Shown: piece after piece, positions 1 to 64,000 of the stretch
How positions within the stretch are numbered: position 1 is the stretch's first letter
How the letters are laid out: every line of letters begins with the position of its first letter
DNA from: a virus
Taxonomy: Duplodnaviria; Caudoviricetes
DNA length: 64,000 bases
Direction: 5' to 3' (one strand)
IMG/VR virus record: IMGVR_UViG_3300032247_000689
Span: 31,816-95,815 of that record
Translations under genes and position numbers: made by a program
The notes under the pieces: model-generated
Databases searched by the model: none
Seen by the model: only the letters and a program-made list of their open reading frames with translations
Told to the model about the DNA's origin: nothing

Positions 1-24
1 TCGTGCGGATATGGAAAGAGACAA

Positions 25-258
25 GTGAGCAAAGACCCAGGACTATACACAGACTCAACTGGCGAAGGCATGGCTGGAGCAGAAGACGTCAGCTTAGAGA
101 CCCAGCGCGAGCTAAAGCGCACCACATATAACGGTACAGGCTCCTGCAAAGCATGCGGCATGCAAATCGACCCTGTACAATCGTTGATGAATCAAGAATT
201 GTGTCCTTCTTGCCGTCGCAGGAAGATGCATTCACGAGTGAAAGGACGAATGGCATGA
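25..258 (+). CDS. Small Zn-finger hypothetical protein
   Basis: CKAC...CPSC motif; GGAAAGAG upstream of GTG. Confidence 0.6.
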   Translation: MSKDPGLYTDSTGEGMAGAEDVSLETQRELKRTTYNGTGSCKACGMQIDPVQSLMNQELCPSCRRRKMHSRVKGRMA

Positions 259-464
259 CCGTTCGTAAGTCTATGTCACAGAACGTGGCTATGGTAGAGG
301 GCGCAACAGACGGTAAGTACCGCAAGCGTCGTCCTAATACTACAGTTGCACCAGCAATGGGTGACGAACTAATGGTTAAGAACCGTGCAGACCTGCACCC
401 ATACATGAACTACGGTTTCATTAACTCAGAAGAAACCGCTAAGGTTAACCCAGCAGGTAACTAA
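255..464 (+). CDS. Hypothetical protein (start moved to ATG 255)
   Basis: ATGA overlap with the previous stop; coupled to the next ORF by TAATG. Confidence 0.55.
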   Translation: MTVRKSMSQNVAMVEGATDGKYRKRRPNTTVAPAMGDELMVKNRADLHPYMNYGFINSEETAKVNPAGN

Positions 465-796
465 TGGTTGAAGACCGCGCCAATAACCCAGCACGTAAGG
501 TTGACCTACCAAACAGCCTCGGTGGTGTTTCCTTTATGCAACAGCAGATTCCAGATAATGTAAGTGCCGCGTTGCTTCCAGGGTCTGGTGTTAGTAAAGC
601 AGGTAATGGTGTGCGCGTTATTGACCGCTCAAAAGATAGACTAGGACTTGCTCATAGCGCAGAGTCCTATAACAAGATTAGTACAGATGTAACAAACTTA
701 CGTAAGTCAGGTGACGCTGCAAAGTACAGTGCTTCAGTTGTTGAGGGGCGTAACGCAGGTACTCCAAAGAAAACTGTAAAGATTAAGAGCAACTAA
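464..796 (+). CDS. Hypothetical protein
   Basis: Part of a TAATG-coupled ORF chain. Confidence 0.6.
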   Translation: MVEDRANNPARKVDLPNSLGGVSFMQQQIPDNVSAALLPGSGVSKAGNGVRVIDRSKDRLGLAHSAESYNKISTDVTNLRKSGDAAKYSASVVEGRNAGTPKKTVKIKSN

Positions 797-987
797 TGAG
801 CGCGCCAGATAGAAGCGGTGATGCAAGCCGTCAGGCTAATTACGAAAAGCTATTAGGCAAGTATGCCGACGAGCTCATGCATCCTAAGAAGTACGACCAT
901 GAAGAGAGCAAGGCTGATAAAGCCGCTAATGATGAGTCGTTATTTGCAACAGAAGGACGAATACCAGAAAGCTGGACGGAGAAGTAA
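796..987 (+). CDS. Hypothetical protein
   Basis: Part of a TAATG-coupled ORF chain. Confidence 0.55.
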   Translation: MSAPDRSGDASRQANYEKLLGKYADELMHPKKYDHEESKADKAANDESLFATEGRIPESWTEK

Positions 988-1214
988 TGGCTACAAAGAA
1001 AGCAGCAGCGCCTAAAGAAGCAGCTCCTAAAGCAGCAGCGCCAAAGAAAACAGCCGCACCTAAGAAGCCAAAAGAAATTGGTATGGCTGGCGGAAAATTA
1101 GAGACATTTAAAGCAAGTAATCCTGAATCAGTAGAGAAGTTTAAAGATGCACTACACGCTGGCAAAGTTGGCTCAATGGGTCATGCTGGCGGTCAATGGG
1201 AATTTCTTAAGTAA
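987..1214 (+). CDS. Small Lys/Ala/Pro-rich basic protein (histone H1-like repeats)
   Basis: AAPK repeats at the N-terminus. Confidence 0.6.
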   Translation: MATKKAAAPKEAAPKAAAPKKTAAPKKPKEIGMAGGKLETFKASNPESVEKFKDALHAGKVGSMGHAGGQWEFLK

Positions 1215-1270
1215 TAGCCCCATTAAAAAACTGAAGGTTAAGCCTGTCGTCAATGACAGTAGCCTTCTTA

Positions 1271-1285
1271 TGTTAGGATTACGAC
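1271..1285 (+). promoter_or_regulatory. Extended -10 promoter for a leaderless mRNA
   Basis: TG-T-TAGGAT, then 6 nt, then ATG 1286; no SD. Confidence 0.6.
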
Positions 1286-1852
1286 ATGGTATACGACTTA
1301 GCCCAGTTTAAAAAAGCCGCAATAGACCCTAAAGAACCGCATATGCGCGTTCTTAAGTGCATCAAGTGCCGTTCTATTGAAGAAGTCCCAGATTATGAGG
1401 GGCCTGAGGGCGGAGAGAATACCCAAGAGTTTGACCTTTCGCTGAAGTTCTTTACAGACCAGCATGTTAATAAAGGGTGTAAACGAGACGATTTCGTAAC
1501 CGTCCGATTTCCAACCCGTTTTTGGATTATTCCTAAAGTAAAAGAAAGCATCATTGCACAGTTCAATGAGGGCGCCCAAGGCCTTGATGTATTTGGCACA
1601 CACTTCTACGACACCAAGAATAACTTTCAAGCAGACGCTATGAATTGCTGGATGAAAGAACATAACCAGACAGAAGACTGCGGTGATTATAAGTCTGATA
1701 AGAAACGCCTAAAACCAGGCACATCTGTAGAGCGTATGCAGTTGGGTATGGAAAAGGAAAGCACAGGGCCAAAGGTATATCTATGCGATTACTGCCCTTA
1801 CAAGTCCCTTGTGCAGAAGAAAGCATTTAAGAGGATGGGCTTAGATAAGTAG
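1286..1852 (+). CDS. Cys-rich (Zn-binding) hypothetical protein
   Basis: CIKC, H..GC, C..H..C and CDYCP motifs. Confidence 0.7.
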   Translation: MVYDLAQFKKAAIDPKEPHMRVLKCIKCRSIEEVPDYEGPEGGENTQEFDLSLKFFTDQHVNKGCKRDDFVTVRFPTRFWIIPKVKESIIAQFNEGAQGLDVFGTHFYDTKNNFQADAMNCWMKEHNQTEDCGDYKSDKKRLKPGTSVERMQLGMEKESTGPKVYLCDYCPYKSLVQKKAFKRMGLDK

Positions 1853-1903
1853 GCTTTCTAAAGCCGTTGTATACTGTATTTACAGGCTATCTAAGGGGGA
1901 ACA

Positions 1904-2110
1904 ATGTTTCTCGGAATGACTTGTAGTTGCGGCGCATCGTTAGAGGCGGATGCCTATGAAAACGATACGCTTATCATGCTATGGGCTAATTCATTTATCA
2001 GCGCGCATCAAGCGTGTGGGTATATGAGTCAATTTAAAGAGCCCAATGCAAAGGAAAACACTGTTCGCTACGACGTTATGCCCAAGGAACGCCACGAGAA
2101 AGAACTATAA
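1904..2110 (+). CDS. Small Zn-binding hypothetical protein
   Basis: CSCG...H..C; SD AAGGGGGA. Confidence 0.6.
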   Translation: MFLGMTCSCGASLEADAYENDTLIMLWANSFISAHQACGYMSQFKEPNAKENTVRYDVMPKERHEKEL

Positions 2111-2117
2111 TACTTAG
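2106..2117 (+). promoter_or_regulatory. -10 promoter for a leaderless mRNA
   Basis: TATAAT, 6 nt, ATG 2118. Confidence 0.65.
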
Positions 2118-3050
2118 ATGGACATCTACTCAACGCTCGCTGCACAAGCCGAGCCCGTATCAGTAGAGCCATCTGAAACTTCGTATTTTAGTACCCCAGG
2201 GGCAGGGTTAGACCCAAGACTATTTATCAACAATAAGCTTGTGCCATCTGTTCGCTCATCAGTTTTACGCATTTTAATTGAGCACTTAAAGTTTCACTAT
2301 TACAACCCAGAAGCGTTTATCACCGTTTGGTTGGCTGGGTCAGCCGTAAGTTATCAATGGAGCGCCGCTCGTAAACCTGCCGATTTAGATTGCCTTATCG
2401 GGGTCAACTACCTACAGTTCAGGCAGACCAACCCAGAGTTTAAATCTTTGAGCGATGCTCAGATTGCCGCTATGTTCAACGAGGACTTTAGACAAGATTT
2501 ACATCCGTTGACCAAAGACTTTATGGGCACGTTTGAGTTGACCTTTTACGTCAATGTTAAATCAGACATCCGTTCTATCAAACCATACGCAGCTTATTCA
2601 TTAACCCACGATGACTGGACAGTTCAACCTGAGGTCAAAGCGCCACCCCGTAATAAAGCGTGGGAGCAAAAGGTAACAAAAGATACATCTATGACTACCG
2701 AGATTCTATCTCGTTACTCAGTAGCCCTTGACGGTATTAGTCAAGCAACTACCGATTCTGCACGACGCAACTCAGAGGCTGCGTTAAAACTTGCGGTAGA
2801 ACAAGGTGCTGCTTTATTTGATGATATTCACAAGGGTCGTACTTATGCTTTTAGTCCCTCAGGACAAGGATATTCCGACATCTATAACTATCGCTGGCAG
2901 GCTGGCAAACAAGCTGGTACTGTTCAGGCATTGCGTAAATTAAAGGATATATCCGTTAAGGGACGCAAAGCATTTGAAGAGTCAACCTATGGGATGTCAC
3001 TTCCAGATGCTAGTACGCTAGTGCGCAGAGCACTTGGCGCACGTCGTTAA
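2118..3050 (+). CDS. Pol-beta superfamily nucleotidyltransferase
   Basis: WLAGSAVSYQW...ADLDCLIGV = hG[GS]x(9-13)DhD signature; a third acidic residue in ELTFYV. Confidence 0.7.
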   Translation: MDIYSTLAAQAEPVSVEPSETSYFSTPGAGLDPRLFINNKLVPSVRSSVLRILIEHLKFHYYNPEAFITVWLAGSAVSYQWSAARKPADLDCLIGVNYLQFRQTNPEFKSLSDAQIAAMFNEDFRQDLHPLTKDFMGTFELTFYVNVKSDIRSIKPYAAYSLTHDDWTVQPEVKAPPRNKAWEQKVTKDTSMTTEILSRYSVALDGISQATTDSARRNSEAALKLAVEQGAALFDDIHKGRTYAFSPSGQGYSDIYNYRWQAGKQAGTVQALRKLKDISVKGRKAFEESTYGMSLPDASTLVRRALGARR

Positions 3051-3074
3051 TTTAATAACAGGAGAACTCTATTC

Positions 3075-3539
3075 GTGGCAACACTTATCTTTGTCGACCA
3101 TGTATTGCGCAGTCATACAGGTACGCCCGTCAAGCAGGGCATCGCGTTATATAGAACCCTAAAAGAAAAAGAACGCGTACTTCTTCTTTGCTCGCATAAA
3201 AGTAAAGATGAGCGTTGGTTGCGCGAAAACAAGATTAATTTAGTTGATGACCTAATCGGCCCTGATGTTCCTTTTCTTGAAGAGAGTATGGAGTTTCGCC
3301 AAGTCCAGCATTGCCGCGCTAACTGGCCTATTGATTTAGTTATCACAGGGGACACAGAGTTAGCCGCCCGTTTACTTGAGGCGGGGATGACCACGATGTT
3401 ATTCCTACACCCTACCTACATTAGCGAGAAGTTCAGACCTGATAGCCGTCAAGGAGTTAAACCGTGGGCTGAGATGACTGAGCAATTGATTAAGCAACAA
3501 GAGTCCTACGTTGAAGACCATCGAGTTCAAGAACTATGA
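3075..3539 (+). CDS. Degenerate HAD-like fold protein
   Basis: LIFVDHVLR resembles HAD motif I with the first Asp lost; SD GGAG. Confidence 0.45.
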   Translation: MATLIFVDHVLRSHTGTPVKQGIALYRTLKEKERVLLLCSHKSKDERWLRENKINLVDDLIGPDVPFLEESMEFRQVQHCRANWPIDLVITGDTELAARLLEAGMTTMLFLHPTYISEKFRPDSRQGVKPWAEMTEQLIKQQESYVEDHRVQEL

Positions 3540-4990
3540 GACTTATCTATTTGGGGGCAGATGTCCCTAGCAATCGCACCCTTCTTGAAACAACCACCGC
3601 TAACCATGTGGGGGTAAGTTACTGGCGCTTAGTTCAACGGGGGCTACCTAAGAAGAGCCATTACCTGCTGAAGAACTACTTTAAGGATGACTTCTACATC
3701 TATGTGCACCCTGGAATACCTAAAGACAATAGGCTTAGCCCAGAGGAGTTAGACGCTTTTCAAGCTGAGTACGAAGAGTTCATCGCCAACAATATCGAGC
3801 GCATAACCACCTTCAATGAGATTAACGCTGACTGGGTTCCACAGTCATTTGTAGAGCAACAGCGTTCTACCTGCTGGTCACAGGTTCCGCCTATTAAGTT
3901 TCAGCCTATCTGGGAGCCGTCCACAGGGTTTGCAGAACTGAACAAGATGGCTGAGTATTATCTGGACATTGCCGTTCCTGGAGACGCTTTAGAGGCTGAG
4001 ACTCAACTAGCCACGGTAGCCCGCACGTTGGCGCGTAAGGGCACTAGGTTTCATATCCTAGGCTCAGCCAAGCCCGACAACCTTAGGTCTGTCCCTGCTG
4101 AGACCGCCAGCACTATGTCATGGCTTAGCCCTATGATGAATGGTGAAACTATTGTCTGGGACGGTATGAAGTTGGTTCGCTATCCCAAGCGGATGAAAGA
4201 CCAAGCCCGTTCTCGATACCGCAACGTGTATCTGAAAGCTGGTATAAATGCAGATAGGATTCTGGAAGATGACGATAAGGAAGTCTGCCGTCTGGCGGTC
4301 TGGTCTTACCAACAGTATGAAGCGAGGTTAAACGGCGTGAGTAATGAAGACTTCTTATCTGATAAGAGCGAGTGGAGTGAAGTGGAGCGAAGTGGGGAAA
4401 GCACCCCCTCTGATATTGATAAGAAGGTAGGTGAGGTGCGGAAACTTGAGCCTCGAAATCCTGCTGAAATGGGTAATTTACCTGTCTTTGGATTCAATAC
4501 AACAACCGAGGTAGAAGACGATGGAACCATCAAAGATGTGACCACCGTAAGCTCGCAACATGTGTCTTTGCGTATGTGCGATACCTGCTTTGTAGCCGCT
4601 AACTGTCCTGCTTTTAAGCCCGCAAACACCTGCGCTTTTAAGTTACCTGTCGAGGTTAAGACCAAAGAACAACTACGCGCCCTACTCAATGCAATTATAG
4701 AAATGCAGGGACAACGCGTTGCTTTTATGCGTTTTAGCGAAGAATTGAACGGTGGATACGCTGACCCTAATGTTTCTCAAGAGATTGACCGCCTATTTAA
4801 ATTGGTTAAAACAACAAAAGAGTTAGATGACTCACGTGAGTTTATCCGCATGACTGTCGAGCGCCAAGGCTCGGCTGGGGTACTATCATCCATCTTCGGA
4901 GACAAGGCAAACGTCCTCAAAGAACTTCCAAATGAGGGGCTTGATGAGGAGCAAACAACGAAGATTATTAAGGATTTAACAGAAGAATAG
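3536..4990 (+). CDS. TGT/DpdA-like TIM-barrel protein with a C-terminal Cys4 cluster
   Basis: FHILG...ASTMSW...NG resembles the HxLG/DSTSW motifs of phage tRNA-guanine-transglycosylase-like proteins; CDTC-x5-CP-x7-C near the C-terminus. Confidence 0.45.
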   Translation: MRLIYLGADVPSNRTLLETTTANHVGVSYWRLVQRGLPKKSHYLLKNYFKDDFYIYVHPGIPKDNRLSPEELDAFQAEYEEFIANNIERITTFNEINADWVPQSFVEQQRSTCWSQVPPIKFQPIWEPSTGFAELNKMAEYYLDIAVPGDALEAETQLATVARTLARKGTRFHILGSAKPDNLRSVPAETASTMSWLSPMMNGETIVWDGMKLVRYPKRMKDQARSRYRNVYLKAGINADRILEDDDKEVCRLAVWSYQQYEARLNGVSNEDFLSDKSEWSEVERSGESTPSDIDKKVGEVRKLEPRNPAEMGNLPVFGFNTTTEVEDDGTIKDVTTVSSQHVSLRMCDTCFVAANCPAFKPANTCAFKLPVEVKTKEQLRALLNAIIEMQGQRVAFMRFSEELNGGYADPNVSQEIDRLFKLVKTTKELDDSREFIRMTVERQGSAGVLSSIFGDKANVLKELPNEGLDEEQTTKIIKDLTEE

Positions 4991-5104
4991 CCTGTCCTTT
5001 TATCATATAAAAAACGACTAGCACAGGCGGGAATTACCTTCCCGCTGAACTGACACAACTTTATATCTAAACTTAAAAACTCAACTTAATAGAACGGGGT
5101 AAGT

Positions 5105-7123
5105 ATGGCTTTGTCCTTCCATCTGGCGGACGATTTCGTTTCTGGCTACAAAACTAAGAGAGTGCCGTGGGGTTATAAAGACGCTGGCGGTAACTCGGTA
5201 GGAGAGATTACCTTCCTACGAACCTACTCCCGTAAGAAAGAAGATGGGACTAAGGAGACTTGGGTTGAGGTATGCGAGCGCGTAATCAACGGTATGTACT
5301 CTTTGCAGAAAGACCACGCTAAGACTAACCGCCTACCATGGAATGACGCTAAGGCACAGGCTTCTGCTAAAGAAGCTTTTGACCGCCTCTTTAATCTAAA
5401 GTGGACTCCGCCTGGACGTGGGCTTTGGGTTATGGGTACGCCTCTCGTTAATGAACAACGCAACTCAGCCGCCCTACAGAATTGCTCTTTTGTCTCAACC
5501 GAGTCAATGACTAAGCTTAACCCCGCTAAACCTTTTGCTTTCCTAATGGAAGCGTCGATGCTTGGCGTAGGCGTAGGTTTTGACGACAAAGGCGCGGATA
5601 AAGACTTTACTATTTATGCACCGCAACAAGGAGATACATATGTCATCCCAGATACCCGAGAAGGATGGGTTGAAAGTACCTCTGCCCTCATCAATAGTTA
5701 CCTTAAGCCAGATTCGAAGTCGCCTACTTTCGACTACGGGCTCATTAGACCAGCAGGAACTCCGATTAAAACCTTTGGCGGAACCGCAGCGGGGCACGAA
5801 CCGCTAGAAAAACTACACAACTACATTCGAACTCTTTTTAAGGAGCGTTCAGGTGAAAAGCTTACTCGCAAGGATATTGCTGATATTGGTAATCTCATCG
5901 GCGTGTGTGTGGTTAGTGGAAACGTGCGCCGTTCTGCTGAACTTTTAATGGGTCGTTTGGATGACAAGGACTTTCTCAATCTAAAGAACCCAGAGGTATA
6001 CCCAGAGCGTAACTCGTATGACCCTAAGAACCCTGGTTGGGCTTGGATGTCAAACAACTCGGTCGAAGTTTGTGTTGGAGACGACATGAGCCACATCATT
6101 GATGGCATCGCTCTCAACGGTGAGCCTGGGGTTATTTGGATGGACGTGACTCGTAAGTATGGTCGTCTCATTGACCCACCTAACAACAAGGATTGGCGCG
6201 CTGCTGGGTACAACCCATGCGCAGAACAATCTCTTGAATCCTTTGAGTGCTGTACATTGGTGGAGACTTACATCAACCGCCACGATTCTCTTGATGACTT
6301 CAAGCGCACATTAAAGTTTGCGTATCTCTATGCCAAGACGGTAACTCTCTTGCCTACCCACTGGGAAGAAACAAATGCAATCATGCAACGCAACCGTCGT
6401 ATCGGTACATCTATCTCTGGTATTGCTAACTTTGCAGACCGCGTAGGACTTCCAACTCTTCGTGAGTGGATGGACTCTGGCTACGAAGTTGTACAGGCAT
6501 ATGACAAATCGTATTCAGAGTGGCTTGGTATCCGTGAGTCAATCAAGACTACAACCGTTAAGCCTAGTGGCACGGTCTCTATCTTGGCGGGAGAATCTCC
6601 TGGTGTGCATTGGACTCCTGGTGGACAATACTTCCTTCGTACTATCCGCTTTGCAAACGATGACCCTATGTTGCCTCTCTTTCAGTTTGCAGGATATAAA
6701 GTTGAACCCGCTTCTGAATCACCTAAGACTACTTCGGTAGTGTACTTTCCTATTCAATCTCAGGCTCTTCGAAGCGAGAAAGATGTCTCTATCTATGAAA
6801 AGACCTCTCTTGCCTCTATGGCGCAACGCCATTGGTCTGATAACTCTGTATCTGTAACGGTCTCTTTCCAGCCCAACGAAAAGAAAGATGTTGGTACAGT
6901 ATTACATATGTTTGACGGGCAGCTCAAAACCGTTTCCTTCTTACCTATGGGGAACGAGACCTACCCGCAAATGCCATACACACAGATAACTAAAGAAGAA
7001 TACGAAGCGAATACATTAAAACTCTTGCCGATTGACTTTACTGACGTATATGCAGGCATGGCGGCTGACGCTATTGGTGAAAAGTATTGCTCTACCGACT
7101 TCTGTGAAGTACCTAAGCCATAA
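5105..7123 (+). CDS. nrdJ: Class II adenosylcobalamin-dependent ribonucleoside-triphosphate reductase (monomeric type)
   Basis: PPGRGLW, LQNCSF, GNVRRSAE, NPCAEQ, TVKPSGT, and a C-terminal CxxxxC. Confidence 0.93.
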   Translation: MALSFHLADDFVSGYKTKRVPWGYKDAGGNSVGEITFLRTYSRKKEDGTKETWVEVCERVINGMYSLQKDHAKTNRLPWNDAKAQASAKEAFDRLFNLKWTPPGRGLWVMGTPLVNEQRNSAALQNCSFVSTESMTKLNPAKPFAFLMEASMLGVGVGFDDKGADKDFTIYAPQQGDTYVIPDTREGWVESTSALINSYLKPDSKSPTFDYGLIRPAGTPIKTFGGTAAGHEPLEKLHNYIRTLFKERSGEKLTRKDIADIGNLIGVCVVSGNVRRSAELLMGRLDDKDFLNLKNPEVYPERNSYDPKNPGWAWMSNNSVEVCVGDDMSHIIDGIALNGEPGVIWMDVTRKYGRLIDPPNNKDWRAAGYNPCAEQSLESFECCTLVETYINRHDSLDDFKRTLKFAYLYAKTVTLLPTHWEETNAIMQRNRRIGTSISGIANFADRVGLPTLREWMDSGYEVVQAYDKSYSEWLGIRESIKTTTVKPSGTVSILAGESPGVHWTPGGQYFLRTIRFANDDPMLPLFQFAGYKVEPASESPKTTSVVYFPIQSQALRSEKDVSIYEKTSLASMAQRHWSDNSVSVTVSFQPNEKKDVGTVLHMFDGQLKTVSFLPMGNETYPQMPYTQITKEEYEANTLKLLPIDFTDVYAGMAADAIGEKYCSTDFCEVPKP

Positions 7124-7135
7124 CGATTAAATAAT

Positions 7136-7168
7136 GAAGCCCCTGTGTGAGTGTTGCACAGGGGCTTC
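7136..7168. terminator. Hairpin between convergent nrdJ and the minus-strand island
   Basis: GAAGCCCCTGTG / CACAGGGGCTTC 12-bp stem. Confidence 0.75.
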
Positions 7169-7286
7169 TTAGTATTAAACGCAGGTACGGCTATCTCTCT
7201 CTTCCTAAAACCAATAAAAGAAAGTGAAAGGTCTTGACCGCCCTTAGCATGGAAAGGGTGTGCTTTAACGCCCAATACTATAGGGA

Positions 7287-7442
7287 TTAAATCTCTTCTT
7301 CGTCGTCCTCTTCTTCATCATCACAGAGGCAATCATCTCCACACTCTCCGCAATCGAAGCATTGGTCATCTTCCCACTCTTCAAGGTCATCTTCATCTTC
7401 AAGTTCAATCTCTTCAATATCAGGGGTTACTTCATCAGCCAC
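7287..7442 (-). CDS. Extremely acidic 51-aa Cys-containing protein (start GTG 7442)
   Basis: 30 of 51 residues are D/E with no K/R; CxxCxxC..CxC. Confidence 0.6.
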   Translation of the reverse strand: MADEVTPDIEEIELEDEDDLEEWEDDQCFDCGECGDDCLCDDEEEDDEEEI

Positions 7443-7446
7443 TCTC

Positions 7447-7734
7447 TTATGCCTCTCTCTTGAAGGATACTGTACCTGACCAAGACATAGGCTTGCCTTT
7501 AACATCAAGGTCTGCGCCAGCAATCATCTTGCAACTCTTTCTAGTTGTCATGGCTTGGACTCTCTCTTTAACCCAACGCTTGCCAGCACTAGCGTTAGAC
7601 CACGCTGTTTTTTCTACAACATAGCCTTCGTCAATTCCTTCATCTCTTACGCTAACGCTTGCTAACCATGCGCCACCCTTTTCAGGGTTCTTTTTTAGTG
7701 TTGCCTCGAATATAGCAGTTACTTTTCTAGCCAT
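7447..7734 (-). CDS. Hypothetical protein
   Basis: SD AAGGAG; in the operon chain. Confidence 0.7.
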   Translation of the reverse strand: MARKVTAIFEATLKKNPEKGGAWLASVSVRDEGIDEGYVVEKTAWSNASAGKRWVKERVQAMTTRKSCKMIAGADLDVKGKPMSWSGTVSFKREA

Positions 7735-8146
7735 TGTTATTCTCCTTTGTGACCCAATAGTACGGCATATCAGGCAATACGTTTGGGAACTTGTCTGAGT
7801 AGTATTCAGGGTTCTTTCTTATTAAGTTGCTTTGGTGAGATAGGTGAAGCCGTCTCTCTCCTAACCATGACGGTAGGATTACTCTACCATCATAGTTAAA
7901 TCTCTCTAGCATATTATCCGTGTAGCCACGCGCGCTCCACTCTATGCACATCTCTCTCCCATACTCTTTAAGCGCGCTCTCATAGCCCGCCCACATGAGT
8001 ACGGCAGGGTGGTTACGCCAGCCCTTTGTCTCTCCACGCAGGGCTCTTAATACTTGCCACGCTTCGACTCTCTGTTTACCTAGTCTCTTATAGTCCAGCA
8101 CTTGCGCCGTCTCTCTGAAACTAGGATAGGGAAGGAAGGTCTGCAC
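7727..8146 (-). CDS. Pyrimidine-dimer DNA glycosylase / endonuclease V-like protein (MSMEG_6728 family)
   Basis: MQTFLPY...LDYKRLGKQRVEAWQ...HPAVLMW...HLSHQSNLIRK. Confidence 0.8.
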   Translation of the reverse strand: MQTFLPYPSFRETAQVLDYKRLGKQRVEAWQVLRALRGETKGWRNHPAVLMWAGYESALKEYGREMCIEWSARGYTDNMLERFNYDGRVILPSWLGERRLHLSHQSNLIRKNPEYYSDKFPNVLPDMPYYWVTKENNNG

Positions 8147-8147
8147 G

Positions 8148-8300
8148 TTACGCCTCTAGGTATTGCACTATGACCCCAAGCGTTGTGTGTATAGCGCAAT
8201 CACAATCGCTCTCTTTATGGTCGTTGAAAGAATTAAAGTGTTCTAAATTATCCTCATAGATTACGTCAATAAGTTCGTTTATTGTATATAAATCACTCAT
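8148..8300 (-). CDS. Hypothetical 50-aa protein (not in the ORF track)
   Basis: MSDLYTINELID...YLEA fills the gap between two genes. Confidence 0.5.
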   Translation of the reverse strand: MSDLYTINELIDVIYEDNLEHFNSFNDHKESDCDCAIHTTLGVIVQYLEA

Positions 8301-8301
8301 C

Positions 8302-8742
8302 TTATCTCTCTCTCATACTGTTGAAGGCAATATCAACTGCGATATTAAACTTTATATCCATTTCCTCTGTCCACTCGATAGAGTTCATCTCTCCCCAGTT
8401 GATAAGGTTATGCTCATCTATGAAGTTATGAATCTCCAGCGCGGTATCCTCATTAACGGATAACATCTTACCTATCCACATGGTAAAGATATTCGTTTGG
8501 TGCGGTTTGCGTGTAGGCACTTCATAATCGTTGCAGATAGCGTCCACTAGGGCTACCCCTGCTATGTCTCTCTTGCTCCCCACATAGGTAAGGCGCAATC
8601 CTGAATCGGATAGGGCTTGAAGTACAGTTATATATTCTATATCTACATTTATATCTTTGTTAAGTTTGATTAGTTCTTCTAGCCTTATACCTAGTACGCA
8701 AGCGTAATCCTTCTGCGCAGTAACCTTATCGTTGTCGTTCAT
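8302..8742 (-). CDS. Hypothetical protein
   Basis: SD AAGGAG upstream. Confidence 0.65.
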   Translation of the reverse strand: MNDNDKVTAQKDYACVLGIRLEELIKLNKDINVDIEYITVLQALSDSGLRLTYVGSKRDIAGVALVDAICNDYEVPTRKPHQTNIFTMWIGKMLSVNEDTALEIHNFIDEHNLINWGEMNSIEWTEEMDIKFNIAVDIAFNSMRER

Positions 8743-8784
8743 ACTTCTCCTTCGATATTGGTCGAGTTACACTCGGCGCACTCA

Positions 8785-8910
8785 TTACATCTCATCTTTC
8801 TTATGCTTCCGTTTCCTAGTGTATCGCTTCTTATTCTTTATGGGGGTAGCGGAATTACTACGGCGTAACTCTAATAAACGGCGTAGTTCCTCTGCTGACT
8901 TCTTAAACAT
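8785..8910 (-). CDS. Basic 41-aa protein with an ArfA-like C-terminal motif (not in the ORF track)
   Basis: MFKKSAEELRRLLELRRSNSATPIKNKKRYTRKRKHKKDEM; SD AAGGA. Confidence 0.6.
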   Translation of the reverse strand: MFKKSAEELRRLLELRRSNSATPIKNKKRYTRKRKHKKDEM

Positions 8911-8930
8911 CTTTCCTTATCCTTTGTTAG

Positions 8931-9009
8931 ATAACCCTAGCGCGTACTACGTCCTTAGTGTGTCGAACGGTACGTTGCAAGTCAATTCGCGTAATCGCGC
9001 TAGGGTTAT
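8931..9009. repeat. 14-bp perfect inverted repeat enclosing a promoter-like spacer
   Basis: ATAACCCTAGCGCG (8931-8944) / CGCGCTAGGGTTAT (8996-9009). Confidence 0.75.
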
Positions 9010-9012
9010 TCT

Positions 9013-9173
9013 GTAACTCAATAGGTACTGCGCTTTCGTGTCTATCATTTACTCGATACTATGCTGGCGAAACTATACTGCTGGTTACGGCTATCATAGT
9101 TTTCACCGTAATCCGTCGCGTTGTTATGGAGTAAGACCCTGTTTCATAGGCTAGACCAATCCTATTAAGTAAC
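9013..9173 (-). ncRNA. Putative structured RNA, unit A of a tandem pair
   Basis: Closing stem GUUACUUAAUAGG/CCUAUUGAGUUAC; shares UAGGAUUGGUC and CGCAGUACCUA with unit B. Confidence 0.5.
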
Positions 9174-9179
9174 TTTGCA

Positions 9180-9338
9180 CCCCGTTAGGTACTGCGACAC
9201 CATAGTTCACTCGAATCTATTACATAAACTCATTGGAACACTTTTGCTAATTGCCTATTGCCTTATTAAAGATAGCCCATGCCTATCTCATTGGGGCTCA
9301 CGTTCGCCATGTGGGGCTCTTGACCAATCCTAACGGGG
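9180..9338 (-). ncRNA. Putative structured RNA, unit B of a tandem pair
   Basis: Closing stem CCCCGUUAGG/CCUAACGGGG; same conserved 11-mers; length 159 vs 161 nt. Confidence 0.5.
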
Positions 9339-9358
9339 AATCCTCTATGTAGTTTTAT

Positions 9359-9973
9359 TTACCAACTCGCTTGGTAGTGGTAATCGTACTCTCCCTCAAT
9401 ATCACTCGCAAGTATTGAGTTAATCGTCTCTGCTGTCTCTGCAAGTTCACGATAGTAATACTCGTCCTTATCGGTACTACCGAAAAAGAATCCTGATACG
9501 GGTGGGATAGGGTCATCGCCTTCATCAAGGATAACCCTACTCGAACGCGCTGTCTCTTTGGCAAACGCTTCCATAATAGATTTGACCGTACTGTTCTCTG
9601 AACCCGAATCTATTGTATAAACTTCTGAATCTTGAGTAGGTACTGCCTTATGCCTATCCTGTAAGCCTACGACACACGCGTTACGCAACGCGATAAGGTC
9701 GTCTCTGCTCATTGAGATACGCTGGCACTCATCTACGCCGTTGGCGCAGTTGCGAACTATCCAACCGTGAATAGCGTTAGCCTTACGCCAATACGCTACG
9801 CACTTAGTAACTCTAACGCTACCGTATTCTGCGGTCGGTATCGAGTTTAGACCCGACGCTTCGATAACATTATCGTATTCAAGATTATCTTTGCGAGTCA
9901 TTTCGCCATTAACGCTCTCGAAGTCATACGCGCTTATGTGCTTCTCTGCATATAGGTACATATCTAATCCCAT
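9359..9973 (-). CDS. Conserved phage protein (MGLDMYL...YWRKANAIHGW...YQASW family)
   Basis: Recognisable widespread phage family of unknown function. Confidence 0.8.
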   Translation of the reverse strand: MGLDMYLYAEKHISAYDFESVNGEMTRKDNLEYDNVIEASGLNSIPTAEYGSVRVTKCVAYWRKANAIHGWIVRNCANGVDECQRISMSRDDLIALRNACVVGLQDRHKAVPTQDSEVYTIDSGSENSTVKSIMEAFAKETARSSRVILDEGDDPIPPVSGFFFGSTDKDEYYYRELAETAETINSILASDIEGEYDYHYQASW

Positions 9974-10104
9974 TTGTGTTTTCCTTTATTGTCTAATTGT
10001 TCGACGTCGCACCATACGAAGCCGTCCTGATGTCTAGTTATCTGTCCTAATATGTCGAACCATTGTTCGTCCACTTCGGCAGTAATTCTGAACGTGTCGG
10101 TCAT
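9964..10104 (-). CDS. Hypothetical 46-aa protein (not in the ORF track)
   Basis: MTDTFRITAEVDEQWFDILG...; ATGA coupling to the upstream ORF. Confidence 0.5.
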   Translation of the reverse strand: MTDTFRITAEVDEQWFDILGQITRHQDGFVWCDVEQLDNKGKHKWD

Positions 10105-10295
10105 AGGATTACCCTTCTGTTGTCCTCTAGGTAGAACATATAATCGAGCGCGGTCGTTATTAAATTGTTTAAGTTCGGTATATCTAACGCGGTATCCGCG
10201 CTATTTATTCCGTCCTGTAATCGAAGTAATACGTCCTTCATAAGTTTCGCGTAATCTACGGGAGACTCGTCGAAGGTAATCGTATCCTTGTCCAT
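10101..10295 (-). CDS. Hypothetical protein
   Basis: SD TAAGGAG. Confidence 0.6.
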   Translation of the reverse strand: MDKDTITFDESPVDYAKLMKDVLLRLQDGINSADTALDIPNLNNLITTALDYMFYLEDNRRVIL

Positions 10296-10407
10296 TAGAA
10301 CTCCTTACTGTTGTAGGTATATCCGCTAACCTTATTTGAGTTATGGATAATAGCAAGCGTTACGGCTACCGTGTATAGGGCTAGTACGCCTAGCCCTATC
10401 GCGGTAA

Positions 10408-12288
10408 TCATGCGACCCTGTTTGTGTTGAGCGTGGATTTGACTAGGCTCTGCGCCACTTCAAGAACGTCCTTTGGCTCGGCAACCGCGTGAAAGATACT
10501 CGCGCCATGATTTATACGCTTGATAGTGCTTCGCGCAGACTCGCCATAATCATCTCCGAGACGGCTCTGCTCTAATAATTCTTGGTAATACTTATATCCA
10601 CCTAAGAATACTACGCAAGTGATGAAGCCCTTATCGTTTAAGGATTTAATAATCGCGTTGCAATCATCGTCCATATCCCACTCGCCGTCGGTAACTATGA
10701 AGGCTAACTTTATCGAACGCTTGCTCATAGTGAGAATACGCTCTGCTTCAATTAAGCCACGAATAGGATTAGTGCTACCCGAAGCGTGGAGATAACGATA
10801 GGTACTAGGCTTAGCCTTGTCCTTCTTGTCATAGATAAGGCTACTCTCATGGTTGAAAGATATAGTAGTCACGTTGCCGTTGATACCTTCGATACCGCGC
10901 TTGATAATCCACGCGTTCTCCATGACCGAGCGCATGAGCCCACCCATACTGCTACTGTGGTCGGTTAAGATTACCGCTTCAATATCTGTATTAGGGTTAC
11001 CCGTATCCCATTGGTCGAACATGGTACGGATAGAGTTCACGTTAGGGCTCATGGTACGGGTGATATTTAACTTACCGCGCGCGTTAAACTTATCCCACTT
11101 AGGGTCGCCGTTGCGAACGATACGCTCTAATTCTTGACCGAAGCGACGGGCAATCGAGCGCGCTGACTCTGATACGCTCATCTCTGAACATGATACCTGC
11201 TTAACCGCACCGCGTACTTCGTCGCTATTAAGGATAGCCTTACGCGTTTCATTGACTTCGCGCTTGATAGTTTCGTTTTCCTTGATAGCCTTCATGCGGT
11301 TATTGAGTAACTTAGAGATAGCCTTATCTTTATCGTCGAACTCTACGTCCGCGCCTTCGTAAGTGCCGTCTCCACCCACGCCGACATTAGGATTATTACC
11401 GATAGTTTCGATAGGGTTATCCTTGTTCATGCGAGCGTTGCGTTCTTGTAAGCGTTCTTGCTCTGCGTTCTTTGCAGGACGACCCTTTACAGGGAACTCG
11501 CAACCGCCATGTGGGGGTAGGTGAATCTCACCCTGTTGCTCATCTAAGCCGACAATCTCTGCCATGCGAGCGATAAGCACCTTAGCCTTATCGAAGTCGG
11601 CAGGGAATACCAATACGCGATAGGCGTGGATAAGTGTGTGTAGTTCTTGCGCTAAGGCTACGCCATGAGTAGCGATAAACTCATCTGCAACCGCTTGGCG
11701 TACTTCGATAGGTAGATAGGTGCGACCCGTAATAATATGGAAGTAATTGCCAATCGTATCTTGATTATCGAGTAGGTACTGCGTGGTCGCGCTCTCTAGG
11801 AATAGTCGAGTCACGGGATATTTAGCCACTAGTAACGCTTCCGCGCGCGCTTCCTCTAGGATATAGGTTGCGCGACGGTACTTATTATCCTTGACATATT
11901 GGATAAGGTTACTTCCTGCGCGTGGCGAGAATAGAACGTGAGCGACTTCGTGGTAGTTGAGCCCGTGAAGGTGCATGATATTATCTTGAGATACATCTGC
12001 AATAAGGTTATCGTTAAATATAATCTCGCGACCGTTGCTCATAGCATTAGTTTCCATAGACGGGTCATTAACTACCGATACGGTTAGTTCAGAGTCGCCC
12101 GTGATAATTCTATCGGCGCGCTGATATACCGCGCTGATAGCGTTAAGGCGGTTAGCCCTATCCTGATAGTCGGCGAGAATATTCTCTCTAGTGCGACCGA
12201 ACTCGTCGGTCGCACCCCACCGTAAGTCTCCGCTTTCTAGGGCAGAGAGTTCATCGTTGTATCTAGCCCTAGCCACGAAGCACCTCAT
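10408..12288 (-). CDS. Zincin-motif + VWA domain protein (CobT-like partner of a MoxR ATPase)
   Basis: HEVAH (HExxH); MIDAS DHSSSM, T(NP), VTDG. Confidence 0.8.
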   Translation of the reverse strand: MRCFVARARYNDELSALESGDLRWGATDEFGRTRENILADYQDRANRLNAISAVYQRADRIITGDSELTVSVVNDPSMETNAMSNGREIIFNDNLIADVSQDNIMHLHGLNYHEVAHVLFSPRAGSNLIQYVKDNKYRRATYILEEARAEALLVAKYPVTRLFLESATTQYLLDNQDTIGNYFHIITGRTYLPIEVRQAVADEFIATHGVALAQELHTLIHAYRVLVFPADFDKAKVLIARMAEIVGLDEQQGEIHLPPHGGCEFPVKGRPAKNAEQERLQERNARMNKDNPIETIGNNPNVGVGGDGTYEGADVEFDDKDKAISKLLNNRMKAIKENETIKREVNETRKAILNSDEVRGAVKQVSCSEMSVSESARSIARRFGQELERIVRNGDPKWDKFNARGKLNITRTMSPNVNSIRTMFDQWDTGNPNTDIEAVILTDHSSSMGGLMRSVMENAWIIKRGIEGINGNVTTISFNHESSLIYDKKDKAKPSTYRYLHASGSTNPIRGLIEAERILTMSKRSIKLAFIVTDGEWDMDDDCNAIIKSLNDKGFITCVVFLGGYKYYQELLEQSRLGDDYGESARSTIKRINHGASIFHAVAEPKDVLEVAQSLVKSTLNTNRVA

Positions 12289-13153
12289 TGAAGTAGTTCA
12301 TATCTGCTTGGCGGTATCCCATAGACTCTAGGATATTGTCCTTATGTGTATCACACGCTAGGCGTACCCCACCGCGCTCCTCACGGTTGAAGCCATTAAC
12401 GAAGGACATAATTGCGAAGTCCACGTCGAAGTTGCGAGCGTTATTTATGAAGGCAACGAGCGAACGGGTTGAGATAGGGGTAGATAACTCCTCTTTAGCG
12501 TATTGCTCGCGAAGTTGGTCGGCTAGGATTAGAAGTGCTTTATTACCGACTACCTTGTTCTCGATAGCCCTATCGTAAGGGAACTCCAACTTAATATGGA
12601 AGCGGTCATTGAAGGCTTGGTTGAGTTCTTGTGTGCCTTTATAGCCATAGTTCATATCGGCTACGATTAGTAAGTCCTTATGCGCCTTGATTACTTCGCC
12701 ACCGTTCTCCAATAGTTGAATCTCACGGCGGTAATCGAGAAGTGAGAATAGGACGGTAGAGACACGGGTAGGGAGAAAGTTCACCTCATTGAGAAGTAAT
12801 ACGCCACCATGTCGGACGATTTGGGTAACTGCACCGTCCTGCCAACGATAACCCTGTCCGTCTGCGCGTGGAATCCATGCGCCGAATAGTTGAGAAGGGT
12901 CGATAGCATTAGAGTTCGATACATTGAAGTAACGCATACCCTTAGCCGAAGCATAACTCTGAACGGCGATAGTCTTACCGCTACCTGCTTCACCTTCGAT
13001 AAGGATATTAGTGCCGTCGGCAAGCGCGCGGTCAAAGATTTCCCACTCGGTTTTACGTCCGAAGTGGCGGTTGATATACCCGTGAGATAGAGATATATCG
13101 GGTACTGTAATCATGGAGTAGGTCATATCCTGCTCATTGGTCGTTGTATTCAT
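12269..13153 (-). CDS. MoxR/CbbQ/CobS-like AAA+ ATPase (start moved to ATG 13153)
   Basis: Walker A GEAGSGKT; WQDG; Walker B variant LLLNE; AFNDRF; STR sensor II; SD AGGAAGG. Confidence 0.85.
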   Translation of the reverse strand: MNTTTNEQDMTYSMITVPDISLSHGYINRHFGRKTEWEIFDRALADGTNILIEGEAGSGKTIAVQSYASAKGMRYFNVSNSNAIDPSQLFGAWIPRADGQGYRWQDGAVTQIVRHGGVLLLNEVNFLPTRVSTVLFSLLDYRREIQLLENGGEVIKAHKDLLIVADMNYGYKGTQELNQAFNDRFHIKLEFPYDRAIENKVVGNKALLILADQLREQYAKEELSTPISTRSLVAFINNARNFDVDFAIMSFVNGFNREERGGVRLACDTHKDNILESMGYRQADMNYFNEVLRG

Positions 13154-13205
13154 TGTGCCTTCCTGTGCGCCATTGGCGCGGTTATGGGTTTGCCTTACAT
13201 AGAGA

Positions 13206-13234
13206 AAGATAGGGGAAGGGATAGGTATAGGCAA
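13206..13234 (-). promoter_or_regulatory. SigA-type promoter of the MoxR-VWA operon
   Basis: TTGCCT-N17-TATCTT on the minus strand, downstream of an ATAAC pair at 13255/13266. Confidence 0.5.
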
Positions 13235-13496
13235 CTTCCTACTACGCGTGGAGTATAACGATTTGATAACGATTTCCTGCTCTCTCTGCCTCTCTTATCC
13301 GATAACTCTCCCCAACCGATAGCCCTAGACGTGGCTGTATCGCCATGCTCTCTCCACTACCATAGGTAGTAGCCGAAAGTCAATAGCGGAAAGGTGTGTT
13401 CTCTCTCACTCTCTAAGGTTAGCGGGCTCTCTCGCCTCTCTCGCGCAAAATTGTTATGAAATCGTTATAAATCTCTCGGCGTGTCGATTTGACAGA

Positions 13497-13612
13497 GTTT
13501 GTGTTGGTTAATAGCTAGCTATTAACCAATTAACAATAAGCCTAAGCTTATTGTTAACGGGGTTTAAGGGGTGTCCCCTGATAGGGTTATGGGTGGGTGG
13601 GTCAACACAAAC
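13497..13612. repeat. Branched palindromic element Y1 (divergent copy)
   Basis: GTTTGTGTTG...CAACACAAAC ends; 26-bp perfect palindrome 13504-13529; hairpin 13530-13557; G-tract 13584-13601. Confidence 0.75.
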
Positions 13613-13626
13613 ATTTCGCGCCCAAT

Positions 13627-13640
13627 GTTTCACGTGAAAC
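13627..13640. promoter_or_regulatory. parS-consensus site
   Basis: GTTTCACGTGAAAC, an exact 14-bp actinobacterial parS palindrome (15/16 to TGTTTCACGTGAAACA). Confidence 0.7.
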
Positions 13641-13730
13641 GGTGATAGCCCTAGCGCGCTAGGCACTAGGGCTATCGTTACCCTGTTTCCGAAAGGTTAG
13701 AAACTCAACAGGGCGCTAGGGGTAGACGAC

Positions 13731-14300
13731 CTACTCCCCCTTATCCCCGCGAATTACTCCGCGAAGGACATCTAATATGTTAGAGGGGAAATCGGTTGGT
13801 ACTGCCCCTGATTCAGTAAGGAGTTCAAGTGGGTCGTATTCACCTGAAAGTATCTTGTATGGGTCTAACTTAGAGAACTTATCCACCTTGCAGTTACTAC
13901 GAAGGAAGGCTGTCGCTAGGTCAGGTGCTTCCATCTCGAATTGGGAGATAAACCTACCCAATACGCCCATAGTAGAGAATAACTCCGCCGCATGACCGCA
14001 AGCCCATAGGATATTGCAAGCGATAGCGAGGGCGTACATATCGTCCTCGTTAGGCTTATCGTTCTGTATTACATTGGTAATCGCAGAGTTGGCTAGGGTT
14101 ACGCTCATTTTTTGACGGAACTCGAAGTCACCCTTGAGTGTTTGGCAAATAATTGCCGAATAGAGTTCAGGTTCGTGAAGGTCACGGGTAAGGTTAGGGA
14201 ACAACGGGTCAATGTTGTCCCCTTCCTCAATATCCTGCGCGTCAGGCAAGAGGTTAATAGTGGCGATAATCTCGTTAAAACGATACTTGAGGTCGCTCAT
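13731..14300 (-). CDS. Hypothetical protein
   Basis: 189-aa ORF, ATGA-coupled. Confidence 0.7.
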   Translation of the reverse strand: MSDLKYRFNEIIATINLLPDAQDIEEGDNIDPLFPNLTRDLHEPELYSAIICQTLKGDFEFRQKMSVTLANSAITNVIQNDKPNEDDMYALAIACNILWACGHAAELFSTMGVLGRFISQFEMEAPDLATAFLRSNCKVDKFSKLDPYKILSGEYDPLELLTESGAVPTDFPSNILDVLRGVIRGDKGE

Positions 14301-14788
14301 TGCTCGCTCACATCTGTATCGAAGTCAGAGTCATCTAACTCCCAAGAGTCGATGTCAATATCGTAACTACCTGACTCGCCCTTGTAGGAGATTGTCACGC
14401 TAATACTAGCCTCGATGTCAGCGTCCTCTAGGACTATTTCACCTGCGCGTTCCTCGTTCTCGGCTTCTACGTCCTCGAACTCGGCAACTGTGTACCCCTT
14501 GTAATTAACGGCAACTGTGAACTTGCGCATTAGGGTTTCAATGTTATCCCAACCTAAGCGGTCAGCGATAGTGTTATAGGTCTCGATGGCTTCATCGTTG
14601 GTAAGTGTGCCGTTGTCGGCTAGGTCGCGGAGTGCGCCAAGAACGCCCTCTGCGTGTGTGGCGTTAAGGTTGTCCTTAGCGCGCTGGATACGAAGGTCTA
14701 CATCTGCGTAGGCTTCGTTTACTGCCTTAGTTGTCTGTGCTACCACATCATCTGCGGTAAAGAACAACTGTGTCTGTTCGTATGACAT
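14297..14788 (-). CDS. Acidic hypothetical protein
   Basis: D/E-rich C-terminal half; first gene after a cassette promoter. Confidence 0.7.
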   Translation of the reverse strand: MSYEQTQLFFTADDVVAQTTKAVNEAYADVDLRIQRAKDNLNATHAEGVLGALRDLADNGTLTNDEAIETYNTIADRLGWDNIETLMRKFTVAVNYKGYTVAEFEDVEAENEERAGEIVLEDADIEASISVTISYKGESGSYDIDIDSWELDDSDFDTDVSEQ

Positions 14789-14832
14789 TTGTACTGCTTC
14801 CTGTGGGTGGTCGTTATCCCACTACCTGATTT

Positions 14833-14921
14833 AACCATACTCTCCCCCTCTCTATTCCAACTCTTTTATAACGATTTGATAACGAAAAGATAACATTTCG
14901 TTATTCTCAGCCAACTCTCAG
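14833..14921 (-). promoter_or_regulatory. Cassette promoter: GGAAT-N18-GTT + ATAAC array + TCTCAG-N5-TCTCAG
   Basis: Promoter 14833-14858; ATAAC at 14868/14879/14890, GTTAT at 14900; TCTCAG at 14905/14916. Confidence 0.7.
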
Positions 14922-14931
14922 GAATCTCCCA

Positions 14932-15018
14932 TGTTTGTGTTGGTTTATTAGCAAAATATGACGTGTCATATTTTGCAGACATAGCTGCTATGTCTGCGCT
15001 AATAAACCAACACAAACA
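14932..15018. repeat. Three-way-junction (T/Y-shaped) element Y2
   Basis: 21-bp outer stem enclosing abutting hairpins 14953-14974 and 14975-14997; all Watson-Crick pairs. Confidence 0.9.
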
Positions 15019-15019
15019 A

Positions 15020-15049
15020 TAAGCCTAGCGGGGGAAGCCGCTAGGCTTA
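15020..15049 (-). terminator. Terminator-like hairpin after the DUF3846 gene
   Basis: TAAGCCTAGCGG/CCGCTAGGCTTA; the U-rich tail is supplied by the Y2 arm. Confidence 0.65.
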
Positions 15050-15057
15050 CTGCTGAC

Positions 15058-15435
15058 TTATGAAAAGGATACGAACCCTGGCGCGTTGGTATTCCATATT
15101 TGGCTATCGTATTTGAGGAAGTAATCTACTTGCTCATCGGATAATCCTAGTGTGTAGCCCTCATCATCTGCGCCACCTGTGATAATGACATCGCCCATGA
15201 TTACATCTGACATATCGTACATATCAACCCATAGCGCGGTTGCGGTTGGGTTTTGAGTTAGCCCGCTAAACTTTCCGTTCTCGTTGAGCCACATATCAGG
15301 TTGGCTAGGCTTATCGTGTAGAGAGACACACTCAATCATGCCACCTACGGCTTCAGATAGAACTTCGTAACAGGTATCGTTGGTGAACTCAACCACAGAC
15401 TTCTCACCTGTGGTCGTAATCTTAATTGCTTTCAT
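15058..15435 (-). CDS. DUF3846-like protein (start moved to ATG 15435)
   Basis: LSEAVGGMIECV...WLNENGK...NPTAT...IMGDVIITG; SD GAAAGG. Confidence 0.75.
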   Translation of the reverse strand: MKAIKITTTGEKSVVEFTNDTCYEVLSEAVGGMIECVSLHDKPSQPDMWLNENGKFSGLTQNPTATALWVDMYDMSDVIMGDVIITGGADDEGYTLGLSDEQVDYFLKYDSQIWNTNAPGFVSFS

Positions 15436-15583
15436 CGGGTTTCCTTTCGGTCGGGGTGTGGGGTGGATAGCCCTAGACTTGGCTCTAGGGCTATCCTGCA
15501 ACCTGCTGACCCGTAGCGGTTGCGAGATAGGCAATTACGGCTTGTACTGGCTCGGATAGCCTATCCCAAACTTAATGCGGGTC

Positions 15584-15889
15584 TTACTTCTTTACTCCAA
15601 GAGTTTTGCGGAGATTCTTAATGCGCTCATAGAGAGTGCCTTCGGATACTCCTAGTGATTCAGCCATAAGGCTAATAGGTAGCCCTGCCTTGTGTGCTTG
15701 CCATGTAATGGCGTCGCGGTTGATGATGGCTTCCTTAAGAGCCACATCTGCTTCAACTAGGCTTTGGCAGAACTGTGCTTTCTGCTCTAGGCTTAGTTTT
15801 GACTTGCGGTACTTGCGCGTAGGTGCTTTACCTGTCGCGCGCGCTGTACGGATACGCTCCTTCAGCGCGTCTATGTCCTTGTGTGACAT
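15584..15889 (-). CDS. Helix-turn-helix DNA-binding protein
   Basis: GLPISLMAESLGVSEGTLYERIK. Confidence 0.7.
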   Translation of the reverse strand: MSHKDIDALKERIRTARATGKAPTRKYRKSKLSLEQKAQFCQSLVEADVALKEAIINRDAITWQAHKAGLPISLMAESLGVSEGTLYERIKNLRKTLGVKK

Positions 15890-15930
15890 ATATTCTCTTT
15901 CCGTGAGGGGTCGTTCTCACTATCTAATAG

Positions 15931-16002
15931 AACCACACCTCTGCGGATTCTCTTTCACTTTTTTGATAACGATTCGGTAACAATCTCATAACGAAATGTT
16001 AT
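15931..16002 (-). promoter_or_regulatory. Cassette promoter (variant GAAAG-N18-GTT) + ATAAC array
   Basis: ATAAC 15966, GTAAC 15977, ATAAC 15988, GTTAT 15998. Confidence 0.6.
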
Positions 16003-16005
16003 AAA

Positions 16006-16096
16006 TGTTTGTGTTGGGGTTTATATGCAAAAAATAACGTGTTATTTTTTGCAGACATGGCTTCCATGTCTGCGCATATAAACCCCAACACAAACA
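16006..16096. repeat. Three-way-junction element Y3
   Basis: 23-bp outer stem; hairpins 16029-16050 and 16051-16073. Confidence 0.9.
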
Positions 16097-16099
16097 AGA

Positions 16100-16125
16100 C
16101 AGCCCCAGCCTTTCGGCTGGGGCTG
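16100..16125 (-). terminator. Terminator hairpin after the DUF932 gene
   Basis: CAGCCCCAGCC-GAAA-GGCTGGGGCTG on the minus strand, followed by TCTTGTTT. Confidence 0.75.
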
Positions 16126-16140
16126 CTTTATAACGTTTCG

Positions 16141-17088
16141 TTATAGTGCCATTACGGCTTCTAGAACCCGCGCCTTTTCTTGCTGGATTCCAGTCTCGAA
16201 TCCACTAGCGGCAACTGCCATGCCCTCTGTCATAGGGTTATCGCCATTGCGGTACCAGTCGATTCTTTCGGTGAGCGCGTTAAGCGCGCCCCACTTAGTG
16301 CCAGTAATATTGGCGTTAGTTGGAGATGAGACATAGAGCCCACGAGTGAGGTCGAATTTTGCTTCCCACTTAGTAAGTTGAGCCTTCTTATCGTCCTCGG
16401 GCTTTGGATAGATAGTCTCGAATACCTTGTCGAATTGCGCGGTTGTGATTGGTGTCTGGTAAAGACCCTGTGCGATTGCATCGAATTCATCTAAGTAAGC
16501 ATGTGTGAGCGCAAGAGCCTCGCGCGCTTCTGTGATTCTGCCCTGTGTGCCTTGAGTGTGGCGAACAGACCATGATTGCTTAGCGCGCTTGAAGGCTAGG
16601 CTTAGCGTATTTTGGCAGATAACGCGAACAGGCGTTACACATGCGCGGATTGAACTAGAGCCGTCATGTGATGATGAAACTAAGAGATATGTCTTAGTTG
16701 TGTCATTTGCGCCAGTTGGGTCGATTGTAAACTCGCGGTCGATTGTGAGCGCACCGAAGATTGTGCGACCCTTGCGGAAGAAACCTGCGGATTCCCATTG
16801 GGCTCCGCCGTCAAGAAGATTGTCGCCGAAAGCGAGTAAATCCTCATTTTGGTATACATCGTATTTTTCGCCTACGATTGCGAGAGATTCCACGCCGTTA
16901 GGGGTATCGCGTAGCACCATATATTCATTAGAGAGAGGCTTGACGCCAGTTGGGTAATTTACAGGCTCCTTGCGGACATTCCAGTTGGCAAGACCTGCGC
17001 GGTTGAGCATTTCGCTCGTTGTGACATGCTCATTAGGGCGGAAAATCTCCCGCGCTAATGTGTGCCACGTTGGTGTGCGTAGTGACAT
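16141..17088 (-). CDS. DUF932-family phage/plasmid protein (start moved to ATG 17088)
   Basis: WH.L, AGLANWNV, VGEKYDVYQNE, YLLVSSSHDGS, TPVRVICQNTL, VRHT, GTKWGALNALTE. Confidence 0.85.
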   Translation of the reverse strand: MSLRTPTWHTLAREIFRPNEHVTTSEMLNRAGLANWNVRKEPVNYPTGVKPLSNEYMVLRDTPNGVESLAIVGEKYDVYQNEDLLAFGDNLLDGGAQWESAGFFRKGRTIFGALTIDREFTIDPTGANDTTKTYLLVSSSHDGSSSIRACVTPVRVICQNTLSLAFKRAKQSWSVRHTQGTQGRITEAREALALTHAYLDEFDAIAQGLYQTPITTAQFDKVFETIYPKPEDDKKAQLTKWEAKFDLTRGLYVSSPTNANITGTKWGALNALTERIDWYRNGDNPMTEGMAVAASGFETGIQQEKARVLEAVMAL

Positions 17089-17134
17089 TTTTAACCTTTC
17101 GATATTGCTAGCCCTATGGCTAGGCACCCAATAT

Positions 17135-17245
17135 AACCTAATACGCGGTAGTGCTATTCCACTCTCACATAACGATTAGATAACGATTCCATAACATTTC
17201 GTTATACAGGTATCTCTCAGGAAACTCTCAGGATTCTCCTCTCAG
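17135..17245 (-). promoter_or_regulatory. Cassette promoter: GGAAT-N18-GTT + ATAAC array + TCTCAG repeats
   Basis: Promoter 17135-17160; ATAAC at 17169/17180/17191, GTTAT at 17201; TCTCAG at 17215/17226/17240. Confidence 0.7.
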
Positions 17246-17252
17246 CTGAAAA

Positions 17253-17343
17253 TGTTTGTGTTGGGCTGTATATGAAAAATATGCATGGCATATTTTTGCA
17301 AAGACCGCTTCGCGACTTTGCCATATACAGCCCAACACAAACA
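17253..17343. repeat. Three-way-junction element Y4
   Basis: 22-bp outer stem; hairpins 17275-17297 and 17298-17321. Confidence 0.88.
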
Positions 17344-17345
17344 AG

Positions 17346-17377
17346 TTATCCACAGGCGGGGAAGTGCCTGTGGATAA
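17346..17377. promoter_or_regulatory. Inverted pair of consensus DnaA boxes
   Basis: TTATCCACA (17346-17354) and TGTGGATAA (17369-17377) within a 12-bp inverted repeat. Confidence 0.65.
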
Positions 17378-17585
17378 GTTAGCCGCCGCGAAAAAGGTTA
17401 GGGAAAACGCGGCGGCTAAGGCTAGGTTGTGCTATTCCAGCACTCGTCACAAGTAAAGCCATCTGGATATGCGTCTGGAAGTATTGGCGTTAGTACAGAC
17501 CCATCAGGGAGCTTCTTTGCGCACTTCATACAGATTAGTGAGCCTTCCGCGTCCTCAACGCCGATAAGCCTAGTGAACGGAGTAA

Positions 17586-17774
17586 TCACGCTGGCACCCA
17601 TGTAGTCCAGCGCGTTTCAAGGTTATCCTGCAAGAGGCGTAACCTTACGCTACCTGTGCGATTGCGTACCTTCTCGACTACAAAGCCTACTTCTTTAGAT
17701 TGCTCGGTTTCGTATAGGTCGCCAATCTCGGGCTCGAAATTGAGTGGCAAGATGTGGTCGGTGAGTATTGCCAT
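17586..17774 (-). CDS. Hypothetical small beta-rich protein
   Basis: SD GAAAGG; in the operon chain. Confidence 0.6.
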   Translation of the reverse strand: MAILTDHILPLNFEPEIGDLYETEQSKEVGFVVEKVRNRTGSVRLRLLQDNLETRWTTWVPA

Positions 17775-17927
17775 TTATTTATTCCTTTCGTAATGGAAGT
17801 CACAGATTGTGGCGTCCGCGTCTATTGAGTAGTGACAATTAGTTTTTACTGTGTGGTGAGTGTAATGAAAGTGGGCGAGCCCTGCAAGGGTGGCTATTGC
17901 CACCCCTGCAAGAATTACGCGCTTCAT
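17775..17927 (-). CDS. Small membrane/secreted protein, 50 aa (not in the ORF track)
   Basis: MKRVILAGVAIATLAGLAHFHY...; ATGA coupling. Confidence 0.5.
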   Translation of the reverse strand: MKRVILAGVAIATLAGLAHFHYTHHTVKTNCHYSIDADATICDFHYERNK

Positions 17928-18082
17928 GGTTTCAATCCAAATTGCTCAACGACAGTCTTAGTACATTCCTCAATTCCCGAAATCTTGCCTTCTGTGTAGG
18001 CAATCTCGATAATGTGCGCCACTAGATTAGTGGTAGTGGTATCTAGGCTCGCTTCTGCGAGTAGGGCTAGGGCTTGCTTCAT
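17924..18082 (-). CDS. Hypothetical 52-aa protein, first gene of the island (not in the ORF track)
   Basis: SD GAAAGG; MKQALALLAEASL... Confidence 0.55.
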   Translation of the reverse strand: MKQALALLAEASLDTTTTNLVAHIIEIAYTEGKISGIEECTKTVVEQFGLKP

Positions 18083-18128
18083 GTTCGTAACCTTTCGTTA
18101 TGAAGGCGTTGTTGCCTTCAACTACTAT

Positions 18129-18247
18129 AACCGAGAGCGCGCTAGTGCTATTCCCACTATATATAACGAAATGATAACGATTAGATAACAATATGTTATA
18201 CAGCCTGCTCTCAGGTACCCCCCAGGGTTAACTCAGACAATTCTCAG
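18129..18247 (-). promoter_or_regulatory. Cassette promoter: GGAAT-N18-GTT + ATAAC array + four 11-bp-spaced TCTCAG-like boxes
   Basis: Promoter 18129-18154; ATAAC at 18163/18174/18185, GTTAT at 18195; boxes at 18209/18220/18231/18242. Confidence 0.7.
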
Positions 18248-18308
18248 GAACGGGGCCAGGAAACATCCGCACCTATTACATAGTTCTATAGGCAGTAGCC
18301 CTTTTTGC

Positions 18309-18343
18309 TTGACATGGTGAGGCAGTAGCGCTATGGTGCGGTA
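18309..18343 (+). promoter_or_regulatory. Consensus SigA promoter, leaderless
   Basis: TTGACA-N17-TATGGT-N6-ATG. Confidence 0.75.
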
Positions 18344-18517
18344 ATGGATGTGGATGATGCGCTTGCTCTGATTGAGAAGCAATTTGGTAATAGAAAACCA
18401 CGAGAAGAGTTCTTGCAGAATTTGGTGGAGCGGGGTAAGCTATGTGCTACCTGCCGTAAAATTCAATGCGATTGCGATTGTGACTGTAAGAGTTGCTGGG
18501 GGAAGATATGCATCTAA
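18344..18517 (+). CDS. Cys-rich 57-aa protein (not in the ORF track)
   Basis: ...CATCRKIQCDCDCDCKSCWGKICI. Confidence 0.55.
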   Translation: MDVDDALALIEKQFGNRKPREEFLQNLVERGKLCATCRKIQCDCDCDCKSCWGKICI

Positions 18518-18659
18518 CAGAGGTATTCACTGCTTATTGTGCTAGGTGTCGCCATGAGGTGAGTACATCGGAGTATGAAGTAACCGCGACAAATTCAGAC
18601 AAGAAGAGCGCGCACAGTAGATGCCCCCAGTGCGGAACACCGATTCAGAAAGTAATACA

Positions 18660-18863
18660 ATGACACACGAAGAACTATTAAGAGCAATTGAGTGGGAAGG
18701 CAGAACTAACCTTCACAGAACTCTCCGCGCAGTAGTAGAGCTGCATAGCTCTGAGGGTAGAAAGTCCCATCCAACAGGACCTGTCATAGCGCATTTTTGC
18801 ACCTTCGATAATGAACTCTATCCTTGCAAAACTATCCAAGCCATAGAGAAGGAGTTAGCATGA
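18660..18863 (+). CDS. Hypothetical protein (actinophage-type RAVVELH...YPCxT family)
   Basis: LRAVVELH...C...YPCKTIQAI. Confidence 0.65.
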   Translation: MTHEELLRAIEWEGRTNLHRTLRAVVELHSSEGRKSHPTGPVIAHFCTFDNELYPCKTIQAIEKELA

Positions 18864-18954
18864 TTATTGGTCTACTCGTATATATTGTCACCATCAACAC
18901 TTTAGGTGTACTATTTGGCATCTACGGCTACGGCAGCGCGAAAGGATGGTGGAG

Positions 18955-19209
18955 ATGAGCCTACTACTCATACCTCTACTTATTCTCGGCGCGGGAATTA
19001 TCTACCTTACATCCCAAGCAAGCGAAATACAGAGAGAAGAAACCATCGATGACTCTGGAGATGAAGAGCTAGGATGGTACGACTGGGAAGAGACCTTCTC
19101 CTGCGAACTCTGCGATGACATCATCTATGAGGGCGAAGCTCTCGTCTACATCCGCTGTGAAGATGAACACATCCTCTTCTGCGAGTACTGCCTCAACCCT
19201 CTCCTTTAG
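18955..19209 (+). CDS. Membrane-anchored Zn-finger protein
   Basis: N-terminal TM segment; CELC, C..H, CEYC. Confidence 0.6.
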   Translation: MSLLLIPLLILGAGIIYLTSQASEIQREETIDDSGDEELGWYDWEETFSCELCDDIIYEGEALVYIRCEDEHILFCEYCLNPLL

Positions 19210-19245
19210 CCTTACACTTTTCCCTAAAAGCGCCATACTTCCTTC

Positions 19246-19482
19246 GTGCGCTTTATTACATGGCTATTCGAACAGATAGGGGATGCCACCCCCACATCCC
19301 GCTTTGCCAAAATCTGCTGGGACGATATCAACAATGGGTGTGCTCATACAAGATTTTCTTTTAAACAGTGGCAAAATCATTTTTTAGAGAAGCATAGAGA
19401 TAGCGCTGACGAGCTCCTGAAGATGTTATTCACAGCGTATATTCAGTATCAGAACGAGATGGGTAACCGAGTTGTCTTCTAA
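19246..19482 (+). CDS. Hypothetical protein (YozE-like start, leaderless)
   Basis: CATACT-N6-GTG; MRFITWL. Confidence 0.55.
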   Translation: MRFITWLFEQIGDATPTSRFAKICWDDINNGCAHTRFSFKQWQNHFLEKHRDSADELLKMLFTAYIQYQNEMGNRVVF

Positions 19483-19506
19483 CCGCGCCAACGGTAGACT
19501 AAGCTC

Positions 19507-20007
19507 ATGAGAGACTTTAAGACCTTCTGGTACGCAGGCGAACACCACTTCCTATTGACTACGGGCGAGACTTTTCTAGGCACTCCTTCTGGAGTCTGGG
19601 CCTCTTATATTCCTCCTAAGGGCGGTAAGAAGGGCACCGTGATGATGCTCTACGCAACAAGAGAGTCTCGCTTCTTTGTTCCTCACGTTCTGGGCGCCTT
19701 AGCTGTGCATAGCCTTAATACATACGGAGAGTTACCTGAGGGCTCCCATGATGTCTCTTGCCACTCTATCGGCATTCAGCGCCGTTTAGCAGACCTTCTA
19801 GGACAACTACCAGCAAGCGCGGTATTAAATAGAGAGAATTGGTTTAGCAGTATCAGAAATATTAAGTTCTGGTCTAGCCTGCCTAACGTTCAAAACACAC
19901 GTATCCTAGACCTAGAGCTTCTACGTGAAGGTAAAGAGTTCATACTTAATGTATTGAAGAGCCCTCACGCAGTGCAGATGGAGTTGCCTTTCTATCAGGA
20001 GGTCTAG
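19507..20007 (+). CDS. Hypothetical protein (leaderless)
   Basis: TAGACT-N6-ATG. Confidence 0.65.
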   Translation: MRDFKTFWYAGEHHFLLTTGETFLGTPSGVWASYIPPKGGKKGTVMMLYATRESRFFVPHVLGALAVHSLNTYGELPEGSHDVSCHSIGIQRRLADLLGQLPASAVLNRENWFSSIRNIKFWSSLPNVQNTRILDLELLREGKEFILNVLKSPHAVQMELPFYQEV

Positions 20008-20838
20008 GTGCCCCGCAATAACGATGATTTTGTAAAAGGAACATACCTTCACAATACTGGTAATAGCTCTTTTAGTATCCTTCACGGCGCTGGGCAGAAT
20101 GCAATTGGTACTCAATCAGGTGGGGTAATTAAAGTAAACCGAAGCGGAGAGTATAGAGATTATAATCAGCTTGCTGATAGAGCTGAGCGCATAGGCAACG
20201 AACCTCAAAATGATACTCAAGCTTTTCCACCAGTATCTGATAATAATGGGGATTATGTACGCGAAACTGATTCAAAAGGTAATCGTCAAATTGTTAGACA
20301 GGGTGTGTTATTTCAAGATACACGCAAACCCCCTAAAGCAGAATTAATAGCAGTCACTAAGGATATAGACCATATGGTTCCTGCTTTATTAGAAGCTGCA
20401 AATAGAGAATCTAATAAACGTTTTGGACAAAATGTTCAACACTCTGACAATCTTTCTCAATTTAGTCGTCCTTTAGTAAACCGTTTAATTAGAGCTGGTT
20501 TAACGCCAGGTCCTGAAATAGAAGAAAACGGAAATGATTTTGATTGGAACGAAGCTCACTCAATAGTACAAAATGCTGTAGGAGAAAAAAGATATATAAA
20601 TCCTTCCGAAATTAATCGGATAGACTCTGATGAGTTTTCGCGTGGCGGACGAGACTTTGTAAGAACGCTGAAGAAAGCGGAAAGAGAACGAGGAATTACT
20701 AAAGGCAAAGCTCAAAAAGTCTCTGATGTAGTTAGCAGCGTTGCAGATAAAGCCGCATCTCGTGTAAGGGCTTTTCAAGAAGCTCTTCCAGGAATGAAGT
20801 TGGGCGCTGGTGAATATCAACCTAGGGATACTAAATAA
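20008..20838 (+). CDS. Hypothetical protein
   Basis: SD AGGAGG; 276-aa ORF. Confidence 0.7.
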   Translation: MPRNNDDFVKGTYLHNTGNSSFSILHGAGQNAIGTQSGGVIKVNRSGEYRDYNQLADRAERIGNEPQNDTQAFPPVSDNNGDYVRETDSKGNRQIVRQGVLFQDTRKPPKAELIAVTKDIDHMVPALLEAANRESNKRFGQNVQHSDNLSQFSRPLVNRLIRAGLTPGPEIEENGNDFDWNEAHSIVQNAVGEKRYINPSEINRIDSDEFSRGGRDFVRTLKKAERERGITKGKAQKVSDVVSSVADKAASRVRAFQEALPGMKLGAGEYQPRDTK

Positions 20839-20950
20839 TGTCAAATCTAGGTATAGTACGCGCTCGCGTATGTAAGAAGTGTGAGCACACAACGGATTAC
20901 GGCATCTGCGTTGTAGATGAGTGTGAATGCGTTTGTTCGGAGTACACAGC

Positions 20951-21181
20951 ATGAAAGACCCAGCACTAGGACGTACACGCGCTGAGCGCGCTTTAGGAGA
21001 GCACTTGGACCCTAAGAAGAAGAGTACACAGATGAAGCCTAAGCGCTCACGTGTCAATGAATTTAGAGTTGTACATGTAGGTCAATATGATGGCCCTCGC
21101 GCCTCATACGGACGCTACAACGTATCTGAGCAGGCATCAGATATTCTTAACCGTCAAAAGCGTAATCAGGATATGAGGTAA
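20951..21181 (+). CDS. Basic hypothetical protein
   Basis: ORF in a + strand chain. Confidence 0.5.
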   Translation: MKDPALGRTRAERALGEHLDPKKKSTQMKPKRSRVNEFRVVHVGQYDGPRASYGRYNVSEQASDILNRQKRNQDMR

Positions 21182-21183
21182 CA

Positions 21184-21450
21184 ATGGCATTCTTCGCAGC
21201 ATTACCAGAGATATTTGCCGCAGGCGCCGCAGAGACTGCGGGCGCTGCAGGTGGCGCAGCCGCTGTAGGGGCTGGAGAAGCAGCAATGGATGGAGCAGCT
21301 CTATCTGAAGGTGGCGCAAGCAAGCTTCAAAACTTTGCTGCAGGCATGAATAGCAACAACAATTCAGATAGTAAGCCTAAGAGCGTTACTATCTCTGATG
21401 TGACCGCACCTGTAACCCCATCTCATAACGTAGGAGAAAACTTTGGCTAA
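21184..21450 (+). CDS. Ala/Gly-rich hypothetical protein
   Basis: SD GAGGT. Confidence 0.6.
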   Translation: MAFFAALPEIFAAGAAETAGAAGGAAAVGAGEAAMDGAALSEGGASKLQNFAAGMNSNNNSDSKPKSVTISDVTAPVTPSHNVGENFG

Positions 21451-21631
21451 GACAATTAAAGTGGCTGGTGAAGGCCATACAATTAAAAAGAATAAAAAGG
21501 GCGACGTTATCGTTGACCATGCTGGTAACAAGGGCAAGTACGACAAGATTAACTTGACCAAGAAAGCTGGCGCTAAGACTGTTAAGCAAGGTGTTAAAGC
21601 AACTAGAGATTGGCATAAGAAAAATGGCTAA
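21443..21631 (+). CDS. Small Lys-rich protein
   Basis: SD AGGAG; strongly basic. Confidence 0.6.
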   Translation: MAKTIKVAGEGHTIKKNKKGDVIVDHAGNKGKYDKINLTKKAGAKTVKQGVKATRDWHKKNG

Positions 21632-21782
21632 GAAAGTATGGGAAACCCCAGACCCAACAGGTAAGGATAAGAAGCTATCACCAGCTAAAAAAGCTGCAGC
21701 AAAAGCACGTGCTAAAGCTGCTGGTCGTCCATACCCTAACCTTGTTGACAACATGAACGCTGCAAAGAAGAAGAAGAAATGA
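21624..21782 (+). CDS. Small basic protein (LSPAKKAAAKARAKAAGRPYPNLVDNM family)
   Basis: Recurrent phage micro-protein motif. Confidence 0.65.
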   Translation: MAKKVWETPDPTGKDKKLSPAKKAAAKARAKAAGRPYPNLVDNMNAAKKKKK

Positions 21783-22312
21783 TTAAAAGAGTTACTGTTG
21801 GTCTATTTATTGCCCTTTTAACATCCACTACTGCTTTTGCACATGTTGATACAAAAGTTAGCATTAAACCTAACTCTATCTACACTCCTGGAGCGCTAAA
21901 CCCTGCAGTTACTCAAGCTAATATTAAAGATAACATTTGCAAGGCTAACTGGACCACAACAGTTCGTCCACCCGTTTCATATACAAATAAACTTAAAGCC
22001 GCTCAACTAGCTGGTAACTACCAGTTCTTTATCGCTATCTATGGCGCTGACCCTAAGAGCTACGAAGAAGACCACCTCATCTCGCTACAACTTGGGGGTT
22101 CTCCCACAGACCCTAAGAATTTATGGCCTGAACCATATTCTGGAGATAACGCGCATAAGAAGGATGTAGTTGAAACTGCCCTTAAGCGTTTAATTTGCTC
22201 TGGCAAAATCACACTTGCAGATGCTCAAAAAGCTATTGCCACCGATTGGATTGCTGCGTACAACAAGTATGTAAACGCTGCAGACCTTAAAGCAGTTGAC
22301 TCAAATGGCTGA
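21779..22312 (+). CDS. Secreted HNH-like protein
   Basis: Signal peptide (AFA site); YEEDHLISLQLGGSP...NLWPE...NAHKKD. Confidence 0.65.
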   Translation: MIKRVTVGLFIALLTSTTAFAHVDTKVSIKPNSIYTPGALNPAVTQANIKDNICKANWTTTVRPPVSYTNKLKAAQLAGNYQFFIAIYGADPKSYEEDHLISLQLGGSPTDPKNLWPEPYSGDNAHKKDVVETALKRLICSGKITLADAQKAIATDWIAAYNKYVNAADLKAVDSNG

Positions 22313-22598
22313 GACTAAAAAGTTTGGTCCCTACAAAGGTTCCGAAGCAAATGGAGGTCGCCCTATCTACGTCTACAAGAAAAAAGTAGGCGGTAAGTGG
22401 GTTACTACTTCTAAAAACAAAGCTCGCGCTGATTACGAGTCTAAGAACGGCAAGATTAAATCTAAAGACGTTACTGTCGACCATAAAGACAATAATCACA
22501 ATAACGACTCTAAAGGTAACCTTCGGGCTATCTCTCGCAGTAAAAACACAGCTAAAGAAAACAAGCGCCGTGCAGGTAAAAAGGAGAATGAGAAATGA
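22305..22598 (+). CDS. Basic HNH-motif protein
   Basis: VDHKDNNHNNDSKGNLRAISRSKN. Confidence 0.65.
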   Translation: MAETKKFGPYKGSEANGGRPIYVYKKKVGGKWVTTSKNKARADYESKNGKIKSKDVTVDHKDNNHNNDSKGNLRAISRSKNTAKENKRRAGKKENEK

Positions 22599-22906
22599 TT
22601 TATCGTAAAGGCGAAGGTCAAATGAATGATGAAGGCAAGCACACAGGCCTTATCAACAAGGCTGTAGAGCAAAGAATTGCACGTGAGTCAGAGCGACGTG
22701 ATATTGGAACTGCCGCCCAAAATACACGTGATTATGAAAGAGGAATCACAACAGCGCGTTACCTTACAGACCTTGGTCACTCAGCTGACCTTAATGAATT
22801 AAGCCCTAAAGAACTTGGTCCAGTTAGCGGTTCAGAGATGGCAACTTATAAAGCTAAGAAGTCTGCTGCAAGTCGCACTACCGCAAGGGAAATGAAGCGC
22901 CGTTAA
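22595..22906 (+). CDS. Hypothetical protein
   Basis: ATGA coupling; SD AAGGAG. Confidence 0.6.
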   Translation: MIYRKGEGQMNDEGKHTGLINKAVEQRIARESERRDIGTAAQNTRDYERGITTARYLTDLGHSADLNELSPKELGPVSGSEMATYKAKKSAASRTTAREMKRR

Positions 22907-23262
22907 TGAAGAAAAAAGCTGTGGTATTTGACCTTAATAAAACTCTGCGTAAAGGGTCAGGTGAGCCACTCCAACATATTCTAAAGAAGGCTAAGAAAGA
23001 CAAAGATAAAGAAGCTGTCCTTGTTATCAGCGGTGAGTCTGATAAAGACCGTGGTGAAGCAAGAGAGTGGTTAGATGAGCACCATTTAAAAGATGCACAG
23101 CTTTATATGCGCCCAAGAGGTGAAAGAGCTCATGATGATGTTGAGAAAGCTAAAATCTTAGATAAGGTATCGCGCCAATTTAAAATCAAGAAGGCGTATG
23201 ATGATAAGCCAGAGAACGTTGAGATGTACAGGGAAAAGGGTATAAAGGCTAAGCGCGTATGA
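22906..23262 (+). CDS. PNKP-type HAD phosphatase-like domain (degenerate)
   Basis: VVFDLNKTL, ISG, LYMRP, D...K, AYDD. Confidence 0.65.
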   Translation: MKKKAVVFDLNKTLRKGSGEPLQHILKKAKKDKDKEAVLVISGESDKDRGEAREWLDEHHLKDAQLYMRPRGERAHDDVEKAKILDKVSRQFKIKKAYDDKPENVEMYREKGIKAKRV

Positions 23263-23507
23263 AAAAACATCGCCACTATATGCAACACCCTCAGTTTCCT
23301 TGGCTTGGTTTATATTCAGACCCAGTTCGTCCGTCATATATGACTATTGGCGGCAGCGGTATTGTAGGTAACTTTGGAGCAGAGTCTCCGATGTCAGAGA
23401 TGCATGAAGGTACATGGCAAGATGATGTACGTGCAGCTGGGCCGACATCAGGTGACGGCGCTGCAGCAGGCGCAGGTATTACAGGAGCAGGAAGCGGAGT
23501 AGCATGA
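23259..23507 (+). CDS. Hypothetical protein
   Basis: ATGA coupling. Confidence 0.5.
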   Translation: MKKHRHYMQHPQFPWLGLYSDPVRPSYMTIGGSGIVGNFGAESPMSEMHEGTWQDDVRAAGPTSGDGAAAGAGITGAGSGVA

Positions 23508-23674
23508 AGCACAACGACTCACAGGGATTTCCAGACCCATTTACAACGATGACAAGTGAAGACTGGGCAGAGTTTGATAAACATGCTGAAGAAGAGCATA
23601 AGAAGTCAGAGAATTGGCCAAAGAACCAACCGTTTATTCCACAAAACCCAAACCCACCATTCTAAGGAGGAACC

Positions 23675-23875
23675 GTGCAGACGACCACTGAGGGAAGAGA
23701 AATAACAGCGGTTGACAGATGCGATACATGTGGCGCTCCAGCAAAGGTTGTTGCTACATTTCTTAATGGTGAACTTTTATTCTGCGGCCATCACGCGCGC
23801 GAAGCTGGGACTAATCTAGTATTAAAGGCGCTTCACGTATACGACCCTGACGGTGAGTTTAATTTGATACACTAA
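23675..23875 (+). CDS. Small actinobacterial-type Zn-binding protein (TAxDRCDxCGA...ELLFCGHH)
   Basis: Motif typical of a conserved actinobacterial chromosomal protein; SD AAGGAGG. Confidence 0.75.
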   Translation: MQTTTEGREITAVDRCDTCGAPAKVVATFLNGELLFCGHHAREAGTNLVLKALHVYDPDGEFNLIH

Positions 23876-23900
23876 GTTCACTAATTTAGGGAGAGTCTAG

Positions 23901-25841
23901 ATTAAAGCACTGCGTCTAATCGCAGCACTATCTGTAGCAACATTTGCCGCTTTCTTTCCATCACTATTTGCATCATCAGCACAAGCATCTTGTGTAACAA
24001 CCGCACAGTCTATAGTGACTGCGGCAACAGCTTCTACCTTTTTAAACACCGATAGCGTAACAGTAGGCGCGGATGGTGCTGCCACCACATCAACTCCCGT
24101 TGTTGTACAAAATACATGTGGTGGAGACGATGTCTCATATCAAGTAGCGCTTCCAACAACTATTAATTTTGCGGGTACTGATTACAACGCTGTATACGCT
24201 ACTACTAACTCAACTATTGTTTTTGGGCGTCAAGATAATACCTATTGGGATTTTCCACGCACTACATCTATATCAGTAAACTCTTATGACTGGGTAGTCC
24301 TTAGTACCGCTAATACCCCTGGTTATCCAGCACAATGGCAATCTACAGATGAGCATTTAATTGTTACATCAAGCCAAGCAGGTTTTCAAGTAGACCTTGC
24401 TGTTCGTCCTTATGGAGCTAACGTAGCAAATACGCCGCTGTCAACTATTGTTGTTACTGCCGCAATTAACGCAGATAACACATTAAACATTACTTATCTA
24501 TCTGATGTCCAACAAGGGCTACAAACAAGAACAGGAGTTCGTCTTCCTGATGGACGTGTAGTAAGCCTTGAAGATGCTGGTCTTACTCGCGTGTACGTTG
24601 CTCCTGTTGTAACCGCTGAAGAGATAGCTCCTGCGCCAACCGTGAGTCCCTCCGCCAGTCCAGAGCCCACTCATTCACCAACTCCTTCTCCAAGTGCCTC
24701 ACCCTCGGTAGCGCCGACAAGTACCCCAACACCATCCCCAAGCCCAACGCCAACACAAACACCACAACCAAGTCCATCACCTACTCCTTCCCCATCGCCT
24801 TCGCCATCTGATAGTCCAGCGCCATCTCCAACTCCGACACCCGAAGTAACGCCTTCTCCAACTCCGTCTCCAACTCCTGAACCCGAGCCAACCAGTACCC
24901 CTGTGTTGCCAGAACCATCGCCTACTCCCCCACCCGCTCCGCAACCAGAACCTGCTCCACGACCAGACCCTGTTGTTGCTCCTGTCCCACCCGTTGTCGA
25001 GCCAGAACCTTTGCCAATGCCACCTGAGCCGCCCGCTCTAGAGCCTGAGCCGTCTCCAGAACCTGCTCCTGAGGTAATTCCTGACCCACAGCCTACTCCT
25101 GACCCTGTGCCTGTTGTAGAGCCTGTTCCAACCCCTGAGCCGCAACCAGAGCCGCAACCAACCCCAGAACCCGCACCTGCTCCTGAGCCAGCTCCAGAAC
25201 CCGCTCCTGAGCCTGCTCCAACGCCTGAACCAATGCCTGCACCTGCACCTGAACCCCCTGCTGTAATAGAAGTGACTGCTGATACTACTGCAGAAACATG
25301 GGTTCCTGCTGTAGCGCCAGAAGAATACCTTACACAAGCTGAAATCAAAGCATATGACAAAATTGGTCTAGTCCCTAACAACCCAGACCAGCTTCCAACA
25401 GATGTTCCAAAAGAAGCACCAAAAGAAGCGCTAGTTCCGCATATTCAAGTAGACGTGCCTGGCGTTGAAAACGGCGGTATTCAGTTCTTTGGTACTAAAA
25501 CCTCACCTCAAGTTGTAAATGAGGATGGAACACTTACACCCCCAGCGCCGCCTCCTGGTTCAGGCCTCCCAATACCTGCTGATGCAATTACAATTGCAGA
25601 TACATTCATCGGGCAACCAGGCGGAACAACATTCAATGCACCTGACGTTGCCGTACCCGTAATTGAAACTCCAGTAACTGGAGCTATTGCAGCCGTACCA
25701 GGCGTTCAAGCACTCAATCATGCATTCGTTGCTATGGCAAACATTGGCAACGATATGAGCCCAGTTACTCGTAAAAAAGCTAAAAAGATATTAGTTATCA
25801 CAACCGTGATAGCTGCAGTGAGAAGGAGATTCGGTAGCTAA
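23901..25841 (+). CDS. Secreted/surface Pro-rich protein with a C-terminal membrane anchor (probable ATT start)
   Basis: In-frame signal peptide [29 protein letters not shown] upstream of the ORF-track start; long SP/TP/EP linker; [16 protein letters not shown]. Confidence 0.7.
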
Positions 25842-26023
25842 TGCGACAATTCTTTAAAGACATTTCTAAAGATTTCTTTAGTGAAATTTGGACCTTTGTA
25901 GGTTTATTCTCTGCGTGGCTTGTTCTAACAGGTAGCGCAAAAAACGTTATTGGAAAAGTAACACTTGCATCTTTTGTTGTATGGTGCATCACACTCCGAC
26001 TTCGTAACCCAGGAGATGAATAA
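25841..26023 (+). CDS. Small two-TM membrane protein
   Basis: Two hydrophobic segments; TAATG coupling. Confidence 0.65.
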   Translation: MRQFFKDISKDFFSEIWTFVGLFSAWLVLTGSAKNVIGKVTLASFVVWCITLRLRNPGDE

Positions 26024-26385
26024 TGAAAAGTGGATTTAAACTAACAGGAAATATCCTGCTTCGTATCGTAGCTGTATTTGCAGCTAGCGGCCTCGGAGTA
26101 ATCGGTGCTGGTTCTATTGCAGGTATTTCGGTTCTTAAAGCAGTAACAGTTGCTGGTCTTACAGCAGTAGCCGCCGTAGTAGAAAAGCTAGCACGTGGCT
26201 TTATGAATGACGGCAAGCTATCACTAGACGAGATTAATTCCGCATTTGCAGCAGTTGATGTAAATTCTAAGACAGCAGCTGACCTTCAGGTTGAGGCTAA
26301 TCAATCAGGTACAGCAATTACAATTGCACCAGAAAAACCTAAAGCAGACTCAGCAGCACCAGAAGACGACCCACACTACAACTAG
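26023..26385 (+). CDS. Putative holin
   Basis: Two TM segments immediately before the endolysin. Confidence 0.55.
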   Translation: MKSGFKLTGNILLRIVAVFAASGLGVIGAGSIAGISVLKAVTVAGLTAVAAVVEKLARGFMNDGKLSLDEINSAFAAVDVNSKTAADLQVEANQSGTAITIAPEKPKADSAAPEDDPHYN

Positions 26386-26394
26386 GAGTAAAAA

Positions 26395-27201
26395 ATGGCA
26401 TTAGGAAACGTAGGAAATCCCGTACCACCAGTCACAAACGCTAAGCCAGGAACATCAGCTCGTATGCTTGAGGTGGCTAGGTCACAAGTTGGTGTTATTG
26501 AAGGACCAAAAGATAACGAAACAATTTACGGCGCCTTTACAAAAACTAACTTCCAAGCATGGTGCGGAGCGCTTATGATGTGGTGCGCCGATAAAGCTGG
26601 AGTAAAGATTCCTAATACTGTCTACACTCCAACAGGTGCGGCAGCATTTAAGAAGGCTGGAACTTGGGCGGATGCAGCAGATGCTCACCCACAGCCAGGT
26701 GACCTTGTTTACTTCTCATTTATTCCCCATGCCCTACCAACATCACCAATCCAACACGTAGGTATTGTGGTTAAGGACAATGGCGATGGCACAGTAACAA
26801 CTGTTGAAGGAAACACCACACCAGACTCAAAGCCAAAGGGTTCACCTAATAATGGTGGCGAATGCGCTATGAATGTCCGTGCCTACAAGGTTGATAATAA
26901 GCGCCACCTCTGGTGCTCAATCGTTGGTTTTGGTCGTCCCGCTTACAAAGATGGCACTGTTCTAACCCCATCAACTCCAGTAGCAAAGGTACTACCAGAG
27001 TTCCCAGGTCAGATTAAGCCTGGAGATAAAGGAGAAGGCGTAAAGCTCATCCAGCAGGCCCTTGACCTAGATGCTGATGGAGATTACGGCCCAGCTACAA
27101 AGAAAGCGATAATTGCTATCCAAGACAGCCATGACCATCTAGATTCTAATGGAATCGTTGGCCCAGCTACTTGGGCAGAGATTATGAAGCACCTCGATTA
27201 A
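26395..27201 (+). CDS. Endolysin: CHAP domain + peptidoglycan-binding domain
   Basis: AWCG, PQPGDLVYF, HVGIV, TVEGNT; C-terminal DGDYGPAT...NGIVGPATW. Confidence 0.88.
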   Translation: MALGNVGNPVPPVTNAKPGTSARMLEVARSQVGVIEGPKDNETIYGAFTKTNFQAWCGALMMWCADKAGVKIPNTVYTPTGAAAFKKAGTWADAADAHPQPGDLVYFSFIPHALPTSPIQHVGIVVKDNGDGTVTTVEGNTTPDSKPKGSPNNGGECAMNVRAYKVDNKRHLWCSIVGFGRPAYKDGTVLTPSTPVAKVLPEFPGQIKPGDKGEGVKLIQQALDLDADGDYGPATKKAIIAIQDSHDHLDSNGIVGPATWAEIMKHLD

Positions 27202-27313
27202 TTGATGACTGATGCTGAACGCATAAGGCGCTATACCTGCGCCTTATGCGACAAGCGGTTTGTTGTACCTGATTTAGCACGAATGTGCGAACAAAAACAC
27301 TTAGAATCAGAAG

Positions 27314-27679
27314 ATGAAATCACGACACTCTACCGCTCTTGACGCCGCTGATGCTATTGGCGCTATGGTCAAGCAGGGCACCCGTACAACTGGCAAATCT
27401 CTTCTTACTAAGAAGAAGATGACTGCTTCAAAGAAAAGCTCTAATAAGCCAACAACATCTAAGCCCGCGGCAGAGGTTAAGCCAGAGCCTAAAAAGCCTG
27501 CACCAAAGCCAACTAAAGCTCCTGCTAAAAAAGCTCCTGCAAAGAAGACAGAGCCAAAGATAGAGAAGAAACTTTACTCAGAGCCTAAGCCAAGTTTTAA
27601 GTTTACAAGTGAGCCTGTTGATTTAACAAAGATTGATAGTTCTTCTGGATATAAAGTAACTGATAAGCGTTCTAAATGA
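27314..27679 (+). CDS. Lys/Pro-rich basic protein
   Basis: PAKKAPAKK repeats. Confidence 0.6.
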   Translation: MKSRHSTALDAADAIGAMVKQGTRTTGKSLLTKKKMTASKKSSNKPTTSKPAAEVKPEPKKPAPKPTKAPAKKAPAKKTEPKIEKKLYSEPKPSFKFTSEPVDLTKIDSSSGYKVTDKRSK

Positions 27680-28045
27680 GAAAGAAGAAGCAACCAGGCA
27701 TTACCTCTGAGGTAAAGTCGGCTATAACTCCCCCAGTAAAGGGGCGTCAATGGAGAGAGCGCCTTACCAGAGTTGGCGTGGTTACTTCACCTGTTAAAGG
27801 CAAAGACACTAACGCAAAGCAATGGAACCGCTGGACTCCATGAAAAGAAAGTCTGAGTTTAAGCAAAGCGTTGCAAAACCAGCAAAATATATAGACTCTC
27901 GTTTTGGCATTCGCCGCATATTCCTTACCAAGCAGGAGCGCCCTAGAGTTGCTCAATACACACGGCCTGGAAAAGGACCTAACGGAGAGCATTTAAATTA
28001 ATCGTTTTCACTGTAAACTTTAAATAGCCTATCGAAAGGACCCAT

Positions 28046-28696
28046 ATGGCGGCCTCCTACCCTAGTTCCGTTAAGGTCTTTCCTACCCACGTTAACGTAA
28101 CTGAAGTTATTGACGCTGGTCACCCAAATACCATTCAAGATGAAGTGGTTGCGGTTGAGAGCACACTTGGTGTTCTCCCTAGCCTTTCTACAACCCCATC
28201 ACCTAGCGGTTCGTTTAACGGCACCTCATACCTTTTCTCAACTGTCTCAGACCGTATTGCCAACATAGAAACTGGCGTTGTTGCAGATACTCATACCCAA
28301 TATATTCGCAAGTCTGGTGACACAGCAAACGTCATCCAACCTGGCGCAAATACCACTAAAGGTTTAGTGATTAAAGGTGCAGCTAGCCAATCTGCAAACC
28401 TATTAGAGCTTCAGAACAATGCAGGCACCGTCGTTGCTTATATTGACGCAAGCGGTAACTTAACTGCTAATAACGTAACTGGCGGCGCATATGTTCTTTT
28501 ATCCACAGTAACAGCAAAAGGTGATTTGATTGCGGCTACTGGCTCAGGGGCTGTGGCTAACCTTCCAGCTGGAACTAATGGATATGTTCTTACAGCAGAC
28601 AGCGCCCAAACCACAGGACTCAAGTGGGCAGCCGCATCTAGCGGAACAGATAGCTCATCAGGTTTTGTTGGAAACTTCTTATTAGGCGGTATGTAA
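28046..28696 (+). CDS. Virion structural (fibre-like) protein
   Basis: TAKGDLIAATG...LPAGTNGYVLTADS...GLKW fibre motif; ends FLLGGM. Confidence 0.7.
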   Translation: MAASYPSSVKVFPTHVNVTEVIDAGHPNTIQDEVVAVESTLGVLPSLSTTPSPSGSFNGTSYLFSTVSDRIANIETGVVADTHTQYIRKSGDTANVIQPGANTTKGLVIKGAASQSANLLELQNNAGTVVAYIDASGNLTANNVTGGAYVLLSTVTAKGDLIAATGSGAVANLPAGTNGYVLTADSAQTTGLKWAAASSGTDSSSGFVGNFLLGGM

Positions 28697-28971
28697 TGGC
28701 AACATCAGAAGCATGGCAGCGCTCAGCGGGTAAGAACCCAAAGGGCGGTCTTAATGAAAAAGGACGTAAGTCCTACGAGAAGGCACACCCAGGTAGTAAT
28801 CTTAAACCACCCGTTAAAAAAGAGCAGGCAAAGAAATCACCTAAGTCTGCTGCACGTCGCAAGTCTTTCTGTGCTCGCATGGAAGGCATGAAGAAACAAA
28901 ATACGTCTACTAAAACCGCTAAAGACCCAAACAGCCGTATTAATAAATCCTTGCGCGCATGGGATTGTTAA
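28696..28971 (+). CDS. Basic phage protein (DUF6321-like)
   Basis: GKNPKGGLNEKGR...RRKSFCARM...SLRAWDC. Confidence 0.75.
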   Translation: MATSEAWQRSAGKNPKGGLNEKGRKSYEKAHPGSNLKPPVKKEQAKKSPKSAARRKSFCARMEGMKKQNTSTKTAKDPNSRINKSLRAWDC

Positions 28972-28997
28972 TACTCTTATCTAGATAAAGGAAACAT

Positions 28998-30137
28998 ATG
29001 TCAAGTTATATCTCACCTGCACCACAGGGTGACCCAAAGGCTACAGGAGCATATGCTGTAGCAATTGCGGCAACCTCAGGTTCAGTAAACAATGATGGGC
29101 ATGCTACAGACTCAGCGGGCAACGTAGCCGTTGACCAGGTCTGGGGTAACTTCCCACTACAGCCAAACGATGTCCGCCGTGTTGCAGCAAGTAACTTTGG
29201 TGGAGCCCGCGGAAGCGATGTAGTAACAATTACTTCTGGTGGAACAATGCAGAACGTTCCAGGAAAAGATGCAGACTATGGATGGTCTGCAACTACTATG
29301 GTTGCATCAGACAACCTAGCTTACGGCAATCTTACAAAATCCCTTAACAATGGAATCACATTTGCTGTTAAGCCAGATAGCCATGAGCTTGCAGAATCAG
29401 GTTACTCAGGATATCCAGCAAACGTTCGTGGAAATCAAGCTGTATACATCATTACACAGGCAACTGGTAATGGAAGTACACAGACTTACACAGCTCCAAA
29501 CAACTTCCTTAAGGCAGGGGATACAGTAAACATTACTGGAACTGGCCTTGATGGAAACAGCCTCACAGTAGCAACAGCAAACCGCTACACATTCACAGTA
29601 TCTGCTTCAGGAACTGGGACCTACATCAACATCTCTGGTCGTGTTCGTTATACAGATGAAGTCACTGCAAACGATGGTTCTTATGTTTCTGGTGTTGCTT
29701 ATGTAAGGGTACCTAGCGTTCTAGGATTTACCACAGCTTCTGCTGTAGACGTTATGACCGATGTTGAACTCATTCAAACAACGGCATCTGCAGCTACAAA
29801 CACAGCTACACAGCCAACTCGTATTAACGTAACAGCAACTGACACAGCAACTGTATACGTTTCTGGCGGAACAAGTACATGGCCAGTTGGTACTAAGGTA
29901 ACTATTGCAGCGGGTACAGGTATCCCAGCAGCACTTGTTGGTACTTGGACAGTAACTGGTGGCTCAGGAAGCACACTCGTTATTACAGGTTCAGGATGGA
30001 CTGTTGCAGACACAAGTTCTATCACACCTGGAACACGTCTCACTGGTACATCTGGAACAATCAAATCTCAATCTATTGCGGCTGGCACAGGCTCAATTGC
30101 AGCTGGTGCAGCGGTCACGATTACACCTTGGGCTTAA
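28998..30137 (+). CDS. Putative virion protein with an interrupted PASTA-like domain
   Basis: VPSVLGFTTASA...[insert]...GTIKSQSIAAG...GAAVTITP. Confidence 0.6.
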   Translation: MSSYISPAPQGDPKATGAYAVAIAATSGSVNNDGHATDSAGNVAVDQVWGNFPLQPNDVRRVAASNFGGARGSDVVTITSGGTMQNVPGKDADYGWSATTMVASDNLAYGNLTKSLNNGITFAVKPDSHELAESGYSGYPANVRGNQAVYIITQATGNGSTQTYTAPNNFLKAGDTVNITGTGLDGNSLTVATANRYTFTVSASGTGTYINISGRVRYTDEVTANDGSYVSGVAYVRVPSVLGFTTASAVDVMTDVELIQTTASAATNTATQPTRINVTATDTATVYVSGGTSTWPVGTKVTIAAGTGIPAALVGTWTVTGGSGSTLVITGSGWTVADTSSITPGTRLTGTSGTIKSQSIAAGTGSIAAGAAVTITPWA

Positions 30138-30148
30138 TAGCCTAATAA

Positions 30149-30183
30149 CAAAAAGCCCCTGGCAGTTTGCCAGGGGCTTTTTG
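30149..30183. terminator. Bidirectional intrinsic terminator
   Basis: AAAAAGCCCCTGGCA-GTT-TGCCAGGGGCTTTTT between convergent genes. Confidence 0.9.
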
Positions 30184-30462
30184 CTATGCAATGCGTTTTG
30201 TCTTACGCATGCGTACACGGTCCCATTCTGTAGTTCCTCCCCAGATGCCGAACAGCTCCTCGTGTTTGAGTGCGTATTCAAGGCACGGATGCTTGAAGTC
30301 ACACGCCCCACATATGGGGCGCACTAGCCTTATCTTCTCTCGTGCATCTATCTTGTTCTCTGGGAAGAACAGCTCTGGGTCTACTTGTGCGCAGACCTGT
30401 GAGCCGTCAAAGGATGGTGCATTAGTACCACCCGTGCTTAATCCAGAATGCTTTTGCTCCAC
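30184..30462 (-). CDS. whiB: WhiB-family Fe-S transcription factor (WhiB2/WhmD-like; start probably GTG 30462)
   Basis: CAQVDPELFFPE...CGAC...CLEYAL...GIWGG. Confidence 0.92.
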   Translation of the reverse strand: MEQKHSGLSTGGTNAPSFDGSQVCAQVDPELFFPENKIDAREKIRLVRPICGACDFKHPCLEYALKHEELFGIWGGTTEWDRVRMRKTKRIA

Positions 30463-30946
30463 ATGCGCTCCCGTATCGTTTTTCAATATAACGTAACCCA
30501 TACTTAACCTGAAGTTGTGCTGACTGTGTTTGTGTGACCTTATAGTTACCCCAGGTGCTTGGCAAGAACTGTGCTATGCCAAACGCGCCCGAGTGCTTAT
30601 TTAAAGCTTTTGGATTGAAATGGCTCTCGTTTTTCCAGACGTACTGGAGACACTTCCATTCAGACATACTCCAACCATTGGAATACACAGTGAGGAACGT
30701 AAGCGCTTCAGCGTCAAAATACTTAGCTTGGTTGCTAGTAATTGATGCCCGAGCCTGTGAGCGAGTTGTTTGTACTTTTAAGTAAGCCAGCGAAACGGTG
30801 ACAGGCTTTTCTTTTACTGTCGGCACCGTTGACGCCTGTAACGCATAGGCAGGTGTTACGACATGCGATAAGGCTATCATCATCGCTGCTCCTGCGTATG
30901 TTACCTTCTTTAGATTAATCGTTAGATTAATTCTGATATTGAGCAT
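30422..30946 (-). CDS. Secreted lytic transglycosylase (SLT-like)
   Basis: Signal/TM segment; ESHFNPKALN...GAFGIAQ...GLRYIEKRYG. Confidence 0.85.
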   Translation of the reverse strand: MLNIRINLTINLKKVTYAGAAMMIALSHVVTPAYALQASTVPTVKEKPVTVSLAYLKVQTTRSQARASITSNQAKYFDAEALTFLTVYSNGWSMSEWKCLQYVWKNESHFNPKALNKHSGAFGIAQFLPSTWGNYKVTQTQSAQLQVKYGLRYIEKRYGSACGAKAFWIKHGWY

Positions 30947-31162
30947 ATTATTGCTCCTCTCAGTTGGCGAAAGCCACTATCGCTAGTGGCCTCTGTCATG
31001 TACTAGCAAAGCAGAGAGTTACAGAGCGTGTCAAGTCTAAACACAGACATTTAACATTTATTTATATAAATTACGTGTAAACTATTAAAAATAACGCTTT
31101 TTGGGCTATAAATCGTAGAACTATTCTGTTAAGAAGTTAACATCATCACAGAATAGGTTTGT

Positions 31163-31414
31163 ATGAGCATAGATACATGGATTGGCATAACCGCAAGCGA
31201 AATTGCAATTTTAGCGGCAGCTGCTGCTGGTGTCAAGTTTTTAGTTAAGAAGTATTTATCAGAGCTTCGCCCTAATGGCGGAAGTTCTATTCACGATAAG
31301 ATTAACAAAGAGATTGTTCCTATGCTTAAAGAGCTACGCGAACATCAGATTGAAATTGGAGAGAAGGTTGCTAAGCTCGAGGGTCGTTTCGAGCAGCATG
31401 TAGACGAGCAATAG
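31163..31414 (+). CDS. Membrane protein (TM + coiled coil)
   Basis: ELRPNGGSSI motif after the TM segment. Confidence 0.7.
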   Translation: MSIDTWIGITASEIAILAAAAAGVKFLVKKYLSELRPNGGSSIHDKINKEIVPMLKELREHQIEIGEKVAKLEGRFEQHVDEQ

Positions 31415-31469
31415 GAGTATGCTAGAGTTTAAGTACGCGGAAATGCCGCGGAAAGAAAGAGAGCATAAA

Positions 31470-31661
31470 GTGGACCTAACCACACTCAAGTCGATGGGCG
31501 GAACATGGCTTCGCGCATCAGTAGCAGCAGTACTCGCGCTTTACCTAAACGGCGAAACTGACCCAAAGAAGTTGTCAGCGGCCTTTCTAGCAGGTATTGC
31601 GGGACCAGCACTTAAGTTCCTTAATCCAAAGGATAAGTCTTACGGCCTAGGCGCAAAGTAA
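31470..31661 (+). CDS. Holin-like membrane protein
   Basis: Two hydrophobic helices; LKFLNPKDKSYG. Confidence 0.6.
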   Translation: MDLTTLKSMGGTWLRASVAAVLALYLNGETDPKKLSAAFLAGIAGPALKFLNPKDKSYGLGAK

Positions 31662-31676
31662 CAATTTAATAGGAAT

Positions 31677-31709
31677 AGGGGTCGCAGAACACACCTGCGG
31701 CCCCTTTTT
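31677..31709 (+). terminator. Intrinsic terminator
   Basis: GGGGTCGCAG...CTGCGGCCCC + TTTTT. Confidence 0.75.
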
Positions 31710-31725
31710 CATTTATACTTACGCT

Positions 31726-31932
31726 ATGGTTAAGTGCGACAACTGCGTGAATCCAGCCTCCTACACACAGGCTGACCCTGGAGTTAATCCAGTCAACTAT
31801 TGCCAAAAGTGTTTACCTGGATGGTTACACAGCCGCGCACTTGCTGGACACTTCCCACTTGTAGAGCCTGTAGCGGATGCTCCAAAAACAACAAGACGGA
31901 AGAAAGCAGCATCCTCAGATGAGAGTGATTAG
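31726..31932 (+). CDS. Small Zn-finger protein (leaderless)
   Basis: TATACT-N6-ATG; CDNC...CQKC. Confidence 0.65.
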   Translation: MVKCDNCVNPASYTQADPGVNPVNYCQKCLPGWLHSRALAGHFPLVEPVADAPKTTRRKKAASSDESD

Positions 31933-32179
31933 ACAACAAGCTATTCAGGTACACCCAGTACCAGATAAGATTACGCCTGAACGTGGGCCATTTCCACGTG
32001 AGCTATTTGATGAGCCAGAGATTGTCTACGCAGACCCAGCATATAGCGAAGATGGTACAAGTTATCTTCCAGGAGCTACCGTGCAAAATAACTATAAGCC
32101 TGTTAAGTATCTACGATGTGTAGTGTGCAACTCTAGAGTTCTTGAGAGTGAGACTTCCCTGCACATATGTGAGGGATAA
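31919..32179 (+). CDS. Hypothetical protein with a C-terminal C2HC motif
   Basis: CVVC...HIC. Confidence 0.55.
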   Translation: MRVIRQQAIQVHPVPDKITPERGPFPRELFDEPEIVYADPAYSEDGTSYLPGATVQNNYKPVKYLRCVVCNSRVLESETSLHICEG

Positions 32180-32766
32180 TGGCTGATAATTACTATGCTA
32201 ATACCCGCCAGCAAAGAGACGAGAACTTAAACCGTATCCTTAATCTTGCGCTTCGTAGCAAAGAAAAAGTAGAACAACAAAGCTCTGTTGACCTAGAGGG
32301 TAAGTTTGCTTGGGACGACGTAACGGTTCTAGCTAATGCTGAATCTGAGGCTACACCTAACTTTGATATCACTATTCCCACAGATGTGATGAGCTCCGCT
32401 GTTGAGATGGAGACCGCCCCTACCTCTAATCCTAAACGACCACGCGCGTGGACTATCGGATACAACCCAGGAACTAGAGCATTACTTGTTATTTTCCGCG
32501 ATAACACATGGTGGCAATATAATAACGTTCCTACTGATTTATGGATTGCACTTAAATCATCTCCGTCAACAGGAAAGTTCTTACGCGAAAGCGGCCTTGA
32601 CCAGTGGTCAGACATGGGGCCTGCAGATATGGATTCATTAAGTGCGGCTACAAAAGAACAGTTTAGTTATACTGCCGCCATCGCATCTAACATTCAGAAT
32701 ACACCGATGTATCAGAGCGTAAAGAAGATTATCCAAGACGAAGGGGTGCCTGACATCAGTCAGTAA
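32179..32766 (+). CDS. KTSC-domain protein
   Basis: IGYNPGTRALLVIFRDNTWWQYNNVPTDLWIALKSSPSTGKFL. Confidence 0.75.
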   Translation: MADNYYANTRQQRDENLNRILNLALRSKEKVEQQSSVDLEGKFAWDDVTVLANAESEATPNFDITIPTDVMSSAVEMETAPTSNPKRPRAWTIGYNPGTRALLVIFRDNTWWQYNNVPTDLWIALKSSPSTGKFLRESGLDQWSDMGPADMDSLSAATKEQFSYTAAIASNIQNTPMYQSVKKIIQDEGVPDISQ

Positions 32767-32767
32767 C

Positions 32768-33064
32768 ATGAAATCATTCGGACCACTATACGCAGGCAAA
32801 CTACGCTATTGGCATAAGAAAGCCCTACCAGTATTAGAGGTAGGCTCTACTCAAGAAACTGAGCACCCATACCGCACAGGCAAATGCTTGGTGGCGCGCA
32901 TACCTTTTACTGAACCTGGGTACTATCTGGGCATTTTCTATAAACGACCTGACATCCATGTAGACGACGATGATGCTATTGATGCGCTATTATCTGAGGC
33001 TATGAAAGGCCGTGTGGCGTGGAAACCAGAGGACGGGTTGTTTGATGAAGTTTTTAAAGCGTAA
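32768..33064 (+). CDS. Hypothetical protein
   Basis: In the operon chain. Confidence 0.6.
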   Translation: MKSFGPLYAGKLRYWHKKALPVLEVGSTQETEHPYRTGKCLVARIPFTEPGYYLGIFYKRPDIHVDDDDAIDALLSEAMKGRVAWKPEDGLFDEVFKA

Positions 33065-33290
33065 TAAGAATTGGGACAAGCCGTTCTCAGAGAAGATAGC
33101 TAAGCGCGTTAATCGAATACCTACAGCCGAGCTTGAAACCTATGTAGACCAGTCTATCTACGATATCGGTCGTAACATGTCTACTTATGCCAGAGGTAGA
33201 AACGCTGCGTATCTAGATGAGGCTCTTTTAGCTTCTGAGGTCCTACACGCCATTATTCATGAGCTCAACCTGCGCATGTCGCAAAAGTAG
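33045..33290 (+). CDS. Hypothetical protein
   Basis: Helical ORF before the terminase. Confidence 0.6.
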   Translation: MKFLKRNKNWDKPFSEKIAKRVNRIPTAELETYVDQSIYDIGRNMSTYARGRNAAYLDEALLASEVLHAIIHELNLRMSQK

Positions 33291-33406
33291 TTTTGTCGAC
33301 AATTGTGCTAGTATTGCACTTGCCTCTCTTCTCTCCCCGTAGTGGCAACAAGGAGTCTGAGTTTAACAATTCAGGCTCCTTGTTCTAATTTAGACTAAGG
33401 TTTCAT

Positions 33407-34993
33407 ATGGAGCTAATAGACGACCAAGACGAAGAGTTTTTTCCCGATATCAATAATGATGAGGAAGAGCTACAGCCAGAAGACGAAGAGATAGAACTGG
33501 ATGAGCTCTCTGCTGAATTCGTACGCAAGCTTGTGGACCGCTGCATCCAGTTTATGAATACCCTTGTGGGGCATGAGCTTCATCCATACCAAATGCCTTT
33601 AGCGCGCCGTATCATTGAGTCAGTCATCATTAATGATGGTGAAGAAATTACAGCCCTTGCCGCACGTCAGAGCGGTAAATCGGAGACTATTGCTAACACC
33701 GTTGCTACTCTCATGGTGTTGCTCCCGCGCTTAGCCAAGATGTATCCAGACCTTCTAGGGAGATATAAAGATGGCATCTGGGTAGGTATGTTTGCTCCAG
33801 TTGAAGGTCAGGTAGAAACTCTCTTTGGCCGTACAGTAAATCGCCTTACATCGGAGCGCGCTCTTGAGATTCTTGGCGACCCCGAGATTGATGATTCTCT
33901 AGGAAGAGTGCCTGGCGTGACGCGCCAAATCAAACTTAAGAATTCAGGCAGTAGCCTTATGATGATGACCGCTAACCCTCGCGCAAAGATTGAATCTAAG
34001 TCTTTCCATCTCATTGTTATTGACGAGTGTCAGGAGGCAGATGACTTTGTTGTATCTAAATCTATTAGCCCTATGCTTGCATACTACTCAGGAACTATGG
34101 TTAAGACAGGTACGCCAACAACAAGTAAGAATAACTTTTACCGCTCTATTCAATTAAACAAACGTCGACAGACTACCCGAGGCAAGAGACAGAACCACTT
34201 CCAATGGGACTGGCGCGATGTATCCAAGTTCAACACAAACTATGCCAAGTTCATTAAGAAGGAGATGCTGCGCATTGGTGAGGACTCAGATGAGTTCCAG
34301 ATGTCGTATAGCTGTAAGTGGCTTCTCGAACGCGGCATGTTCGTTACCTCATCTGTTATGGATAAGCTTGGCGATACCTCTCAAGAAGTCGTCCGCGCAT
34401 GGCACAGGACTCCTGTAGTTGTGGGTATTGACCCTGCGCGTAAGATTGACTCTACCGTTATTACCGTTGTGTGGGTTGACTGGGATAGACCAGATGAGTT
34501 TGGTTACTTTGACCATCGCGTTCTTAACTGGATGGAGCTTCAAGGTGATGACTGGGAAGACCAATACTTCCAAATTATAAAGTTCTTAGAAAGCTACGAT
34601 GTTATGTATGTTGGCGTAGACGCCAACGGAGTTGGTGATGCAGTAGCTCAGCGCCTCAAACTTCTTCTTCCTAGAGCAGAGGTTATCTCTGTAGGCAGTA
34701 GCCAGCCAGAACAGTCCAAACGTTGGAAGCACTTAAAAGCGCTTATTGACCGCGAGATGATTGGTTGGCCTGCTCATGCTAAGACCCGCCGCCTTCGTAC
34801 ATGGAAGCGTTTCTATCAACAGATGACCGACCTAGAAACCAAGTTCACTGGGCCTAACTTCCTTGCTAAGGCGCCAGATGAAGCCCACGCCCATGATGAT
34901 TATGCGGATTCTTTAGCAATTGCTTGCTCTTTAACTATGGATATGACTATGCCTCAGGTAGAGGTTTCCTCATCCCCGTTCTTCTTTAGATAA
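33407..34993 (+). CDS. terL: Terminase large subunit
   Basis: Walker A AARQSGKS, Walker B IVIDE, TGTP, VGIDPA, HDDYADS. Confidence 0.93.
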   Translation: MELIDDQDEEFFPDINNDEEELQPEDEEIELDELSAEFVRKLVDRCIQFMNTLVGHELHPYQMPLARRIIESVIINDGEEITALAARQSGKSETIANTVATLMVLLPRLAKMYPDLLGRYKDGIWVGMFAPVEGQVETLFGRTVNRLTSERALEILGDPEIDDSLGRVPGVTRQIKLKNSGSSLMMMTANPRAKIESKSFHLIVIDECQEADDFVVSKSISPMLAYYSGTMVKTGTPTTSKNNFYRSIQLNKRRQTTRGKRQNHFQWDWRDVSKFNTNYAKFIKKEMLRIGEDSDEFQMSYSCKWLLERGMFVTSSVMDKLGDTSQEVVRAWHRTPVVVGIDPARKIDSTVITVVWVDWDRPDEFGYFDHRVLNWMELQGDDWEDQYFQIIKFLESYDVMYVGVDANGVGDAVAQRLKLLLPRAEVISVGSSQPEQSKRWKHLKALIDREMIGWPAHAKTRRLRTWKRFYQQMTDLETKFTGPNFLAKAPDEAHAHDDYADSLAIACSLTMDMTMPQVEVSSSPFFFR

Positions 34994-35072
34994 TTAGCCG
35001 TTTAGGCTGAAATTTACAGCAATACAAGTCAAACTTTTATCTGAGGTCCTCAACCTTTATAAGGAGATTAAA

Positions 35073-35471
35073 ATGGCAATTGCCCCATCACCAAAGTTCC
35101 CAGAACGTCCAGGAACTGTTTACGACCGTAAGATGTCACCTGCTACACCAGGTCAGCGCGGTCCACTTCGCTTTGAAGAAGGCGTAGCAACAGATACAGA
35201 TGTTCCACAGGAATTCACAAAGGGTGCTATGCAGGGATACGCTCCTGCACCAGGTCGCCCAAATCGCAATCAGAATGTGTTTGAAAAGCTTCCAGAAGAG
35301 ACAATGCGCGAACGTGCACACGTTGGTTCAGCGGCTTGGGTTGAAGCTCCAGAAAACCTTTCTGAGTTTGCAGCAGGTGGTTTTGCAGACCATGGAGACA
35401 ACCGTATCGAGCGCGCAATGCGCAACGGTGGTCCACAGAAGTCTGGCAATCCTGCAGTCGTAACTGACTAA
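35073..35471 (+). CDS. Conserved virion-associated protein
   Basis: SD AAGGAG; lies between terL and portal. Confidence 0.7.
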   Translation: MAIAPSPKFPERPGTVYDRKMSPATPGQRGPLRFEEGVATDTDVPQEFTKGAMQGYAPAPGRPNRNQNVFEKLPEETMRERAHVGSAAWVEAPENLSEFAAGGFADHGDNRIERAMRNGGPQKSGNPAVVTD

Positions 35472-35536
35472 TTTAAATAACTGCTGGGGTGCCGTGTAGA
35501 CGCGCGGCACTACCAGCGTTTTTAAGGAATTAATAA

Positions 35537-35845
35537 ATGGCACTTATTGCTGGTAAAGAAGTTAAGAAGGCCCCTAAGCAGGAGCCTGCTAATCCAAAAC
35601 TATGGAACATGCTTACCGCGCAAGCGCGTTCAAAGTTCCGTACATATCCTTCACCTGCCGCCGCTCACTGGGTACATTCTCGTTATGTTCAGTTGGGCGG
35701 TAGATTTGTTCCTAATAAAAGCGATGTAGACCCTCGCTTCCGTGATTATGTTCAGGAAGCAAAGGACAAGAAAGAAAAAGAACAAAGACAACAGGTTACT
35801 AAACCTGTTGGTAAACAGCTTATCCGTGGAGAGCGTTTCCGCTAA
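35537..35845 (+). CDS. Basic hypothetical protein (PANPKLW...YPSPAA...GG)
   Basis: Recurrent phage motif. Confidence 0.7.
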   Translation: MALIAGKEVKKAPKQEPANPKLWNMLTAQARSKFRTYPSPAAAHWVHSRYVQLGGRFVPNKSDVDPRFRDYVQEAKDKKEKEQRQQVTKPVGKQLIRGERFR

Positions 35846-35909
35846 GCGTGTCGCTTAGTATATTTGTCGACATTTAGTACCATTAGGGCACTAGTAACGA
35901 AAGAGGTGA

Positions 35910-37640
35910 TTGGTGAGCGGTATTGATTTTTCGCCACCGAGTTATAGAGCTGCCTCATCTGATTTAACAATCTCCATCTCTCCACTTGGATTGGTGGAAC
36001 TGGCGGATGAAGAGTTTGAAGTTCACGGCCCTCGACTAAACCGTTACTCTCTTAACTGGGCCATGTATCTTGGCCATCATTATTCTTATCGCCGTCAAAC
36101 AGGCGAAACACAGATGGTGCTTAATTATTACCGCGCCTTCACAGACTTTATTATCAACTTTACATTCGGCAAGGGCGTTAACTTTCGCAGCCCTAAAGAA
36201 ACCGAAGCAATTGTCCCAGACCTACTAGAGCGCGTGTGGGAAGTAGATAACAACAAGGCAACAGTGCTTTGGGAAATTGGTCAGCAGGGCTCAGTCTCTG
36301 GTGACTGCTTTATTAAGGTGGCTTATGAAGAAGCTTATGTTGACCCTAGCGGTCGTACTCATCCTGGACGTGTTCGTGTCCTCCCTCTCAACTCATCTTT
36401 CTGTTTTCCTGAATTTCACCCTCATGACCGTGAGCGCCTTGTACGTTTTAAACTTAAGTACCGTTTCTGGGGCACGTCGCTTGAAGGAACGCGTCAAGTA
36501 TTTACTTACACGGAAATCTTAACTGATGATGTTATTGAAGAGTACATCAATGATGAACTTATTGATTCTCGTCCGAATCCGCTTGGCACGATTCCTGTTA
36601 TTCATATTCCAAACGTTCGTATTAGTGGTAGCCCTTGGGGTCTTGCTGACTGCTTCGATATTATTAACATTAACCGTTCTTATAACGAAACCGCTACAGA
36701 CATCGCGGATATTGTTAATTACCATGCGGCGCCAGTCACCGTCATCATCGGTGCTAAAGCTTCTCAGCTTGAAAAGGGCGCTAACAAAGTCTGGGGTGGA
36801 CTACCAAAAGACGCCAAGGTAGAAAACCTAGAAGGTGGAGCTCAAGGATTAAAGGGCGCAATGGAATTCCTTGCAATGATGAAGAAGTCCATGCACGAAA
36901 TGATTGGTGTACCTGAGACTGCACTTGGCCAGGCTCAACCTATCTCCAATACATCTGGCGTTGCTCTTTCAATCCAGTTCCAGCCTTTGATGAATCGTTA
37001 CCATCAAAAGATTATTCAATATGCGCATGGGCTTGAGCGCGTTAACGAACTTATTCTTCTTAACCTTGCTCTTAAAGAACCAGAAACATTTATGTGGGAC
37101 CCTAATACAAGCACCGTCCCTCTTAAACCAGGTCAGCTTCCACAGCTTGACCCTAATGACCCAATTACTTATCGTTCTATTGTTCAGTTCCCACAGCCAC
37201 TTCCACTTGATAAATTGATTGCGCTCAATGAAATTCAGACCAAACTATCTCTTGGCCTTGAGTCTAAAGAGGGCGCACTTCGTTCTCTTGGCGAAGAGTT
37301 CCCAATTGAGAAGCTCACAGAAATCCGTCAAGAGCTACAAGATGACGCAGTAGCCGATGGCGCACTTAAGCTTATTCAAACTCAGATTGAACAAGACATC
37401 ATGACCCTTACAGGTCAGATGCCTGCCCCAGTAGGTCCTGGCGGAGCCTCATCTGGCTCATCGGCCTCGGCTGCAACCGCGCAAGCCCCAGCACCTGCTG
37501 CCTCAGGAAACCCTGCAATCATGGATGACACCTTGATTGCAGACCAAATTGGAGACCAAGACCTACGTAACCGATTGGTAACTCAAGCTTATGGTACAAA
37601 ACTTCCACAACGAAGGGTGCCAGAAGGCTACGAGAAATAA
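35910..37640 (+). CDS. Portal protein
   Basis: Position and size; NYYRAFTD, IPVIHIPN, SNTSGVAL motifs of SPP1-like portals. Confidence 0.88.
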   Translation: MVSGIDFSPPSYRAASSDLTISISPLGLVELADEEFEVHGPRLNRYSLNWAMYLGHHYSYRRQTGETQMVLNYYRAFTDFIINFTFGKGVNFRSPKETEAIVPDLLERVWEVDNNKATVLWEIGQQGSVSGDCFIKVAYEEAYVDPSGRTHPGRVRVLPLNSSFCFPEFHPHDRERLVRFKLKYRFWGTSLEGTRQVFTYTEILTDDVIEEYINDELIDSRPNPLGTIPVIHIPNVRISGSPWGLADCFDIININRSYNETATDIADIVNYHAAPVTVIIGAKASQLEKGANKVWGGLPKDAKVENLEGGAQGLKGAMEFLAMMKKSMHEMIGVPETALGQAQPISNTSGVALSIQFQPLMNRYHQKIIQYAHGLERVNELILLNLALKEPETFMWDPNTSTVPLKPGQLPQLDPNDPITYRSIVQFPQPLPLDKLIALNEIQTKLSLGLESKEGALRSLGEEFPIEKLTEIRQELQDDAVADGALKLIQTQIEQDIMTLTGQMPAPVGPGGASSGSSASAATAQAPAPAASGNPAIMDDTLIADQIGDQDLRNRLVTQAYGTKLPQRRVPEGYEK

Positions 37641-37769
37641 TGCTATTTAAGCAGACAATCGCGTAGTAACTTGTCAAAATAAAGACAGTAATATAAACGT
37701 TTGGTCATATGTGCAAAGGGCTCAGGCCCACATTCGGAAAACGACCTCTAGGACACAAAGGATATATGC

Positions 37770-38564
37770 ATGGAAACTGCAGAAAACATGGCTAATGCTT
37801 TTGAAGCAGAAGCAGGAACAGCTCCAGTAGTAAACGTGTCGGGCGTTGACGCGCCGACTGTTACTTCATCGGGAGAAGCTACTAACTCATCTAAGTTCTA
37901 TACTGAAGATGATTTAGCAAAGGTTCGCTCGCAGGAGAAGGACAAACTCTATCCTGAGATTGAAAGATTAAAGGAAGAACTATCTTCTCTTAAAAAGGAG
38001 AAGGAAGAAAAAGCCGCTCGTAAAGCAGCTAAGGACGCCGAGGAATTGGCAACCAAAGAAGCTAAACAAAAAGCTAAGCTTGAAGATGACTTGGACGCCA
38101 AGGAACTCATCAAGATTAAAGAGCAAGAGTGGCAGGAGCAGTTGGAGCGTGAGCGCAATGAGCGTGAACGAGCCTTCGCTCTTCTGGAGCAAGAGAGAAA
38201 GTTTGCAGACCTTCAAGCATATCGCCAACAGGTGCTTGACACTGAACGAGATAACATCATTCCGCAACTAGTTGATTTCATTCAGGGCAGTACTCCTGAA
38301 GAGATTAACACTAGCGTTGAAGAATTAAAGTCCCGTTCACAGAGCATTCTTGAGTCTGCGCAAGCTGCCCTCACACAGCAGCGCAGAGACCAGGTGGGTA
38401 CAAGAGCAACTTTGCCACCCGCTGGACCGCTGGAAACCAATTCGGAACAACGCATGCCTACGGCTGAAGAAATTGCAGCCATGCCGATGAATGAATACGC
38501 AAAAATCCGCAATCGAATCCTAAGCAATCGCGCTCAGGGTAAGAACAGCGGAATTCTGGGCTAA
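37770..38564 (+). CDS. Capsid scaffolding protein
   Basis: Highly charged coiled coil between portal and MCP; C-terminal MPMNEYAKIR. Confidence 0.8.
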   Translation: METAENMANAFEAEAGTAPVVNVSGVDAPTVTSSGEATNSSKFYTEDDLAKVRSQEKDKLYPEIERLKEELSSLKKEKEEKAARKAAKDAEELATKEAKQKAKLEDDLDAKELIKIKEQEWQEQLERERNERERAFALLEQERKFADLQAYRQQVLDTERDNIIPQLVDFIQGSTPEEINTSVEELKSRSQSILESAQAALTQQRRDQVGTRATLPPAGPLETNSEQRMPTAEEIAAMPMNEYAKIRNRILSNRAQGKNSGILG

Positions 38565-38603
38565 CACACAACTAACAACTTACTAACAAGGAGTCATAGC
38601 TAA

Positions 38604-39674
38604 ATGGCATCAAGTATCACAGGTACAGGCAATCTTGCCGCGTCACCTACAGCTTACTCAGGTACCAACACCCAGCTAACTCAAGCGATTCAGACAATCT
38701 GGTCTAAGGAAATCCTTTTCCAGGCTATGCCTATCCTTCGCTTTGAGCAGTTCGCAGTCAAGAAGACTGAACTCGGTGTTGCTCCTGGTCTTCAAATCAA
38801 CTTCATGCGTTACAACAACCTAGGTTTTGCTACACCTTTGGTTGAAGGTGTACGTATGACAACTAACGCGTTGACAGCACAGCAGTTCTCAATCACAGTA
38901 TCAGAGCATGGTTATGCTCTTGCTGTTTCAGAACTTCTTCTCAACGCATCATTCGATGACGTAATGGCTTCAGCCTCACGTCTTCTTGGTCGTAACATGG
39001 CTATCTATCTAGACCAGCTTTCACGCGACACCCTTTATGCAGCAACCTCAACCATCTACGGTGAAGACCGTTCAAGCCTATCAGCTGTTAACAACTGGTA
39101 TGCAGATGGCACAACTGCTTCTTCACGTGCGCAGATGACAGGTACATTCTACCTAACACCTCACACAGTTAAGGATGCAGTAGAGACACTTGCAACAAAG
39201 AACATTCCAAGACTCGGAGAGACTTATGTCTGCTTCGTTCACCCACACCAGTCACGTCACCTTCGTGATAATCCTGAATTCATTGAAGTAACCAAGTACG
39301 CAGCACCTGGTAACTTCATGCTCGGTGAAATCGGCCGTCTCTATGACGTTGTCTTCATCGAAACAACTCAGGTCCTTAAGGTCGCTGGCGGTGCTGGTAA
39401 CAGCTACAGCGCAGATTCAGCTGTTGCTAACCCAACAGTAACTCCTGGTGGAGGATACACAACCCCAGCTACCTACACAGGTAACGGTGGTTCAGACCGC
39501 TATTCAGCTATCTTCATTGGAGATAACGCATTCGGTCACGCAATCTCACTTCCAGTCGAACTCCGCGATGGCGGTATTCTTGACTTCGGTCGTGAGCATG
39601 CACTTGCTTGGTACTCAATCTTTGGACTTGGTCTAATCACAGACCAGTCTGTAATCATTGCAGAAACCAACTAA
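38604..39674 (+). CDS. Major capsid protein (N4-gp56-like)
   Basis: PLVEGV, VHPHQ, GEIGRLYDVVFIET; strong codon bias; downstream terminator. Confidence 0.9.
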   Translation: MASSITGTGNLAASPTAYSGTNTQLTQAIQTIWSKEILFQAMPILRFEQFAVKKTELGVAPGLQINFMRYNNLGFATPLVEGVRMTTNALTAQQFSITVSEHGYALAVSELLLNASFDDVMASASRLLGRNMAIYLDQLSRDTLYAATSTIYGEDRSSLSAVNNWYADGTTASSRAQMTGTFYLTPHTVKDAVETLATKNIPRLGETYVCFVHPHQSRHLRDNPEFIEVTKYAAPGNFMLGEIGRLYDVVFIETTQVLKVAGGAGNSYSADSAVANPTVTPGGGYTTPATYTGNGGSDRYSAIFIGDNAFGHAISLPVELRDGGILDFGREHALAWYSIFGLGLITDQSVIIAETN

Positions 39675-39691
39675 TACAATTAAATAGGTTG

Positions 39692-39715
39692 AGGGTGGGC
39701 CTTCGGGCCCACCCT
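39692..39715 (+). terminator. Hairpin after the MCP gene
   Basis: AGGGTGGGCC-TTCG-GGCCCACCCT. Confidence 0.75.
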
Positions 39716-39753
39716 GTCAACTACCGTAACCGAGTTATTAATTAGGAGAACTA

Positions 39754-40116
39754 ATGGCAAAAGCAAAGCCCACTGATGCAACTGGCGTAATGCGTGAGAA
39801 ACTGATGGCAGAAGCCGCAGACGCTCAAGCAGACCGCGCAGTAGAAATGTCTATGGCAACCGCGCAAGCTAAAGTAAAGCTTGAAACCGAGGTCATTGAC
39901 GCAACTGTCCCATCTCGTCAATCTATTATTGTTGATGAGGTCGTTACTGTTTCTAATGCAGACGATTCTGTTGAAGTCCGAGTCATTGAAGATATTGAAA
40001 ACATGACACTTGGAGCAGGAAACAACTACAACTTCAAAGCAGGACAGAAGTATCGCGTAACGAAGCAAGTCGCCCTACACCTTAAGGAAAAGGGTTATCT
40101 AGCGGGAGTTATCTAA
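39754..40116 (+). CDS. Head-associated hypothetical protein
   Basis: SD AGGAG; directly after the MCP. Confidence 0.7.
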   Translation: MAKAKPTDATGVMREKLMAEAADAQADRAVEMSMATAQAKVKLETEVIDATVPSRQSIIVDEVVTVSNADDSVEVRVIEDIENMTLGAGNNYNFKAGQKYRVTKQVALHLKEKGYLAGVI

Positions 40117-40201
40117 GACATACTTAGCGGAGTGGGCGCCTCTTTTTATGGGGCGCTTCTTCGTTTATACAGATATTATTAGAAGGTCAAAGGAGTAATA
40201 G

Positions 40202-41266
40202 GTGGCCAATATCTACGACCTTACCTATAGGGTCCGTTTAGAGTTGGGCGACCAGCCTCAGCAGTTTACCTTTACTGCTACAGGAGACGGCTCAACCACC
40301 GACTACCAACTTCCTTGTAAACCAATAGACCAATACACCTTAACTGTGTATGTTAACGGCAGCCCAGTGCTAGTAGAAACTGGGTATACCTTAGAGGAAG
40401 ACGCTGGGGTTGTTCATTTTGTTCACACCCCGCCTGCAAATGCGGCTATCCTAATCACAGGAAATAAGTTTAGATACTTTACAGATGATGACATCTGTCT
40501 ATTTATCAACACAGCCGTAGAACAACATACCTATAATCGCACAGACGCATTTGGGTCTGTGGTAACGCTGCAATCTATCCCAGCGGTAGAAGAATACCCT
40601 CTTGCTATTTTAGCTGCTATTGAAGCGCTTTGGGTACTAGCAACAGATGCCGCATTTGATATTAACATTACCGCTCCCGACGGAGTTGTAATTCCCCGCG
40701 CTCAACGCTATCAACAGCTTACTGCGATTATTCAACAGCGCTGGGACCAATATAAGCAGTTATGTGCTCAATTAAATATTGGCCTATGGCGCATTGAAAT
40801 AGGAACTTTACGGCGCGTATCTCGCACTACTAATAAGCTTATTCCTGTTTATATCCCACAGGAGGTAGACGATGCCCGTCGCCCAGAAAGAGTATATCTA
40901 CAGAACGATTTGCTAGGCCGTAGCCCAATCCCTTCTTATGTTAAAATCCAAGACTTAATGATTTATCAAGGTGACTCATATGAAGAAGAAATAGATTTTC
41001 CATTTGATATCACAGGCTTACAGTTTAAATCTCAAATTCGTACATATCCAAATGCGCCATCGTTATATGCAACCTTTACTATTGAAACAATATTTGTTTC
41101 AGAGACTTTAAGTAAAATTAAACTATCTTTAACTAAACAAAATACTGCCTATCTTCCAGTTCGCGCATTTTGGGATTTACAAGCTACAGCCGAAGATGAC
41201 GCAACATATGAGGTAACATATCTTCGTGGCCAAGTATTTGTTCAACAGCAGGTGACCCTTGACTAG
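40202..41266 (+). CDS. Head-tail adaptor/neck protein
   Basis: VRLELGD...YFTDDDI adaptor motif split by a beta insert; C-terminal Ig-like domain. Confidence 0.65.
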   Translation: MANIYDLTYRVRLELGDQPQQFTFTATGDGSTTDYQLPCKPIDQYTLTVYVNGSPVLVETGYTLEEDAGVVHFVHTPPANAAILITGNKFRYFTDDDICLFINTAVEQHTYNRTDAFGSVVTLQSIPAVEEYPLAILAAIEALWVLATDAAFDINITAPDGVVIPRAQRYQQLTAIIQQRWDQYKQLCAQLNIGLWRIEIGTLRRVSRTTNKLIPVYIPQEVDDARRPERVYLQNDLLGRSPIPSYVKIQDLMIYQGDSYEEEIDFPFDITGLQFKSQIRTYPNAPSLYATFTIETIFVSETLSKIKLSLTKQNTAYLPVRAFWDLQATAEDDATYEVTYLRGQVFVQQQVTLD

Positions 41267-41942
41267 ACCTAGATGTAGATGTGTAGGTTCCCAACATACG
41301 TGTGGGATTCAAAATACTAATCCAAATGTCATATACGTTGGTCAAGGCGGCCCTAAAGGCGCGCAAGGTGTTCAAGGCGCCCAAGGTGTTGCAGGCGCGT
41401 ATGCTGCACAAGGTATCCAAGGTACTCAAGGTCCTTCTGGCGGTGCTCAAGGTGCTCAAGGTGCTCAAGGTGCTCAAGGAGCAACTGGCGCTGGAACACA
41501 AGGTGCAACTGGGTCTGGAACCCAAGGCGTTCAGGGAAGACAAGGAACTACAGGCACACAAGGTACAACTGGGTCTGGAACCCAAGGTGTTCAAGGTCTG
41601 CAAGGGAGAACAGGTGTACAAGGTGTACAGGGTGTAGCTGGTGGCGGAGTCACCCTACAACAGCTGTCTGATGCTATTTCGGCATCAGCTTTAGGTTCTA
41701 CAGATGATTTACCAGAAGGTATAAGTAATCTGTACTTTAAGACCTCTCGTGTGGCTTACACCCATACGCAGGGTGTTGCCAGCAGTACTTGGGTTGTTAA
41801 CCACAATTTAAGTTTCTACCCTAACGTTACAGTTAAGGATTCTGCTGGTACTATTTATGAAGGTGAAATATCGTATACATCATTGGGCTCACTAACTCTC
41901 ACCTTCTCATCCGCTTTTTCAGGAACAGCATTTTTATCTTAA
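41259..41942 (+). CDS. Collagen-like fibre protein
   Basis: (G-X-Q) repeats; STDDLPEG motif; HTQ..ASSTWVVNHNL domain. Confidence 0.75.
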   Translation: MTRPRCRCVGSQHTCGIQNTNPNVIYVGQGGPKGAQGVQGAQGVAGAYAAQGIQGTQGPSGGAQGAQGAQGAQGATGAGTQGATGSGTQGVQGRQGTTGTQGTTGSGTQGVQGLQGRTGVQGVQGVAGGGVTLQQLSDAISASALGSTDDLPEGISNLYFKTSRVAYTHTQGVASSTWVVNHNLSFYPNVTVKDSAGTIYEGEISYTSLGSLTLTFSSAFSGTAFLS

Positions 41943-41953
41943 GGAGATAAACA

Positions 41954-44803
41954 GTGGCCCGTAAGTTTTTAACCCCAATTGATTTAACAAAGCTTGAACT
42001 GCAAAATGCAAGAATCCAAAACCTTGCGTCTGCGCCAAGTGACCCAGTTGTAGGTCAAATCTACTTTGATACAACACTTCACTATCTTCGCACATGGAAT
42101 GGCACATCTTGGATTAACACCAGCACAGGTGCACAAGGTACCACTGGTACTCAAGGCACAACTGGTAGCCAGGGTACAACAGGCTCACAAGGCACAACTG
42201 GTACGCAAGGTACAACTGGTACCCAAGGAACAACAGGCTCACAAGGTACAACAGGAACACAGGGAACCACTGGTTCTCAAGGAACTACTGGAACACAAGG
42301 TACAACAGGTTCGCAGGGTACAACAGGTGCGCAAGGTACTGCAGGTTACATTGGTGCAGACGGAGCGCAAGGTACAACTGGTTCACAAGGAACAACAGGT
42401 AGCCAAGGTACAACAGGAACCCAAGGTACAACTGGTTCTCAAGGAGCTACTGGAAGTCAAGGTACTCAAGGAACAATTGGTTCGCAGGGTACAACAGGAA
42501 CACAGGGAACAACAGGTTCTCAAGGCACAACAGGTGCTCAGGGTACAACTGGTTCACAGGGTGTACAAGGACATAGTGACCGCTATAAGACAACATCAAA
42601 TGGTTCTTTATATATTGTCGCAAGCGGTAGCGGAAGACTTACAGTTGAAGCAGGACTTTCATATTCAGTAGGTCAAGATATTGTAGTAGCACATGATGCT
42701 ACAAACCTTATGCACGCAACAGTAACTGGGTACAACGATTACTACGGTCAACTTGATTTTGATATTAAGGATGCAGTTGGAACGGGTAATGGTCCATTTT
42801 CTTATTGGACAGTAAACCTAGACGGTGCTACAGGTGTACAGGGTACACAAGGTATCCAAGGTCACGTTGGTGATACTGGTTCACAAGGTACGCAAGGCAC
42901 AACTGGTAGCCAAGGTGTTCAAGGCTACAACGGTGCGCAGGGTACACAAGGTATTCAGGGTGTTCAAGGCACAAATGGAACACAAGGTTCAACAGGAACA
43001 CAAGGTATTCAAGGTTTACAAGGTAATACTGGTTCTCAAGGCGCAACTGGTAACACTGGTTCACAAGGTACAAACGGTGTTCAAGGATTACAAGGCGTTC
43101 AAGGTACAGATGGTCTCCAAGGCTACACTGGTGCACAAGGCACAACAGGAAGCCAAGGAACTACAGGTTCACAGGGAACCACTGGAAGCCAAGGAACTAC
43201 AGGTTCACAGGGAACACAGGGAATTCAAGGCATCCAAGGAACTGTTGGTTCACAAGGAACTACTGGTACACAAGGAACCACAGGTACGCAAGGTATTCAA
43301 GGCTTTGATGGAACTCAAGGTACGCAGGGTATTCAAGGACACTCTGACCGTTACCGTACAAGTTCTACAACATCCTTTACTATTACAAGTAACGGCTCTA
43401 CAACAATTACAGTTGAGACCGACTTAAGCTACTCTGTTGGTCAGACAATTGTTGTTGCCTATGATGCAAACAATTATGTTATTGGAACAGTTAGCTCTTA
43501 TAACTCAACTACTGGCTCCCTTACCTTTACTAACGATTCTAAAAATGGTAATGGAACTCACGCTGTTTGGTCAGTTAACCTTGATGGTGCCGTTGGTATC
43601 CAAGGTACTACAGGAGCGCAGGGAACTACTGGTTCACAAGGCACTACAGGTAGCCAAGGCACCACTGGAACTCAGGGAACTCAAGGAACAACAGGTTCAC
43701 AAGGAACGACTGGTTCACAAGGTACTCAGGGCACAACTGGTTCACAAGGAACTACTGGTACTCAGGGAACTACAGGTTCACAAGGAGTTCAAGGTCTACA
43801 AGGCGTACAAGGTGAGCAAGGCCTACAAGGTTACACAGGCGCTCAGGGTACAACAGGTAGCCAAGGTACTACTGGTACACAAGGTAATACTGGTTCACAG
43901 GGTATCCAAGGAATCCAAGGTTACACAGGTTCACAGGGTACGACTGGAACTCAAGGAATTCAAGGTTACACAGGTGCTCAAGGAACCACTGGTACACAGG
44001 GTGTACAGGGTATCCAAGGACAGAACGCTGGAATTCTAAGCGTTGGTTCTGGTCTATCACTTAGCGGTGGTGGAGAGCTTTCTGTTGATACTACAACAAT
44101 TGCCTCTAAATCTTATGTAGATTCAGTTGCTAAGGGACTCTTTGTAATCGGTTCAGTCCGAACAATGTCTAGTGCAAATGTATCTAACCTAACCTCAGTA
44201 ACCTCTGTTGGTGGAGTAACTCTCTCTAACAATGACCGTGTTCTACTTAAGAACCAGGCTACAGCTACTGAAAACGGCATCTATATCTACAACGCTTCAA
44301 CAACAACTCTTGTAAAGAGTACAAATGCTGAAGATGCAGATATTAAAGAGGGCTCGTACACATTAGCAACAGAGGGTGACCACGCTACTCAAGGTTGGAT
44401 TGTTACAGCATATGCTGCTGGAGCATCTAGTTGGACACAGTTCTCAGCCGCTGGTGAATATACCGCTGGTAACGGAATTGATATCACCGCTAATGCAATC
44501 TCTGTAAAACTTGACCCAACATTCTCTGGTCTTGCAGAAGATGGTTCTGGTCTTCGAGTTGATAAGACAAAGGTTGTTACTAAATATGCAACCACAATCA
44601 CCCCAGCATCTCCATACTCAGCTACAGAGTTCACTCTTAGCCACAACCTAGGAACCACAGACATTCAAGTGACTGTCTATGAAATTTCTAGCGCCATGGA
44701 AGTTATTACTGATGTAACTTACATTACTACTAACACAGTAACTATCGGATTTGCAGTTGCTCCTGCTCTAGGAGAGACATACCGAGTTGTGGTACACGCA
44801 TAA
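41954..44803 (+). CDS. Long collagen-like fibre protein
   Basis: Three (GTT-GSQ)n blocks separated by two homologous beta domains. Confidence 0.85.
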   Translation: MARKFLTPIDLTKLELQNARIQNLASAPSDPVVGQIYFDTTLHYLRTWNGTSWINTSTGAQGTTGTQGTTGSQGTTGSQGTTGTQGTTGTQGTTGSQGTTGTQGTTGSQGTTGTQGTTGSQGTTGAQGTAGYIGADGAQGTTGSQGTTGSQGTTGTQGTTGSQGATGSQGTQGTIGSQGTTGTQGTTGSQGTTGAQGTTGSQGVQGHSDRYKTTSNGSLYIVASGSGRLTVEAGLSYSVGQDIVVAHDATNLMHATVTGYNDYYGQLDFDIKDAVGTGNGPFSYWTVNLDGATGVQGTQGIQGHVGDTGSQGTQGTTGSQGVQGYNGAQGTQGIQGVQGTNGTQGSTGTQGIQGLQGNTGSQGATGNTGSQGTNGVQGLQGVQGTDGLQGYTGAQGTTGSQGTTGSQGTTGSQGTTGSQGTQGIQGIQGTVGSQGTTGTQGTTGTQGIQGFDGTQGTQGIQGHSDRYRTSSTTSFTITSNGSTTITVETDLSYSVGQTIVVAYDANNYVIGTVSSYNSTTGSLTFTNDSKNGNGTHAVWSVNLDGAVGIQGTTGAQGTTGSQGTTGSQGTTGTQGTQGTTGSQGTTGSQGTQGTTGSQGTTGTQGTTGSQGVQGLQGVQGEQGLQGYTGAQGTTGSQGTTGTQGNTGSQGIQGIQGYTGSQGTTGTQGIQGYTGAQGTTGTQGVQGIQGQNAGILSVGSGLSLSGGGELSVDTTTIASKSYVDSVAKGLFVIGSVRTMSSANVSNLTSVTSVGGVTLSNNDRVLLKNQATATENGIYIYNASTTTLVKSTNAEDADIKEGSYTLATEGDHATQGWIVTAYAAGASSWTQFSAAGEYTAGNGIDITANAISVKLDPTFSGLAEDGSGLRVDKTKVVTKYATTITPASPYSATEFTLSHNLGTTDIQVTVYEISSAMEVITDVTYITTNTVTIGFAVAPALGETYRVVVHA

Positions 44804-44806
44804 ACC

Positions 44807-45070
44807 ATGAGCAAAAAAGCACTGGTACCTATCAATGTACTGGCAACTCCTTCAGAGCCAACAGGACGATACAAGGGCGATGTGTATTTCAATGAGAATG
44901 CACAAAGCCTGTTCGTCTACAATGGTGGTTCGTGGATTGAGTTTGTACCAACTGTTGCTTCTGAAAATGGTGGAAGCCCAACTTCTACCTACGTAGGAAC
45001 AACAATAAATGGTGGAACTCCAACTTTAACTACTTTTGACTATGTATACGATGGAGGTACTTTCCAGTGA
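44807..45070 (+). CDS. Small fibre-associated protein
   Basis: GDVYFN...LFVYNGGSW. Confidence 0.65.
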
Positions 45071-46686
45071 CAGTTAAGATTCAGGTACGCAGAGGAACCG
45101 CTACCCAGTGGAATACAGCAGACCCAATACTGTCAGAGGGTGAGATTGGGTACGAAAATAACACCGACAAGTTTAAGATTGGTGATGGCGTACATCACTG
45201 GTCTAACCTTGAGTACTTCATTGATGCTGCAGGTGTTTCTAGCCTTATCTCAGGCTCTGCGCTTAACACCACAGATGACCTCACTGAAGGGGTTATAAAT
45301 AAGTACTTCACTACTCAGCGCGTAGCAACCGCCCTTAATAGTGGTACACGTAACAACATCTCATTTACATATAACTCAGGTCCAAAGACTATTGATGTAT
45401 CTGTTCCAACAGTTCAAGGAACAACAGGAACTCAAGGTACACAGGGTGTACAAGGCACTCAAGGTTACACAGGTGCTCAAGGCGCAACTGGTTTTCAAGG
45501 TGTTCAAGGTTATAACGGAGCACAAGGTACAACGGGCGCTCAAGGAACCACAGGTACACAAGGAGCTGTAGGAACACAAGGAATCCAAGGATTACAGGGC
45601 ACAACAGGAAACACTGGCGCTCAAGGTATTCAAGGAATTGTAGGTAGCCAAGGCACAACTGGCTCTACAGGTTCACAAGGAACAACTGGTTTTCAAGGTA
45701 CTCAGGGCATAACTGGTTCTCAAGGAGCTACTGGTACCCAGGGAACAACTGGAGCACAAGGTATCCAAGGAAATGCTGGAGACCATTACAGCACATCTTC
45801 TACAACATCTTTTGCGCTTTCATCAACAGGTACCACTACAATTACAGTTGCTACAGGACTTCAATATTCTGTAGGACAAAACGTAGTAGTTGCTTATGAC
45901 GCTACTCATATTGTTTATGGAACTGTAACTGCTTATACATCTGGTTCAGGTTCTTTATCCTTTACCAACGACAGAATTGTTGGCACAGGAACTTTTTCAT
46001 CTTGGTCAGTTAATTTAGATGGTGCCGTAGGTATTCAAGGAACTACAGGTGCACAGGGTGTTACTGGTACTCAGGGCGCAACTGGTACACAGGGCATCCA
46101 AGGCACCATTGGTACACAGGGAGCTACAGGCTCTACTGGTTCTCAAGGTACAACTGGTAATACTGGTGCTCAAGGTTCTACTGGTACTCAGGGTACAACT
46201 GGTACAACTGGTTCACAGGGAACTACAGGTACTCAAGGTGCTACAGGTACTCAAGGAACAACAGGTGCTCAGGGAACAACAGGTGCTCAAGGCACTACTG
46301 GTACAACTGGTTCTCAAGGCACCACTGGCGCTCAGGGAACAACAGGTACAACAGGTGCTCAGGGTGTACAGGGAACTACTGGTACTCAGGGAACTCAAGG
46401 TATTCAAGGTGGGTTTGCTTTTAACTTAGGCACAGGTGTTCAAGGGTTCTTAACTACGCCATCATCTGCAAACCTAGCAACAGCCCTTACAGATGAAACT
46501 GGTTCTGGTTCCCTTGTATTTGGCACTAGCCCAACTATCTCTAACCTAACTGCTACTGGAACGATTACCGCAGGCGGTGGAACAGGTACATCGGGGCAGG
46601 TTCTCTCCTCAACAGGCTCTGGAGTTCAATGGTCTACACCAGCTGCTGGAGCGGCGTTTAGCGAATTTATGCTGATTGGTGCCTAA
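45067..46686 (+). CDS. Collagen-like fibre with an Mtd/hyaluronidase-type N-terminal domain
   Basis: [11 protein letters not shown]...[18 protein letters not shown]; G-X-Y repeats. Confidence 0.82.
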
Positions 46687-46705
46687 CTAACGCTACACTT
46701 CTTCT

Positions 46706-47704
46706 ATGAATCTGGTCCAACAGTCGGTGCAACAAGGCGGTAAATTACGACCGCTTATTATTCCTGCGGAGATAACTAACGGCACAGGGTTGATGAACCC
46801 GTCCATCTTTATTGATGATGACGGGGACATCCTTTGCATCTTGCGCCATATCAACTACACGCTCTATCACGCGGAAAATAATCAACGGTTTCCTAGTATT
46901 TGGGGCCCGCTCTCTTATCTACATCCAGAAGAAGACCAGCGCTTAGTAACAGACAACTATCTTCTGCGCCTTGATAAAGACCTTAACATTACTGACTACT
47001 GCTCTATCGACACCAGTAAGTTAGACGTTACCCCCATCTGGACCTTTGTAGGTTTAGAGGATGCGCGCCTTGTTAAATGGGGCAAAAAGTATTACGGCAC
47101 AGGCGTTCGTAGAGATACCACTACCAACGGTCAAGGCCGTATGGAGCTTTCAGAGCTAAAGATAGATAAGAAGAAGTGGACCGCTAAAGAGGTCAAGCGC
47201 ACACGCATACCAGCGCCTATTGATGAGAGCTCATACTGTGAGAAGAACTGGATGCCTGTTATTGATAAAGACTTTCATTATATTAAATGGACCTCTCCTA
47301 CAGAGCTAGTCAAAGCTAGCCCAAGTGAATCTAAGTGTGAACAAGTTGTTTTAAATCCAGGAAAAGTAGTTAATGCTGACCAACGTGGCGGCTCACAACT
47401 TGTGCGATGGGGTAATTACTACATCGCTATTACCCACGAGGTTGTCCTCTTTAAGAACTATCTTAAACAGAAGAACGGAACTTACCGCCATCGCCTATGC
47501 GTGTGGGACACTGACTTTAATCTTATCGGAGTATCCCCAGAGTCTTGGTCGTTTTTAGATGGACAAATTGAATTTGCCGCTGGTGCAGCGGTGTTAGATA
47601 ACAATTTACTTATTAGTTTTGGGTTTCAAGATAATGCGGCTTTTATCTTAGAGGTGCCCGCTACAGTTGTTTATAACATGATTGTAGAGGCGCTCAATGT
47701 ATAA
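46706..47704 (+). CDS. Five-bladed beta-propeller glycoside hydrolase/phosphorylase-like protein (GH130-like)
   Basis: NPSI, GLEDARL, EKNWMP, RGG, IEFAAG; leaderless TACACT-N6-ATG. Confidence 0.7.
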   Translation: MNLVQQSVQQGGKLRPLIIPAEITNGTGLMNPSIFIDDDGDILCILRHINYTLYHAENNQRFPSIWGPLSYLHPEEDQRLVTDNYLLRLDKDLNITDYCSIDTSKLDVTPIWTFVGLEDARLVKWGKKYYGTGVRRDTTTNGQGRMELSELKIDKKKWTAKEVKRTRIPAPIDESSYCEKNWMPVIDKDFHYIKWTSPTELVKASPSESKCEQVVLNPGKVVNADQRGGSQLVRWGNYYIAITHEVVLFKNYLKQKNGTYRHRLCVWDTDFNLIGVSPESWSFLDGQIEFAAGAAVLDNNLLISFGFQDNAAFILEVPATVVYNMIVEALNV

Positions 47705-48971
47705 CCGCATTAACAGCCTTATCATCACCTTATCTAATGACCCTTTTAACCCTGTGCTCAGCCTTAATATTGCTACTGAGTACGAGAACATTGGTCAAAC
47801 CGCATCGGCAGTATCTTTCTATCTAAGAACTGCTGAGTATGGTTATTACTCACACCCAGAGTATGTATACGCATCATTATTAAAATCAGCTCATTGCTTC
47901 TCTAGCCAGAAGAACCGTGAGAACACCGTAGTTAATCTTTATCTTAAAGCTATTGCCTACCTTCCTTCACGCCCTGAGGCTTGGTTCCTCCTTGCTCGTT
48001 GGTATGAGCGCAATCAAAAGTGGCAAGAGGCCTACACCATGGCTGAGGTTGGGTTATCTTTTGGGCATTTAAAGTCTGGCCCCCTTCCTGTATGGGTTGA
48101 CTATCCAGGAGAGTATGGTTTGCGCTTTGAGAAGGCGGTAAGTGGTTGGTGGGTAGGTCGTAAAGATGAAGCCATCAATATAATGAAAGAGCTTTTACAA
48201 GAAGATATCCACTATATCTATAGAACTGCTATCCATAATAACCTTAATATGATTGATGACACGCCAGGTTATATTGACCCATTAGAGCCTGTAGTAACAA
48301 ACTACCGTAAGTATTTTGGCGCCAAAGCTCTGCTTATCATTGATATTGGAACTAGAGATGGAGATGACGCTTTCTATCTTTACAAAGAACTACAGGGCAG
48401 CAAGGTAATAGCCGTAGACGCTAACCCTAAGTGTTTCCAGATAACAAAGAATAAATACCCATGGATGCATACATACCAGTGCGCAATTACAGATAAAGAT
48501 GGTGAGAGCAACTTTACTCAAGTAATAGATGACAATATAGAGGTGCTGGGAACATCCTCTATCTTTAATAAAGATACATCTATTGACCCGCCCGCCTCTT
48601 ACTTTGAAGGTAAGACTCGTGAGATTACAGTCCCTACCAGCCGCCTAGATACACTTCTATTAAAGACTGAAGACGCGGGAACTATTGATGTGGTTAAGAT
48701 TGACACCGAGGGGTACAGCTGGCAAGTCCTTCAGGGCTTTGGTGAGCGCCTTAAGGATGTAAGGATTCTTCATATAGAGACTGAGAACTACCAACTTCAC
48801 CCAGACCATGTGACAGGGGATAAGGTAGCTGACTTCATGCGCACCCATGGGTTTGTGTTGGTAGACACATCTCACGAATGGGGCGGTAAAATGGAAGACC
48901 AGATATGGGTAAACCCAGCCCTAGCCCTAAGAAACAAAGAATGTTTTACCCCTACACCAGAAGCGTTATAG
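47697..48971 (+). CDS. TPR + FkbM-family methyltransferase fusion
   Basis: PSRPEAW TPR; IIDIGT, IDVVKIDTEG, IETE. Confidence 0.78.
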   Translation: MYNRINSLIITLSNDPFNPVLSLNIATEYENIGQTASAVSFYLRTAEYGYYSHPEYVYASLLKSAHCFSSQKNRENTVVNLYLKAIAYLPSRPEAWFLLARWYERNQKWQEAYTMAEVGLSFGHLKSGPLPVWVDYPGEYGLRFEKAVSGWWVGRKDEAINIMKELLQEDIHYIYRTAIHNNLNMIDDTPGYIDPLEPVVTNYRKYFGAKALLIIDIGTRDGDDAFYLYKELQGSKVIAVDANPKCFQITKNKYPWMHTYQCAITDKDGESNFTQVIDDNIEVLGTSSIFNKDTSIDPPASYFEGKTREITVPTSRLDTLLLKTEDAGTIDVVKIDTEGYSWQVLQGFGERLKDVRILHIETENYQLHPDHVTGDKVADFMRTHGFVLVDTSHEWGGKMEDQIWVNPALALRNKECFTPTPEAL

Positions 48972-49007
48972 GGCATAATTTAACCACCACCTTATCAAGG
49001 AGTCTTA

Positions 49008-49370
49008 ATGGCAACAACATACAAAGTCTTGGCTCAGACAGGTTCGTCTGGCAGTACAGGTAACGGTTCAGCAACCCTGACCGCGACTACCAATACCAAC
49101 CTCTACACAGTGCCTTCATCTACATCTACTGTAGTTTCTACAATCACTGTCTGTAACCAGGCTTCTACAGCAGGCACTTTCCGTATCGCTGTACGTCCTT
49201 CTGGCGCATCAATTGCGGCCCAGCACTACGTTGCATACGACACACCAATCGCTGCTAATGACACAATTGCTTTGACTCTTGGAATCACTTTGGCTACTAC
49301 AGACATCATCACTGTCTATGCATCAGCAGCCACAATGTCATTTACAGCATTCGGTTCTGAAATAGCATAA
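49008..49370 (+). CDS. Virion structural protein
   Basis: YKVLAQ...LYTVPSST...FTAFGSEI family. Confidence 0.7.
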   Translation: MATTYKVLAQTGSSGSTGNGSATLTATTNTNLYTVPSSTSTVVSTITVCNQASTAGTFRIAVRPSGASIAAQHYVAYDTPIAANDTIALTLGITLATTDIITVYASAATMSFTAFGSEIA

Positions 49371-49382
49371 GGGGACTAACTC

Positions 49383-49970
49383 ATGGCAGTTAGTCGTCTC
49401 TCTCAACAGAGTATCCAGCAGTCATTTCCAAAAGGTAATACCGTTTGGGATGGCACTACTAATACTTCTTCTTTTGATAGTTTGGGTACAGTGCTTTTAT
49501 CTTCTACTTCTGGGGTTTCTTTTACAAATATTCCGCAAACATACACGCATCTTCAAATTCGTGCATTAGTGCGTACTAGCAGAAGTGATGCAACTACTGA
49601 TGTTTTAACATTTACTTTTAATGGAGATGGTGCAAATAACTATGCAACTCATGGATTAATAGGTAATGGAACTTCTGCTAGTGCTTATGGGTATACACCT
49701 TACGCTACCCCAATTTACTTAGATGGACTTCCTAGTTCTACTGCTACCGCAAATACATTTGGTACAGGAGTTATAGATATTTTAGACTATACAAATACAA
49801 ACAAATATAAAACTGTAAGAGCCCTTGGTGGAGCAGATTATAACGGTTCGGGTCAAGTTAGACTAGTTTCAGGAGTTTGGCTTAATACTGCTGCTGTAAC
49901 TTCCATAACATTTGGTTCTGTTGGAAGTTATCTTGCCAACTCATCATTTGCACTGTATGGGATTAAATAA
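49383..49970 (+). CDS. Virion protein, paralog 1 (NIPQTYTHL...LYGIK domain)
   Basis: Domain shared with five neighbouring genes. Confidence 0.75.
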   Translation: MAVSRLSQQSIQQSFPKGNTVWDGTTNTSSFDSLGTVLLSSTSGVSFTNIPQTYTHLQIRALVRTSRSDATTDVLTFTFNGDGANNYATHGLIGNGTSASAYGYTPYATPIYLDGLPSSTATANTFGTGVIDILDYTNTNKYKTVRALGGADYNGSGQVRLVSGVWLNTAAVTSITFGSVGSYLANSSFALYGIK

Positions 49971-51323
49971 ATGGCTACATATAAACCACTACAATCAGTA
50001 GTCTTAACTGCTGCTACTTCTAAAGTTACATTATCTGGAATTGACCAAAACTATACTGATTTAGTATTAGTAGTAAGTGGGCAGTCAGATACTGCAGGAA
50101 ATTTACGACTTACTTTTAATGATGATTCTAGTTCAACTAACTACTCTTACACATTTCTTGATGGAGATGGAACTTCGGCTACTTCATCTAGGGCATCTAG
50201 TCAATCATTTGCAACAGGTGGTTATATACCTACAGCCAACTTTGATATTTGTAAAATAGATATTAATAGTTATTCAAATAGCAATACTTATAAAACAATT
50301 GTTGCTAGAGCAGCCGCACCAAATAGAGGTCTTTCTTCCGCTATTGTAAGCGGTTGGAGAAATGTTGCAGCAATAACTTCTATTTCTTTTGAAGTGTACG
50401 GAAGCGGTTCTTACAGAAACTGGCAACCAGGAACAACTATCTCTCTATACGGCATTAAATCAGGTGCTCCACAAGCACTTGGTGGTGATGTAGTTGTTAC
50501 TGATGGTACTTACTGGTACCACGCATTTAAGAGCACAGGAACATTTACTCCACTTAAAACTTTATCTGCTGATGTCCTTGTAGTTGCAGGAGGAGGGTCA
50601 GGTGGTTATACCTACGGTGGCGGTGGTGGTGCTGGTGGACTTATATACACACCAGCAAATTCACTCACAGCAACTGGTTATTCAGTAACAGTTGGAGCAG
50701 GTGGTGCTGGTGTAACTTCTAACATAGTTTCTAATGCTGGAAATAATTCAACATTTAATTCATTGACAGCCATTGGTGGCGGCGGTGGTGGGCGTCAAAC
50801 ATCTCCATTTACTGGTTTCTCAGGCGGTTCTGGCGGTGGTGCAGGAGGCGGAAGCGGTAGCACTGGAAGTTTTGCTGGTGGTAGCGCTACTACGGGTCAA
50901 GGTAACGCTGGTGGTACAGGAACTGGAACAGGAAACACAATTACATTCGCAGCATCAGGCGGTGGTGGAGCAGGCTCTGCTGGTGTAGGTAACTCTGGAA
51001 ACGCTGCAGGAAATGGCGGAGCAGGTATCAATACTTATTCTTCTTGGGCGACGATTACTTCTACAGGTGTTAGCGGTTACTACGCAGGTGGTGGTGGTGG
51101 TGGAACAGGCGATTTAGCAGGAGCAACAAGAGCATCAGGTGGTGCTGGCGGTGGTGGTGCAGGAGAAGTTGCATATCAAAGCGGTTCTGATTCTATCGCT
51201 GGAACTGCTAACACAGGCGGCGGTGGTGGTGGCGGTTCATACGCAACTGGTTCTGGTGGAGGCAATACTGGCGGGGGTAAGGCAGGCGGTTCAGGTATCG
51301 TAATTGTGAGGTATGCAGTATGA
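49971..51323 (+). CDS. Virion protein, paralog 2 + Gly-rich domain
   Basis: Shared domain + LVVAGGG...GGSGIVIVRY. Confidence 0.78.
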   Translation: MATYKPLQSVVLTAATSKVTLSGIDQNYTDLVLVVSGQSDTAGNLRLTFNDDSSSTNYSYTFLDGDGTSATSSRASSQSFATGGYIPTANFDICKIDINSYSNSNTYKTIVARAAAPNRGLSSAIVSGWRNVAAITSISFEVYGSGSYRNWQPGTTISLYGIKSGAPQALGGDVVVTDGTYWYHAFKSTGTFTPLKTLSADVLVVAGGGSGGYTYGGGGGAGGLIYTPANSLTATGYSVTVGAGGAGVTSNIVSNAGNNSTFNSLTAIGGGGGGRQTSPFTGFSGGSGGGAGGGSGSTGSFAGGSATTGQGNAGGTGTGTGNTITFAASGGGGAGSAGVGNSGNAAGNGGAGINTYSSWATITSTGVSGYYAGGGGGGTGDLAGATRASGGAGGGGAGEVAYQSGSDSIAGTANTGGGGGGGSYATGSGGGNTGGGKAGGSGIVIVRYAV

Positions 51324-52684
51324 GTCTAGAGACAATGACAAAACTTGCTTCAACTACTTTAGGAAGTTCTCAATCATCTGTAACTTTTTCTAACATACCA
51401 CAAGGATATACAGACTTAAAATTAGAGTTTTCTATTCGCACAGATAAAGTAGCAGTTAACGAAAACGTGTTTTTATCTTTTAATGGTTCTACATCTAATT
51501 TTTCTGCGGTATGGACTTATGGAGGTGGTGGAAGCGGTGTTGGAAATAGTACAACTAGTCGTATTGCAGGTTTTGGAACAGGTAGTTCAGCAACTGCCTC
51601 AACGTTTGGTTCTTCTGGTATTTACATTTTTAATTATTCTAATTCAACTTACAAGTCATATTCGGGTGAAGCAACTCTTGAAACAAACGCAAGTACAGCC
51701 TATGACGGACTTATTACGGGATTGTGGTCAAACTCAGCTCCCATTACAAGCATTACCTTAACCCCAGAAACTGGTCCAAATTTTGTTCAAAACTCTACCT
51801 TTACTCTATACGGAATTAAAAATGCCGCCCAAACAGCAGGTAACTCAATCAAAGCAACTGGTGGAAACATAGTATTTGATGGTACTTATGTTTACCACAT
51901 TTTTAACGCTACTGGAACGTTTACTCCTACTCAACCTATTATTGCTGACTACCTTGTAGTAGCAGGTGGCGGTGGCGGTGGCGGTCAAGCAAACGACAAT
52001 ACTTCAGGTGGTGGCGGCGGCGGCGCTGGAGGTCTTCGCTCAACAGTTGGGGCAACAGGCGGTGGTGGTTCTCTTGAATCAGCATTATCCCTTTTAGCAA
52101 CATCTTATGCAGTAACTGTAGGCGCTGGTGGGTCGGGTGGAACTTCTAACCGTGGAACAAATGGAAGTGACTCATCTTTTTCCACACTGACGTCTACTGG
52201 TGGTGGTGCAGGTGGCGGAAAAACAAATACATTAGGTAATACTGGCGGTTCGGGTGGCGGTTCCGCTTATCCAAATACATCTGCAGCAACTGGTACTACA
52301 AATCAAGGTTATGCAGGTGGCGCAAACAATGGCGCAAACGGCTGTGGCGGTGGTGGCGGTGGTGCTGGTCAAGCAGGACAAATTAACCCAGCCTCTGCTG
52401 GTGGTTACGGTGGTTCAGGTGTAGCAATTTCTGCTTTTGCAACTCCAACTGGAACTGGCGTAAGTACATATTACGCAGGTGGTGGTGGTGGTGGTTCTTA
52501 TGCTGCTGCAGGACAAACTGGCGGCGCAGGTGGTGCAGGCGGTGGTGGAATTGGCGCAACTGGAGTAGGCGGAATTGGTACAGCAGGAACAGCAAACACA
52601 GGTGGCGGTGGCGGTGGCACATCAGAAACTAGAACTGGTGGCGCTGGTGGTTCTGGCGTAGTTATCATTAGGTATAAAGGATAA
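51320..52684 (+). CDS. Virion protein, paralog 3 + Gly-rich domain
   Basis: Same architecture as paralog 2. Confidence 0.78.
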   Translation: MSLETMTKLASTTLGSSQSSVTFSNIPQGYTDLKLEFSIRTDKVAVNENVFLSFNGSTSNFSAVWTYGGGGSGVGNSTTSRIAGFGTGSSATASTFGSSGIYIFNYSNSTYKSYSGEATLETNASTAYDGLITGLWSNSAPITSITLTPETGPNFVQNSTFTLYGIKNAAQTAGNSIKATGGNIVFDGTYVYHIFNATGTFTPTQPIIADYLVVAGGGGGGGQANDNTSGGGGGGAGGLRSTVGATGGGGSLESALSLLATSYAVTVGAGGSGGTSNRGTNGSDSSFSTLTSTGGGAGGGKTNTLGNTGGSGGGSAYPNTSAATGTTNQGYAGGANNGANGCGGGGGGAGQAGQINPASAGGYGGSGVAISAFATPTGTGVSTYYAGGGGGGSYAAAGQTGGAGGAGGGGIGATGVGGIGTAGTANTGGGGGGTSETRTGGAGGSGVVIIRYKG

Positions 52685-52692
52685 AGGAACTC

Positions 52693-52866
52693 ATGGCACA
52701 AGATAAAACTACAAACTGCTATACTTATGAGGTAACCATGCTTCTTCAAGTTCTAGCAGAAGATGAAGAAGGCGCCAGAAATAAGTTAGATAAAGATGGC
52801 GGATACATTACCAAGCGTGAGGTATCTTTAAAGGATACTATTTCACTATATAGTGGATTGAACTAA
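52693..52866 (+). CDS. Hypothetical 57-aa protein (not in the ORF track)
   Basis: SD AAGGA; MAQDKTTNCYTYEVTM. Confidence 0.55.
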   Translation: MAQDKTTNCYTYEVTMLLQVLAEDEEGARNKLDKDGGYITKREVSLKDTISLYSGLN

Positions 52867-52875
52867 GGAGAAACA

Positions 52876-53247
52876 ATGGCTCATTGGGCAGAAGTAGATA
52901 GTGACAATATCGTCACTCGTGTACTTGTCGTTGCTGACGATAAGGAAGACGGTCAGAAGTTCCTAGCTGAGGACTTAGGTCTTGGCGGCACATGGAAGAA
53001 GACCTCATACAACACTATCGGTGGTGTACACACTCTTGGTGGTACTCCATTCCGTAAGAACTTTGCTGGGGTCGGATTTTCATACGATGCCGCTAAGGAT
53101 GCGTTCATTCCACCAAAGCCATTTGCTTCATGGACATTGAACGCAACATCATGCCTTTGGGAGGCGCCAACACCAATGCCTGTTGTAGAAGGAAAGTTCT
53201 ACACATGGGACGAAGCAACAACTTCATGGAAGGAAGTAACTGAATAA
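52876..53247 (+). CDS. Fibre-associated protein (MAHWAE...RKNFAGVG.SYD...FIPPKP)
   Basis: Family usually found next to Gly-rich fibre genes. Confidence 0.75.
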   Translation: MAHWAEVDSDNIVTRVLVVADDKEDGQKFLAEDLGLGGTWKKTSYNTIGGVHTLGGTPFRKNFAGVGFSYDAAKDAFIPPKPFASWTLNATSCLWEAPTPMPVVEGKFYTWDEATTSWKEVTE

Positions 53248-53477
53248 TGTCAGATACAAAGATTATCGTAGATTGCTCTACAGGAGAGCAGAAGATTGTG
53301 GCGCTTACAAGCGCTGAACTAGCACAGCGCGACCAGGATGCTGCAGCAGCTGCTGAAGCACAAGCGGCTCGTGAAGCAGAAGAAGCACGTGTAGCGGCGC
53401 TTAAGGTATCTGCTAAAGCAAAGCTCGTCGCTGGTGAGCCTCTCACAGCAGACGAAGCAGCAGTACTCGTTCTTTAA
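53247..53477 (+). CDS. Fibre-associated small protein
   Basis: TAATG coupling; SAKAKL..LTADEA. Confidence 0.65.
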   Translation: MSDTKIIVDCSTGEQKIVALTSAELAQRDQDAAAAAEAQAAREAEEARVAALKVSAKAKLVAGEPLTADEAAVLVL

Positions 53478-53501
53478 TCCCGCCCCTTTTAAGGAGTCCC
53501 A

Positions 53502-54110
53502 ATGTCAATTAAAAGATTAAGTGGTGCTGGTTTAACCACCCCTAAATCTAATAAACTTTGGGACCAAACTACTTTTCAAAGTGGAATGTTTGCTTTGGCA
53601 ACTATTTCACTTACTAGTGCTCAAGCATCTGTATCATTTAGCGGAATTTCGTCCTCTTATACCCATCTTCAATTACGTGTTATTTCTAGGACAGACGATG
53701 GTGGGCCAGGACAATCTGCAGTTTATCTTCAATTTAACAGTGATACTTCTACTAATTATTCGTGGCATCGTTTATACGGTAATGGAAGCAGTGCTTCTGC
53801 TGGAGCATCTTCAACTTCTACAACTTGGGCTTTAAGTGGGATTGGCGCCTATGCAGCAAACCCTGCCTCTGAATTTGGGGCATCTGTAATTGATATTTTA
53901 GACTACACAAGTACTGTAAAGGCTAAAACTATTAAAGGTTTATCAGGAGAAGATGAAAATGGTGCTGGGTATGTTGGTCTTCACTCAGGTCTTTGGTTTA
54001 AAAACTCTGCTTCTGTGTACGAATCAGTGTCATCTATTCAAATTAAACCTGGTTCAGGAAACTTTGTAGCAAATTCACAGTTTGCCCTTTACGGAATAAA
54101 AACAGCATGA
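53502..54110 (+). CDS. Virion protein, paralog 4
   Basis: YTHLQLR...FALYGIK. Confidence 0.75.
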   Translation: MSIKRLSGAGLTTPKSNKLWDQTTFQSGMFALATISLTSAQASVSFSGISSSYTHLQLRVISRTDDGGPGQSAVYLQFNSDTSTNYSWHRLYGNGSSASAGASSTSTTWALSGIGAYAANPASEFGASVIDILDYTSTVKAKTIKGLSGEDENGAGYVGLHSGLWFKNSASVYESVSSIQIKPGSGNFVANSQFALYGIKTA

Positions 54111-54547
54111 AAACACAAAGAAAACCTTGGAACTTTATTTCTACTACTTGCACAATAGATGGGTGTCAAAAAAAACATGCTGCAAAAGGCATGTGCCAAA
54201 TGCACTACAGAAGAAACTCTCTTTATGGCGACCCTACAGTTATCGTTAATATTGGGAAAAAATACGATGATGGGTATGTTCATATACGTACTACTTCAGG
54301 AAACGGAAAGTTAGGAAAATATACCTACGAACATCGTTTAATTATGGCTGAATATTTAGGGCGTGATTTACTTCCAAACGAATCAGTTCACCATAAAAAT
54401 GGTGTAAGAGACGATAATAGAATTGAAAACCTTGAACTTTGGTCAAAAGTTCAACCAGCAGGGCAAAGAGTTGAAGATAAAATTATGTATGCAGTAGAGA
54501 TACTTAATCTTTATGCTCCAGAACTTTTGCGGGAAAAGGATAACTAA
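54107..54547 (+). CDS. HNH homing endonuclease
   Basis: CTIDGC...CQMHY; EHRLIM..YLGR..VHHKNGVRDDNRIENLELW. Confidence 0.85.
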   Translation: MKTQRKPWNFISTTCTIDGCQKKHAAKGMCQMHYRRNSLYGDPTVIVNIGKKYDDGYVHIRTTSGNGKLGKYTYEHRLIMAEYLGRDLLPNESVHHKNGVRDDNRIENLELWSKVQPAGQRVEDKIMYAVEILNLYAPELLREKDN

Positions 54548-55935
54548 TGGCTATAACAACTACACCAAGTGGTGGTCCTCAAGGAGAGTTTAGTACTTAT
54601 ACTCCTATTTATTCACAGACTTTAAGTAGTGCTGCTGCTTCCATTACCTTTTCTAATATACCTACAACGTTTACTGATTTAGTTATTATTGCTAATTTCA
54701 ATACAGCAACAGGAAATCAATCTACCAATATTACTGTTAACGGAGATACTAGTTCTAATTATTCTTGGACTTATATTTTAGGTAATGGAAGTGCGGCGTC
54801 TAGCAGTAGAGGTTCTTCAGATAGTCGTATTTTTAATGGTTCATCGGCTACTGCAACAAGTGGCAATACCACTAACTCAACTATTCAGTTTCAAAATTAC
54901 TCAAATGCAACAACATACAAAACTATAATTTCACGTTCAAATGCTGCTGATTATTTTACTCAAGCAACGGTAGGGCTATGGCGTTCAACTAGCCCAATTA
55001 CATCTATAACTTTAACTTGCCCCTCTTATAATTATACTTCTGGTTCTACATTTACTCTTTACGGAATCAAAGCAGCAGTAAGCGCTCCTAAAGCAACTGG
55101 TGGAGACCAAGTTTATACAGACGGCACTTATTGGTATCACATTTTTAATAGTTCTGGAATATTTGACGCAAAACAATCATTAACTGCAGACTTTTTAGTA
55201 CTTGCTGGGGGCGGTAGTGGTGCAGGCTATTCTGACGCCTCTGGAGGTGGCGGCGCTGGCGGTTATAGAACTTCTGTAGGAACATCTGGTAGAGGCGCAT
55301 CCGCAGAGTCTCAGTTAAGTTTAAACCCAGTTCAATATCCAATTATAGTCGGTGCTGGTGCGCCTTCTTATGGAATTACTGTTACTTATGATAGTTTTGG
55401 TTACAATGGTTCTAACTCTTCATTTAGCACAATTACCTCTATTGGTGGCGGTGGAGGCGGTAAAGCATACGGATATGCTGGACTTAATGGTGGCGCTGGT
55501 GGTGGCGGTGGTTGGGGTGCTCCTCAACAAGGTGGAGGATTAGGAACTACAGGACAAGGTTACGATGGTGGTGCTGGTTCAGACTACAATGGCTATAACG
55601 GTGGAGGCGGTGGCGGCGTAGGTGCACCAGGAAATAGTCCAAATTCATCCCCATATAACAGCAATGGTGGCGCTGGACTTACATCAACAATTTCTGGTTT
55701 TTCTGTGACTCGTGGTGGCGGAGGCGGAGGCGGACGAGCAAGTGCTGGAGCAGGAATTGCAAGTGGTGGCGCTGGTGGTGGTGGTAATGGAGGTAACCCA
55801 GCAAATCGTCCTACTGCGGGTGCAACAAACACAGGTGGCGGAGGCGGCGGTTCACGCACAGACGCTGGTTGGAACTCTTATGCACAAACAGGTGCAGGCG
55901 GTTCGGGAGTAGTTATTGTGAGGTACACAGTCTAA
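54547..55935 (+). CDS. Virion protein, paralog 5 + Gly-rich domain
   Basis: Shared architecture. Confidence 0.78.
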   Translation: MAITTTPSGGPQGEFSTYTPIYSQTLSSAAASITFSNIPTTFTDLVIIANFNTATGNQSTNITVNGDTSSNYSWTYILGNGSAASSSRGSSDSRIFNGSSATATSGNTTNSTIQFQNYSNATTYKTIISRSNAADYFTQATVGLWRSTSPITSITLTCPSYNYTSGSTFTLYGIKAAVSAPKATGGDQVYTDGTYWYHIFNSSGIFDAKQSLTADFLVLAGGGSGAGYSDASGGGGAGGYRTSVGTSGRGASAESQLSLNPVQYPIIVGAGAPSYGITVTYDSFGYNGSNSSFSTITSIGGGGGGKAYGYAGLNGGAGGGGGWGAPQQGGGLGTTGQGYDGGAGSDYNGYNGGGGGGVGAPGNSPNSSPYNSNGGAGLTSTISGFSVTRGGGGGGGRASAGAGIASGGAGGGGNGGNPANRPTAGATNTGGGGGGSRTDAGWNSYAQTGAGGSGVVIVRYTV

Positions 55936-57269
55936 TGGCTAATACACTTATTCCTATTCAGACTTATACTCTTGGGTCTACATCTACCTCTGTAACGTTT
56001 TCTAATATTCCGCAGAATTACACTGATTTAAAACTTGTTGTAAGCGCAAGGTCATCTGCAACCCCTGCCGAAGGCATGTATGTGTCCTTTAATGGTTCAG
56101 CCTCAAGTTTTACAGGCAAATACCTTCTTGGTGATGGAACAAACGCTACGTCAGGGTCTCTTGCACAATATGTTGGTTCTATATTTGGTGCGGTTGGAAC
56201 CTCAAATGTATTCAACAATACAGAGATATACGTCCCTAATTATACAAGTTCAAACAATAAATCTTTTTCTGTAGATAATGTTGCAGAAAGCAATGGAACG
56301 ACTGGTTATCAAAATATTATTGCAGGTCTTTGGTCTAACACAGCAGCAATTACAAGTATTACACTTACTTGTACAGGATTTTTAACCAACTCTACATTTA
56401 CTCTTTATGGCATTTCTAATGGGGTAAAAGCAACTGGTGGAACACTCATCTGTGCTGGTGGTTATGCTTACCATACCTTTACTTCTACTGGTTCTTTCTT
56501 ACCTAATCAACAGATTAAGGGCGCAGAAGTTTTAATGGTTGCTGGCGGCGGTGGAGGCGGTGCTGAATCTGGCGGAGGCGGTGGAGGCGGCGGATACGTC
56601 TACCAACCTGCTTTAACTTTAACTGCTGGGACTTCTTACACAGCGCTAGTAGGTGCTGGTGGAACTGCAGGTGCTGCAGTTCTCTCAAATGGCGGTACTG
56701 GCTCTCGTTCAGTTTTTTCTACAGTTTCACCTTATGGCGGTGGAGGTGGTGGTACTAACGGAGTAAATGCTGCAGGAACTTACGGCTCTGCTGGCGGTGC
56801 TGGTTCTTCAACTGGTGGAGGAACAACTACTGCAAATGGAACTGCAACTCAAGGATATGCAGGTGGTGCTGGTCAAGGAGTTGGTTCATTTCCTCACCGC
56901 TCAGGCGGAGGAGGCGGAGGCGCTGGTGGCGTAGGAGTTGACGCAACCACTGATGCTGGAGGAAACGGCGGAGTTGGATTTACAACGTACTCAACCTGGA
57001 ATGCAGTAACTGCAACTGGTGTATCAGTTGGAAGTTCTTATTATCTTTGTGGCGGTGGCGGTGGTGGCGGTAATTCATCTGTTAGTGCTGGAGGCGCTGG
57101 TGGTGGCGGCGCAGGTGGTTCAGGAACTGGAAACGGTACTGCAGGAACGGCTAACACTGGTGGTGGTGGCGGTGGTGGAGCAGCATCTGCTAACTACCCA
57201 ACTAACACTCAAGGACAAGGTGCCGCAGGCGGTTCTGGTTTAATTATCGTTCGTTATCCACTGTCTTAA
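55935..57269 (+). CDS. Virion protein, paralog 6 + Gly-rich domain (start ATG 55935)
   Basis: TAATG coupling; shared architecture. Confidence 0.78.
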   Translation: MANTLIPIQTYTLGSTSTSVTFSNIPQNYTDLKLVVSARSSATPAEGMYVSFNGSASSFTGKYLLGDGTNATSGSLAQYVGSIFGAVGTSNVFNNTEIYVPNYTSSNNKSFSVDNVAESNGTTGYQNIIAGLWSNTAAITSITLTCTGFLTNSTFTLYGISNGVKATGGTLICAGGYAYHTFTSTGSFLPNQQIKGAEVLMVAGGGGGGAESGGGGGGGGYVYQPALTLTAGTSYTALVGAGGTAGAAVLSNGGTGSRSVFSTVSPYGGGGGGTNGVNAAGTYGSAGGAGSSTGGGTTTANGTATQGYAGGAGQGVGSFPHRSGGGGGGAGGVGVDATTDAGGNGGVGFTTYSTWNAVTATGVSVGSSYYLCGGGGGGGNSSVSAGGAGGGGAGGSGTGNGTAGTANTGGGGGGGAASANYPTNTQGQGAAGGSGLIIVRYPLS

Positions 57270-57282
57270 GGAAAGGGAATAA

Positions 57283-57807
57283 ATGTCCCGCGCCTGTAGC
57301 CCTGGTGGTCGCTTTACTAGTGACTTTGAAACTCAAGCCATTAATGGCGCCATTACCATGGACCTACGCAATCCTGTAGGAACATTGGCGCAGTGGTGGA
57401 TATTTAACTCTACCCTTACATCTGTAGACCCTATCTACGATACGGGCGATAGCTTGCCAAGTTACACTGGCGGTAAAGTTTGGGACGGCCCTTATACCGT
57501 ACCTATTGTCCGCGCCCTTATTACACAAGGTCAGACAAAGACAAGCCAGCAAGGTTTCTATAACGCTGACTTATTACATCTAACAGTCAACTCTCCAGAT
57601 ATGGAGAAGCTCATTCCTGGCATCATGGCTAACCCAGATGACTTAGGGCGCCATAGAGTTGTATGGAAGAACGAAGTCTGGCGCCCATATCAGGCACAGC
57701 AAAAGGGCATTGTTGCTGAAAACTTTACGCTCCTATCTATTGACTGTATCCAGGTTATGCCTGAAGAGCTTGTCAATGACCCACAATTCTTAGAGTACGC
57801 AAACTAA
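57283..57807 (+). CDS. Putative head-closure/neck protein
   Basis: Position before the tail genes; size. Confidence 0.55.
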   Translation: MSRACSPGGRFTSDFETQAINGAITMDLRNPVGTLAQWWIFNSTLTSVDPIYDTGDSLPSYTGGKVWDGPYTVPIVRALITQGQTKTSQQGFYNADLLHLTVNSPDMEKLIPGIMANPDDLGRHRVVWKNEVWRPYQAQQKGIVAENFTLLSIDCIQVMPEELVNDPQFLEYAN

Positions 57808-57817
57808 GAGGGACTTT

Positions 57818-57961
57818 ATGCCGTTTAAATCACAAGCGCAAAAGGGTTGGATGTATGCTAATCATCCAGAGATGGCAAAGCAATGGCAAGAAGAAACCCC
57901 TAAGGGCAAGAAGCTTCCAAAGAAAGTAGGAAAAAAGAATGGCAAAAGCAAAGCTAGGTAG
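57818..57961 (+). CDS. Small basic protein (MPFKSQAQ family; not in the ORF track)
   Basis: SD GAGGG; MPFKSQAQKGWMYANHPEMAKQW. Confidence 0.65.
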   Translation: MPFKSQAQKGWMYANHPEMAKQWQEETPKGKKLPKKVGKKNGKSKAR

Positions 57962-58106
57962 TGGTGCTCGCTTTAAAGCTGTTGAAAAATCAGCCGCCAA
58001 AAGTGGAGCTGAAGACCCAGCAGCAGTGGCGGCAGCCGTAGGTCGTAAAAAGTACGGACAAAAGAAAATGACAAAGTTAGCCGTAAAAGGCAAGAAAGAC
58101 AAATAA
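57939..58106 (+). CDS. Small basic protein (KLGSGARF...GRKKYG family; not in the ORF track)
   Basis: 55 aa, Lys-rich. Confidence 0.65.
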   Translation: MAKAKLGSGARFKAVEKSAAKSGAEDPAAVAAAVGRKKYGQKKMTKLAVKGKKDK

Positions 58107-58574
58107 TTGAAAACATGTCCTAGATGCAAAGTAGAGCAGACGTTAGAGAGCTTTCATAAAGGTAACGGTTACTGCAAGCCGTGCAAAAAGGAATACGATA
58201 AAACGTATAAAGTTAATTGGAACTTTAAACCGTATAACAGAATCGTGCGATACAAAAGCTATTTAAAGAACCGATACTCGATAACCCTTGAAGAGCTTGT
58301 ATCAATGTATGAATCTCAAGGTGGTGGGTGTTCTATCTGTAATAAAGGGCTACCCCACCCAGCAGATGAGTATGGGGATAGATGGCAATCAAATATTGAC
58401 CATGACCACGCGTGTTGCCCTACAGATACATCCTGTGGGAAGTGCATAAGGGGTCTATTATGTAGAGACTGCAACCTTATGTTAGGGCATTCTAAGGACA
58501 ACTTAGACACCCTAAAAAAGGCTGTAGAATACTTAGAAAGAACTCAAATGAAAGTGGGTACCCAAAATCTGTAG
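58107..58574 (+). CDS. Endonuclease VII-like homing endonuclease
   Basis: CPRC...CKPC; YSITLEE; CSIC; IDHDH...RGLLCRDCN.MLG. Confidence 0.85.
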   Translation: MKTCPRCKVEQTLESFHKGNGYCKPCKKEYDKTYKVNWNFKPYNRIVRYKSYLKNRYSITLEELVSMYESQGGGCSICNKGLPHPADEYGDRWQSNIDHDHACCPTDTSCGKCIRGLLCRDCNLMLGHSKDNLDTLKKAVEYLERTQMKVGTQNL

Positions 58575-58665
58575 CAAATGTGGATGTGGATGCAAGGCTG
58601 GTAAGCCAGCAAAAGGATGCAAGTGCACCTGTGCAACTTGCAAGGCAGCTCGAAAGAAGAAGTAA
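58567..58665 (+). CDS. Cys/Lys-rich micro-protein lacking ATG (ATC start or pseudogene)
   Basis: (I)CSKCGCGCKAGKPAKGCKCTCATCKAARKKK; paralogous to the N-terminus of 58806. Confidence 0.4.
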   Translation: MCSKCGCGCKAGKPAKGCKCTCATCKAARKKK

Positions 58666-58806
58666 ATGGAAAAGAAACTATCACCAAAGCAGATGAAGAT
58701 TGCAGGCGCTGCTAACCCAAAGGACAAGATTACTGGCGCTGACTTCAAGGCTCTCAAAAAGGGCAAGAAAGCTAAGCCAGCCATGAACAGAAAGAAGGGC
58801 ATGTAA
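58666..58806 (+). CDS. Small basic protein (LSPKQ...KITGADFKAL; not in the ORF track)
   Basis: 46 aa; coupled to neighbours. Confidence 0.6.
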   Translation: MEKKLSPKQMKIAGAANPKDKITGADFKALKKGKKAKPAMNRKKGM

Positions 58807-59024
58807 TGTGTAAGTCATGTGGATGTGGCTGCTCAAAGCCCAACTGTAACGGAGCTTGCAAGAAAGCCGATAAGAAGCAAGACGCTAAGGTCATGAAAAG
58901 CATGTCTCCAAAGCAGAAGGCAGCTTTTAAGAAGGCTGATAAGAAGATGGATGCAAAGAATCCGTCAGCTAAGGCAGATGCCAAAATGGACAAGGCGTTA
59001 GCCAAGAAGGTTAAAAAGAAGTAA
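58806..59024 (+). CDS. Cys- and Lys-rich small protein
   Basis: MCKSCGCGC...; KKADKK repeats. Confidence 0.65.
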   Translation: MCKSCGCGCSKPNCNGACKKADKKQDAKVMKSMSPKQKAAFKKADKKMDAKNPSAKADAKMDKALAKKVKKK

Positions 59025-59029
59025 GCGTT

Positions 59030-59052
59030 AGAGGCCCGCGAGGGCCTCTTTT
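59030..59052 (+). terminator. Intrinsic terminator
   Basis: AGAGGCCC-GCGA-GGGCCTCT + TTT. Confidence 0.75.
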
Positions 59053-59134
59053 GCTTTATTCTAATAATAGGTTTTCCGTGCGGAAGACCGAGCTGTACCC
59101 TTGCGATATATACTGCGTCTCTTTAGGAGAAACC

Positions 59135-59290
59135 GTGCCTGAGAAAGATAAGCTGGATAAACCCTCACAGATTCAATTTGCTGAGGCGATTACAGCTAAC
59201 ATCCCAGAGGTGGATAAGTCAGTTCTCGCAATAGCGGTAGCAGCATATATGGCGCCAAAGGTGTACAAGCGTGTCAATAAGAATCGATAG
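59135..59290 (+). CDS. Hypothetical protein (start GTG 59135)
   Basis: SD AGGAG. Confidence 0.5.
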   Translation: MPEKDKLDKPSQIQFAEAITANIPEVDKSVLAIAVAAYMAPKVYKRVNKNR

Positions 59291-59606
59291 CGTTGACTAC
59301 ATCGCGGAAGATGCCGCGGACATTCTCAAAGAACCACTTACTCTAGAGCTTCGTACCATTGCCCATGCTAGCGGTTGGCCATCACGCCTTATAAGCGCTA
59401 TGGAGATTAACTACGAAGATGGCGATTTGGTCATTAACTGGCCCGAAGAACTCAACGAAGATATTGACAATCTAGAGTACGGCGATATTAACAGCCTTCC
59501 TAACTCAGCCATACGCCCTTTTATCTTACGCGCCCCATCTACTATCTCAAAGGTATTAGAGCGTGAATCTCTTGGTCAGCTATTTGTGGCATTGGGGGTT
59601 GTGTAA
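59271..59606 (+). CDS. Putative tail-completion protein
   Basis: LEYG...P...RPF motif; position. Confidence 0.55.
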   Translation: MSIRIDSVDYIAEDAADILKEPLTLELRTIAHASGWPSRLISAMEINYEDGDLVINWPEELNEDIDNLEYGDINSLPNSAIRPFILRAPSTISKVLERESLGQLFVALGVV

Positions 59607-60256
59607 TGGGTAATCCATTTATTGTTGCTGAGGACTTGGCGCTTAAGACGCTTCTTCAAGGACTTATTGTAAAAGACGACAAGAACCAAGCGCGCCCTGT
59701 TAAAGTTTGGTTTGGATACCCTGACGTTGAAATTCGCGACCAGTCTTTTCCTTACATCACTATTGATTTGATTGATATTGTCCCTGGCAACAACCGCCAA
59801 ACCTACGGCTACCTGACTGACAATGATTATCAAGGCACCGTTACACCTGTCAACGGATATGTTTACTCTTATATAACCCCAGTAGCGTATGATTTGGTAT
59901 ATCAAATAACCTCATGGGCGCGACACCCACGCCATGACCGCTCTATACAGCATCAGCTGTTCAATAAGTTTCCATCAAAGTACGGGTACTTAATCGTGCC
60001 TAATGAGCTTGGCACTGAAACCAGTAGCCGTTCTCTATTCCTTGATGGGTTTGTCAAAAGAGATACGGTGGACAGTGAAACTGGTAACCGCCGTCTTTTG
60101 AGAAACGTGTATTCAATCCGTGTAATAAGCCAGATGACGCCTACACAGGCAGCAACTGCTATTAAGCAGGTTGATACCGTTAAAGTTAATGACACTACAT
60201 CGTATATCCCGTCTGGTCTAACAAACGTTCCACTATATGTTAATACGTCAAACTAA
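59606..60256 (+). CDS. Putative tail terminator/completion protein
   Basis: FPYITIDLIDI, YDLVYQI; precedes the sheath gene. Confidence 0.6.
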   Translation: MGNPFIVAEDLALKTLLQGLIVKDDKNQARPVKVWFGYPDVEIRDQSFPYITIDLIDIVPGNNRQTYGYLTDNDYQGTVTPVNGYVYSYITPVAYDLVYQITSWARHPRHDRSIQHQLFNKFPSKYGYLIVPNELGTETSSRSLFLDGFVKRDTVDSETGNRRLLRNVYSIRVISQMTPTQAATAIKQVDTVKVNDTTSYIPSGLTNVPLYVNTSN

Positions 60257-60271
60257 TAAGGAGATTATTTA

Positions 60272-61777
60272 ATGCCAGCGTATCTTCGCCCAGGGGTATA
60301 CGTCCAAGAGACGCTCAACCCTATTCAACCTGTTGTTGGTCCATCTTCGGATTCAGTAGCTGCCTTTGCTGGCGCTAATGACCGTGGTCCAACAACACCA
60401 ACTCTAGTAACTTCATGGAGCCAGTACGTAACAAAGTTTGGTTCTTGGAACTCAGTTGCAAGCAACGACCTTCCAATTGCAGTTTACCTATTCTTTGCTA
60501 ACGGTGGAAACCGAGCATATGTAAACCGCGTTGCGGGCTCAGGGGCTGCAGCAGCCTCTCGTACTCTCAATGACCGCCAGGGCTCACCTGCGGCAACTCT
60601 TCAAGTTAATGCGCTTAACGCAGGTACTTGGGGTAACAGCATCAATATCAGCATTGTAAACTCCTCTACTACAGGGTACTTTAACATTGTTGTTTACTAC
60701 GGTGGTTCTTCTGCCTCAAACATTGTTGAGCAGTGGAATGAGCTTTCAATGGTAAATTCAAACTCTCGTTATGCCATCAATGTAGTAAACGGAAACTCTA
60801 ACTATATTTCTTTGGTAGACCAGAACTCAACTGCTACAGCTCCAGCTGATAATCCATCAGTTGTAACTAATCAAGCTCTTAGCACTGGTGCTAACGGAAG
60901 CGCAATCTCTGGAACAGATATTGCAACATCACTTAGCTTGTACGATACTATCGAACAGTCACTTATCCTAAACGCTCCAAACTTTACAGATGCAACAACC
61001 GTTAACGGCCTCATCTCATATGCAGTTGGTCGCGGTGATGTATTTGTAGTTGTTGATGGCATTGATGATACAGCTGCTAACCAGCTTACTTTGGCTGCTA
61101 GCTACACAGCATCATCCGCTGCGGCTGTCTACTACCCACGCATTACAATTGCAGACCCAACAGTAACTGTCGGCTCACCTGCAGGTGCAACAAAGACTGT
61201 AGGCGCAGCAGGAGCTGTTGCTGGTCTCTTTGCTGCTACTGATGCATCACGTGGAGTCTTTAAGGCTCCAGCTGGTCTTCAGGCTCGTCTTGCTGGCGCA
61301 GTATCAGTTGCCCCACTTACAAGCTCAGAGTTGGATTCTCTTAACAGCGCGTCAGCTGCGGTTAACGCAATCCGCTATATCTCAGGCTCTGGAATCGTAG
61401 TTATGGGCTCACGTACACTTAAGGCTGGGTATGTAGACCGCTACGTCCCAGTTCGTCGTACACTCATCTATCTCGAGAAGTCTCTCAAGGACTTAACTCG
61501 TTTTGCAATCTTTGAACCAAATGATAACCGTTTGTGGAAGCGACTTGATGCCACAGTAAGTTCATTCCTCACATCATTCTGGTCTCAAGGCGGCTTGACT
61601 GGAAACGTTCCATCTCAAGCATTTTTCGTGAAGGTAGACGCTGAGAACAACACTCAGTCATCTGTCGATAACGGAATCGTAAATATTCAGGTGGGTGTTG
61701 CTCTGCAGCGTCCAGCTGAGTTCGTTGTTATCAACATCGGACAGTACAGCGGTGGAACCACCGTTACCGTGGCGTAA
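60272..61777 (+). CDS. Contractile tail sheath protein
   Basis: RPGVYVQE, FFANGG, RGVFKAPAG, YVPVRR, FEPND, PAEFVVI. Confidence 0.95.
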   Translation: MPAYLRPGVYVQETLNPIQPVVGPSSDSVAAFAGANDRGPTTPTLVTSWSQYVTKFGSWNSVASNDLPIAVYLFFANGGNRAYVNRVAGSGAAAASRTLNDRQGSPAATLQVNALNAGTWGNSINISIVNSSTTGYFNIVVYYGGSSASNIVEQWNELSMVNSNSRYAINVVNGNSNYISLVDQNSTATAPADNPSVVTNQALSTGANGSAISGTDIATSLSLYDTIEQSLILNAPNFTDATTVNGLISYAVGRGDVFVVVDGIDDTAANQLTLAASYTASSAAAVYYPRITIADPTVTVGSPAGATKTVGAAGAVAGLFAATDASRGVFKAPAGLQARLAGAVSVAPLTSSELDSLNSASAAVNAIRYISGSGIVVMGSRTLKAGYVDRYVPVRRTLIYLEKSLKDLTRFAIFEPNDNRLWKRLDATVSSFLTSFWSQGGLTGNVPSQAFFVKVDAENNTQSSVDNGIVNIQVGVALQRPAEFVVINIGQYSGGTTVTVA

Positions 61778-61791
61778 GGAGAAATCAATAA

Positions 61792-62442
61792 ATGGCAAGT
61801 AGCACATTAAGCACCTACAACTCAAGCCTAGCGACTGACCCTTTACGCGGGTTTAGGTTCACCGCTAGCTTTACCCCGACCGCTGGCGCAGCCGCCTTTG
61901 ATGCCCGTATCGTTGATACAGGTAACGCAGGAAAGGTACCAGTAAACGGAGTATCAACAGGATGGGTGGGCGGTTTCACTAACATTAGTGGATTGCAGAT
62001 TAACACTCAAAACATTACCTATCGTGAGGGCGGTTACAACACCACTGTCCACCAGATTCCTGGCATGACAACCTTCACACCTATTACATTCACACGTGGC
62101 GTTCTCTACGGAAACGACCAGGCTATTACTTGGATGCGTGGCCTTTTTGCCGCAGCAGCTGGTGCTGGCCTCAACGGAACAGGAAACACTAACCGTAACT
62201 TCCGTTGCGATATCGTTCTTCAGGTTAACGACCACCCAAATACAAATGCATCAGTTGACGCGCCTAAGATGTCATTCAAGATTCACAATGCTTGGATTAC
62301 AGGACTTAGCTACACAGACCTCGATGCAACTAACGGAGCAATCCTATTTGAAACAATGCAGCTAGTACATGAAGGAATTTCTGTATTCTTTACCAAGGCA
62401 GACGGCACACCAGTCGATGGCCTAGGGGCATCTAGCTACTAA
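61792..62442 (+). CDS. Tail tube protein (T4 gp19-like)
   Basis: DPLRGFRF, YREGG, PGMT.F.PITF.RG, LDA....ILFETMQLVHEG. Confidence 0.9.
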   Translation: MASSTLSTYNSSLATDPLRGFRFTASFTPTAGAAAFDARIVDTGNAGKVPVNGVSTGWVGGFTNISGLQINTQNITYREGGYNTTVHQIPGMTTFTPITFTRGVLYGNDQAITWMRGLFAAAAGAGLNGTGNTNRNFRCDIVLQVNDHPNTNASVDAPKMSFKIHNAWITGLSYTDLDATNGAILFETMQLVHEGISVFFTKADGTPVDGLGASSY

Positions 62443-62467
62443 TCAATAAATAAAAGGAGCACAATAC

Positions 62468-63250
62468 GTGTCAGAAGTTATTAGTGATGCAGAGCTTGTA
62501 AACAAGTTTGCACAAAAAGCGATGGAGGCGCCTGAGTCCGCAGTTAAGACTCAGGCCCCTTCAAAGCCAGAAGTTAAATTACCAGGCGGCTTTATCGAGA
62601 ACGGTGAGGTTGTGAAGACCGTAGAAGTACGAGAGCTTAATGGCGTTGATGAAGAGGCGATTGCCAAAGCACCAACAACTGGCAAAGCACTTAATCTTCT
62701 TCTACAACGCGGTTTGGTAAAAATTGGTTCACGAGAAGCAACTTACGAAGATTTAGACCAACTACTATCGGGTGACCGAGACGCCATTCTTGTAGGCATT
62801 CGCAGAGTTACCTTTGGGAATACCGTTGATTTTGCTGTTCAATGCGAAAGCTGCAGCGAAATACAAGAGGTATCCGTAGACCTATCAGAAGATGTTCCTA
62901 TGAAGGAGCTTGATGGTGAAAGAGCTTGGACAGTTAAAACCAAGAAAAACACCATTGATGTTTCTCTACCAACAGGGGCAACACAAAAGAAGTTATTAGA
63001 GAACTCAGATAAAACAGCGGCAGAAATTAACACCATCCTGCTATCTGGCTGTGTTCTTTCAGTAAATGGAATGCCTTCTATGGGCGCAAGCACTGTTCTT
63101 AATTTAGGAATGGCGGAGCGCGCAAAGGTAGTAGAAGAGATTATTAACCGTATCCCAGGCCCACGCCTAGGGGAGGTGGTTAAGACTTGCAAGGCATGCG
63201 GTGAGAAGATGTCAACACCGTTGAGTCTTGTTGACTTGTTTCGTGTATAG
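62468..63250 (+). CDS. Tail/baseplate-hub assembly chaperone (T4 gp26-like)
   Basis: VRELNGVDEE, LLSGDRDAIL..IRR.TFG, CxxC pairs. Confidence 0.75.
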   Translation: MSEVISDAELVNKFAQKAMEAPESAVKTQAPSKPEVKLPGGFIENGEVVKTVEVRELNGVDEEAIAKAPTTGKALNLLLQRGLVKIGSREATYEDLDQLLSGDRDAILVGIRRVTFGNTVDFAVQCESCSEIQEVSVDLSEDVPMKELDGERAWTVKTKKNTIDVSLPTGATQKKLLENSDKTAAEINTILLSGCVLSVNGMPSMGASTVLNLGMAERAKVVEEIINRIPGPRLGEVVKTCKACGEKMSTPLSLVDLFRV

Positions 63251-63389
63251 CGAACAAGACTACGAGAACTTGCAAGACCAGTATGAGTTCCTTACCAGAA
63301 CGTTTACTGGGTGGTCTTTAACAGAGATTAGAACCCTTCCTGTTAGAGAACGAATGAATTGGATTGAACGAGCAAAGAGAGGTAGATAG
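63243..63389 (+). CDS. Short downstream chaperone segment (gp51-like), +1 frame; not in the ORF track
   Basis: GWSLTEIRTLPVRERMNW motif. Confidence 0.6.
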   Translation: MYSEQDYENLQDQYEFLTRTFTGWSLTEIRTLPVRERMNWIERAKRGR

Positions 63390-64000
63390 TGGACGACCCA
63401 AAGCGCGGCCTGAATCTGGTCAGTAGCACCGTTGCCAATATCAAGAACGACCTGCTCGGCCTTGCCAGCGTTATTGAAAATCAGGTACTGCCTAAGATAA
63501 ATAAGATGGCATCTGGTCTTCAAGGTGCTCGCCTTCTTGGCCCTAATGGCCAACCTATCTCTAGTGGTAATAAGGTTTCTGAAAACGGAGCTAAAAGCTC
63601 AACAACTCCAGAGGTAGACCCAACTACTTCTGGAAACAATAAAGTTTCTAGTAATGGAACTGAAGCCGCTAAAGGCGGCGGTGGCGGAAATGCATTTGCT
63701 CAAACTGCTGCTGCTTTTGGCGGATTCTTTGGTGGAGCTAATTTAGTTGCTAGCGCTATGCCAGGGGCGGCAACTGCTGTAAGACAGGACCTACTTACAA
63801 ACCAATCTGCTTTTTATGGGCAAGGTGGATTTGGCGGGGGTCTTCAACAACAGACTTCAGCTGTTCGTGCAATGCAAAATGCTTTGGCTAAACGCGGTAT
63901 TGCAACTAACTCAATGGATACAACCAACGCTCTTGCTATGGCACAAAGCTTAGGTTTATCAGGAGCAACTAATTTTAATCAAGTAATGCAGGGTGCAGCT
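63389..64000 (+). CDS. Tape-measure protein, N-terminal part (runs off the window)
   Basis: GTG with SD GAGG; open to the window end; Ala/Gly/Gln-rich; follows tube and chaperone genes. Confidence 0.7.
   Translation, partial: MDDPKRGLNLVSSTVANIKNDLLGLASVIENQVLPKINKMASGLQGARLLGPNGQPISSGNKVSENGAKSSTTPEVDPTTSGNNKVSSNGTEAAKGGGGGNAFAQTAAAFGGFFGGANLVASAMPGAATAVRQDLLTNQSAFYGQGGFGGGLQQQTSAVRAMQNALAKRGIATNSMDTTNALAMAQSLGLSGATNFNQVMQGAA

Follow-up and report, generated by a model that had tools for sequence, protein, structure and literature searches.

Almost all genes of the 95.8-kb phage genome treated here lie on the plus strand, the exception being one 11-kb block of leftward genes in which the words GGCC and AGCT are missing or rare. 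Why should a phage keep a single region of its genome free of such sites and leave them in the remainder? Below, the window denotes the whole 64,000-nucleotide stretch of this genome that was analysed, and the block is referred to as the island. A preliminary description of the window had taken the island to be a pre-early module that is injected first, or a long terminal repeat, with a physical genome end near 18.25 kb or near 7.2 kb, an interpretation which as a whole is partly supported by the results below. The features of the locus are collected in Table 1.

Table 1. Features of the island and its surroundings (positions in the window).
Feature	Position	Strand	Remarks
Tgt/DpdA-like transglycosylase	3536-4990	+	3' part inside the depleted domain
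Ribonucleotide reductase (RNR)	5105-7123	+	conserved backbone gene, 80-90% amino acid identity to relatives; depletion spills in
GGCC-free span	3326-18253		14.9 kb, longer than any other GGCC gap in the genome; extends left over the Tgt-like and RNR genes
AGCT-free span	6922-13512		distal island half, most fully purged: AGCT 0/19, 6-bp palindromes 5.3 per kb
GC-rich hairpin, 15-bp stem	7136-7168		convergent border RNR/island; terminator-like
Opposite-strand island	7170-18250	-	about 19 leftward genes; GGCC 0, AGCT 6, few 6-bp palindromes
Pyrimidine-dimer DNA glycosylase, DenV-like, PF03013	7727-8146	-	
ATPase partner, 626 aa	10408-12288	-	probably vWA/CobT-like (lead only)
MoxR-type AAA_5 ATPase, 321 aa	12269-13234	-	CobS-like
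(G/T)ATAACGA box arrays	13254-18199		11-bp-phased, island-specific; starts 13254, 13448, 14849, 15947, 17161, 18155
DUF3846 protein, 158 aa	15058-15534	-	
DUF932/TIGR03299 "phage/plasmid-like protein", 328 aa	16141-17127	-	
Divergent junction	18083-18343		sharp right edge of depletion; matches the physical ends of the BRock and LuckySocke genomes
Operator array at the divergent junction	18155-18199		
Non-coding 75-bp block at the divergent junction	18208-18282		84% conserved in two relatives
Second AGCT/GGCC/CGCG-poor zone	48972-57450	+	tail-fibre-like genes; signature unlike that of the island

The depletion exceeds chance and survives correction for composition and coding. GGCC is absent between positions 7170 and 18250, where about 21-30 copies are expected over the range of Markov and codon-shuffle estimates, and AGCT is found six times (13513, 13517, 13545, 14983, 17244, and 17510) against about 34-40 expected. 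A second-order Markov model of the island gives expectations of 29.7 GGCC and 39.9 AGCT, while synonymous-codon shuffles of 19 island genes give 21 ± 3.8 and 34 ± 4.7, with 0 and 5 observed. Both corrections had been named in the preliminary description as tests under which the depletion might vanish. Among all 136 tetranucleotides, GGCC and AGCT are the two words most depleted in the island. Observed and expected counts are 67 and 62 for AGCT and 15 and 20 for GGCC in the right arm, and 343 and 370 for AGCT and 111 and 138 for GGCC in the rest of the genome. The earlier count of no GGCC before about 18254 is reproduced, the next copy being at 18254, as is that of about six AGCT with none from 7141 to 13510. 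The statement that both words are common on either side of the island holds for the right arm. On the left, however, no GGCC is found from 3326 onwards, and AGCT is already lowered over the Tgt-like and RNR genes. The depletion is larger than first stated.

Other short words are affected as well. The island contains 54 palindromes of 6 bp against 109 expected when the four depleted cores are excluded, and CCWGG, GGWCC, GCWGC, and CCNNGG are also scarce, while GATC and CCGG have no copies anywhere in the genome. The TCTCTC runs that had been described as frequent number 25 in the island (2.3 per kb), the flank on its left having none and the 45.7 kb on its right having 11. The observed/expected ratio of CpG is 1.15 over the island, reaching 1.46 in single 3-kb windows, and 0.77 in the rest. 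TCGA was considered as a palindrome avoided in the backbone only and was rejected, since CGA-containing words are avoided generally, including the non-palindromic GCGA, CGAA, and CGAC.

When it comes to layout, all credible genes between 7265 and 18082 are on the minus strand, as had been reported, and the proposed early-module-like organisation is recognisable in the small genes and in five to six repeated operator/hairpin cassettes. Large hairpins (14932-15018, 16006-16096, and 17253-17343) follow each of the box arrays, and the triple ATAAC array is found in the island only. Judged by their sequence, these arrays and hairpins are predicted to be repeated early promoter/operator cassettes. 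DnaA boxes, which might serve as a T5-like stop signal, occur at chance level (8 against 6.6 expected). One inverted pair of such boxes is found at 17346-17377.

The 10-11 largest island ORFs were compared with PHROGs, Pfam, and NCBIfam. Within this set no known anti-restriction gene, Ocr and ArdA included, and no nuclease was recognised, and no DNA-transfer protein or 5'-deoxynucleotidase family was returned. A PDB sequence search with the 626-aa protein gave only matches with E = 0.25-0.9. The best relatives of the DUF932 protein in IMG/VR are only 31-36% identical to it, a literature search on the roles of DUF932 and DUF3846 yielded nothing useful, and a nucleotide search with the island against 50,697 phage records gave no match.

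Sequence comparison identifies the genome as that of an uncultured, distant relative of the Streptomyces phage BRock, a myovirus, outside the genus of the latter. A tblastn search gives 39 colinear matches to BRock (Borockvirus), and the genomes of BRock and LuckySocke are both colinear with that of the phage, with amino acid identities of 71% for the capsid protein, 57% for the portal, and 55% for the large terminase. A Borockvirus-like placement is thus borne out by colinearity and by homologues of the capsid, portal, terminase, sheath, and replication genes. The GC content differs, being 52% in the two cultured phages and 46% here. Two WhiB genes in the genome point to an actinobacterial host.

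In both cultured phages, small genes on the opposite strand form a block of 11-12 kb at the same place, with a Tgt-like gene near it. In them the block is a terminal arm whose genes are directed inward from the end; it is single-copy, and exact direct terminal repeats of 221 and 344 bp lie at the junction. This supports a physical end near 18.25 kb, as had been suggested, and speaks against the terminal repeat of about 10-13 kb suggested with it, while the alternative end near 7.2 kb is left without support. No homology is detectable between the island proteins of the phage and those of BRock and LuckySocke. The BRock island is not purged, while that of LuckySocke is mildly so (AGCT 19/43) and is adjoined by an ArdA-like gene. 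The record itself is a circular assembly with a 123-bp overlap at a place unrelated to the island junction. This overlap was rejected as a true repeat, as the relative G001 has an overlap of equal length elsewhere in the genome, and a gene starts at base 7.

Is the purge a peculiarity of one genome? Forty-three related loci, anchored on the RNR gene, were compared, and strongly avoided palindromic tetranucleotides were scored in island and backbone. Such words were avoided in the island only in 63 cases, in the backbone only in four, and in both in 35; across the junction, 19 were island-only, one right-arm-only, and 17 shared. The avoidance is specific to palindromes, the criterion flagging 9.3% of palindromic cells against 0.02% (1/5160) of non-palindromic ones. 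In genome-wide scans of three relatives (G006, G007, and G009) the extra-avoided windows fall on the opposite-strand block. The words vary by lineage and include AGCT, GGCC, GTAC, TGCA, ACGT, GCGC, CGCG, CATG, ATAT, AATT, and TTAA, which fits a varied host restriction repertoire. At least ten differing site spectra are found, all at one position, and one relative has eight tetranucleotides missing from its island. Words wholly missing from a backbone are missing from its island too.

Within the family the island varies more than any other part. Its genes are syntenic homologues at 40-77% amino acid identity, compared to 80-90% for RNR, so the absence of sites persists across deep divergence. 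In lineages whose island is depleted the RNR gene has 3.1 AGCT, as against 7.2 in the other lineages, at an equal density upstream. The recurrence, the varied words, the diverged syntenic genes, and the spill into RNR together indicate that the depletion is maintained in place. Contig ends in IMG/VR, used as a proxy for physical ends, do not pile up at the junction; they are scattered, probably because assemblies break at the repeats of the island and because strains differ. As for a candidate terminal repeat, nucleotide conservation at the junction amounts only to a 75-bp block common to two relatives.

The explanation we favour, at somewhat better than even confidence, is that the virion genome is linear with the island as its pre-early arm, that this arm enters first or unprotected, and that it has been purged by selection. 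The ends of the linear genome would be at the divergent junction, and the island arm would enter the cell first, or would for a time be the sole phage DNA exposed. Host polymerase would transcribe the arm inward from the repeated early cassettes, and the arm would have to withstand type II restriction enzymes of the host without protection. The other approximately 85% of the genome would be shielded, either by later entry (a two-step transfer as in T5 or a transcription-coupled one of the T7 type) or by island products that disable restriction. Selection would then strip the arm and about 3 kb beyond it of sites cut by the restriction systems of the local host population, while sites that could not be shielded, here GATC and CCGG, would be lost genome-wide. 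With 343 AGCT left in the backbone, purging 40 sites from the island would pay off only if the backbone were immune.

Some observations speak against this explanation. The scattered contig ends, the lack of a recognised anti-restriction gene among the island ORFs scanned, and the local depletion in the tail-fibre-like zone and in a GATC-free block of G006 all count against it. The purge is fullest in that half of the island which lies at the greater distance from the presumed end, the islands of BRock and G001 are undepleted and that of LuckySocke only mildly depleted, the effect in T5 is mild by the same measure, and the distinct dinucleotide signature of the island is also compatible with a separate origin. 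A broader claim is put forward only tentatively, and we would sooner doubt it than rely on it: that in this freshwater-type actinophage family, abundant and uncultured, some 85% of the genome is shielded from practically every type II enzyme and only an 11-15 kb leading arm has to be kept site-free. Such a shield would be general and sequence-independent, and either staged entry or an island-encoded anti-restriction function of broad scope would provide it; the MoxR/CobS-like and putative vWA/CobT-like pair tracks the phenotype. The words avoided in the island alone would then show directly, for each phage, which restriction systems its host population carries.

A separate origin would mean that the island was recombined in from lineages avoiding AGCT and GGCC genome-wide, and that its depletion is inherited history and not the result of local selection. 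Relatives that avoid AGCT genome-wide do exist (e.g., L151 and L173), and the tail-fibre-like zone of Table 1, which has an avoidance signature of its own, is probably an imported module; this zone and a GATC-free structural block in G006 imply that imported modules can produce local depletion. The CpG-rich composition of the island and its variability within the family agree with this. We nevertheless find import unlikely, given the strong asymmetry between island and backbone (63 against 4, and 19 against 1 across the junction), the many spectra at a single position, the diverged homologues that still are without sites, and the spill into the conserved RNR gene. Moreover, no island keeps a site that is wholly missing from its backbone.

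The island might also be a redundancy of 10-15 kb, as in T5 and SPO1, collapsed to one copy in the record, where sites would be avoided because the repeat enters first or because a second copy made at packaging escapes modification. A circular assembly would hide a collapsed repeat, and 95.8 kb of unique sequence plus 11-15 kb comes near the 112-116 kb of the cultured relatives. The pre-early genes of SPO1 are located in a long terminal repeat, and the T5 annotation places those of T5 in such a repeat. The short junction repeats and single-copy block in both cultured relatives checked, as well as repeat borders that are unmarked in the sequence, make this reading decidedly unlikely.

Base modification offers a third possibility, in which a modified base, for instance 7-deazaguanine introduced by the Tgt/DpdA-like enzyme, protects the virion DNA, while the island remains unmodified and must avoid sites. 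The Tgt/DpdA-like gene beside the island is kept in this genome, in G001 and G002, and in BRock. No C5 or N4/N6 DNA methyltransferase (PF00145, PF01555) that could shield GGCC or AGCT was found in the genome, a result that also fits the favoured explanation. However, QueC and FolE genes are likewise missing from the genome, and some relatives purge the A/T-only words TTAA, AATT, and ATAT from the island only, words that a guanine modification could not shield in the backbone. We know of no mechanism for exempting one region from DNA modification, and consider this explanation improbable. Least credible is that the purged words are targets of early endonucleases with which the phage degrades host DNA, and of which the only phage DNA then in the cell must be free: this was proposed for T5 protein A1 (10.1101/866236, section 4.6) and would equally require stepwise entry, but the avoided spectra differ widely among close relatives and correspond to classical type II sites, and no nuclease was recognised among the island ORFs scanned.

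Regional immunity to restriction is already known from T5 and lately from T7-like phages, where it rests on one or few sites. Here the signal is family-wide: as many as eight to ten different 4-bp palindromes have been lost from about 10 kb, the other 85 kb still has hundreds of copies, and the purge recurs in many lineages, each time with other words. If the island does enter first, the leading end and pre-early module of an uncultured phage family would have been found from sequence alone, and the remainder of the genome would have a strong and general shield, whose genes are expected in the island. Genome-wide counts of restriction sites would then mislead host-range prediction, and host restriction repertoires could be inferred from viral metagenomes.

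The host-takeover modules of SPO1- and Twort-like phages are found at the genome end as short operons of small genes, each with a strong early promoter and a terminator. They share the layout of many short operons with the island, while they sit in terminal repeats of 8-13 kb and have no detected homology to it. The first-step-transfer region of T5 is, like the island, a block of about 10 kb with small genes and many repeats and inverted repeats, accounting for some 8-12% of the genome. The T5 region is located at a genome end, a position that synteny with BRock and LuckySocke suggests for the island as well. EcoRI and CRISPR are described as acting solely on this T5 region, the rest being immune (10.1101/866236, section 4.1.5), and in the island the corresponding confinement is seen as site avoidance there only. 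T5 is, however, a siphovirus of E. coli, while the phage is a myovirus relative with an actinobacterial host; the T5 region lies inside a 10.2-kb terminal repeat, against 221-344 bp in the cultured relatives; and no homologues of A1, A2, or dmp were recognised among the 10-11 largest island ORFs. By the statistic used here T5 is mildly depleted (AGCT 22/36, GGCC 12/26) and has no deficit of 6-bp palindromes. For Autographiviridae, motifs in the first-injected region are described as determining whether a phage is sensitive to type I restriction (PMC12455610). The phages in question are podoviruses with Ocr-type genes and the systems are of type I, while the island avoids type II palindromes of 4-6 bp and has no Ocr or ArdA recognised among the ORFs scanned. 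The leading early region of these T7-like phages is, like the island, highly variable, and it is transcribed inward from the leading end, an orientation that synteny suggests for the island as well.

The island, a block of about 19 leftward genes, contains no GGCC and six AGCT sites, just as the preliminary description had it (none and about six). The stretch free of GGCC spans 14.9 kb and is the longest such gap in the genome. No other of the 136 strand-symmetrised tetranucleotides is as strongly depleted in the island, measured against the rest, as these two, and a second-order Markov model predicts 29.7 GGCC and 39.9 AGCT there. The depletion survives this correction as well as a codon control, in which synonymous codons were shuffled within the 19 island genes; observed/expected counts were then 0/21 for GGCC, 5/34 for AGCT and 14/30 for ACGT. 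The 6-bp palindromes are reduced to 57 against 133 expected from the shuffles (54 against 109 for those without GATC, CCGG, GGCC or AGCT cores), and CCWGG, GGWCC, GCWGC and CCNNGG are nearly absent. All but one of the six remaining AGCT sites fall within repeated structured intergenic elements. The depletion is real and highly non-random. By codon shuffles the backbone, that is the rest of the genome, is very slightly depleted (AGCT 343/370, GGCC 111/138), and the right arm beyond the divergent junction bordering the island displays no comparable depletion (AGCT 67/62, GGCC 15/20, 6-bp palindromes 98/106). The four genes directly left of the island, including those for ribonucleotide reductase (RNR) and a Tgt-like protein, are intermediate (AGCT 10/22, GGCC 2/9, 6-bp palindromes 30/52).

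The island is also distinct in composition: its CpG observed/expected ratio is 1.15 overall, reaching 1.46 in individual 3-kb windows, compared with 0.77 elsewhere in the genome. Its TpA ratio is likewise well above that of the rest of the genome, and GCGC (83/52), CGCG (75/53) and CTAG (51/31) are over-represented relative to codon shuffles. Neither GATC nor CCGG occurs anywhere in the 95.8-kb genome (window 1-64000 and bases 1-31815 of the full record), where codon shuffles of the non-island plus-strand genes alone predict 234 and 125. This absence is common to about half of the related contigs, and the uncultured relative G001 carries 304 GATC and 215 CCGG.

The 95,815-bp IMG/VR record, of which the window is bases 31816-95815, is colinear with the Streptomyces phage BRock, a myovirus; the capsid proteins of the two are 71% identical in amino acid sequence, the portal proteins 57% and the large terminases 55%. 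A greedy ORF map gave 146 ORFs covering 93% of the genome, all on the plus strand save one block and a few isolated small minus-strand ORFs. Two WhiB genes, and a MoxR-type ATPase whose best cultured homologues are actinophage proteins, indicate that the host is an actinobacterium. The phage family is large and uncultured, with RNR relatives encoded on at least 598 IMG/VR contigs (the best 80 being 79-90% identical) and capsid protein relatives on at least 597 (the best 80 being 88-96% identical).

The conserved RNR gene served as anchor for 43 non-duplicate loci that extend 5 kb or more in both directions; in each, the island side (up to 10 kb on the right) was set against the 10-12 kb on the left, which comprise backbone and RNR. 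Strong avoidance was defined as observed/expected below 0.25 with at least six expected. Such avoidance of palindromic tetranucleotides extended to both parts in 35 cases, and was confined to the backbone in four and to the island in 63; the latter correspond to 63 of 679 palindromic cells, against one of 5160 non-palindromic cells by the same criterion. In the relatives, too, the depletion ends at the divergent junction, because loci anchored on a conserved right-arm gene gave 19 island-only cases and one right-arm-only case (both, 17). The lineages differ in the words avoided; AGCT and GGCC are the commonest, and GTAC, TGCA, ACGT, GCGC, CGCG, CATG, ATAT, AATT and TTAA are also found. Scanned over their whole genomes, the uncultured relatives G006, G007 and G009 have their extra-avoided windows at the opposite-strand block, and in G009 eight different tetranucleotides are missing from the island and none from the backbone. 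Such an island effect is missing in BRock, in G001 and in roughly half of the family.

Five island genes, encoding a 95-aa protein, a DenV-like glycosylase, a 626-aa protein, a MoxR-type ATPase and a DUF932 protein, have syntenic homologues in 8-26 of 80 RNR-anchored loci. Since these proteins are 40-77% identical, against 80-90% for RNR, the island is an old and rapidly evolving component of the family, in which the sites stay absent across divergence. The depletion spills into the RNR gene, which has a mean of 3.1 AGCT in lineages with AGCT-poor islands and 7.2 in the others (not corrected for relatedness), while the AGCT density upstream of RNR is equal in the two groups (4.2 and 4.4 per kb). 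Words totally missing from a backbone are always missing from its island too. As a logical point, with 343 AGCT left in the backbone, losing about 40 island sites would be useless to the phage unless that backbone were insensitive. Taken together, this favours selection acting at the island position. Imported modules exist in these genomes as well. A second depleted zone, in tail-fibre-like genes (AGCT 4/29, GGCC 2/19, CGCG 3/21), has other palindromes at normal levels, a signature unlike that of the island, and is probably an imported host-recognition module. G006 (L265-L269) has a GATC-free structural block at 80-96 kb in reverse-complement coordinates and about 3 GATC per 2 kb elsewhere, which points to recombination among lineages whose avoidance histories differ.

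An insensitive backbone might be explained by base modification from which the island is exempt. This explanation is weakened by the purging of A/T-only words from the island alone in some relatives, and a search of the genome found neither QueC, FolE nor the two main DNA methyltransferase families.

BRock and LuckySocke, both cultured Streptomyces phages, have exact direct terminal repeats of 221 and 344 bp, respectively, and an 11-12 kb opposite-strand block as terminal arm, with genes directed inward from the end. By colinearity the divergent junction is the counterpart of this end, and the depletion has its sharp right-hand limit precisely there. The physical end suggested earlier near 18.25 kb is thereby supported; the 10-13 kb terminal repeat suggested along with it is not, and it is improbable that the island is a long repeat collapsed in assembly. 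IMG/VR contig ends are scattered and uninformative on genome ends. The 123-bp overlap at the record ends was rejected as a terminal repeat and reflects an assembly circle, since a gene starts at base 7 and G001 has an equally long overlap in another genomic place. In LuckySocke an annotated ArdA-like antirestriction gene is found just outside the terminal block (L286, OR725497.1 101870-102541).

On balance, and with moderate confidence, the island is best explained as a leading, unprotected pre-early arm beside a genome end with a short repeat, near 18.25 kb; this arm would lead, and the remaining genome would be shielded later. Left unexplained by the leading-arm reading are the purge being most complete in the island half farthest from the presumed end, the leakage into the RNR and Tgt-like genes, and the second depleted zone.

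The proximal half of the island (13.2-18.25 kb) contains five to six cassettes, in each of which an array of ATAACGA boxes, phased at 11 bp, precedes large hairpins and between one and four small genes. The triple box array has no copy elsewhere in the genome. Recognisable island proteins are a DUF932/TIGR03299 protein, a DUF3846 protein, the DenV-like glycosylase and the MoxR-type (CobS-like) ATPase, whose probable partner is a vWA/CobT-like protein; no known anti-restriction family was recognised among the island proteins. Of 20 loci showing island-only depletion, 16 carry the ATPase gene, as do five of the 24 that do not show it (Fisher p = 2e-4, uncorrected for relatedness). The pair (loci L105-L184) tracks island-only depletion, but relatedness confounds this, and it is only a lead.

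Positions of the island and associated features in the window
Feature	Position	Strand	Remarks
GGCC-free stretch	3326-18253
Tgt-like gene	3536-4990	+
RNR gene	5105-7123	+
AGCT-free stretch	6922-13512
Island	7170-18250	-
Minus-strand ORF block	7265-18082	-
Small ORF	7287-7443	-	about 52 aa, read by eye; very acidic, Cys-rich; distal island end; could be a DNA mimic
ATPase and putative partner	10408-13234
parS-type palindrome	13627-13640		GTTTCACGTGAAAC; perfect, 14 bp, in an otherwise palindrome-poor island; single copy in window at a tolerance of up to 2 mismatches
101-aa ORF	15584-15889	-	weak match to ECF-type sigma factor region 4 (E = 0.002, below family cut-off)
Hairpin	17346-17377		TTATCCACA; formed by two perfect DnaA-box consensus sequences in inverted orientation; no overall enrichment of DnaA boxes in window
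Divergent junction	18083-18343
Non-coding block in junction	18208-18282		75 bp; 84% identical at same position in relatives L240 and L241; C6 run and first GGCC after island; possible packaging or end-related site
Second depleted zone	48972-57450

In T5, only the first-step-transfer region is susceptible to EcoRI and CRISPR (10.1101/866236), and motifs in the first-injected region decide type I restriction sensitivity in Autographiviridae (PMC12455610); the principle of region-limited restriction sensitivity is therefore already known. The same statistic applied to the T5 first-step-transfer region (NC_005859; L280-L285) gives AGCT 22/36, GGCC 12/26, CGCG 28/52 and CCGG 15/26, with 14.2 6-bp palindromes per kb against 13.7, and counts elsewhere in T5 match expectation. 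The depletion in T5 is mild; in the present phage family it is far stronger and affects 4-bp type II words.

What the first reader, a model, noticed from the sequence alone, without database searches (positions are those of the whole stretch)
9013..9338. Tandem pair of ~160-nt structured non-coding units with conserved 11-mers and covarying closing stems
Seen: the ~330-bp gap without a credible ORF splits into two units of 161 nt (9013-9173) and 159 nt (9180-9338). On the minus strand both start stem-UAGGAUUGGUC(A/U)AG and end CGCAGUACCUA-stem, which can pair as UAGG/CCUA plus AUUG/CAGU around a bulged A. Their outer stems are entirely different yet complementary (CCCCGUUAGG/CCUAACGGGG versus GUUACUUAAUAGG/CCUAUUGAGUUAC, with a U-G pair that only works on the minus strand). 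Both carry UCGAGU(A/G)AA near the 3' end. Unit A has a possible pseudoknot (loop AAACUAU with downstream AUAGUUU). Inference: a novel phage ncRNA family. UUGGUC(A/U)AG resembles a tRNA D-loop and UCGAGU a T-loop, so it may be a tRNA-elbow mimic, a protein sponge or a ribozyme expressed early.
Basis: partly seen in the sequence, partly recalled or inferred. Interest (0 to 1): 0.78.

Follow-up and report, generated by a model that had tools for sequence, protein, structure and literature searches.

The report
New phage small structured RNA family
Between two early genes of an uncultured 96-kb freshwater phage lie two (probably three) back-to-back genes for a structured RNA family absent from Rfam. 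All share one conserved "handle" at the base of a long closing stem, sit where related phages carry tRNA genes, and have an unknown function.

Summary
On the minus strand, 9338-9180 and 9173-9013 are two independently folding units. Each has a closing stem of free sequence, a conserved 4-bp helix (AUUG/CAGU, with a U.G wobble), a bulged A, and conserved junction bases (GUC.AG ... CG).

I found the same design in about ten related uncultured phages. It takes 1-3 units per genome, always on the gene strand. In 9 of 11 genomes the units lie just downstream of the same 204-aa gene.

The closing helix covaries: 17 of 22 pairs change on both sides, and a motif-only test that did not select for pairing gives the same result. 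Strain variants change only the interiors, with compensatory changes and 1-nt indels, so no ORF is conserved there.

There is no Rfam hit, no tRNA call and no Ro60, RT, RNase III or RtcB gene. The tRNA-elbow and T-loop reading is not supported, and the proposed pseudoknot is better read as a plain helix.

A third, short unit (9009-8931) carries the same handle. So do at least two other cargo types in relatives, which makes this a modular cassette.

Most likely these are stable small RNAs cut from the early transcript, with the handle serving as a protein or RNase recognition site. Function is inferred, not shown: no listed sequencing run is on record as RNA. The scan had not noted this element on other DNA.

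The parts
9180..9338 (-). Unit B, 159 nt, a type-1 structured RNA. It has a 10-bp closing stem, the AUUG/CAGU helix, a bulged A, and a multi-hairpin interior.
   Evidence: Sequence and fold. Covariance model R1 scores it 55.9 bits. A strain variant keeps the handle and shows compensatory changes in an interior hairpin, UUUAU/AUAGA to CCUAC/GUAGG.
9013..9173 (-). Unit A, 161 nt (perfectly paired core 9016-9170), a type-1 structured RNA.
   Evidence: Sequence and fold. R1 scores it 67.2 bits. Strain variants differ only in the interior.
8931..9009 (-). Unit C, 79 nt, a short unit with the same handle. It has a 14-bp stem, AUUA/UAGU, a bulged A, and ACG before the 3' helix strand.
   Evidence: Found. 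One search gives MFE -33.7 kcal/mol and z -5.2. Its stem sequence (AACCCUAGCG) recurs in L131 unit 1 and in the L006 short unit. Strain change 8995 turns base pair 1 from A-U to G.U.
9319..9332 (-). 5' half of the unit B handle: UAGG-AUUG-GUCAAG.
9186..9196 (-). 3' half of the unit B handle: CG-CAGU-A(bulge)-CCUA.
9151..9164 (-). 5' half of the unit A handle: UAGG-AUUG-GUCUAG.
9022..9032 (-). 3' half of the unit A handle: CG-CAGU-A(bulge)-CCUA.
9344..9354 (-). Upstream leader motif AACUACAUAGA, one mismatch from the clade consensus AACUAAAUAGA, 5 nt before unit B.
   Evidence: The exact 11-mer occurs 11 times in the fetched loci, always on the gene strand. Seven of those copies lie just before a closing stem whose basal helix was checked. 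An eighth (L015:2215) is followed by type-2 sequence, but its stem lacks the handle.
9359..9973 (-). Upstream gene p204 (204 aa, PHROG 7971, function unknown). The RNA slot follows its stop codon in the window and in 8 of the 10 related contigs that carry type-1 units.
   Evidence: No informative fold match. The protein family is widespread in (pro)phages that lack this RNA.
8785..8910 (-). Downstream gene p41, a 41-aa very basic protein (..ELRRSNSATPIKNKKRYTRKRKHKK..) conserved in relatives.
   Evidence: It also follows RNA units in L072-L074, L079 and L100, but it occurs elsewhere too.

Best explanation
The interval holds two full-size genes, and probably one short gene, for a previously undescribed class of phage small structured RNAs, read from the minus strand together with the flanking genes.

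**Design of a unit.** Each unit is a self-contained module.
- Its 5' and 3' ends pair in a 9-18 bp stem of free sequence.
- On top of that stem sits a conserved 'handle': a 4-bp helix R-U-W-R / Y-W-G-U with a nearly fixed U.G wobble, set off from the stem by one bulged purine (A in 21 of 25 units) on the 3' strand.
- In the main type, conserved junction bases follow: 5' G-N-Y-A-G(ACC), 3' (A)CG.
- Inside lies 70-130 nt of hairpins. These evolve fast but keep their pairing, and they often carry an SC(A)AUAG motif.

**Shown.** The design, its conservation and covariation in about ten related phages, its strand, its confinement to one intergenic slot, and the absence of any known-family match.

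**Inferred.**
- The units are cut out of the polycistronic transcript at or near the base of the stem by a host endonuclease, as the tRNAs are that occupy the same slot in more distant relatives.
- They persist as stable small RNAs.
- The handle and junction form the binding site of one protein or RNase, so the RNAs act in trans as small ribonucleoprotein (RNP) particles or decoys during host takeover.
- The different stems keep neighbouring units from mispairing.
For: **Family membership**
- A motif search alone found units in L003, L004 and L015.
- Descriptor and covariance-model searches give 14 hits at 42-107 bits, all on the gene strand of the clade's loci.
- The model finds nothing in 454 kb of distant loci and no extra copies in five relatives' whole contigs.

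**Pairing**
- The closing helix is 100% paired. 17 of 22 pairs change on both sides. The covariation score is 0.64, against 0.21 for shuffles and 0.05-0.15 for slid controls.
- In a test that selected on the two sequence motifs only, 11 of 50 motif pairs have 9-10 of 10 outer pairs. All the others have 7 or fewer.

**Strand.** U.G at helix position 2 occurs in 22 of 25 units, and 32 wobble cells would be A.C on the other strand.

**Handle across cargo types.** The same handle occurs on at least three cargo types and in the window's third unit.

**Natural strain variants**
- At about 90% identity, every difference lies in the interior and none in the handle or stems.
- One hairpin shows two double compensatory changes plus one G.U to G-C change.
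- 1-nt indels exclude coding.

**RNA-gene slot**
- tRNA-Lys, or tRNA-Ile plus tRNA-Lys, lie about 40 nt after the p204 homologue in L086 and L090.
- This phage has no tRNA gene at all.

**Transcription context.** No sigma-70-type promoter or intrinsic terminator lies between p204 and p41 on the minus strand.

**Neighbouring genes.** The genes downstream of the units differ between phages. This argues against a gene-specific leader.

Against: - **No expression data.** No listed sequencing run that holds the stretch is on record as RNA, so transcription, processing and stability are all inferred.
- **No partner protein.** The flanking p204 family is widespread without the RNA.
- **Weak thermodynamics.** The signal for unit A alone is weak (z -1.1).
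- **No shared interior.** The interiors do not align across the family, so no shared functional core beyond the handle, the junction and a short motif could be defined.
- **Selection bias.** Part of the member set was collected with a descriptor that demanded pairing. The motif-only test answers this.
Confidence: 0.5

Rival explanations
1. The units are cis-acting intercistronic mRNA elements. The long stems would be processing sites (RNase III type) or 3'-end stabilisers. They would separate the decay or translation of the upstream genes (AAA+ ATPase, VWA protein, p204) from that of the downstream genes (p41, a sigma-like protein, DenV). The excised interior would have no function of its own.
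For: The units lie inside an operon with no promoter or terminator of their own. They abut the ribosome-binding site of the next gene in several relatives. Stem plus handle comes to 13-23 bp, the size range of dsRNA-nuclease substrates (the size range is established knowledge). Unit C is little more than a hairpin. A conserved AU-rich leader with stop codons in two frames precedes many units.
Against: A processing site does not need 70-130 nt of interior. That interior keeps its hairpins through compensatory change and carries an enriched motif: 8 of 14 units against about 1 expected. Two or three different units in tandem are redundant for one cut. The same slot holds tRNA genes, which are stable trans-acting RNAs, in relatives.
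Confidence: 0.25
2. This is the first reader's reading: tRNA-elbow mimics or Y-RNA-like RNAs. GGUC.AG would act as a D-loop and UCGAGU as a T-loop, recruiting tRNA-binding enzymes or the host Ro60 protein.
For: The overall layout resembles Y RNAs: a long stem made by the two ends with a conserved motif, then a variable body (PMC4201824). tRNA genes occupy the same slot in relatives. UUGGUC loosely recalls the GGUCCGA contacted by Ro60.
Against: No TROVE/Ro60 gene is in the phage. The bacterial Rsr motif GNCGAAN0-1G occurs in only 3 of 14 units and never near the 5' end, and no T or D arm is conserved. ARAGORN and Rfam find no tRNA-like domain. The supposed T-loop occurs only in the window's unit B and mutates in a strain variant.
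Confidence: 0.07
3. The units are self-cleaving or otherwise catalytic RNAs. The conserved junction would be an active site that releases each unit from the transcript.
For: The conserved bases cluster at a junction next to a bulged A and wobble pairs. The units are tandem, like multimeric ribozyme transcripts. GUC is a cleavage triplet in some ribozymes (knowledge, not a test).
Against: No hammerhead, twister, pistol, hatchet, HDV-like or hairpin model matches even at E<=10. Only about 10 positions are conserved, and the G-N-Y-A-G junction is missing in the other cargo types that share the handle.
Confidence: 0.05
4. The element works at the DNA level, for example as cruciforms or single-strand hairpins at an origin or recombination site, or the resemblance is chance.
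For: The outer stems are perfect inverted repeats and would also form in DNA. The same early region holds other large palindromic elements noted by the scan.
Against: 15% of helix cells are G.U pairs that exist only on the gene strand, including the near-invariant U.G. All 14 model hits are on the gene strand. Chance is excluded.
Confidence: 0.03

Closest known systems
Phage T4 species 1 and species 2 RNAs (rnaC, rnaD)
   Same: Both are pairs of stable, non-tRNA small RNAs of about 120-140 nt with unknown function. Both pairs are head-to-tail with a 6-nt spacer. The T4 pair lies in the phage's tRNA gene cluster. Here the two units are also 6 nt apart, in the slot where relatives carry tRNAs.
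   Different: There is no sequence or structural likeness. T4 rnaC ends in a tRNA-type T arm (GGGUUCGAAUCCC), and neither T4 RNA has a long closing stem with a bulged-A handle. The window's phage has no tRNA genes.
Bacterial and phage Y RNAs (YrlA/YrlB, Yrn1)
   Same: The ends pair in a long stem that carries a short conserved protein-binding motif. The body is variable. Several different copies often lie side by side (PMC4201824).
   Different: There is no Ro60/TROVE gene nearby, no GNCGAA motif, and no invariant T and D arms. The conserved element here is a 4-bp wobble helix plus a bulged A.
Abundant early non-coding RNAs of mycobacteriophages L5, D29 and StarStuff
   Same: These are actinophage-type viruses with stable non-coding RNA of unknown function made from the early region (PMC5712189). 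The nearest cultured relatives of this phage's VWA protein are Gordonia and Brevibacterium phages.
   Different: Those RNAs come from about 500 bp at the genome end. No shared motif is known, and their sequences were not compared here.
RNase III processing stems (pre-rRNA stems, phage T7 intercistronic sites)
   Same: Sequences flanking a stable RNA pair into a long helix interrupted by a small bulge or loop. The helix lies inside a polycistronic transcript.
   Different: This phage clade keeps a sequence-specific handle (Y-W-G-U-A opposite R-U-W-R) and a structured cargo. Cleavage has not been shown.

Membership tests
tRNA or tRNA-like domain | Cloverleaf with T arm (GUUCRANYC loop) and D arm, detectable by tRNA finders | tested here: not met
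   ARAGORN finds 0 genes in the window and in the whole 95.8-kb genome. Rfam gives no tRNA or tRNA-like hit at E<=10. GUUCRA occurs in 0 of 14 units and UUCRA in 1 of 14.
YrlA / bacterial Y RNA | Encoded next to a Ro60 (TROVE) gene | tested here: not met
   PF05731 finds nothing in the phage genome. The control genomes (Deinococcus, Bacteroides) gave hits.
YrlA / bacterial Y RNA | GNCGAAN0-1G motif near the 5' end, and near-invariant T and D stem-loops in the middle (PMC4201824) | tested here: not met
   The motif occurs in 3 of 14 units, at internal positions 31-64. The interiors do not align and show no invariant stem-loops.
YrlA / bacterial Y RNA | Long stem formed by the 5' and 3' ends | tested here: met
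Any Rfam 15 family (riboswitches, ribozymes, 6S, SRP, skipping-rope, ROOL/GOLLD and others) | Covariance-model score at or near the family threshold | tested here: not met
   No match at gathering thresholds in the window or within the units of 15 relatives' loci. At E<=10 there is one chance-level hit in the window search, outside the three units (E 2.7). In L004 one chance-level hit (E 2.6) overlaps two units.
Retron msr-msd | Adjacent reverse transcriptase gene | tested here: not met
   PF00078 finds nothing in the genome, and the controls gave hits.
T4 rnaC/rnaD-type stable RNAs | Sequence or fold likeness to the T4 RNAs | tested here: not met
   Folds of the T4 RNAs show a T-arm-like 3' hairpin and no closing stem or handle. 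Only the tandem layout is alike.
RNase III-type processing stem | Double-stranded stem of about 1.5-2 turns flanking the released RNA | tested here: met
   Outer stem plus handle comes to 13-23 bp in 25 units.
RNase III-type processing stem | Staggered cleavage in the stem in vivo or in vitro | not testable with these tools
   No RNA reads are available. The phage itself has no RNase III gene, so a host enzyme would be needed.

The most novel reading that the evidence does not exclude
The handle is a common adaptor of a modular phage RNA system. One still unidentified protein, from the phage or the host, would recognise the wobble helix with its bulged A. It would thereby load, process or deploy a set of interchangeable, fast-evolving RNA cargos: at least three cargo types, with 1-4 units per genome. 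The layout would resemble guide-RNA or Y-RNA systems with a constant handle and a variable body, used for host takeover or for countering defences.
Probability: 0.18. Interest if true: 0.8.

Novelty: new variant of a known kind. Interest (0 to 1): 0.6.

Why it matters
Phage-encoded stable RNAs other than tRNAs are few, and almost none has a known job. This is a cleanly defined family with strong comparative support. It has an unusual modular build: one conserved handle, free closing stems and exchangeable cargos. It also holds a fixed place in the genome that tRNA genes take in relatives.

The family gives a concrete target for three questions:
- What do such RNAs do early in infection?
- How are they excised?
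- Which protein reads the handle?

It would also add one or more families to Rfam for annotating freshwater viromes.

Tried and rejected
- **Exact two-motif pattern in IMG/VR:** nothing found.
- **blastn of the region against GenBank phages:** nothing found.
- **Expression:** no RNA holder listed among the public runs. Only DNA contigs could be laid; they gave strain variants but no ends or levels.
- **p204 as a clue to function:**
  - Pfam and NCBIfam find nothing.
  - The AlphaFold model (pLDDT 80) has no Foldseek match and only middling VIA-align rows, best Z 7.1 to DapD N-terminal domains.
  - The ESM Atlas gives only viral hypothetical proteins.
  - The family is spread over prophages of many phyla without the RNA.
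- **Other genes sought in the phage:** TROVE, RT, RNase III and RtcB are absent, with working controls. The T7-type RNA polymerase search gave nothing, but its control also failed, so it says nothing.
- **Antisense targets of the units in the phage's own genome:** the longest complementary word is 13 nt, about the chance level.
- **Common interior structure:** MAFFT and RNAalifold did not align the interiors. Only the SC(A)AUAG motif stood out.
- **K-turn, sarcin-ricin (bulged-G) and tetraloop-receptor readings of the handle:** considered by eye. I dropped them because the helix positions covary as ordinary Watson-Crick or wobble pairs.
- **The upstream 11-mer as a promoter:** a TANNNT -10 reading would start transcription inside the 5' stem strand, so I rejected it by inference. 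It is not a repeated promoter in this genome either.

Full report
**1. What is in the sequence**

Read on the minus strand, the 440 bases between the stop codon of a 204-aa gene (p204, 9973-9359) and the start of a 41-aa gene (p41, 8910-8785) hold no credible ORF.

- Unit B is 9338-9180.
- Unit A is 9173-9013.
- Both open with [stem]-UAGG-AUUG-GUC(A/U)AG and close with CG-CAGU-A-CCUA-[stem'].
- The two outer stems share no sequence, yet each is fully complementary.
- AUUG pairs with CAGU (A-U, U.G, U-A, G-C) across one bulged A on the 3' strand.

The 14-mer occurs only at these two places in 64 kb. Folding energy alone is not convincing: unit B has z -2.5 and unit A z -1.1, and the opposite strands fold nearly as well. 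The case therefore has to come from comparison with relatives.

**2. The genome and its relatives**

The window is part of a complete 95,815-bp IMG/VR virus record with 123-bp terminal repeats.

The genes upstream on the same strand are:
- a MoxR/CobS-type AAA_5 ATPase;
- a 626-aa protein with an HExxH metallopeptidase motif and a C-terminal VWA domain with a DxSxS MIDAS motif.

Cultured relatives of that 626-aa protein are only Gordonia and Brevibacterium phages, at 26-31% identity, where it is annotated 'CobT-like'. Uncultured relatives are numerous, many of them on contigs of about 95 kb from freshwater samples.

**3. The same RNA in relatives**

A search for the two 11-mers with up to two mismatches, with no demand for pairing, found them in L003, L004 and L015. 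There they lie just after the p204 homologue on the gene strand. Their outer stems are again complementary and again different.

Descriptor scans and a covariance model (R1) extended the set. The type-1 units are:
- window B and A;
- L003 (two units);
- L004, L005, L106, L015, L019, L131;
- L051 (two units);
- L132 (two units);
- L006, found by the descriptor scan and by eye but not by model R1.

R1 gives 14 hits of 42-107 bits, all on the gene strand. It finds nothing in 454 kb of more distant p204-bearing loci. It finds no further copies in the whole contigs of five relatives.

Unit length runs from 107 to about 175 nt.

**4. Is the helix real?**

- On an alignment of 13 units, the 22-pair closing helix is paired in all 217 cells.
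- 17 pairs change on both sides.
- The covariation score is 0.64, against 0.21 for shuffles and 0.05-0.15 when the partner columns are slid.

Some members had been picked with a pairing descriptor, so I repeated the test by selecting on the two sequence motifs alone. Of 50 motif pairs at the right distance, 11 have 9-10 of 10 outer pairs. All 11 are on the gene strand and at the expected place. The other 39 have 7 or fewer, centred on the chance value of about 4.

Fifteen per cent of helix cells are G.U or U.G pairs. The U.G at helix position 2 is present in 22 of 25 units. On the other strand these would be A.C mismatches, so the element is an RNA of the gene strand.

**5. Natural variation**

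Contigs of three other samples carry strain variants of this very stretch.
- All 30-odd differences within units A and B lie in their interiors.
- None touches a handle or an outer stem of unit A or B. Both changes in the short unit C do touch them: 9009 breaks the terminal pair of its outer stem, and 8995 is described in the last bullet.
- In unit B, the hairpin UUUAU-GUA-AUAGA becomes CCUAC-GCA-GUAGG. That is two double compensatory changes plus one U.G to C-G change.
- One-base indels at 9232 and after 9083 rule out a conserved reading frame.
- The same variant turns the supposed T-loop UUCGAGU into AGCGAGU.
- In unit C, the change at 8995 turns the first handle pair from A-U to G.U, the other state seen across the family.

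**6.

*(a) A third unit.* Positions 9009-8931 (79 nt, z -5.2) form a 14-bp stem, then AUUA/UAGU, a bulged A, and ACG before the 3' helix strand. Its stem sequence recurs in L131 unit 1 and in a short unit of L006.

*(b) A shared handle.* The handle is common to several cargo types:
- type 1: 5' G-N-Y-A-G, often followed by ACC, and 3' (A)CG;
- a second type with GGUGUAGGCG ... GGACUACUUAAA (L004, L072-L074, L079; L131 unit 2 only tentatively, from its CCUUCC-UUGU-A 3' handle), plus an L015 sequence (2215 onward) where the handle was not confirmed;
- short hairpin-like units.

A further variant in L002, L100 and L133 has a long closing stem but a different junction.

Over 25 units the handle reads as follows:

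| Position | Consensus | Counts |
|---|---|---|
| Base pair 1 | R-U | A-U 9, G.U 15 |
| Base pair 2 | U.G | 22 |
| Base pair 3 | W-W | U-A 8, A-U 16 |
| Base pair 4 | R-Y | G-C 13, A-U 8, G.U 3 |
| Bulge | purine | A 21, G 4 |

*(c) An upstream motif.* The motif AACUAAAUAGA lies 0-10 nt before many units of all types. There are 11 exact copies in the fetched loci, all on the gene strand, where 0.4 would be expected. The window has AACUACAUAGA.

*(d) An interior motif.* SC(A)AUAG occurs in 8 of 14 type-1 units, against about 1 expected.

*(e) No shared interior alignment.* Beyond this motif, the interiors do not align.

**7. What it is not**

- **Known RNA family:** Rfam 15 gives nothing at gathering thresholds and only chance-level rows at E<=10, in the window and in relatives.
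- **tRNA:** ARAGORN finds no tRNA or tmRNA in the window or the whole genome.
- **YrlA-type Y RNA:** the defining features are a neighbouring Ro60 gene, a GNCGAA motif near the 5' end, and invariant T and D arms (PMC4201824). All are absent.
- **Retron or similar:** there is no reverse transcriptase, RNase III or RtcB gene.
- **T4 rnaC/rnaD:** these share only the layout, two stable RNAs 6 nt apart in a tRNA cluster. They do not share the fold.
- **Antisense regulator of phage genes:** no complementary target stands out in the phage genome.

**8. Context that bears on function**

- In more distant relatives, the place right after p204 is taken by tRNA genes: tRNA-Lys in L086, and tRNA-Ile plus tRNA-Lys in L090. 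tRNA-Asp lies a few hundred bases on in others. The slot is therefore a place for stable RNA genes.
- No sigma-70-type promoter or intrinsic terminator separates the units from their neighbours.
- The gene that follows the units differs from phage to phage. In L006 and L019 the gene before them differs too. This speaks against a leader or riboswitch for one gene family.
- The small, very basic p41 follows the units in the window, L072-L074, L079 and L100, but it also occurs apart from them.
- p204 itself gave no functional lead and is widespread without the RNA.

**9. Most likely mechanism**

*Shown:* a conserved, strand-specific, modular RNA structure.

*Inferred:*
- The units are released from the early polycistronic transcript at the base of their stems by a host endonuclease.
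- They persist as small stable RNAs.
- The handle with its wobble pairs and bulged A, plus the type-1 junction bases, is read by one protein or RNase.
- The free sequence of the stems lets two or three units fold side by side without cross-pairing.

I put this at about 0.5. The main rival, at about 0.25, is that the stems are only intercistronic processing or stabilising sites. The structured interior maintained by compensatory change, the tandem redundancy and the tRNA slot argue against that rival.

Abundant stable early non-coding RNAs of unknown role are known from actinophages L5, D29 and StarStuff (PMC5712189). The general kind is therefore not new. The family and its cassette design are.

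**10. Verdict**

The interpretation 'novel phage ncRNA family' is supported, but its tRNA-mimic detail is not. The function is unknown and untested. Earlier notes of this scan do not mention this element on other DNA.

Noticed in passing
window 8931-9009 (-): A third, short (79-nt) unit with the same stem, 4-bp wobble helix and bulged-A handle, 3 nt after unit A. Its stem sequence AACCCUAGCG recurs in units of L131 and L006.
   Followed up: yes
window 9344-9354 (-); L002:4902, L003:7145, L004:7082 and 7270, L006:4395, L100:2976, L133:6415: The conserved 11-mer AACUAAAUAGA (AACUACAUAGA in the window) lies directly upstream of closing stems of several RNA types. It carries stop codons in two frames, and its role (leader, processing site) is unknown.
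   Followed up: partly
L004:7281-7488, L015:2215 onward (3' end not determined), L072:3481-3624, L079:3450-3593; L131:7066-7209 only tentatively: A second structured RNA family (GGUGUAGGCG ... GGACUACUUAAA). In L004, L072 and L079 it has the same basal handle and a long closing stem. In L015 it lies upstream of the AAA+ gene, and the handle was not confirmed there. L131:7066-7209 is grouped here only by its CCUUCC-UUGU-A 3' handle, since the GGACUACUUAAA motif was not found in L131. No copy in the window.
   Followed up: partly
L002:4914-5060, L100:2987-3136, L133:6427-6573: A third RNA type in the same slot: a 14-15 bp closing stem, then GCGCACAGCAACGG ... UUGCUGGU, without the bulged-A handle.
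   Followed up: no
L083:3191-3276 and the like in L114, L117, L120, L124: A conserved 86-nt long-stem element about 210 nt after the p204 homologue, followed by a small GC hairpin. ARAGORN does not call it a tRNA.
   Followed up: no
window 8785-8910 (-): A 41-aa lysine/arginine-rich protein (FKKSAEELRRLLELRRSNA..P..NKK.YTRK.KHK) conserved across the clade. It often lies just after the RNA units and could be an RNA-binding peptide.
   Followed up: partly
window 10408-12288 (-) and 12269-13234 (-): The 'CobT-like' 626-aa protein is an HExxH metallopeptidase fused to a VWA domain with a MIDAS motif. It is paired with a MoxR-type AAA_5 ATPase. The pair is conserved across the clade and in Gordonia and Brevibacterium phages.
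   Followed up: partly
L086:1748-1820; L090:3011-3163: tRNA-Lys(UUU), or tRNA-Ile(UAU) plus tRNA-Lys(UUU), lie about 40 nt after the p204 homologue in distant relatives. This is the place held by the new RNAs in this phage, which has no tRNA gene at all.
   Followed up: yes
L003:866-978 (-): An Rfam Phe_leader match just above its gathering score (57.9 against 55 bits) on a phage contig. It is probably spurious, but odd.
   Followed up: no
window 11773-11783 (-): A third exact copy of CGCAGUACCUA inside the VWA gene. It has no partner motif or stem and is taken as chance.
   Followed up: yes

Follow-up and report, generated by a model that had tools for sequence, protein, structure and literature searches.

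In the hypervariable leftward arm (hereafter the island) of a lytic freshwater actinophage with a 95.8-kb genome, four intergenic cassettes, A, B, C, and E, share one common order and spacing of motifs. This repeated ordered design, proposed by a sequence-only reading of the window (the whole 64-kb stretch of DNA analysed here), was borne out by reading along the minus strand, by pattern counts, and by an alignment of the four cassettes. The order runs from a terminator hairpin to a nested palindrome with invariant arms, CTGAGAG boxes, an ATAAC/GTTAT array, and a promoter; both the boxes and the array are phased at 11 bp, and the 3' part continues through a gap of 8–9 nt to GGAATA-N17-GTT, a 5' UTR hairpin, a Shine-Dalgarno site, and the start codon. 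We read these units as putative host-regulator-gated expression cassettes of the phage promoter/terminator-cassette kind. The reading as a whole, in which self-contained cassettes in a first-entering arm would be gated by host regulators and sigmaH/sigmaR, has in our estimate a probability of about 0.55.

Architecture of the cassettes

Cassette C (17417-17135; features are on the minus strand unless stated) opens with a terminator-like GC hairpin, T1 (17381..17417), which follows the stop codon at 17422. An inverted pair of perfect DnaA boxes, itself forming a hairpin (17346..17377, inverted repeat I11), directly precedes the T-rich left arm of palindrome C (17253..17344, inverted repeat I1, fold -54.1 kcal/mol), which has an outer stem of about 23 bp, invariant arms, and two inner palindromes inside, giving a T or Y shape. 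The CTGAGAG boxes come next (17207..17245; CTG at 17245, 17231, 17220, and 17209, the last three at 11-bp phase), then the MtrA-type ATAAC/GTTAT array (17169..17205; ATAAC at 17205-17201, GTTAT at 17195, 17184, and 17173), with two overlapping MtrA-type tandem matches at 7+7 of 16 positions, and, past an 8-nt gap, the GGAATA-N17-GTT promoter (17135..17160; GGAATA at 17160-17155, GTT at 17137-17135). The downstream gene, encoding a DUF932 protein, has its ATG at 17088. Cassette A (15048-14833) keeps the order of C: terminator hairpin T1 (15021..15048, inverted repeat I9), palindrome A (14932..15019, inverted repeat I4, fold -49.9 kcal/mol), a stack (14904..14931) of a partial box, CCTGAGAG and GCTGAGAA at 11-bp phase, an ATAAC/GTTAT array recovered by pattern counts (14868..14904), and, after a 9-nt gap, GGAATA-N17-GTT (14833..14858), with the ATG at 14788.

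The remaining two copies each lack one part, as the sequence-only reading had noted and our own reading confirmed. Cassette B (16126-15931) is without TCTCAG/CTGAGAG boxes: its terminator hairpin T1 of 12 pairs (16099..16126) passes into the T-rich left arm of palindrome B (16006..16097, inverted repeat I2, fold -55.8 kcal/mol, free of G-U pairs on both strands), followed by an MtrA-type ATAAC/GTTAT/GTTAC/GTTAT array (15966..16002; tandem matches 7+8 and 8+6). Its promoter (15931..15956), 9 nt past the array, has a degenerate -35, GAAAGA, before N17 and GTT, and aligns column for column with those of A, C, and E. Cassette E (18248-18129) is without a palindrome. Its stack (18201..18248) comprises five CCTG-type boxes, CCTGAGAA, TCTGAGTT, CCTGGGGG, CCTGAGAG, and GCTG, whose CTG triplets start at 18247, 18236, 18225, 18214, and 18203, an exact 11-bp phase; embedded in these boxes is a TTAACCCTGGGGGG motif that recurs in relatives at the same divergent region. 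The array that follows, ATAAC-N5-GTTAT-N6-GTTAT-N6-GTTAT (18163..18199), presents MtrA-type boxes on the plus strand, where, from 18174, it matches (A/G)TAACAAT-N3-(A/G)TAACAAT at 7/8 and 8/8 positions. The promoter, GGAATA-N17-GTT of the sigmaH/sigmaR class (18129..18154), lies 8 nt past the last box, and the 5' UTR region (18080..18119) holds a hairpin (18119-18102), the Shine-Dalgarno sequence GAAAGG (18096-18091), and the ATG at 18082. In the alignment such a 5' UTR hairpin occupies the same place in each cassette, with a different sequence each time. Back-to-back with cassette E, on the plus strand, is a rightward housekeeping-type promoter, TTGACA-N17-TATGGT (18309..18337), downstream of which lie small genes with no assigned function.

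Cassette D (13713-13154) had been described, at 13200-13680, as a rearranged copy; it is better regarded as a distinct asymmetric variant, present before the same AAA-ATPase gene in relatives. Past the stop codon at 13731 it carries two terminator-like hairpins (13644..13713; I15, I16), an exact parS-type 14-bp palindrome (13627..13640, strandless) between terminator and left arm, an asymmetric (type II) arm pair (13497..13613) made of left arm, (CCCA)n tract, small hairpins, and right arm, an MtrA-type tandem pair, ATAACGAT-ttc-ATAACAAT (13450..13468; 7+8 of 16 positions), and a second pair, GTTAT-N6-GTTAT (13255..13270), upstream of the AAA-ATPase gene (ATG 13153). A sigmaH-type core was looked for in cassette D upstream of this gene and none was found. 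The same arm type occurs in five related loci (L006, L008, L010, L020, and L027), and parS is similarly placed between terminator and left arm in the relative G005. The exact parS and the exact DnaA-box pair reported to adjoin cassettes are thus both confirmed.

Chance is excluded as the origin of the pattern: the 12-mer of the palindrome arms is matched 10 times where 0.65 would be expected, a scan of the whole 95.8-kb genome places every triple GTTAT array and every GGAATA-N16-GGTT inside the island, and palindromes A, B, and C are among the four strongest inverted repeats of the window (I4, I2, and I1). The further suggestion that the copies reflect selection on architecture rather than recent duplication stands in part: spacers between motifs differ from copy to copy, but in the alignment about two thirds of the -35/-10 spacer is the same in cassettes C and E, and these two are therefore related by duplication.

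Promoter and regulator-type boxes

The published sigmaH consensus is gGGAAta ... t/cGTT, and confirmed sigmaH-only promoters read GGAATA-N17-GTT; T at -31 is the mark of this class, while sigmaE requires GGAAC. By this consensus, whose source may differ from the true host, the cassette core fits the sigmaH/sigmaR-only class, and the SigE promoter proposed earlier is disfavoured by that same T. All consensus sequences used here come from Corynebacterium and Streptomyces. The published Corynebacterium MtrA site, (A/G)TAACAAT-ttn-(A/G)TAACAAT, is activating when upstream of the -35; the ATAAC arrays agree with the C. glutamicum consensus, which may not be that of the host, at 14–15 of 16 positions. 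MtrA-type tandems number 9 in the genome versus 0.37 expected, with 7 of the 9 inside the island, and are found in 11 of 27 related contigs, one of them a perfect 16/16. For PhoR the published site is CCTGTGAA-aat-CCTGTGAA, and the CTGAGAG boxes match this corynebacterial repeat at 6/8 positions per unit here and at 8/8 in some units of G001. As the C. glutamicum MprA motif differs and the PhoR repeat fits at least as well, the MprA identity given to these boxes is not supported. Host-regulator-type sites therefore stand at the motif level (sigmaH, MtrA, DnaA, parS, and PHO), the specific assignment to MprA and SigE is not supported, and sigmaH, MtrA, PhoR, and the like are to be taken as candidate binding factors.

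Motif order and spacing are kept in related contigs. G001 and G005 are complete related phage genomes (G001 from IMG/VR), and G001 carries GGAATA-N17-GTT on its coding strand 8 times in a stretch of about 10 kb, every one a few tens of nucleotides before a start codon and 7–8 nt past an 11-bp box array. The same slots in relatives hold perfect DnaA boxes, a textbook PHO box, or parS: in G001, three 11-nt GTTCACC units adjoin a -35 and match the S. coelicolor PHO box, and in other relatives perfect DnaA boxes lie 16 nt upstream of TTGCAT-N17-TAnnnT promoters.

Palindromes, genome arm, and competing explanations

Related IMG/VR phage contigs contain the palindrome arms in 29 stretches, and in bacterial genomes the arms do not form a repeat family. 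They are invariant among phages whose core proteins are only 50–85% identical, with interiors varying by mirrored substitutions: at least 8 further Watson-Crick pairs are kept in 22 of 35 distinct elements (26 distinct extensions), when even 4 further pairs are reached by only 0.4% of shuffles. We read the palindrome as acting at the DNA level, and our preferred guess is that it separates transcription units as an insulator or topology element able to form a cruciform. Perfect stems of 21–27 bp, of a length suited to RNase III, a position between tandem genes, and covarying interiors would also agree with RNA structures in read-through transcripts (RNase III sites as between T7 early genes, anti-termination, or stabilising structures). 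This is very unlikely in our view: the palindrome sits between a terminator that uses the palindrome's left arm as its T-tract and the promoter that follows, so that most of the palindrome should not be transcribed; G-U pairs number 0–1 per 40–42 pairs in palindromes A, B, and C; wobble pairs in the family have no strand bias (49 versus 63 of ~1135); and Rfam gave no match beyond hairpin noise. It is possible, if doubtful, that the palindromes are the functional core, serving replication, terminal-repeat processing, or recombination as DNA-level sites (e.g. cruciform or hairpin origins beside DnaA boxes, or gene-cassette crossover points like T4 PeSL), with the promoter parts mere neighbours. 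The conservation of arms and pairing and the unbiased wobble pairs speak for this, as do the DUF932 gene flanked by two palindromes in most relatives, the clusters of 3–6 DnaA boxes abutting an arm in L008 and L010, the hypervariability of the island, a RuvC-like protein encoded by the phages, and contigs of related strains whose homology breaks at cassette edges, one ORF being skipped exactly at a terminator; yet this last evidence is thin, coming from low-depth metagenome contigs, the distance between the arms varies freely (73–107 bp), some cassettes have the right arm alone, G001 has arms and no DnaA box, and no gene in the vicinity was identified as a recombinase or Rep-type one.

WhiB genes, present in each of the five genomes tested, and a terminase akin to those of Streptomyces phages support Actinobacteria as the host phylum. 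In Streptomyces BE-cluster phages a DUF932 homologue belongs to the 11-kb terminal repeat, and in the present genome only the island is free of GGCC and poor in AGCT, an additional avoidance of restriction sites; by analogy, the island would most probably be a collapsed terminal repeat, ~11 kb long, that enters the cell first. The earlier idea of first-entering DNA is to this extent suggested; as to timing, the rightward genes are driven by a housekeeping-type promoter, so the leftward arm may be conditional or delayed rather than earliest. In the host-gated reading, an upstream transcript would end at the GC hairpin, for which the long DNA palindrome supplies the T-rich tract with its left arm; two 11-bp-phased direct-repeat stacks, such as response regulators of the OmpR/PhoB family occupy head-to-tail, would then be presented, the CTGAGAG stack resembling PhoR or MprA sites and the ATAACnAT stack matching MtrA sites. 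With the stack ending 8–9 bp upstream of the -35, an activator position, an actinobacterial core promoter of the sigmaH/sigmaR class would fire, yielding an mRNA that begins with the 5' hairpin and a Shine-Dalgarno site, and sister phages would retain this chassis while taking their input from a PHO box, from parS, or from a DnaA box combined with a housekeeping promoter. Given that the cassette consists largely of host-site look-alikes, host stress and cell-cycle regulators may control the arm genes; if so, a host stress sigma factor and cell-envelope, cell-cycle, and phosphate regulators, not phage factors, gate them. Against this, activation of an ECF-sigma promoter by a response regulator is uncommon, and an anti-sigma factor normally restrains sigmaH, which would make it an odd dependence for earliest genes.

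Rather unlikely, though worth setting beside it, is that phage factors (an unrecognised sigma or appropriator, small DNA-binding proteins) read the boxes and the GGAATA...GTT core, host likeness being partial mimicry or coincidence and the arm a middle-class regulon induced by proteins of the rightward, housekeeping-type operon. Lineage-specific box types (GTTAT, TGAACATTA, GGTTAACA, and CTGAGAG) are expected of co-evolving phage regulators; a sigmaA-like rightward promoter in the same divergent region leads to small genes, including that of a 78-aa protein conserved in all relatives; and an 80-aa protein is common only to the two phages using the ECF-type core. However, no Sigma70_r2, Sigma70_r4_2, DnaA C-terminal, or OmpR-type Trans_reg_C domain was found in five phage genomes at E<=1, the sole HTH protein of the island is absent from relatives that retain the boxes, and exact or near-exact agreement with four or five independent host consensus sequences, namely DnaA (9/9), parS (14/14), the PHO box, MtrA (16/16 in one relative), and sigmaH, would be hard to obtain by chance. 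Box types do vary among sister phages, which counts against host gating, and co-evolving phage binders outside Pfam would fit equally. We also consider it unlikely that the DnaA, parS, and MtrA sites serve to load host chromosome proteins on incoming DNA for positioning, initiator titration, or protection rather than to control promoters. Published work reports oriC binding by MtrA and DnaA, parS adjoins an arm in two lineages, island counts of TTATCCACA reach 6 in G003, 9 in G005, and 10 in locus L030, and the terminal repeats of the BE cluster include genes for Lsr2-like and ParB-like proteins; but the fixed 16 nt from DnaA boxes to the -35 and 7–9 nt from the arrays argue for promoter-coupled action, and parS is single and missing from 2 of 4 complete genomes checked.

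Comparison with known systems

T4-type PeSL elements combine an early sigma70 promoter and a simple stem-loop flanking genes of plastic regions. They are likewise repeated regulatory modules around small accessory genes of a hypervariable early region, and plausible crossover points for modular shuffling, whereas the present cassettes have an ECF-class core, regulator boxes in stacks, and a nested palindrome of 90-odd bp whose arms are invariant. In cyanophages, pho boxes upstream of phage pstS/phoA place these genes under host PhoB; a phage promoter with a direct-repeat operator of a host two-component regulator is common to both cases, but there it concerns one auxiliary gene and one regulator, and here a whole arm, several regulator types, and a stress sigma factor. 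Actinobacterial SigmaH/SigmaR-dependent promoters share GGAATA-N17-GTT and T at -31 with the cassettes, as a motif match only, and we know of no phage promoters of this class. The T5 injection-stop region and the SPO1 host-takeover module, also size analogues, resemble the island as long terminal repeats with first-expressed genes and palindromes, plus DnaA boxes in T5; however, T5 gathers its repeats in one non-coding block, and here there is one per gene. Also similar are the terminal-repeat gene arrays of Streptomyces BE-cluster phages (e.g. Bmoc, Stanwilliamsviridae), with ~11 kb of leftward, mostly single-gene units, a DUF932 homologue at 47% identity, and gaps that each repeat a terminator hairpin, a second conserved palindrome, a promoter, and a 5' UTR hairpin. 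These phages are siphoviruses of 131–134 kb, unlike the present 96-kb phage with its tail sheath, and Bmoc has a GC-rich second palindrome of 13 bp and housekeeping-type promoters (TTGnnn-N17-TAGACT), with no 11-bp box arrays seen. To call the cassettes an undescribed system was thus an overstatement: they represent a regulatory cassette design that has a sister design in Bmoc.

A leftward arm built of repeated control units

The 95,815-bp record belongs to a tailed phage that encodes a tail sheath, a portal, and a large terminase; the 123-bp overlap at its ends indicates a circular assembly path and no genuine short repeat. Its large terminase shares 55% identity with the terminase of Streptomyces phage BRock and its kin, and WhiB genes are present here (two) as well as in four sister genomes; on terminase kinship and WhiB content we therefore consider it an actinophage. 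The island is a leftward arm of about 11 kb (~18250 to 7170, minus strand) with repeated intergenic control units, here called cassettes A to E, at its head. It diverges from a rightward arm opened by a housekeeping-type promoter, TTGACA-N17-TATGGT (18309-18337, rightward). The leftward gene order comprises four small ORFs, DUF932, a 101-aa HTH protein, DUF3846, two unknown proteins, an AAA_5 (CobS-like) ATPase with its 626-aa partner and, further along, a pyrimidine-dimer glycosylase of the T4 endonuclease V type (7727-8146, minus strand); an ORF-poor gap of ~330 bp lies at 9013-9338. The DUF932 and DUF3846 domain matches were computed, and such gene content is one that we take to be typical of plasmid leading regions. 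A structure model of DUF932 (mean pLDDT 70.6) gave no Foldseek match in the PDB at E<=0.001, a sequence search of the PDB was likewise empty, and the island had no nucleotide match among 50,697 phage records. Pfam and PHROG searches of the early rightward ORFs were without informative match, and for the early proteins of 78 aa and 80 aa a language-model look-up returned only a weak YozE-like lead (YozE/SAM-like for the former). The 78-aa protein (19246-19482, plus strand) adjoins the divergent promoter region, recurs at 32-51% identity in every related locus, and is a candidate for a conserved early factor. Elsewhere, the phage encodes a queuine tRNA-ribosyltransferase-like protein (3536-4990, plus strand), which may point to 7-deazaguanine DNA modification, and, upstream of the window, Hsp20 and a RuvC-like protein.

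The sequence-only reading of this DNA had described a repeated, ordered cassette design, and this is borne out by reading the minus strand and aligning four cassettes. A unit runs from a stop codon through a GC hairpin, the T-rich TTGTTTGTGTTGG, and a long palindrome ending in CCAACACAAACA to two to five CCTG-type boxes (CCTGAGAG and variants) in 11-bp phase. There follow ATAAC-N5-GTTAT-N6-GTTAT-N6-GTTAT, a gap of 8-9 nt, the promoter GGAATA-N17-GTT, a hairpin whose sequence differs per copy, a GAAAGG-type Shine-Dalgarno site, and ATG. All five cassettes lie on the minus strand. Cassettes A (15048-14833) and C (17417-17135) are complete; B (16126-15931) has no CCTG boxes and keeps the spacing with a weaker -35, GAAAGA; E (18248-18129), the first unit, is without palindrome. 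In D (13713-13154), the arm pair is of another, asymmetric kind and contains a (CCCA)n tract; parS stands before it and two ATAAC pairs come after. Whole-genome pattern counts confine the arms (the invariant palindrome ends), the triple GTTAT arrays, and GGAATA-N16-GGTT to the island. For the arm 12-mer, 0.65 matches would be expected and 10 are present; of all inverted repeats in the window, the three palindromes take places one, two, and four by strength. By its form, the GC hairpin with its T-rich tract is a putative intrinsic terminator; a terminator scan picked up such hairpins in cassettes A and B and, in C, the one formed by the DnaA boxes; in each case the left arm comes directly after. 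An ATAAC-N5-GTTAT inverted pair at 16130-16144, of the same shape as the opening two boxes of every array, overlaps the DUF932 stop codon just before the cassette B terminator.

The arm pattern was found in 29 IMG/VR stretches. Its seven matches in 596 Gb of bacterial genomes are all unrelated chance sequences without hairpins, on which ground a host repeat family was rejected. The sister genomes (G001, G003, and G005, each of 96-98 kb, taken whole; G002 and G004 in part) are syntenic with the present one, their core proteins being mostly 50-90% identical; the island is the hypervariable part, in which DUF932, the ATPase pair, and a few others alone are common to them. Terminator hairpin, arm-bounded palindrome, boxes, promoter, and 5' hairpin are retained in all sister genomes, and the earlier proposal thus passes the test it had set itself, conservation of module order and spacing in relatives. 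Contig comparisons also gave weak hints of mosaic breakpoints at cassette edges.

Core promoter and regulator-type boxes

In Corynebacterium glutamicum, the sigmaH consensus joins a -35 gGGAAta to a -10 t/cGTT, and confirmed sigmaH-only promoters read GGAATA-N17-GTT; the sigmaE class has C in place of T at -31 (GGAAC). We assigned to the sigmaH/sigmaR class cores with a -35 GGAAT (T at -31) and a -10 GTT, arranged as GGAAT-N18-19-GTT. Cassettes A, C, and E carry GGAATA-N17-GTT, an exact match to the sigmaH-only class as defined by the C. glutamicum consensus, which may not be the host's; cassette B carries GAAAGA-N17-GTT. The core lies 25-60 nt upstream of start codons in all four cases here and in all eight in sister genome G001, where 10 kb of the coding strand hold eight GGAATA-N17-GTT sites, every one of them ahead of a start codon. 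The promoters had earlier been linked to SigE, as part of an MprAB-SigE stress circuit; this link is not supported, as every copy in the two genomes has T at -31 where the sigmaE class needs C. Among all fetched relatives these two genomes alone use the core. Most relatives have TTGCAT-N17-TAnnnT instead, a housekeeping-type promoter accompanied by CCTGTGGATAAC, with a perfect DnaA box inside, fixed 16 nt upstream. A literature search on phage use of sigmaH promoters found nothing relevant. A fourth perfect GGAATA-N17-GTT (10186-10211, minus strand) falls inside a small ORF that follows the 626-aa gene; it may have arisen by chance or serve the 204-aa gene as an internal promoter.

The boxes preceding this core recall operators of host two-component systems. 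The MtrA operator of C. glutamicum, (A/G)TAACAAT x2, is a direct repeat of 8-bp units with a 3-bp linker, activating when upstream of the -35. At a cut-off of at least 14 of 16 matches, the genome holds nine sites of this consensus (that of C. glutamicum, perhaps not the host's) against 0.37 in shuffles, and seven of the nine, with 14-15 of 16 matches each, lie in the island arrays. Related contigs hold 17 distinct MtrA-type sites, spread over 11 of 27 contigs, where shuffled versions of these loci give 0-2 each, averaging about 1; a perfect site, 16 of 16, occurs in contig L011. By this measure the ATAAC arrays are candidate MtrA sites. For the CCTG-type boxes the comparison is with phosphate regulators: a review of corynebacterial two-component systems gives CCTGTGAA-aat-CCTGTGAA as the best PhoR site, and the Streptomyces coelicolor PHO box consists of 11-nt direct repeat units built round a conserved 7-8-mer, GTTCACC, the C. 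glutamicum counterpart being CCTGTGAA. Each CCTGAGAG unit matches 6 of 8 PhoR positions in the correct 11-bp phase, which is under our PhoR-type cut-off of 13 of 16; the corresponding G001 arrays include exact CCTGTGAA units, 8 of 8. At one G001 promoter, a three-unit GTTCACC array with 11-nt spacing (L033:8085-8120, equal to G001:C1:40090-40122) matches the Streptomyces PHO-box core and abuts, on its upstream side, the sigmaH-type -35 that serves the AAA-ATPase gene. Two further two-unit arrays of this sister phage are inverted and adjoin right arms. Irrespective of box type, the promoter-proximal array ends 7-9 nt from the -35 in both genomes, a distance that, judged from sequence, is the geometry of OmpR/PhoB-family activators. 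The CCTG-type boxes had previously been taken for MprA sites of the mycobacterial kind; the MprA motif with which they were compared, TKTTAAGAAM of C. glutamicum, is a different sequence.

Other host-type sites accompany the cassettes. An inverted pair of perfect DnaA 9-mers, TTATCCACA, lies in cassette C at 17346-17377; island DnaA boxes number six in G003 and nine in G005, in a single orientation within each genome, and G001 has none. The parS palindrome GTTTCACGTGAAAC (14 of 14 positions) occurs once in the genome, at 13627-13640, and once in G005, between terminator and left arm in both. A literature search for DnaA boxes in actinophage early promoters found nothing relevant.

The main rival explanation is that boxes and core are recognized by phage proteins that have themselves gone unrecognized; lineage-dependent box types speak for it, whereas the number and exactness of the host-consensus matches speak against. 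A domain search found neither Sigma70_r2 nor Sigma70_r4_2 in this genome, and none of the phages searched encodes Trans_reg_C, OmpR-type, or DnaA C-domains. The 101-aa HTH protein was considered as the box binder and rejected, being absent from all related loci.

Palindromes with conserved arms

From this genome and its relatives we collected 35 distinct palindrome elements. In most, one flank is a strong hairpin (-18 to -30 kcal/mol) running directly into the left arm; among the relatives, folding energies are -11 to -30 kcal/mol upstream (mostly -18 to -30) and about 0 to -17 at the opposite flank. The flank folds are nearly equal in 2 of the 35, and a few asymmetric or borderline elements have a weak flank hairpin (down to about -5) or nearly equal flanks. 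Wherever the flank hairpin is strong, the left arm is predicted to double as the terminator T-tract. Past the search-fixed arms, the stem extends by at least 8 perfect pairs in 22 of 35 elements, through 26 different 10-nt extensions, and only 0.4% of shuffled interiors reach even 4 pairs; self-complementarity is therefore maintained under sequence drift. The other 13 elements have 0-2 extra pairs and no long stem (nine are asymmetric with a C-rich tract), and all of them keep the arms; some relatives' cassettes keep the right arm alone. Arm-to-arm length is 73-107 bp, without helical phasing, and DUF932 is usually flanked by two elements. Asymmetric arm pairs bear (CCCA)3-type tracts on the coding strand (13591-13602 here; L006, L008, L010, L020, and L027 among the compared loci), and therefore G-quadruplex-capable GGGT repeats on the opposite strand.

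Several known elements were weighed against the palindrome. Wobble pairs number 49 on the coding strand and 63 on the other, of about 1135 pairs, with no strand preference, and the three palindromes of this genome have 0-1 in 40-42 pairs; an RNA-level reading is disfavored by this lack of bias. The maintained pairing, the unbiased wobble pairs, and the position between a terminator and the next promoter together point to a DNA-level element and away from RNA. An Rfam 15 scan of 9.5-19.6 kb (E<=1) returned only miRNA-like hairpin models, at 23-29 bits against gathering thresholds of 74-114 bits. Integron attC, an imperfect palindrome with R'' RYYYAAC left and R' GTTRRRY right, was rejected on arm order, which is reversed here (GTT-type left, AAC-type right); no integrase was found near the island among the ORFs scanned. 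A plasmid leading-region promoter of the single-strand Frpo type, whose stem recreates -35 and -10, was also rejected, as none of the stems in the three copies reads TTGnnn-N17-TAnnnT. As a DNA element, the palindromes with conserved arms are well defined, widespread, and unexplained, and open to synthetic constructs.

Probable first entry, proposed mechanism, and known systems

Of the 464 phage records with a DUF932 homologue, nearly all belong to actinophages. The homologue is gene 2 or 3 in Streptomyces BE-cluster phages and appears twice per record; in Bmoc, a member of this cluster, a second copy of genes 1-21 lies at the right end, offset by 121,822 bp. The direct terminal repeat so formed measures 11,063 bp and holds about 20 leftward genes, in agreement with the published size of about 11 kb. 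Other actinophages have the homologue 0.4-4 kb from a genome end. By analogy, the island arm is probably a terminal repeat that enters first. GATC and CCGG are absent from the whole 95.8-kb genome (about 299 and 143 expected), and the island alone is also without GGCC (0 observed against 29.5 expected; 130 elsewhere in the genome) and sevenfold depleted in AGCT (6 against 38.7). The scarcity of GGCC and AGCT in the island alone would fit DNA that is exposed before protection is in place. The island is enriched in CGCG, TCGA, and CTAG.

From the observed anatomy, conservation, and consensus matches, we propose that each unit would act as an insulated expression cassette in which host response regulators, bound to the phased direct repeats, activate or gate the sigmaH-class core. 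Sister phages may have swapped these inputs on one common chassis, and the palindrome could keep units apart, for instance as an insulator or topology site able to form a cruciform, or serve replication or recombination. The boldest reading, to which we give a probability of roughly three in ten, is that in a lytic actinophage lineage the first-entering arm relies wholly on host sensors (the stress ECF sigma sigmaH/R, swappable MtrA and PhoR/PhoP-type operators, a DnaA box, and parS), set on one chassis together with undescribed, cruciform-capable nested palindromes that have invariant arms and would act as structural insulators or processing sites. If host sigmaH and response regulators drive the arm, the phage would sense, on entry, the state of its host in redox, envelope, cell cycle, and phosphate, and infection decisions in abundant freshwater Actinobacteria would have a concrete case open to test. 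Swappable inputs on one chassis across sister phages amount to a natural experiment in promoter rewiring, and the cassettes may serve as compact regulated expression units for actinobacteria.

Parts of this arrangement have precedents. Repeated promoter/terminator cassettes are known from early plastic regions (T4 PeSL, SPO1), and the BE-cluster arrays seen in this analysis are a further case. The gaps of Bmoc have a sister design: terminator hairpin, conserved 13-bp GC palindrome, housekeeping promoter with the -10 TAGACT, and 5' hairpin. In its terminal repeat (L063, 1-10000), this palindrome, GGCCGCCCCGGCC, stands in nearly every gap between the terminator and the TAGACT-type promoter; we found no description of it in the genome announcement. 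Host two-component control of phage genes is likewise familiar from cyanophage pho boxes, and DnaA boxes from T5. New to our knowledge are a phage core promoter of the sigmaH class, the stacking of MtrA-type and PhoR-type operators upon such a core, and nested palindromes conserved in their arms.
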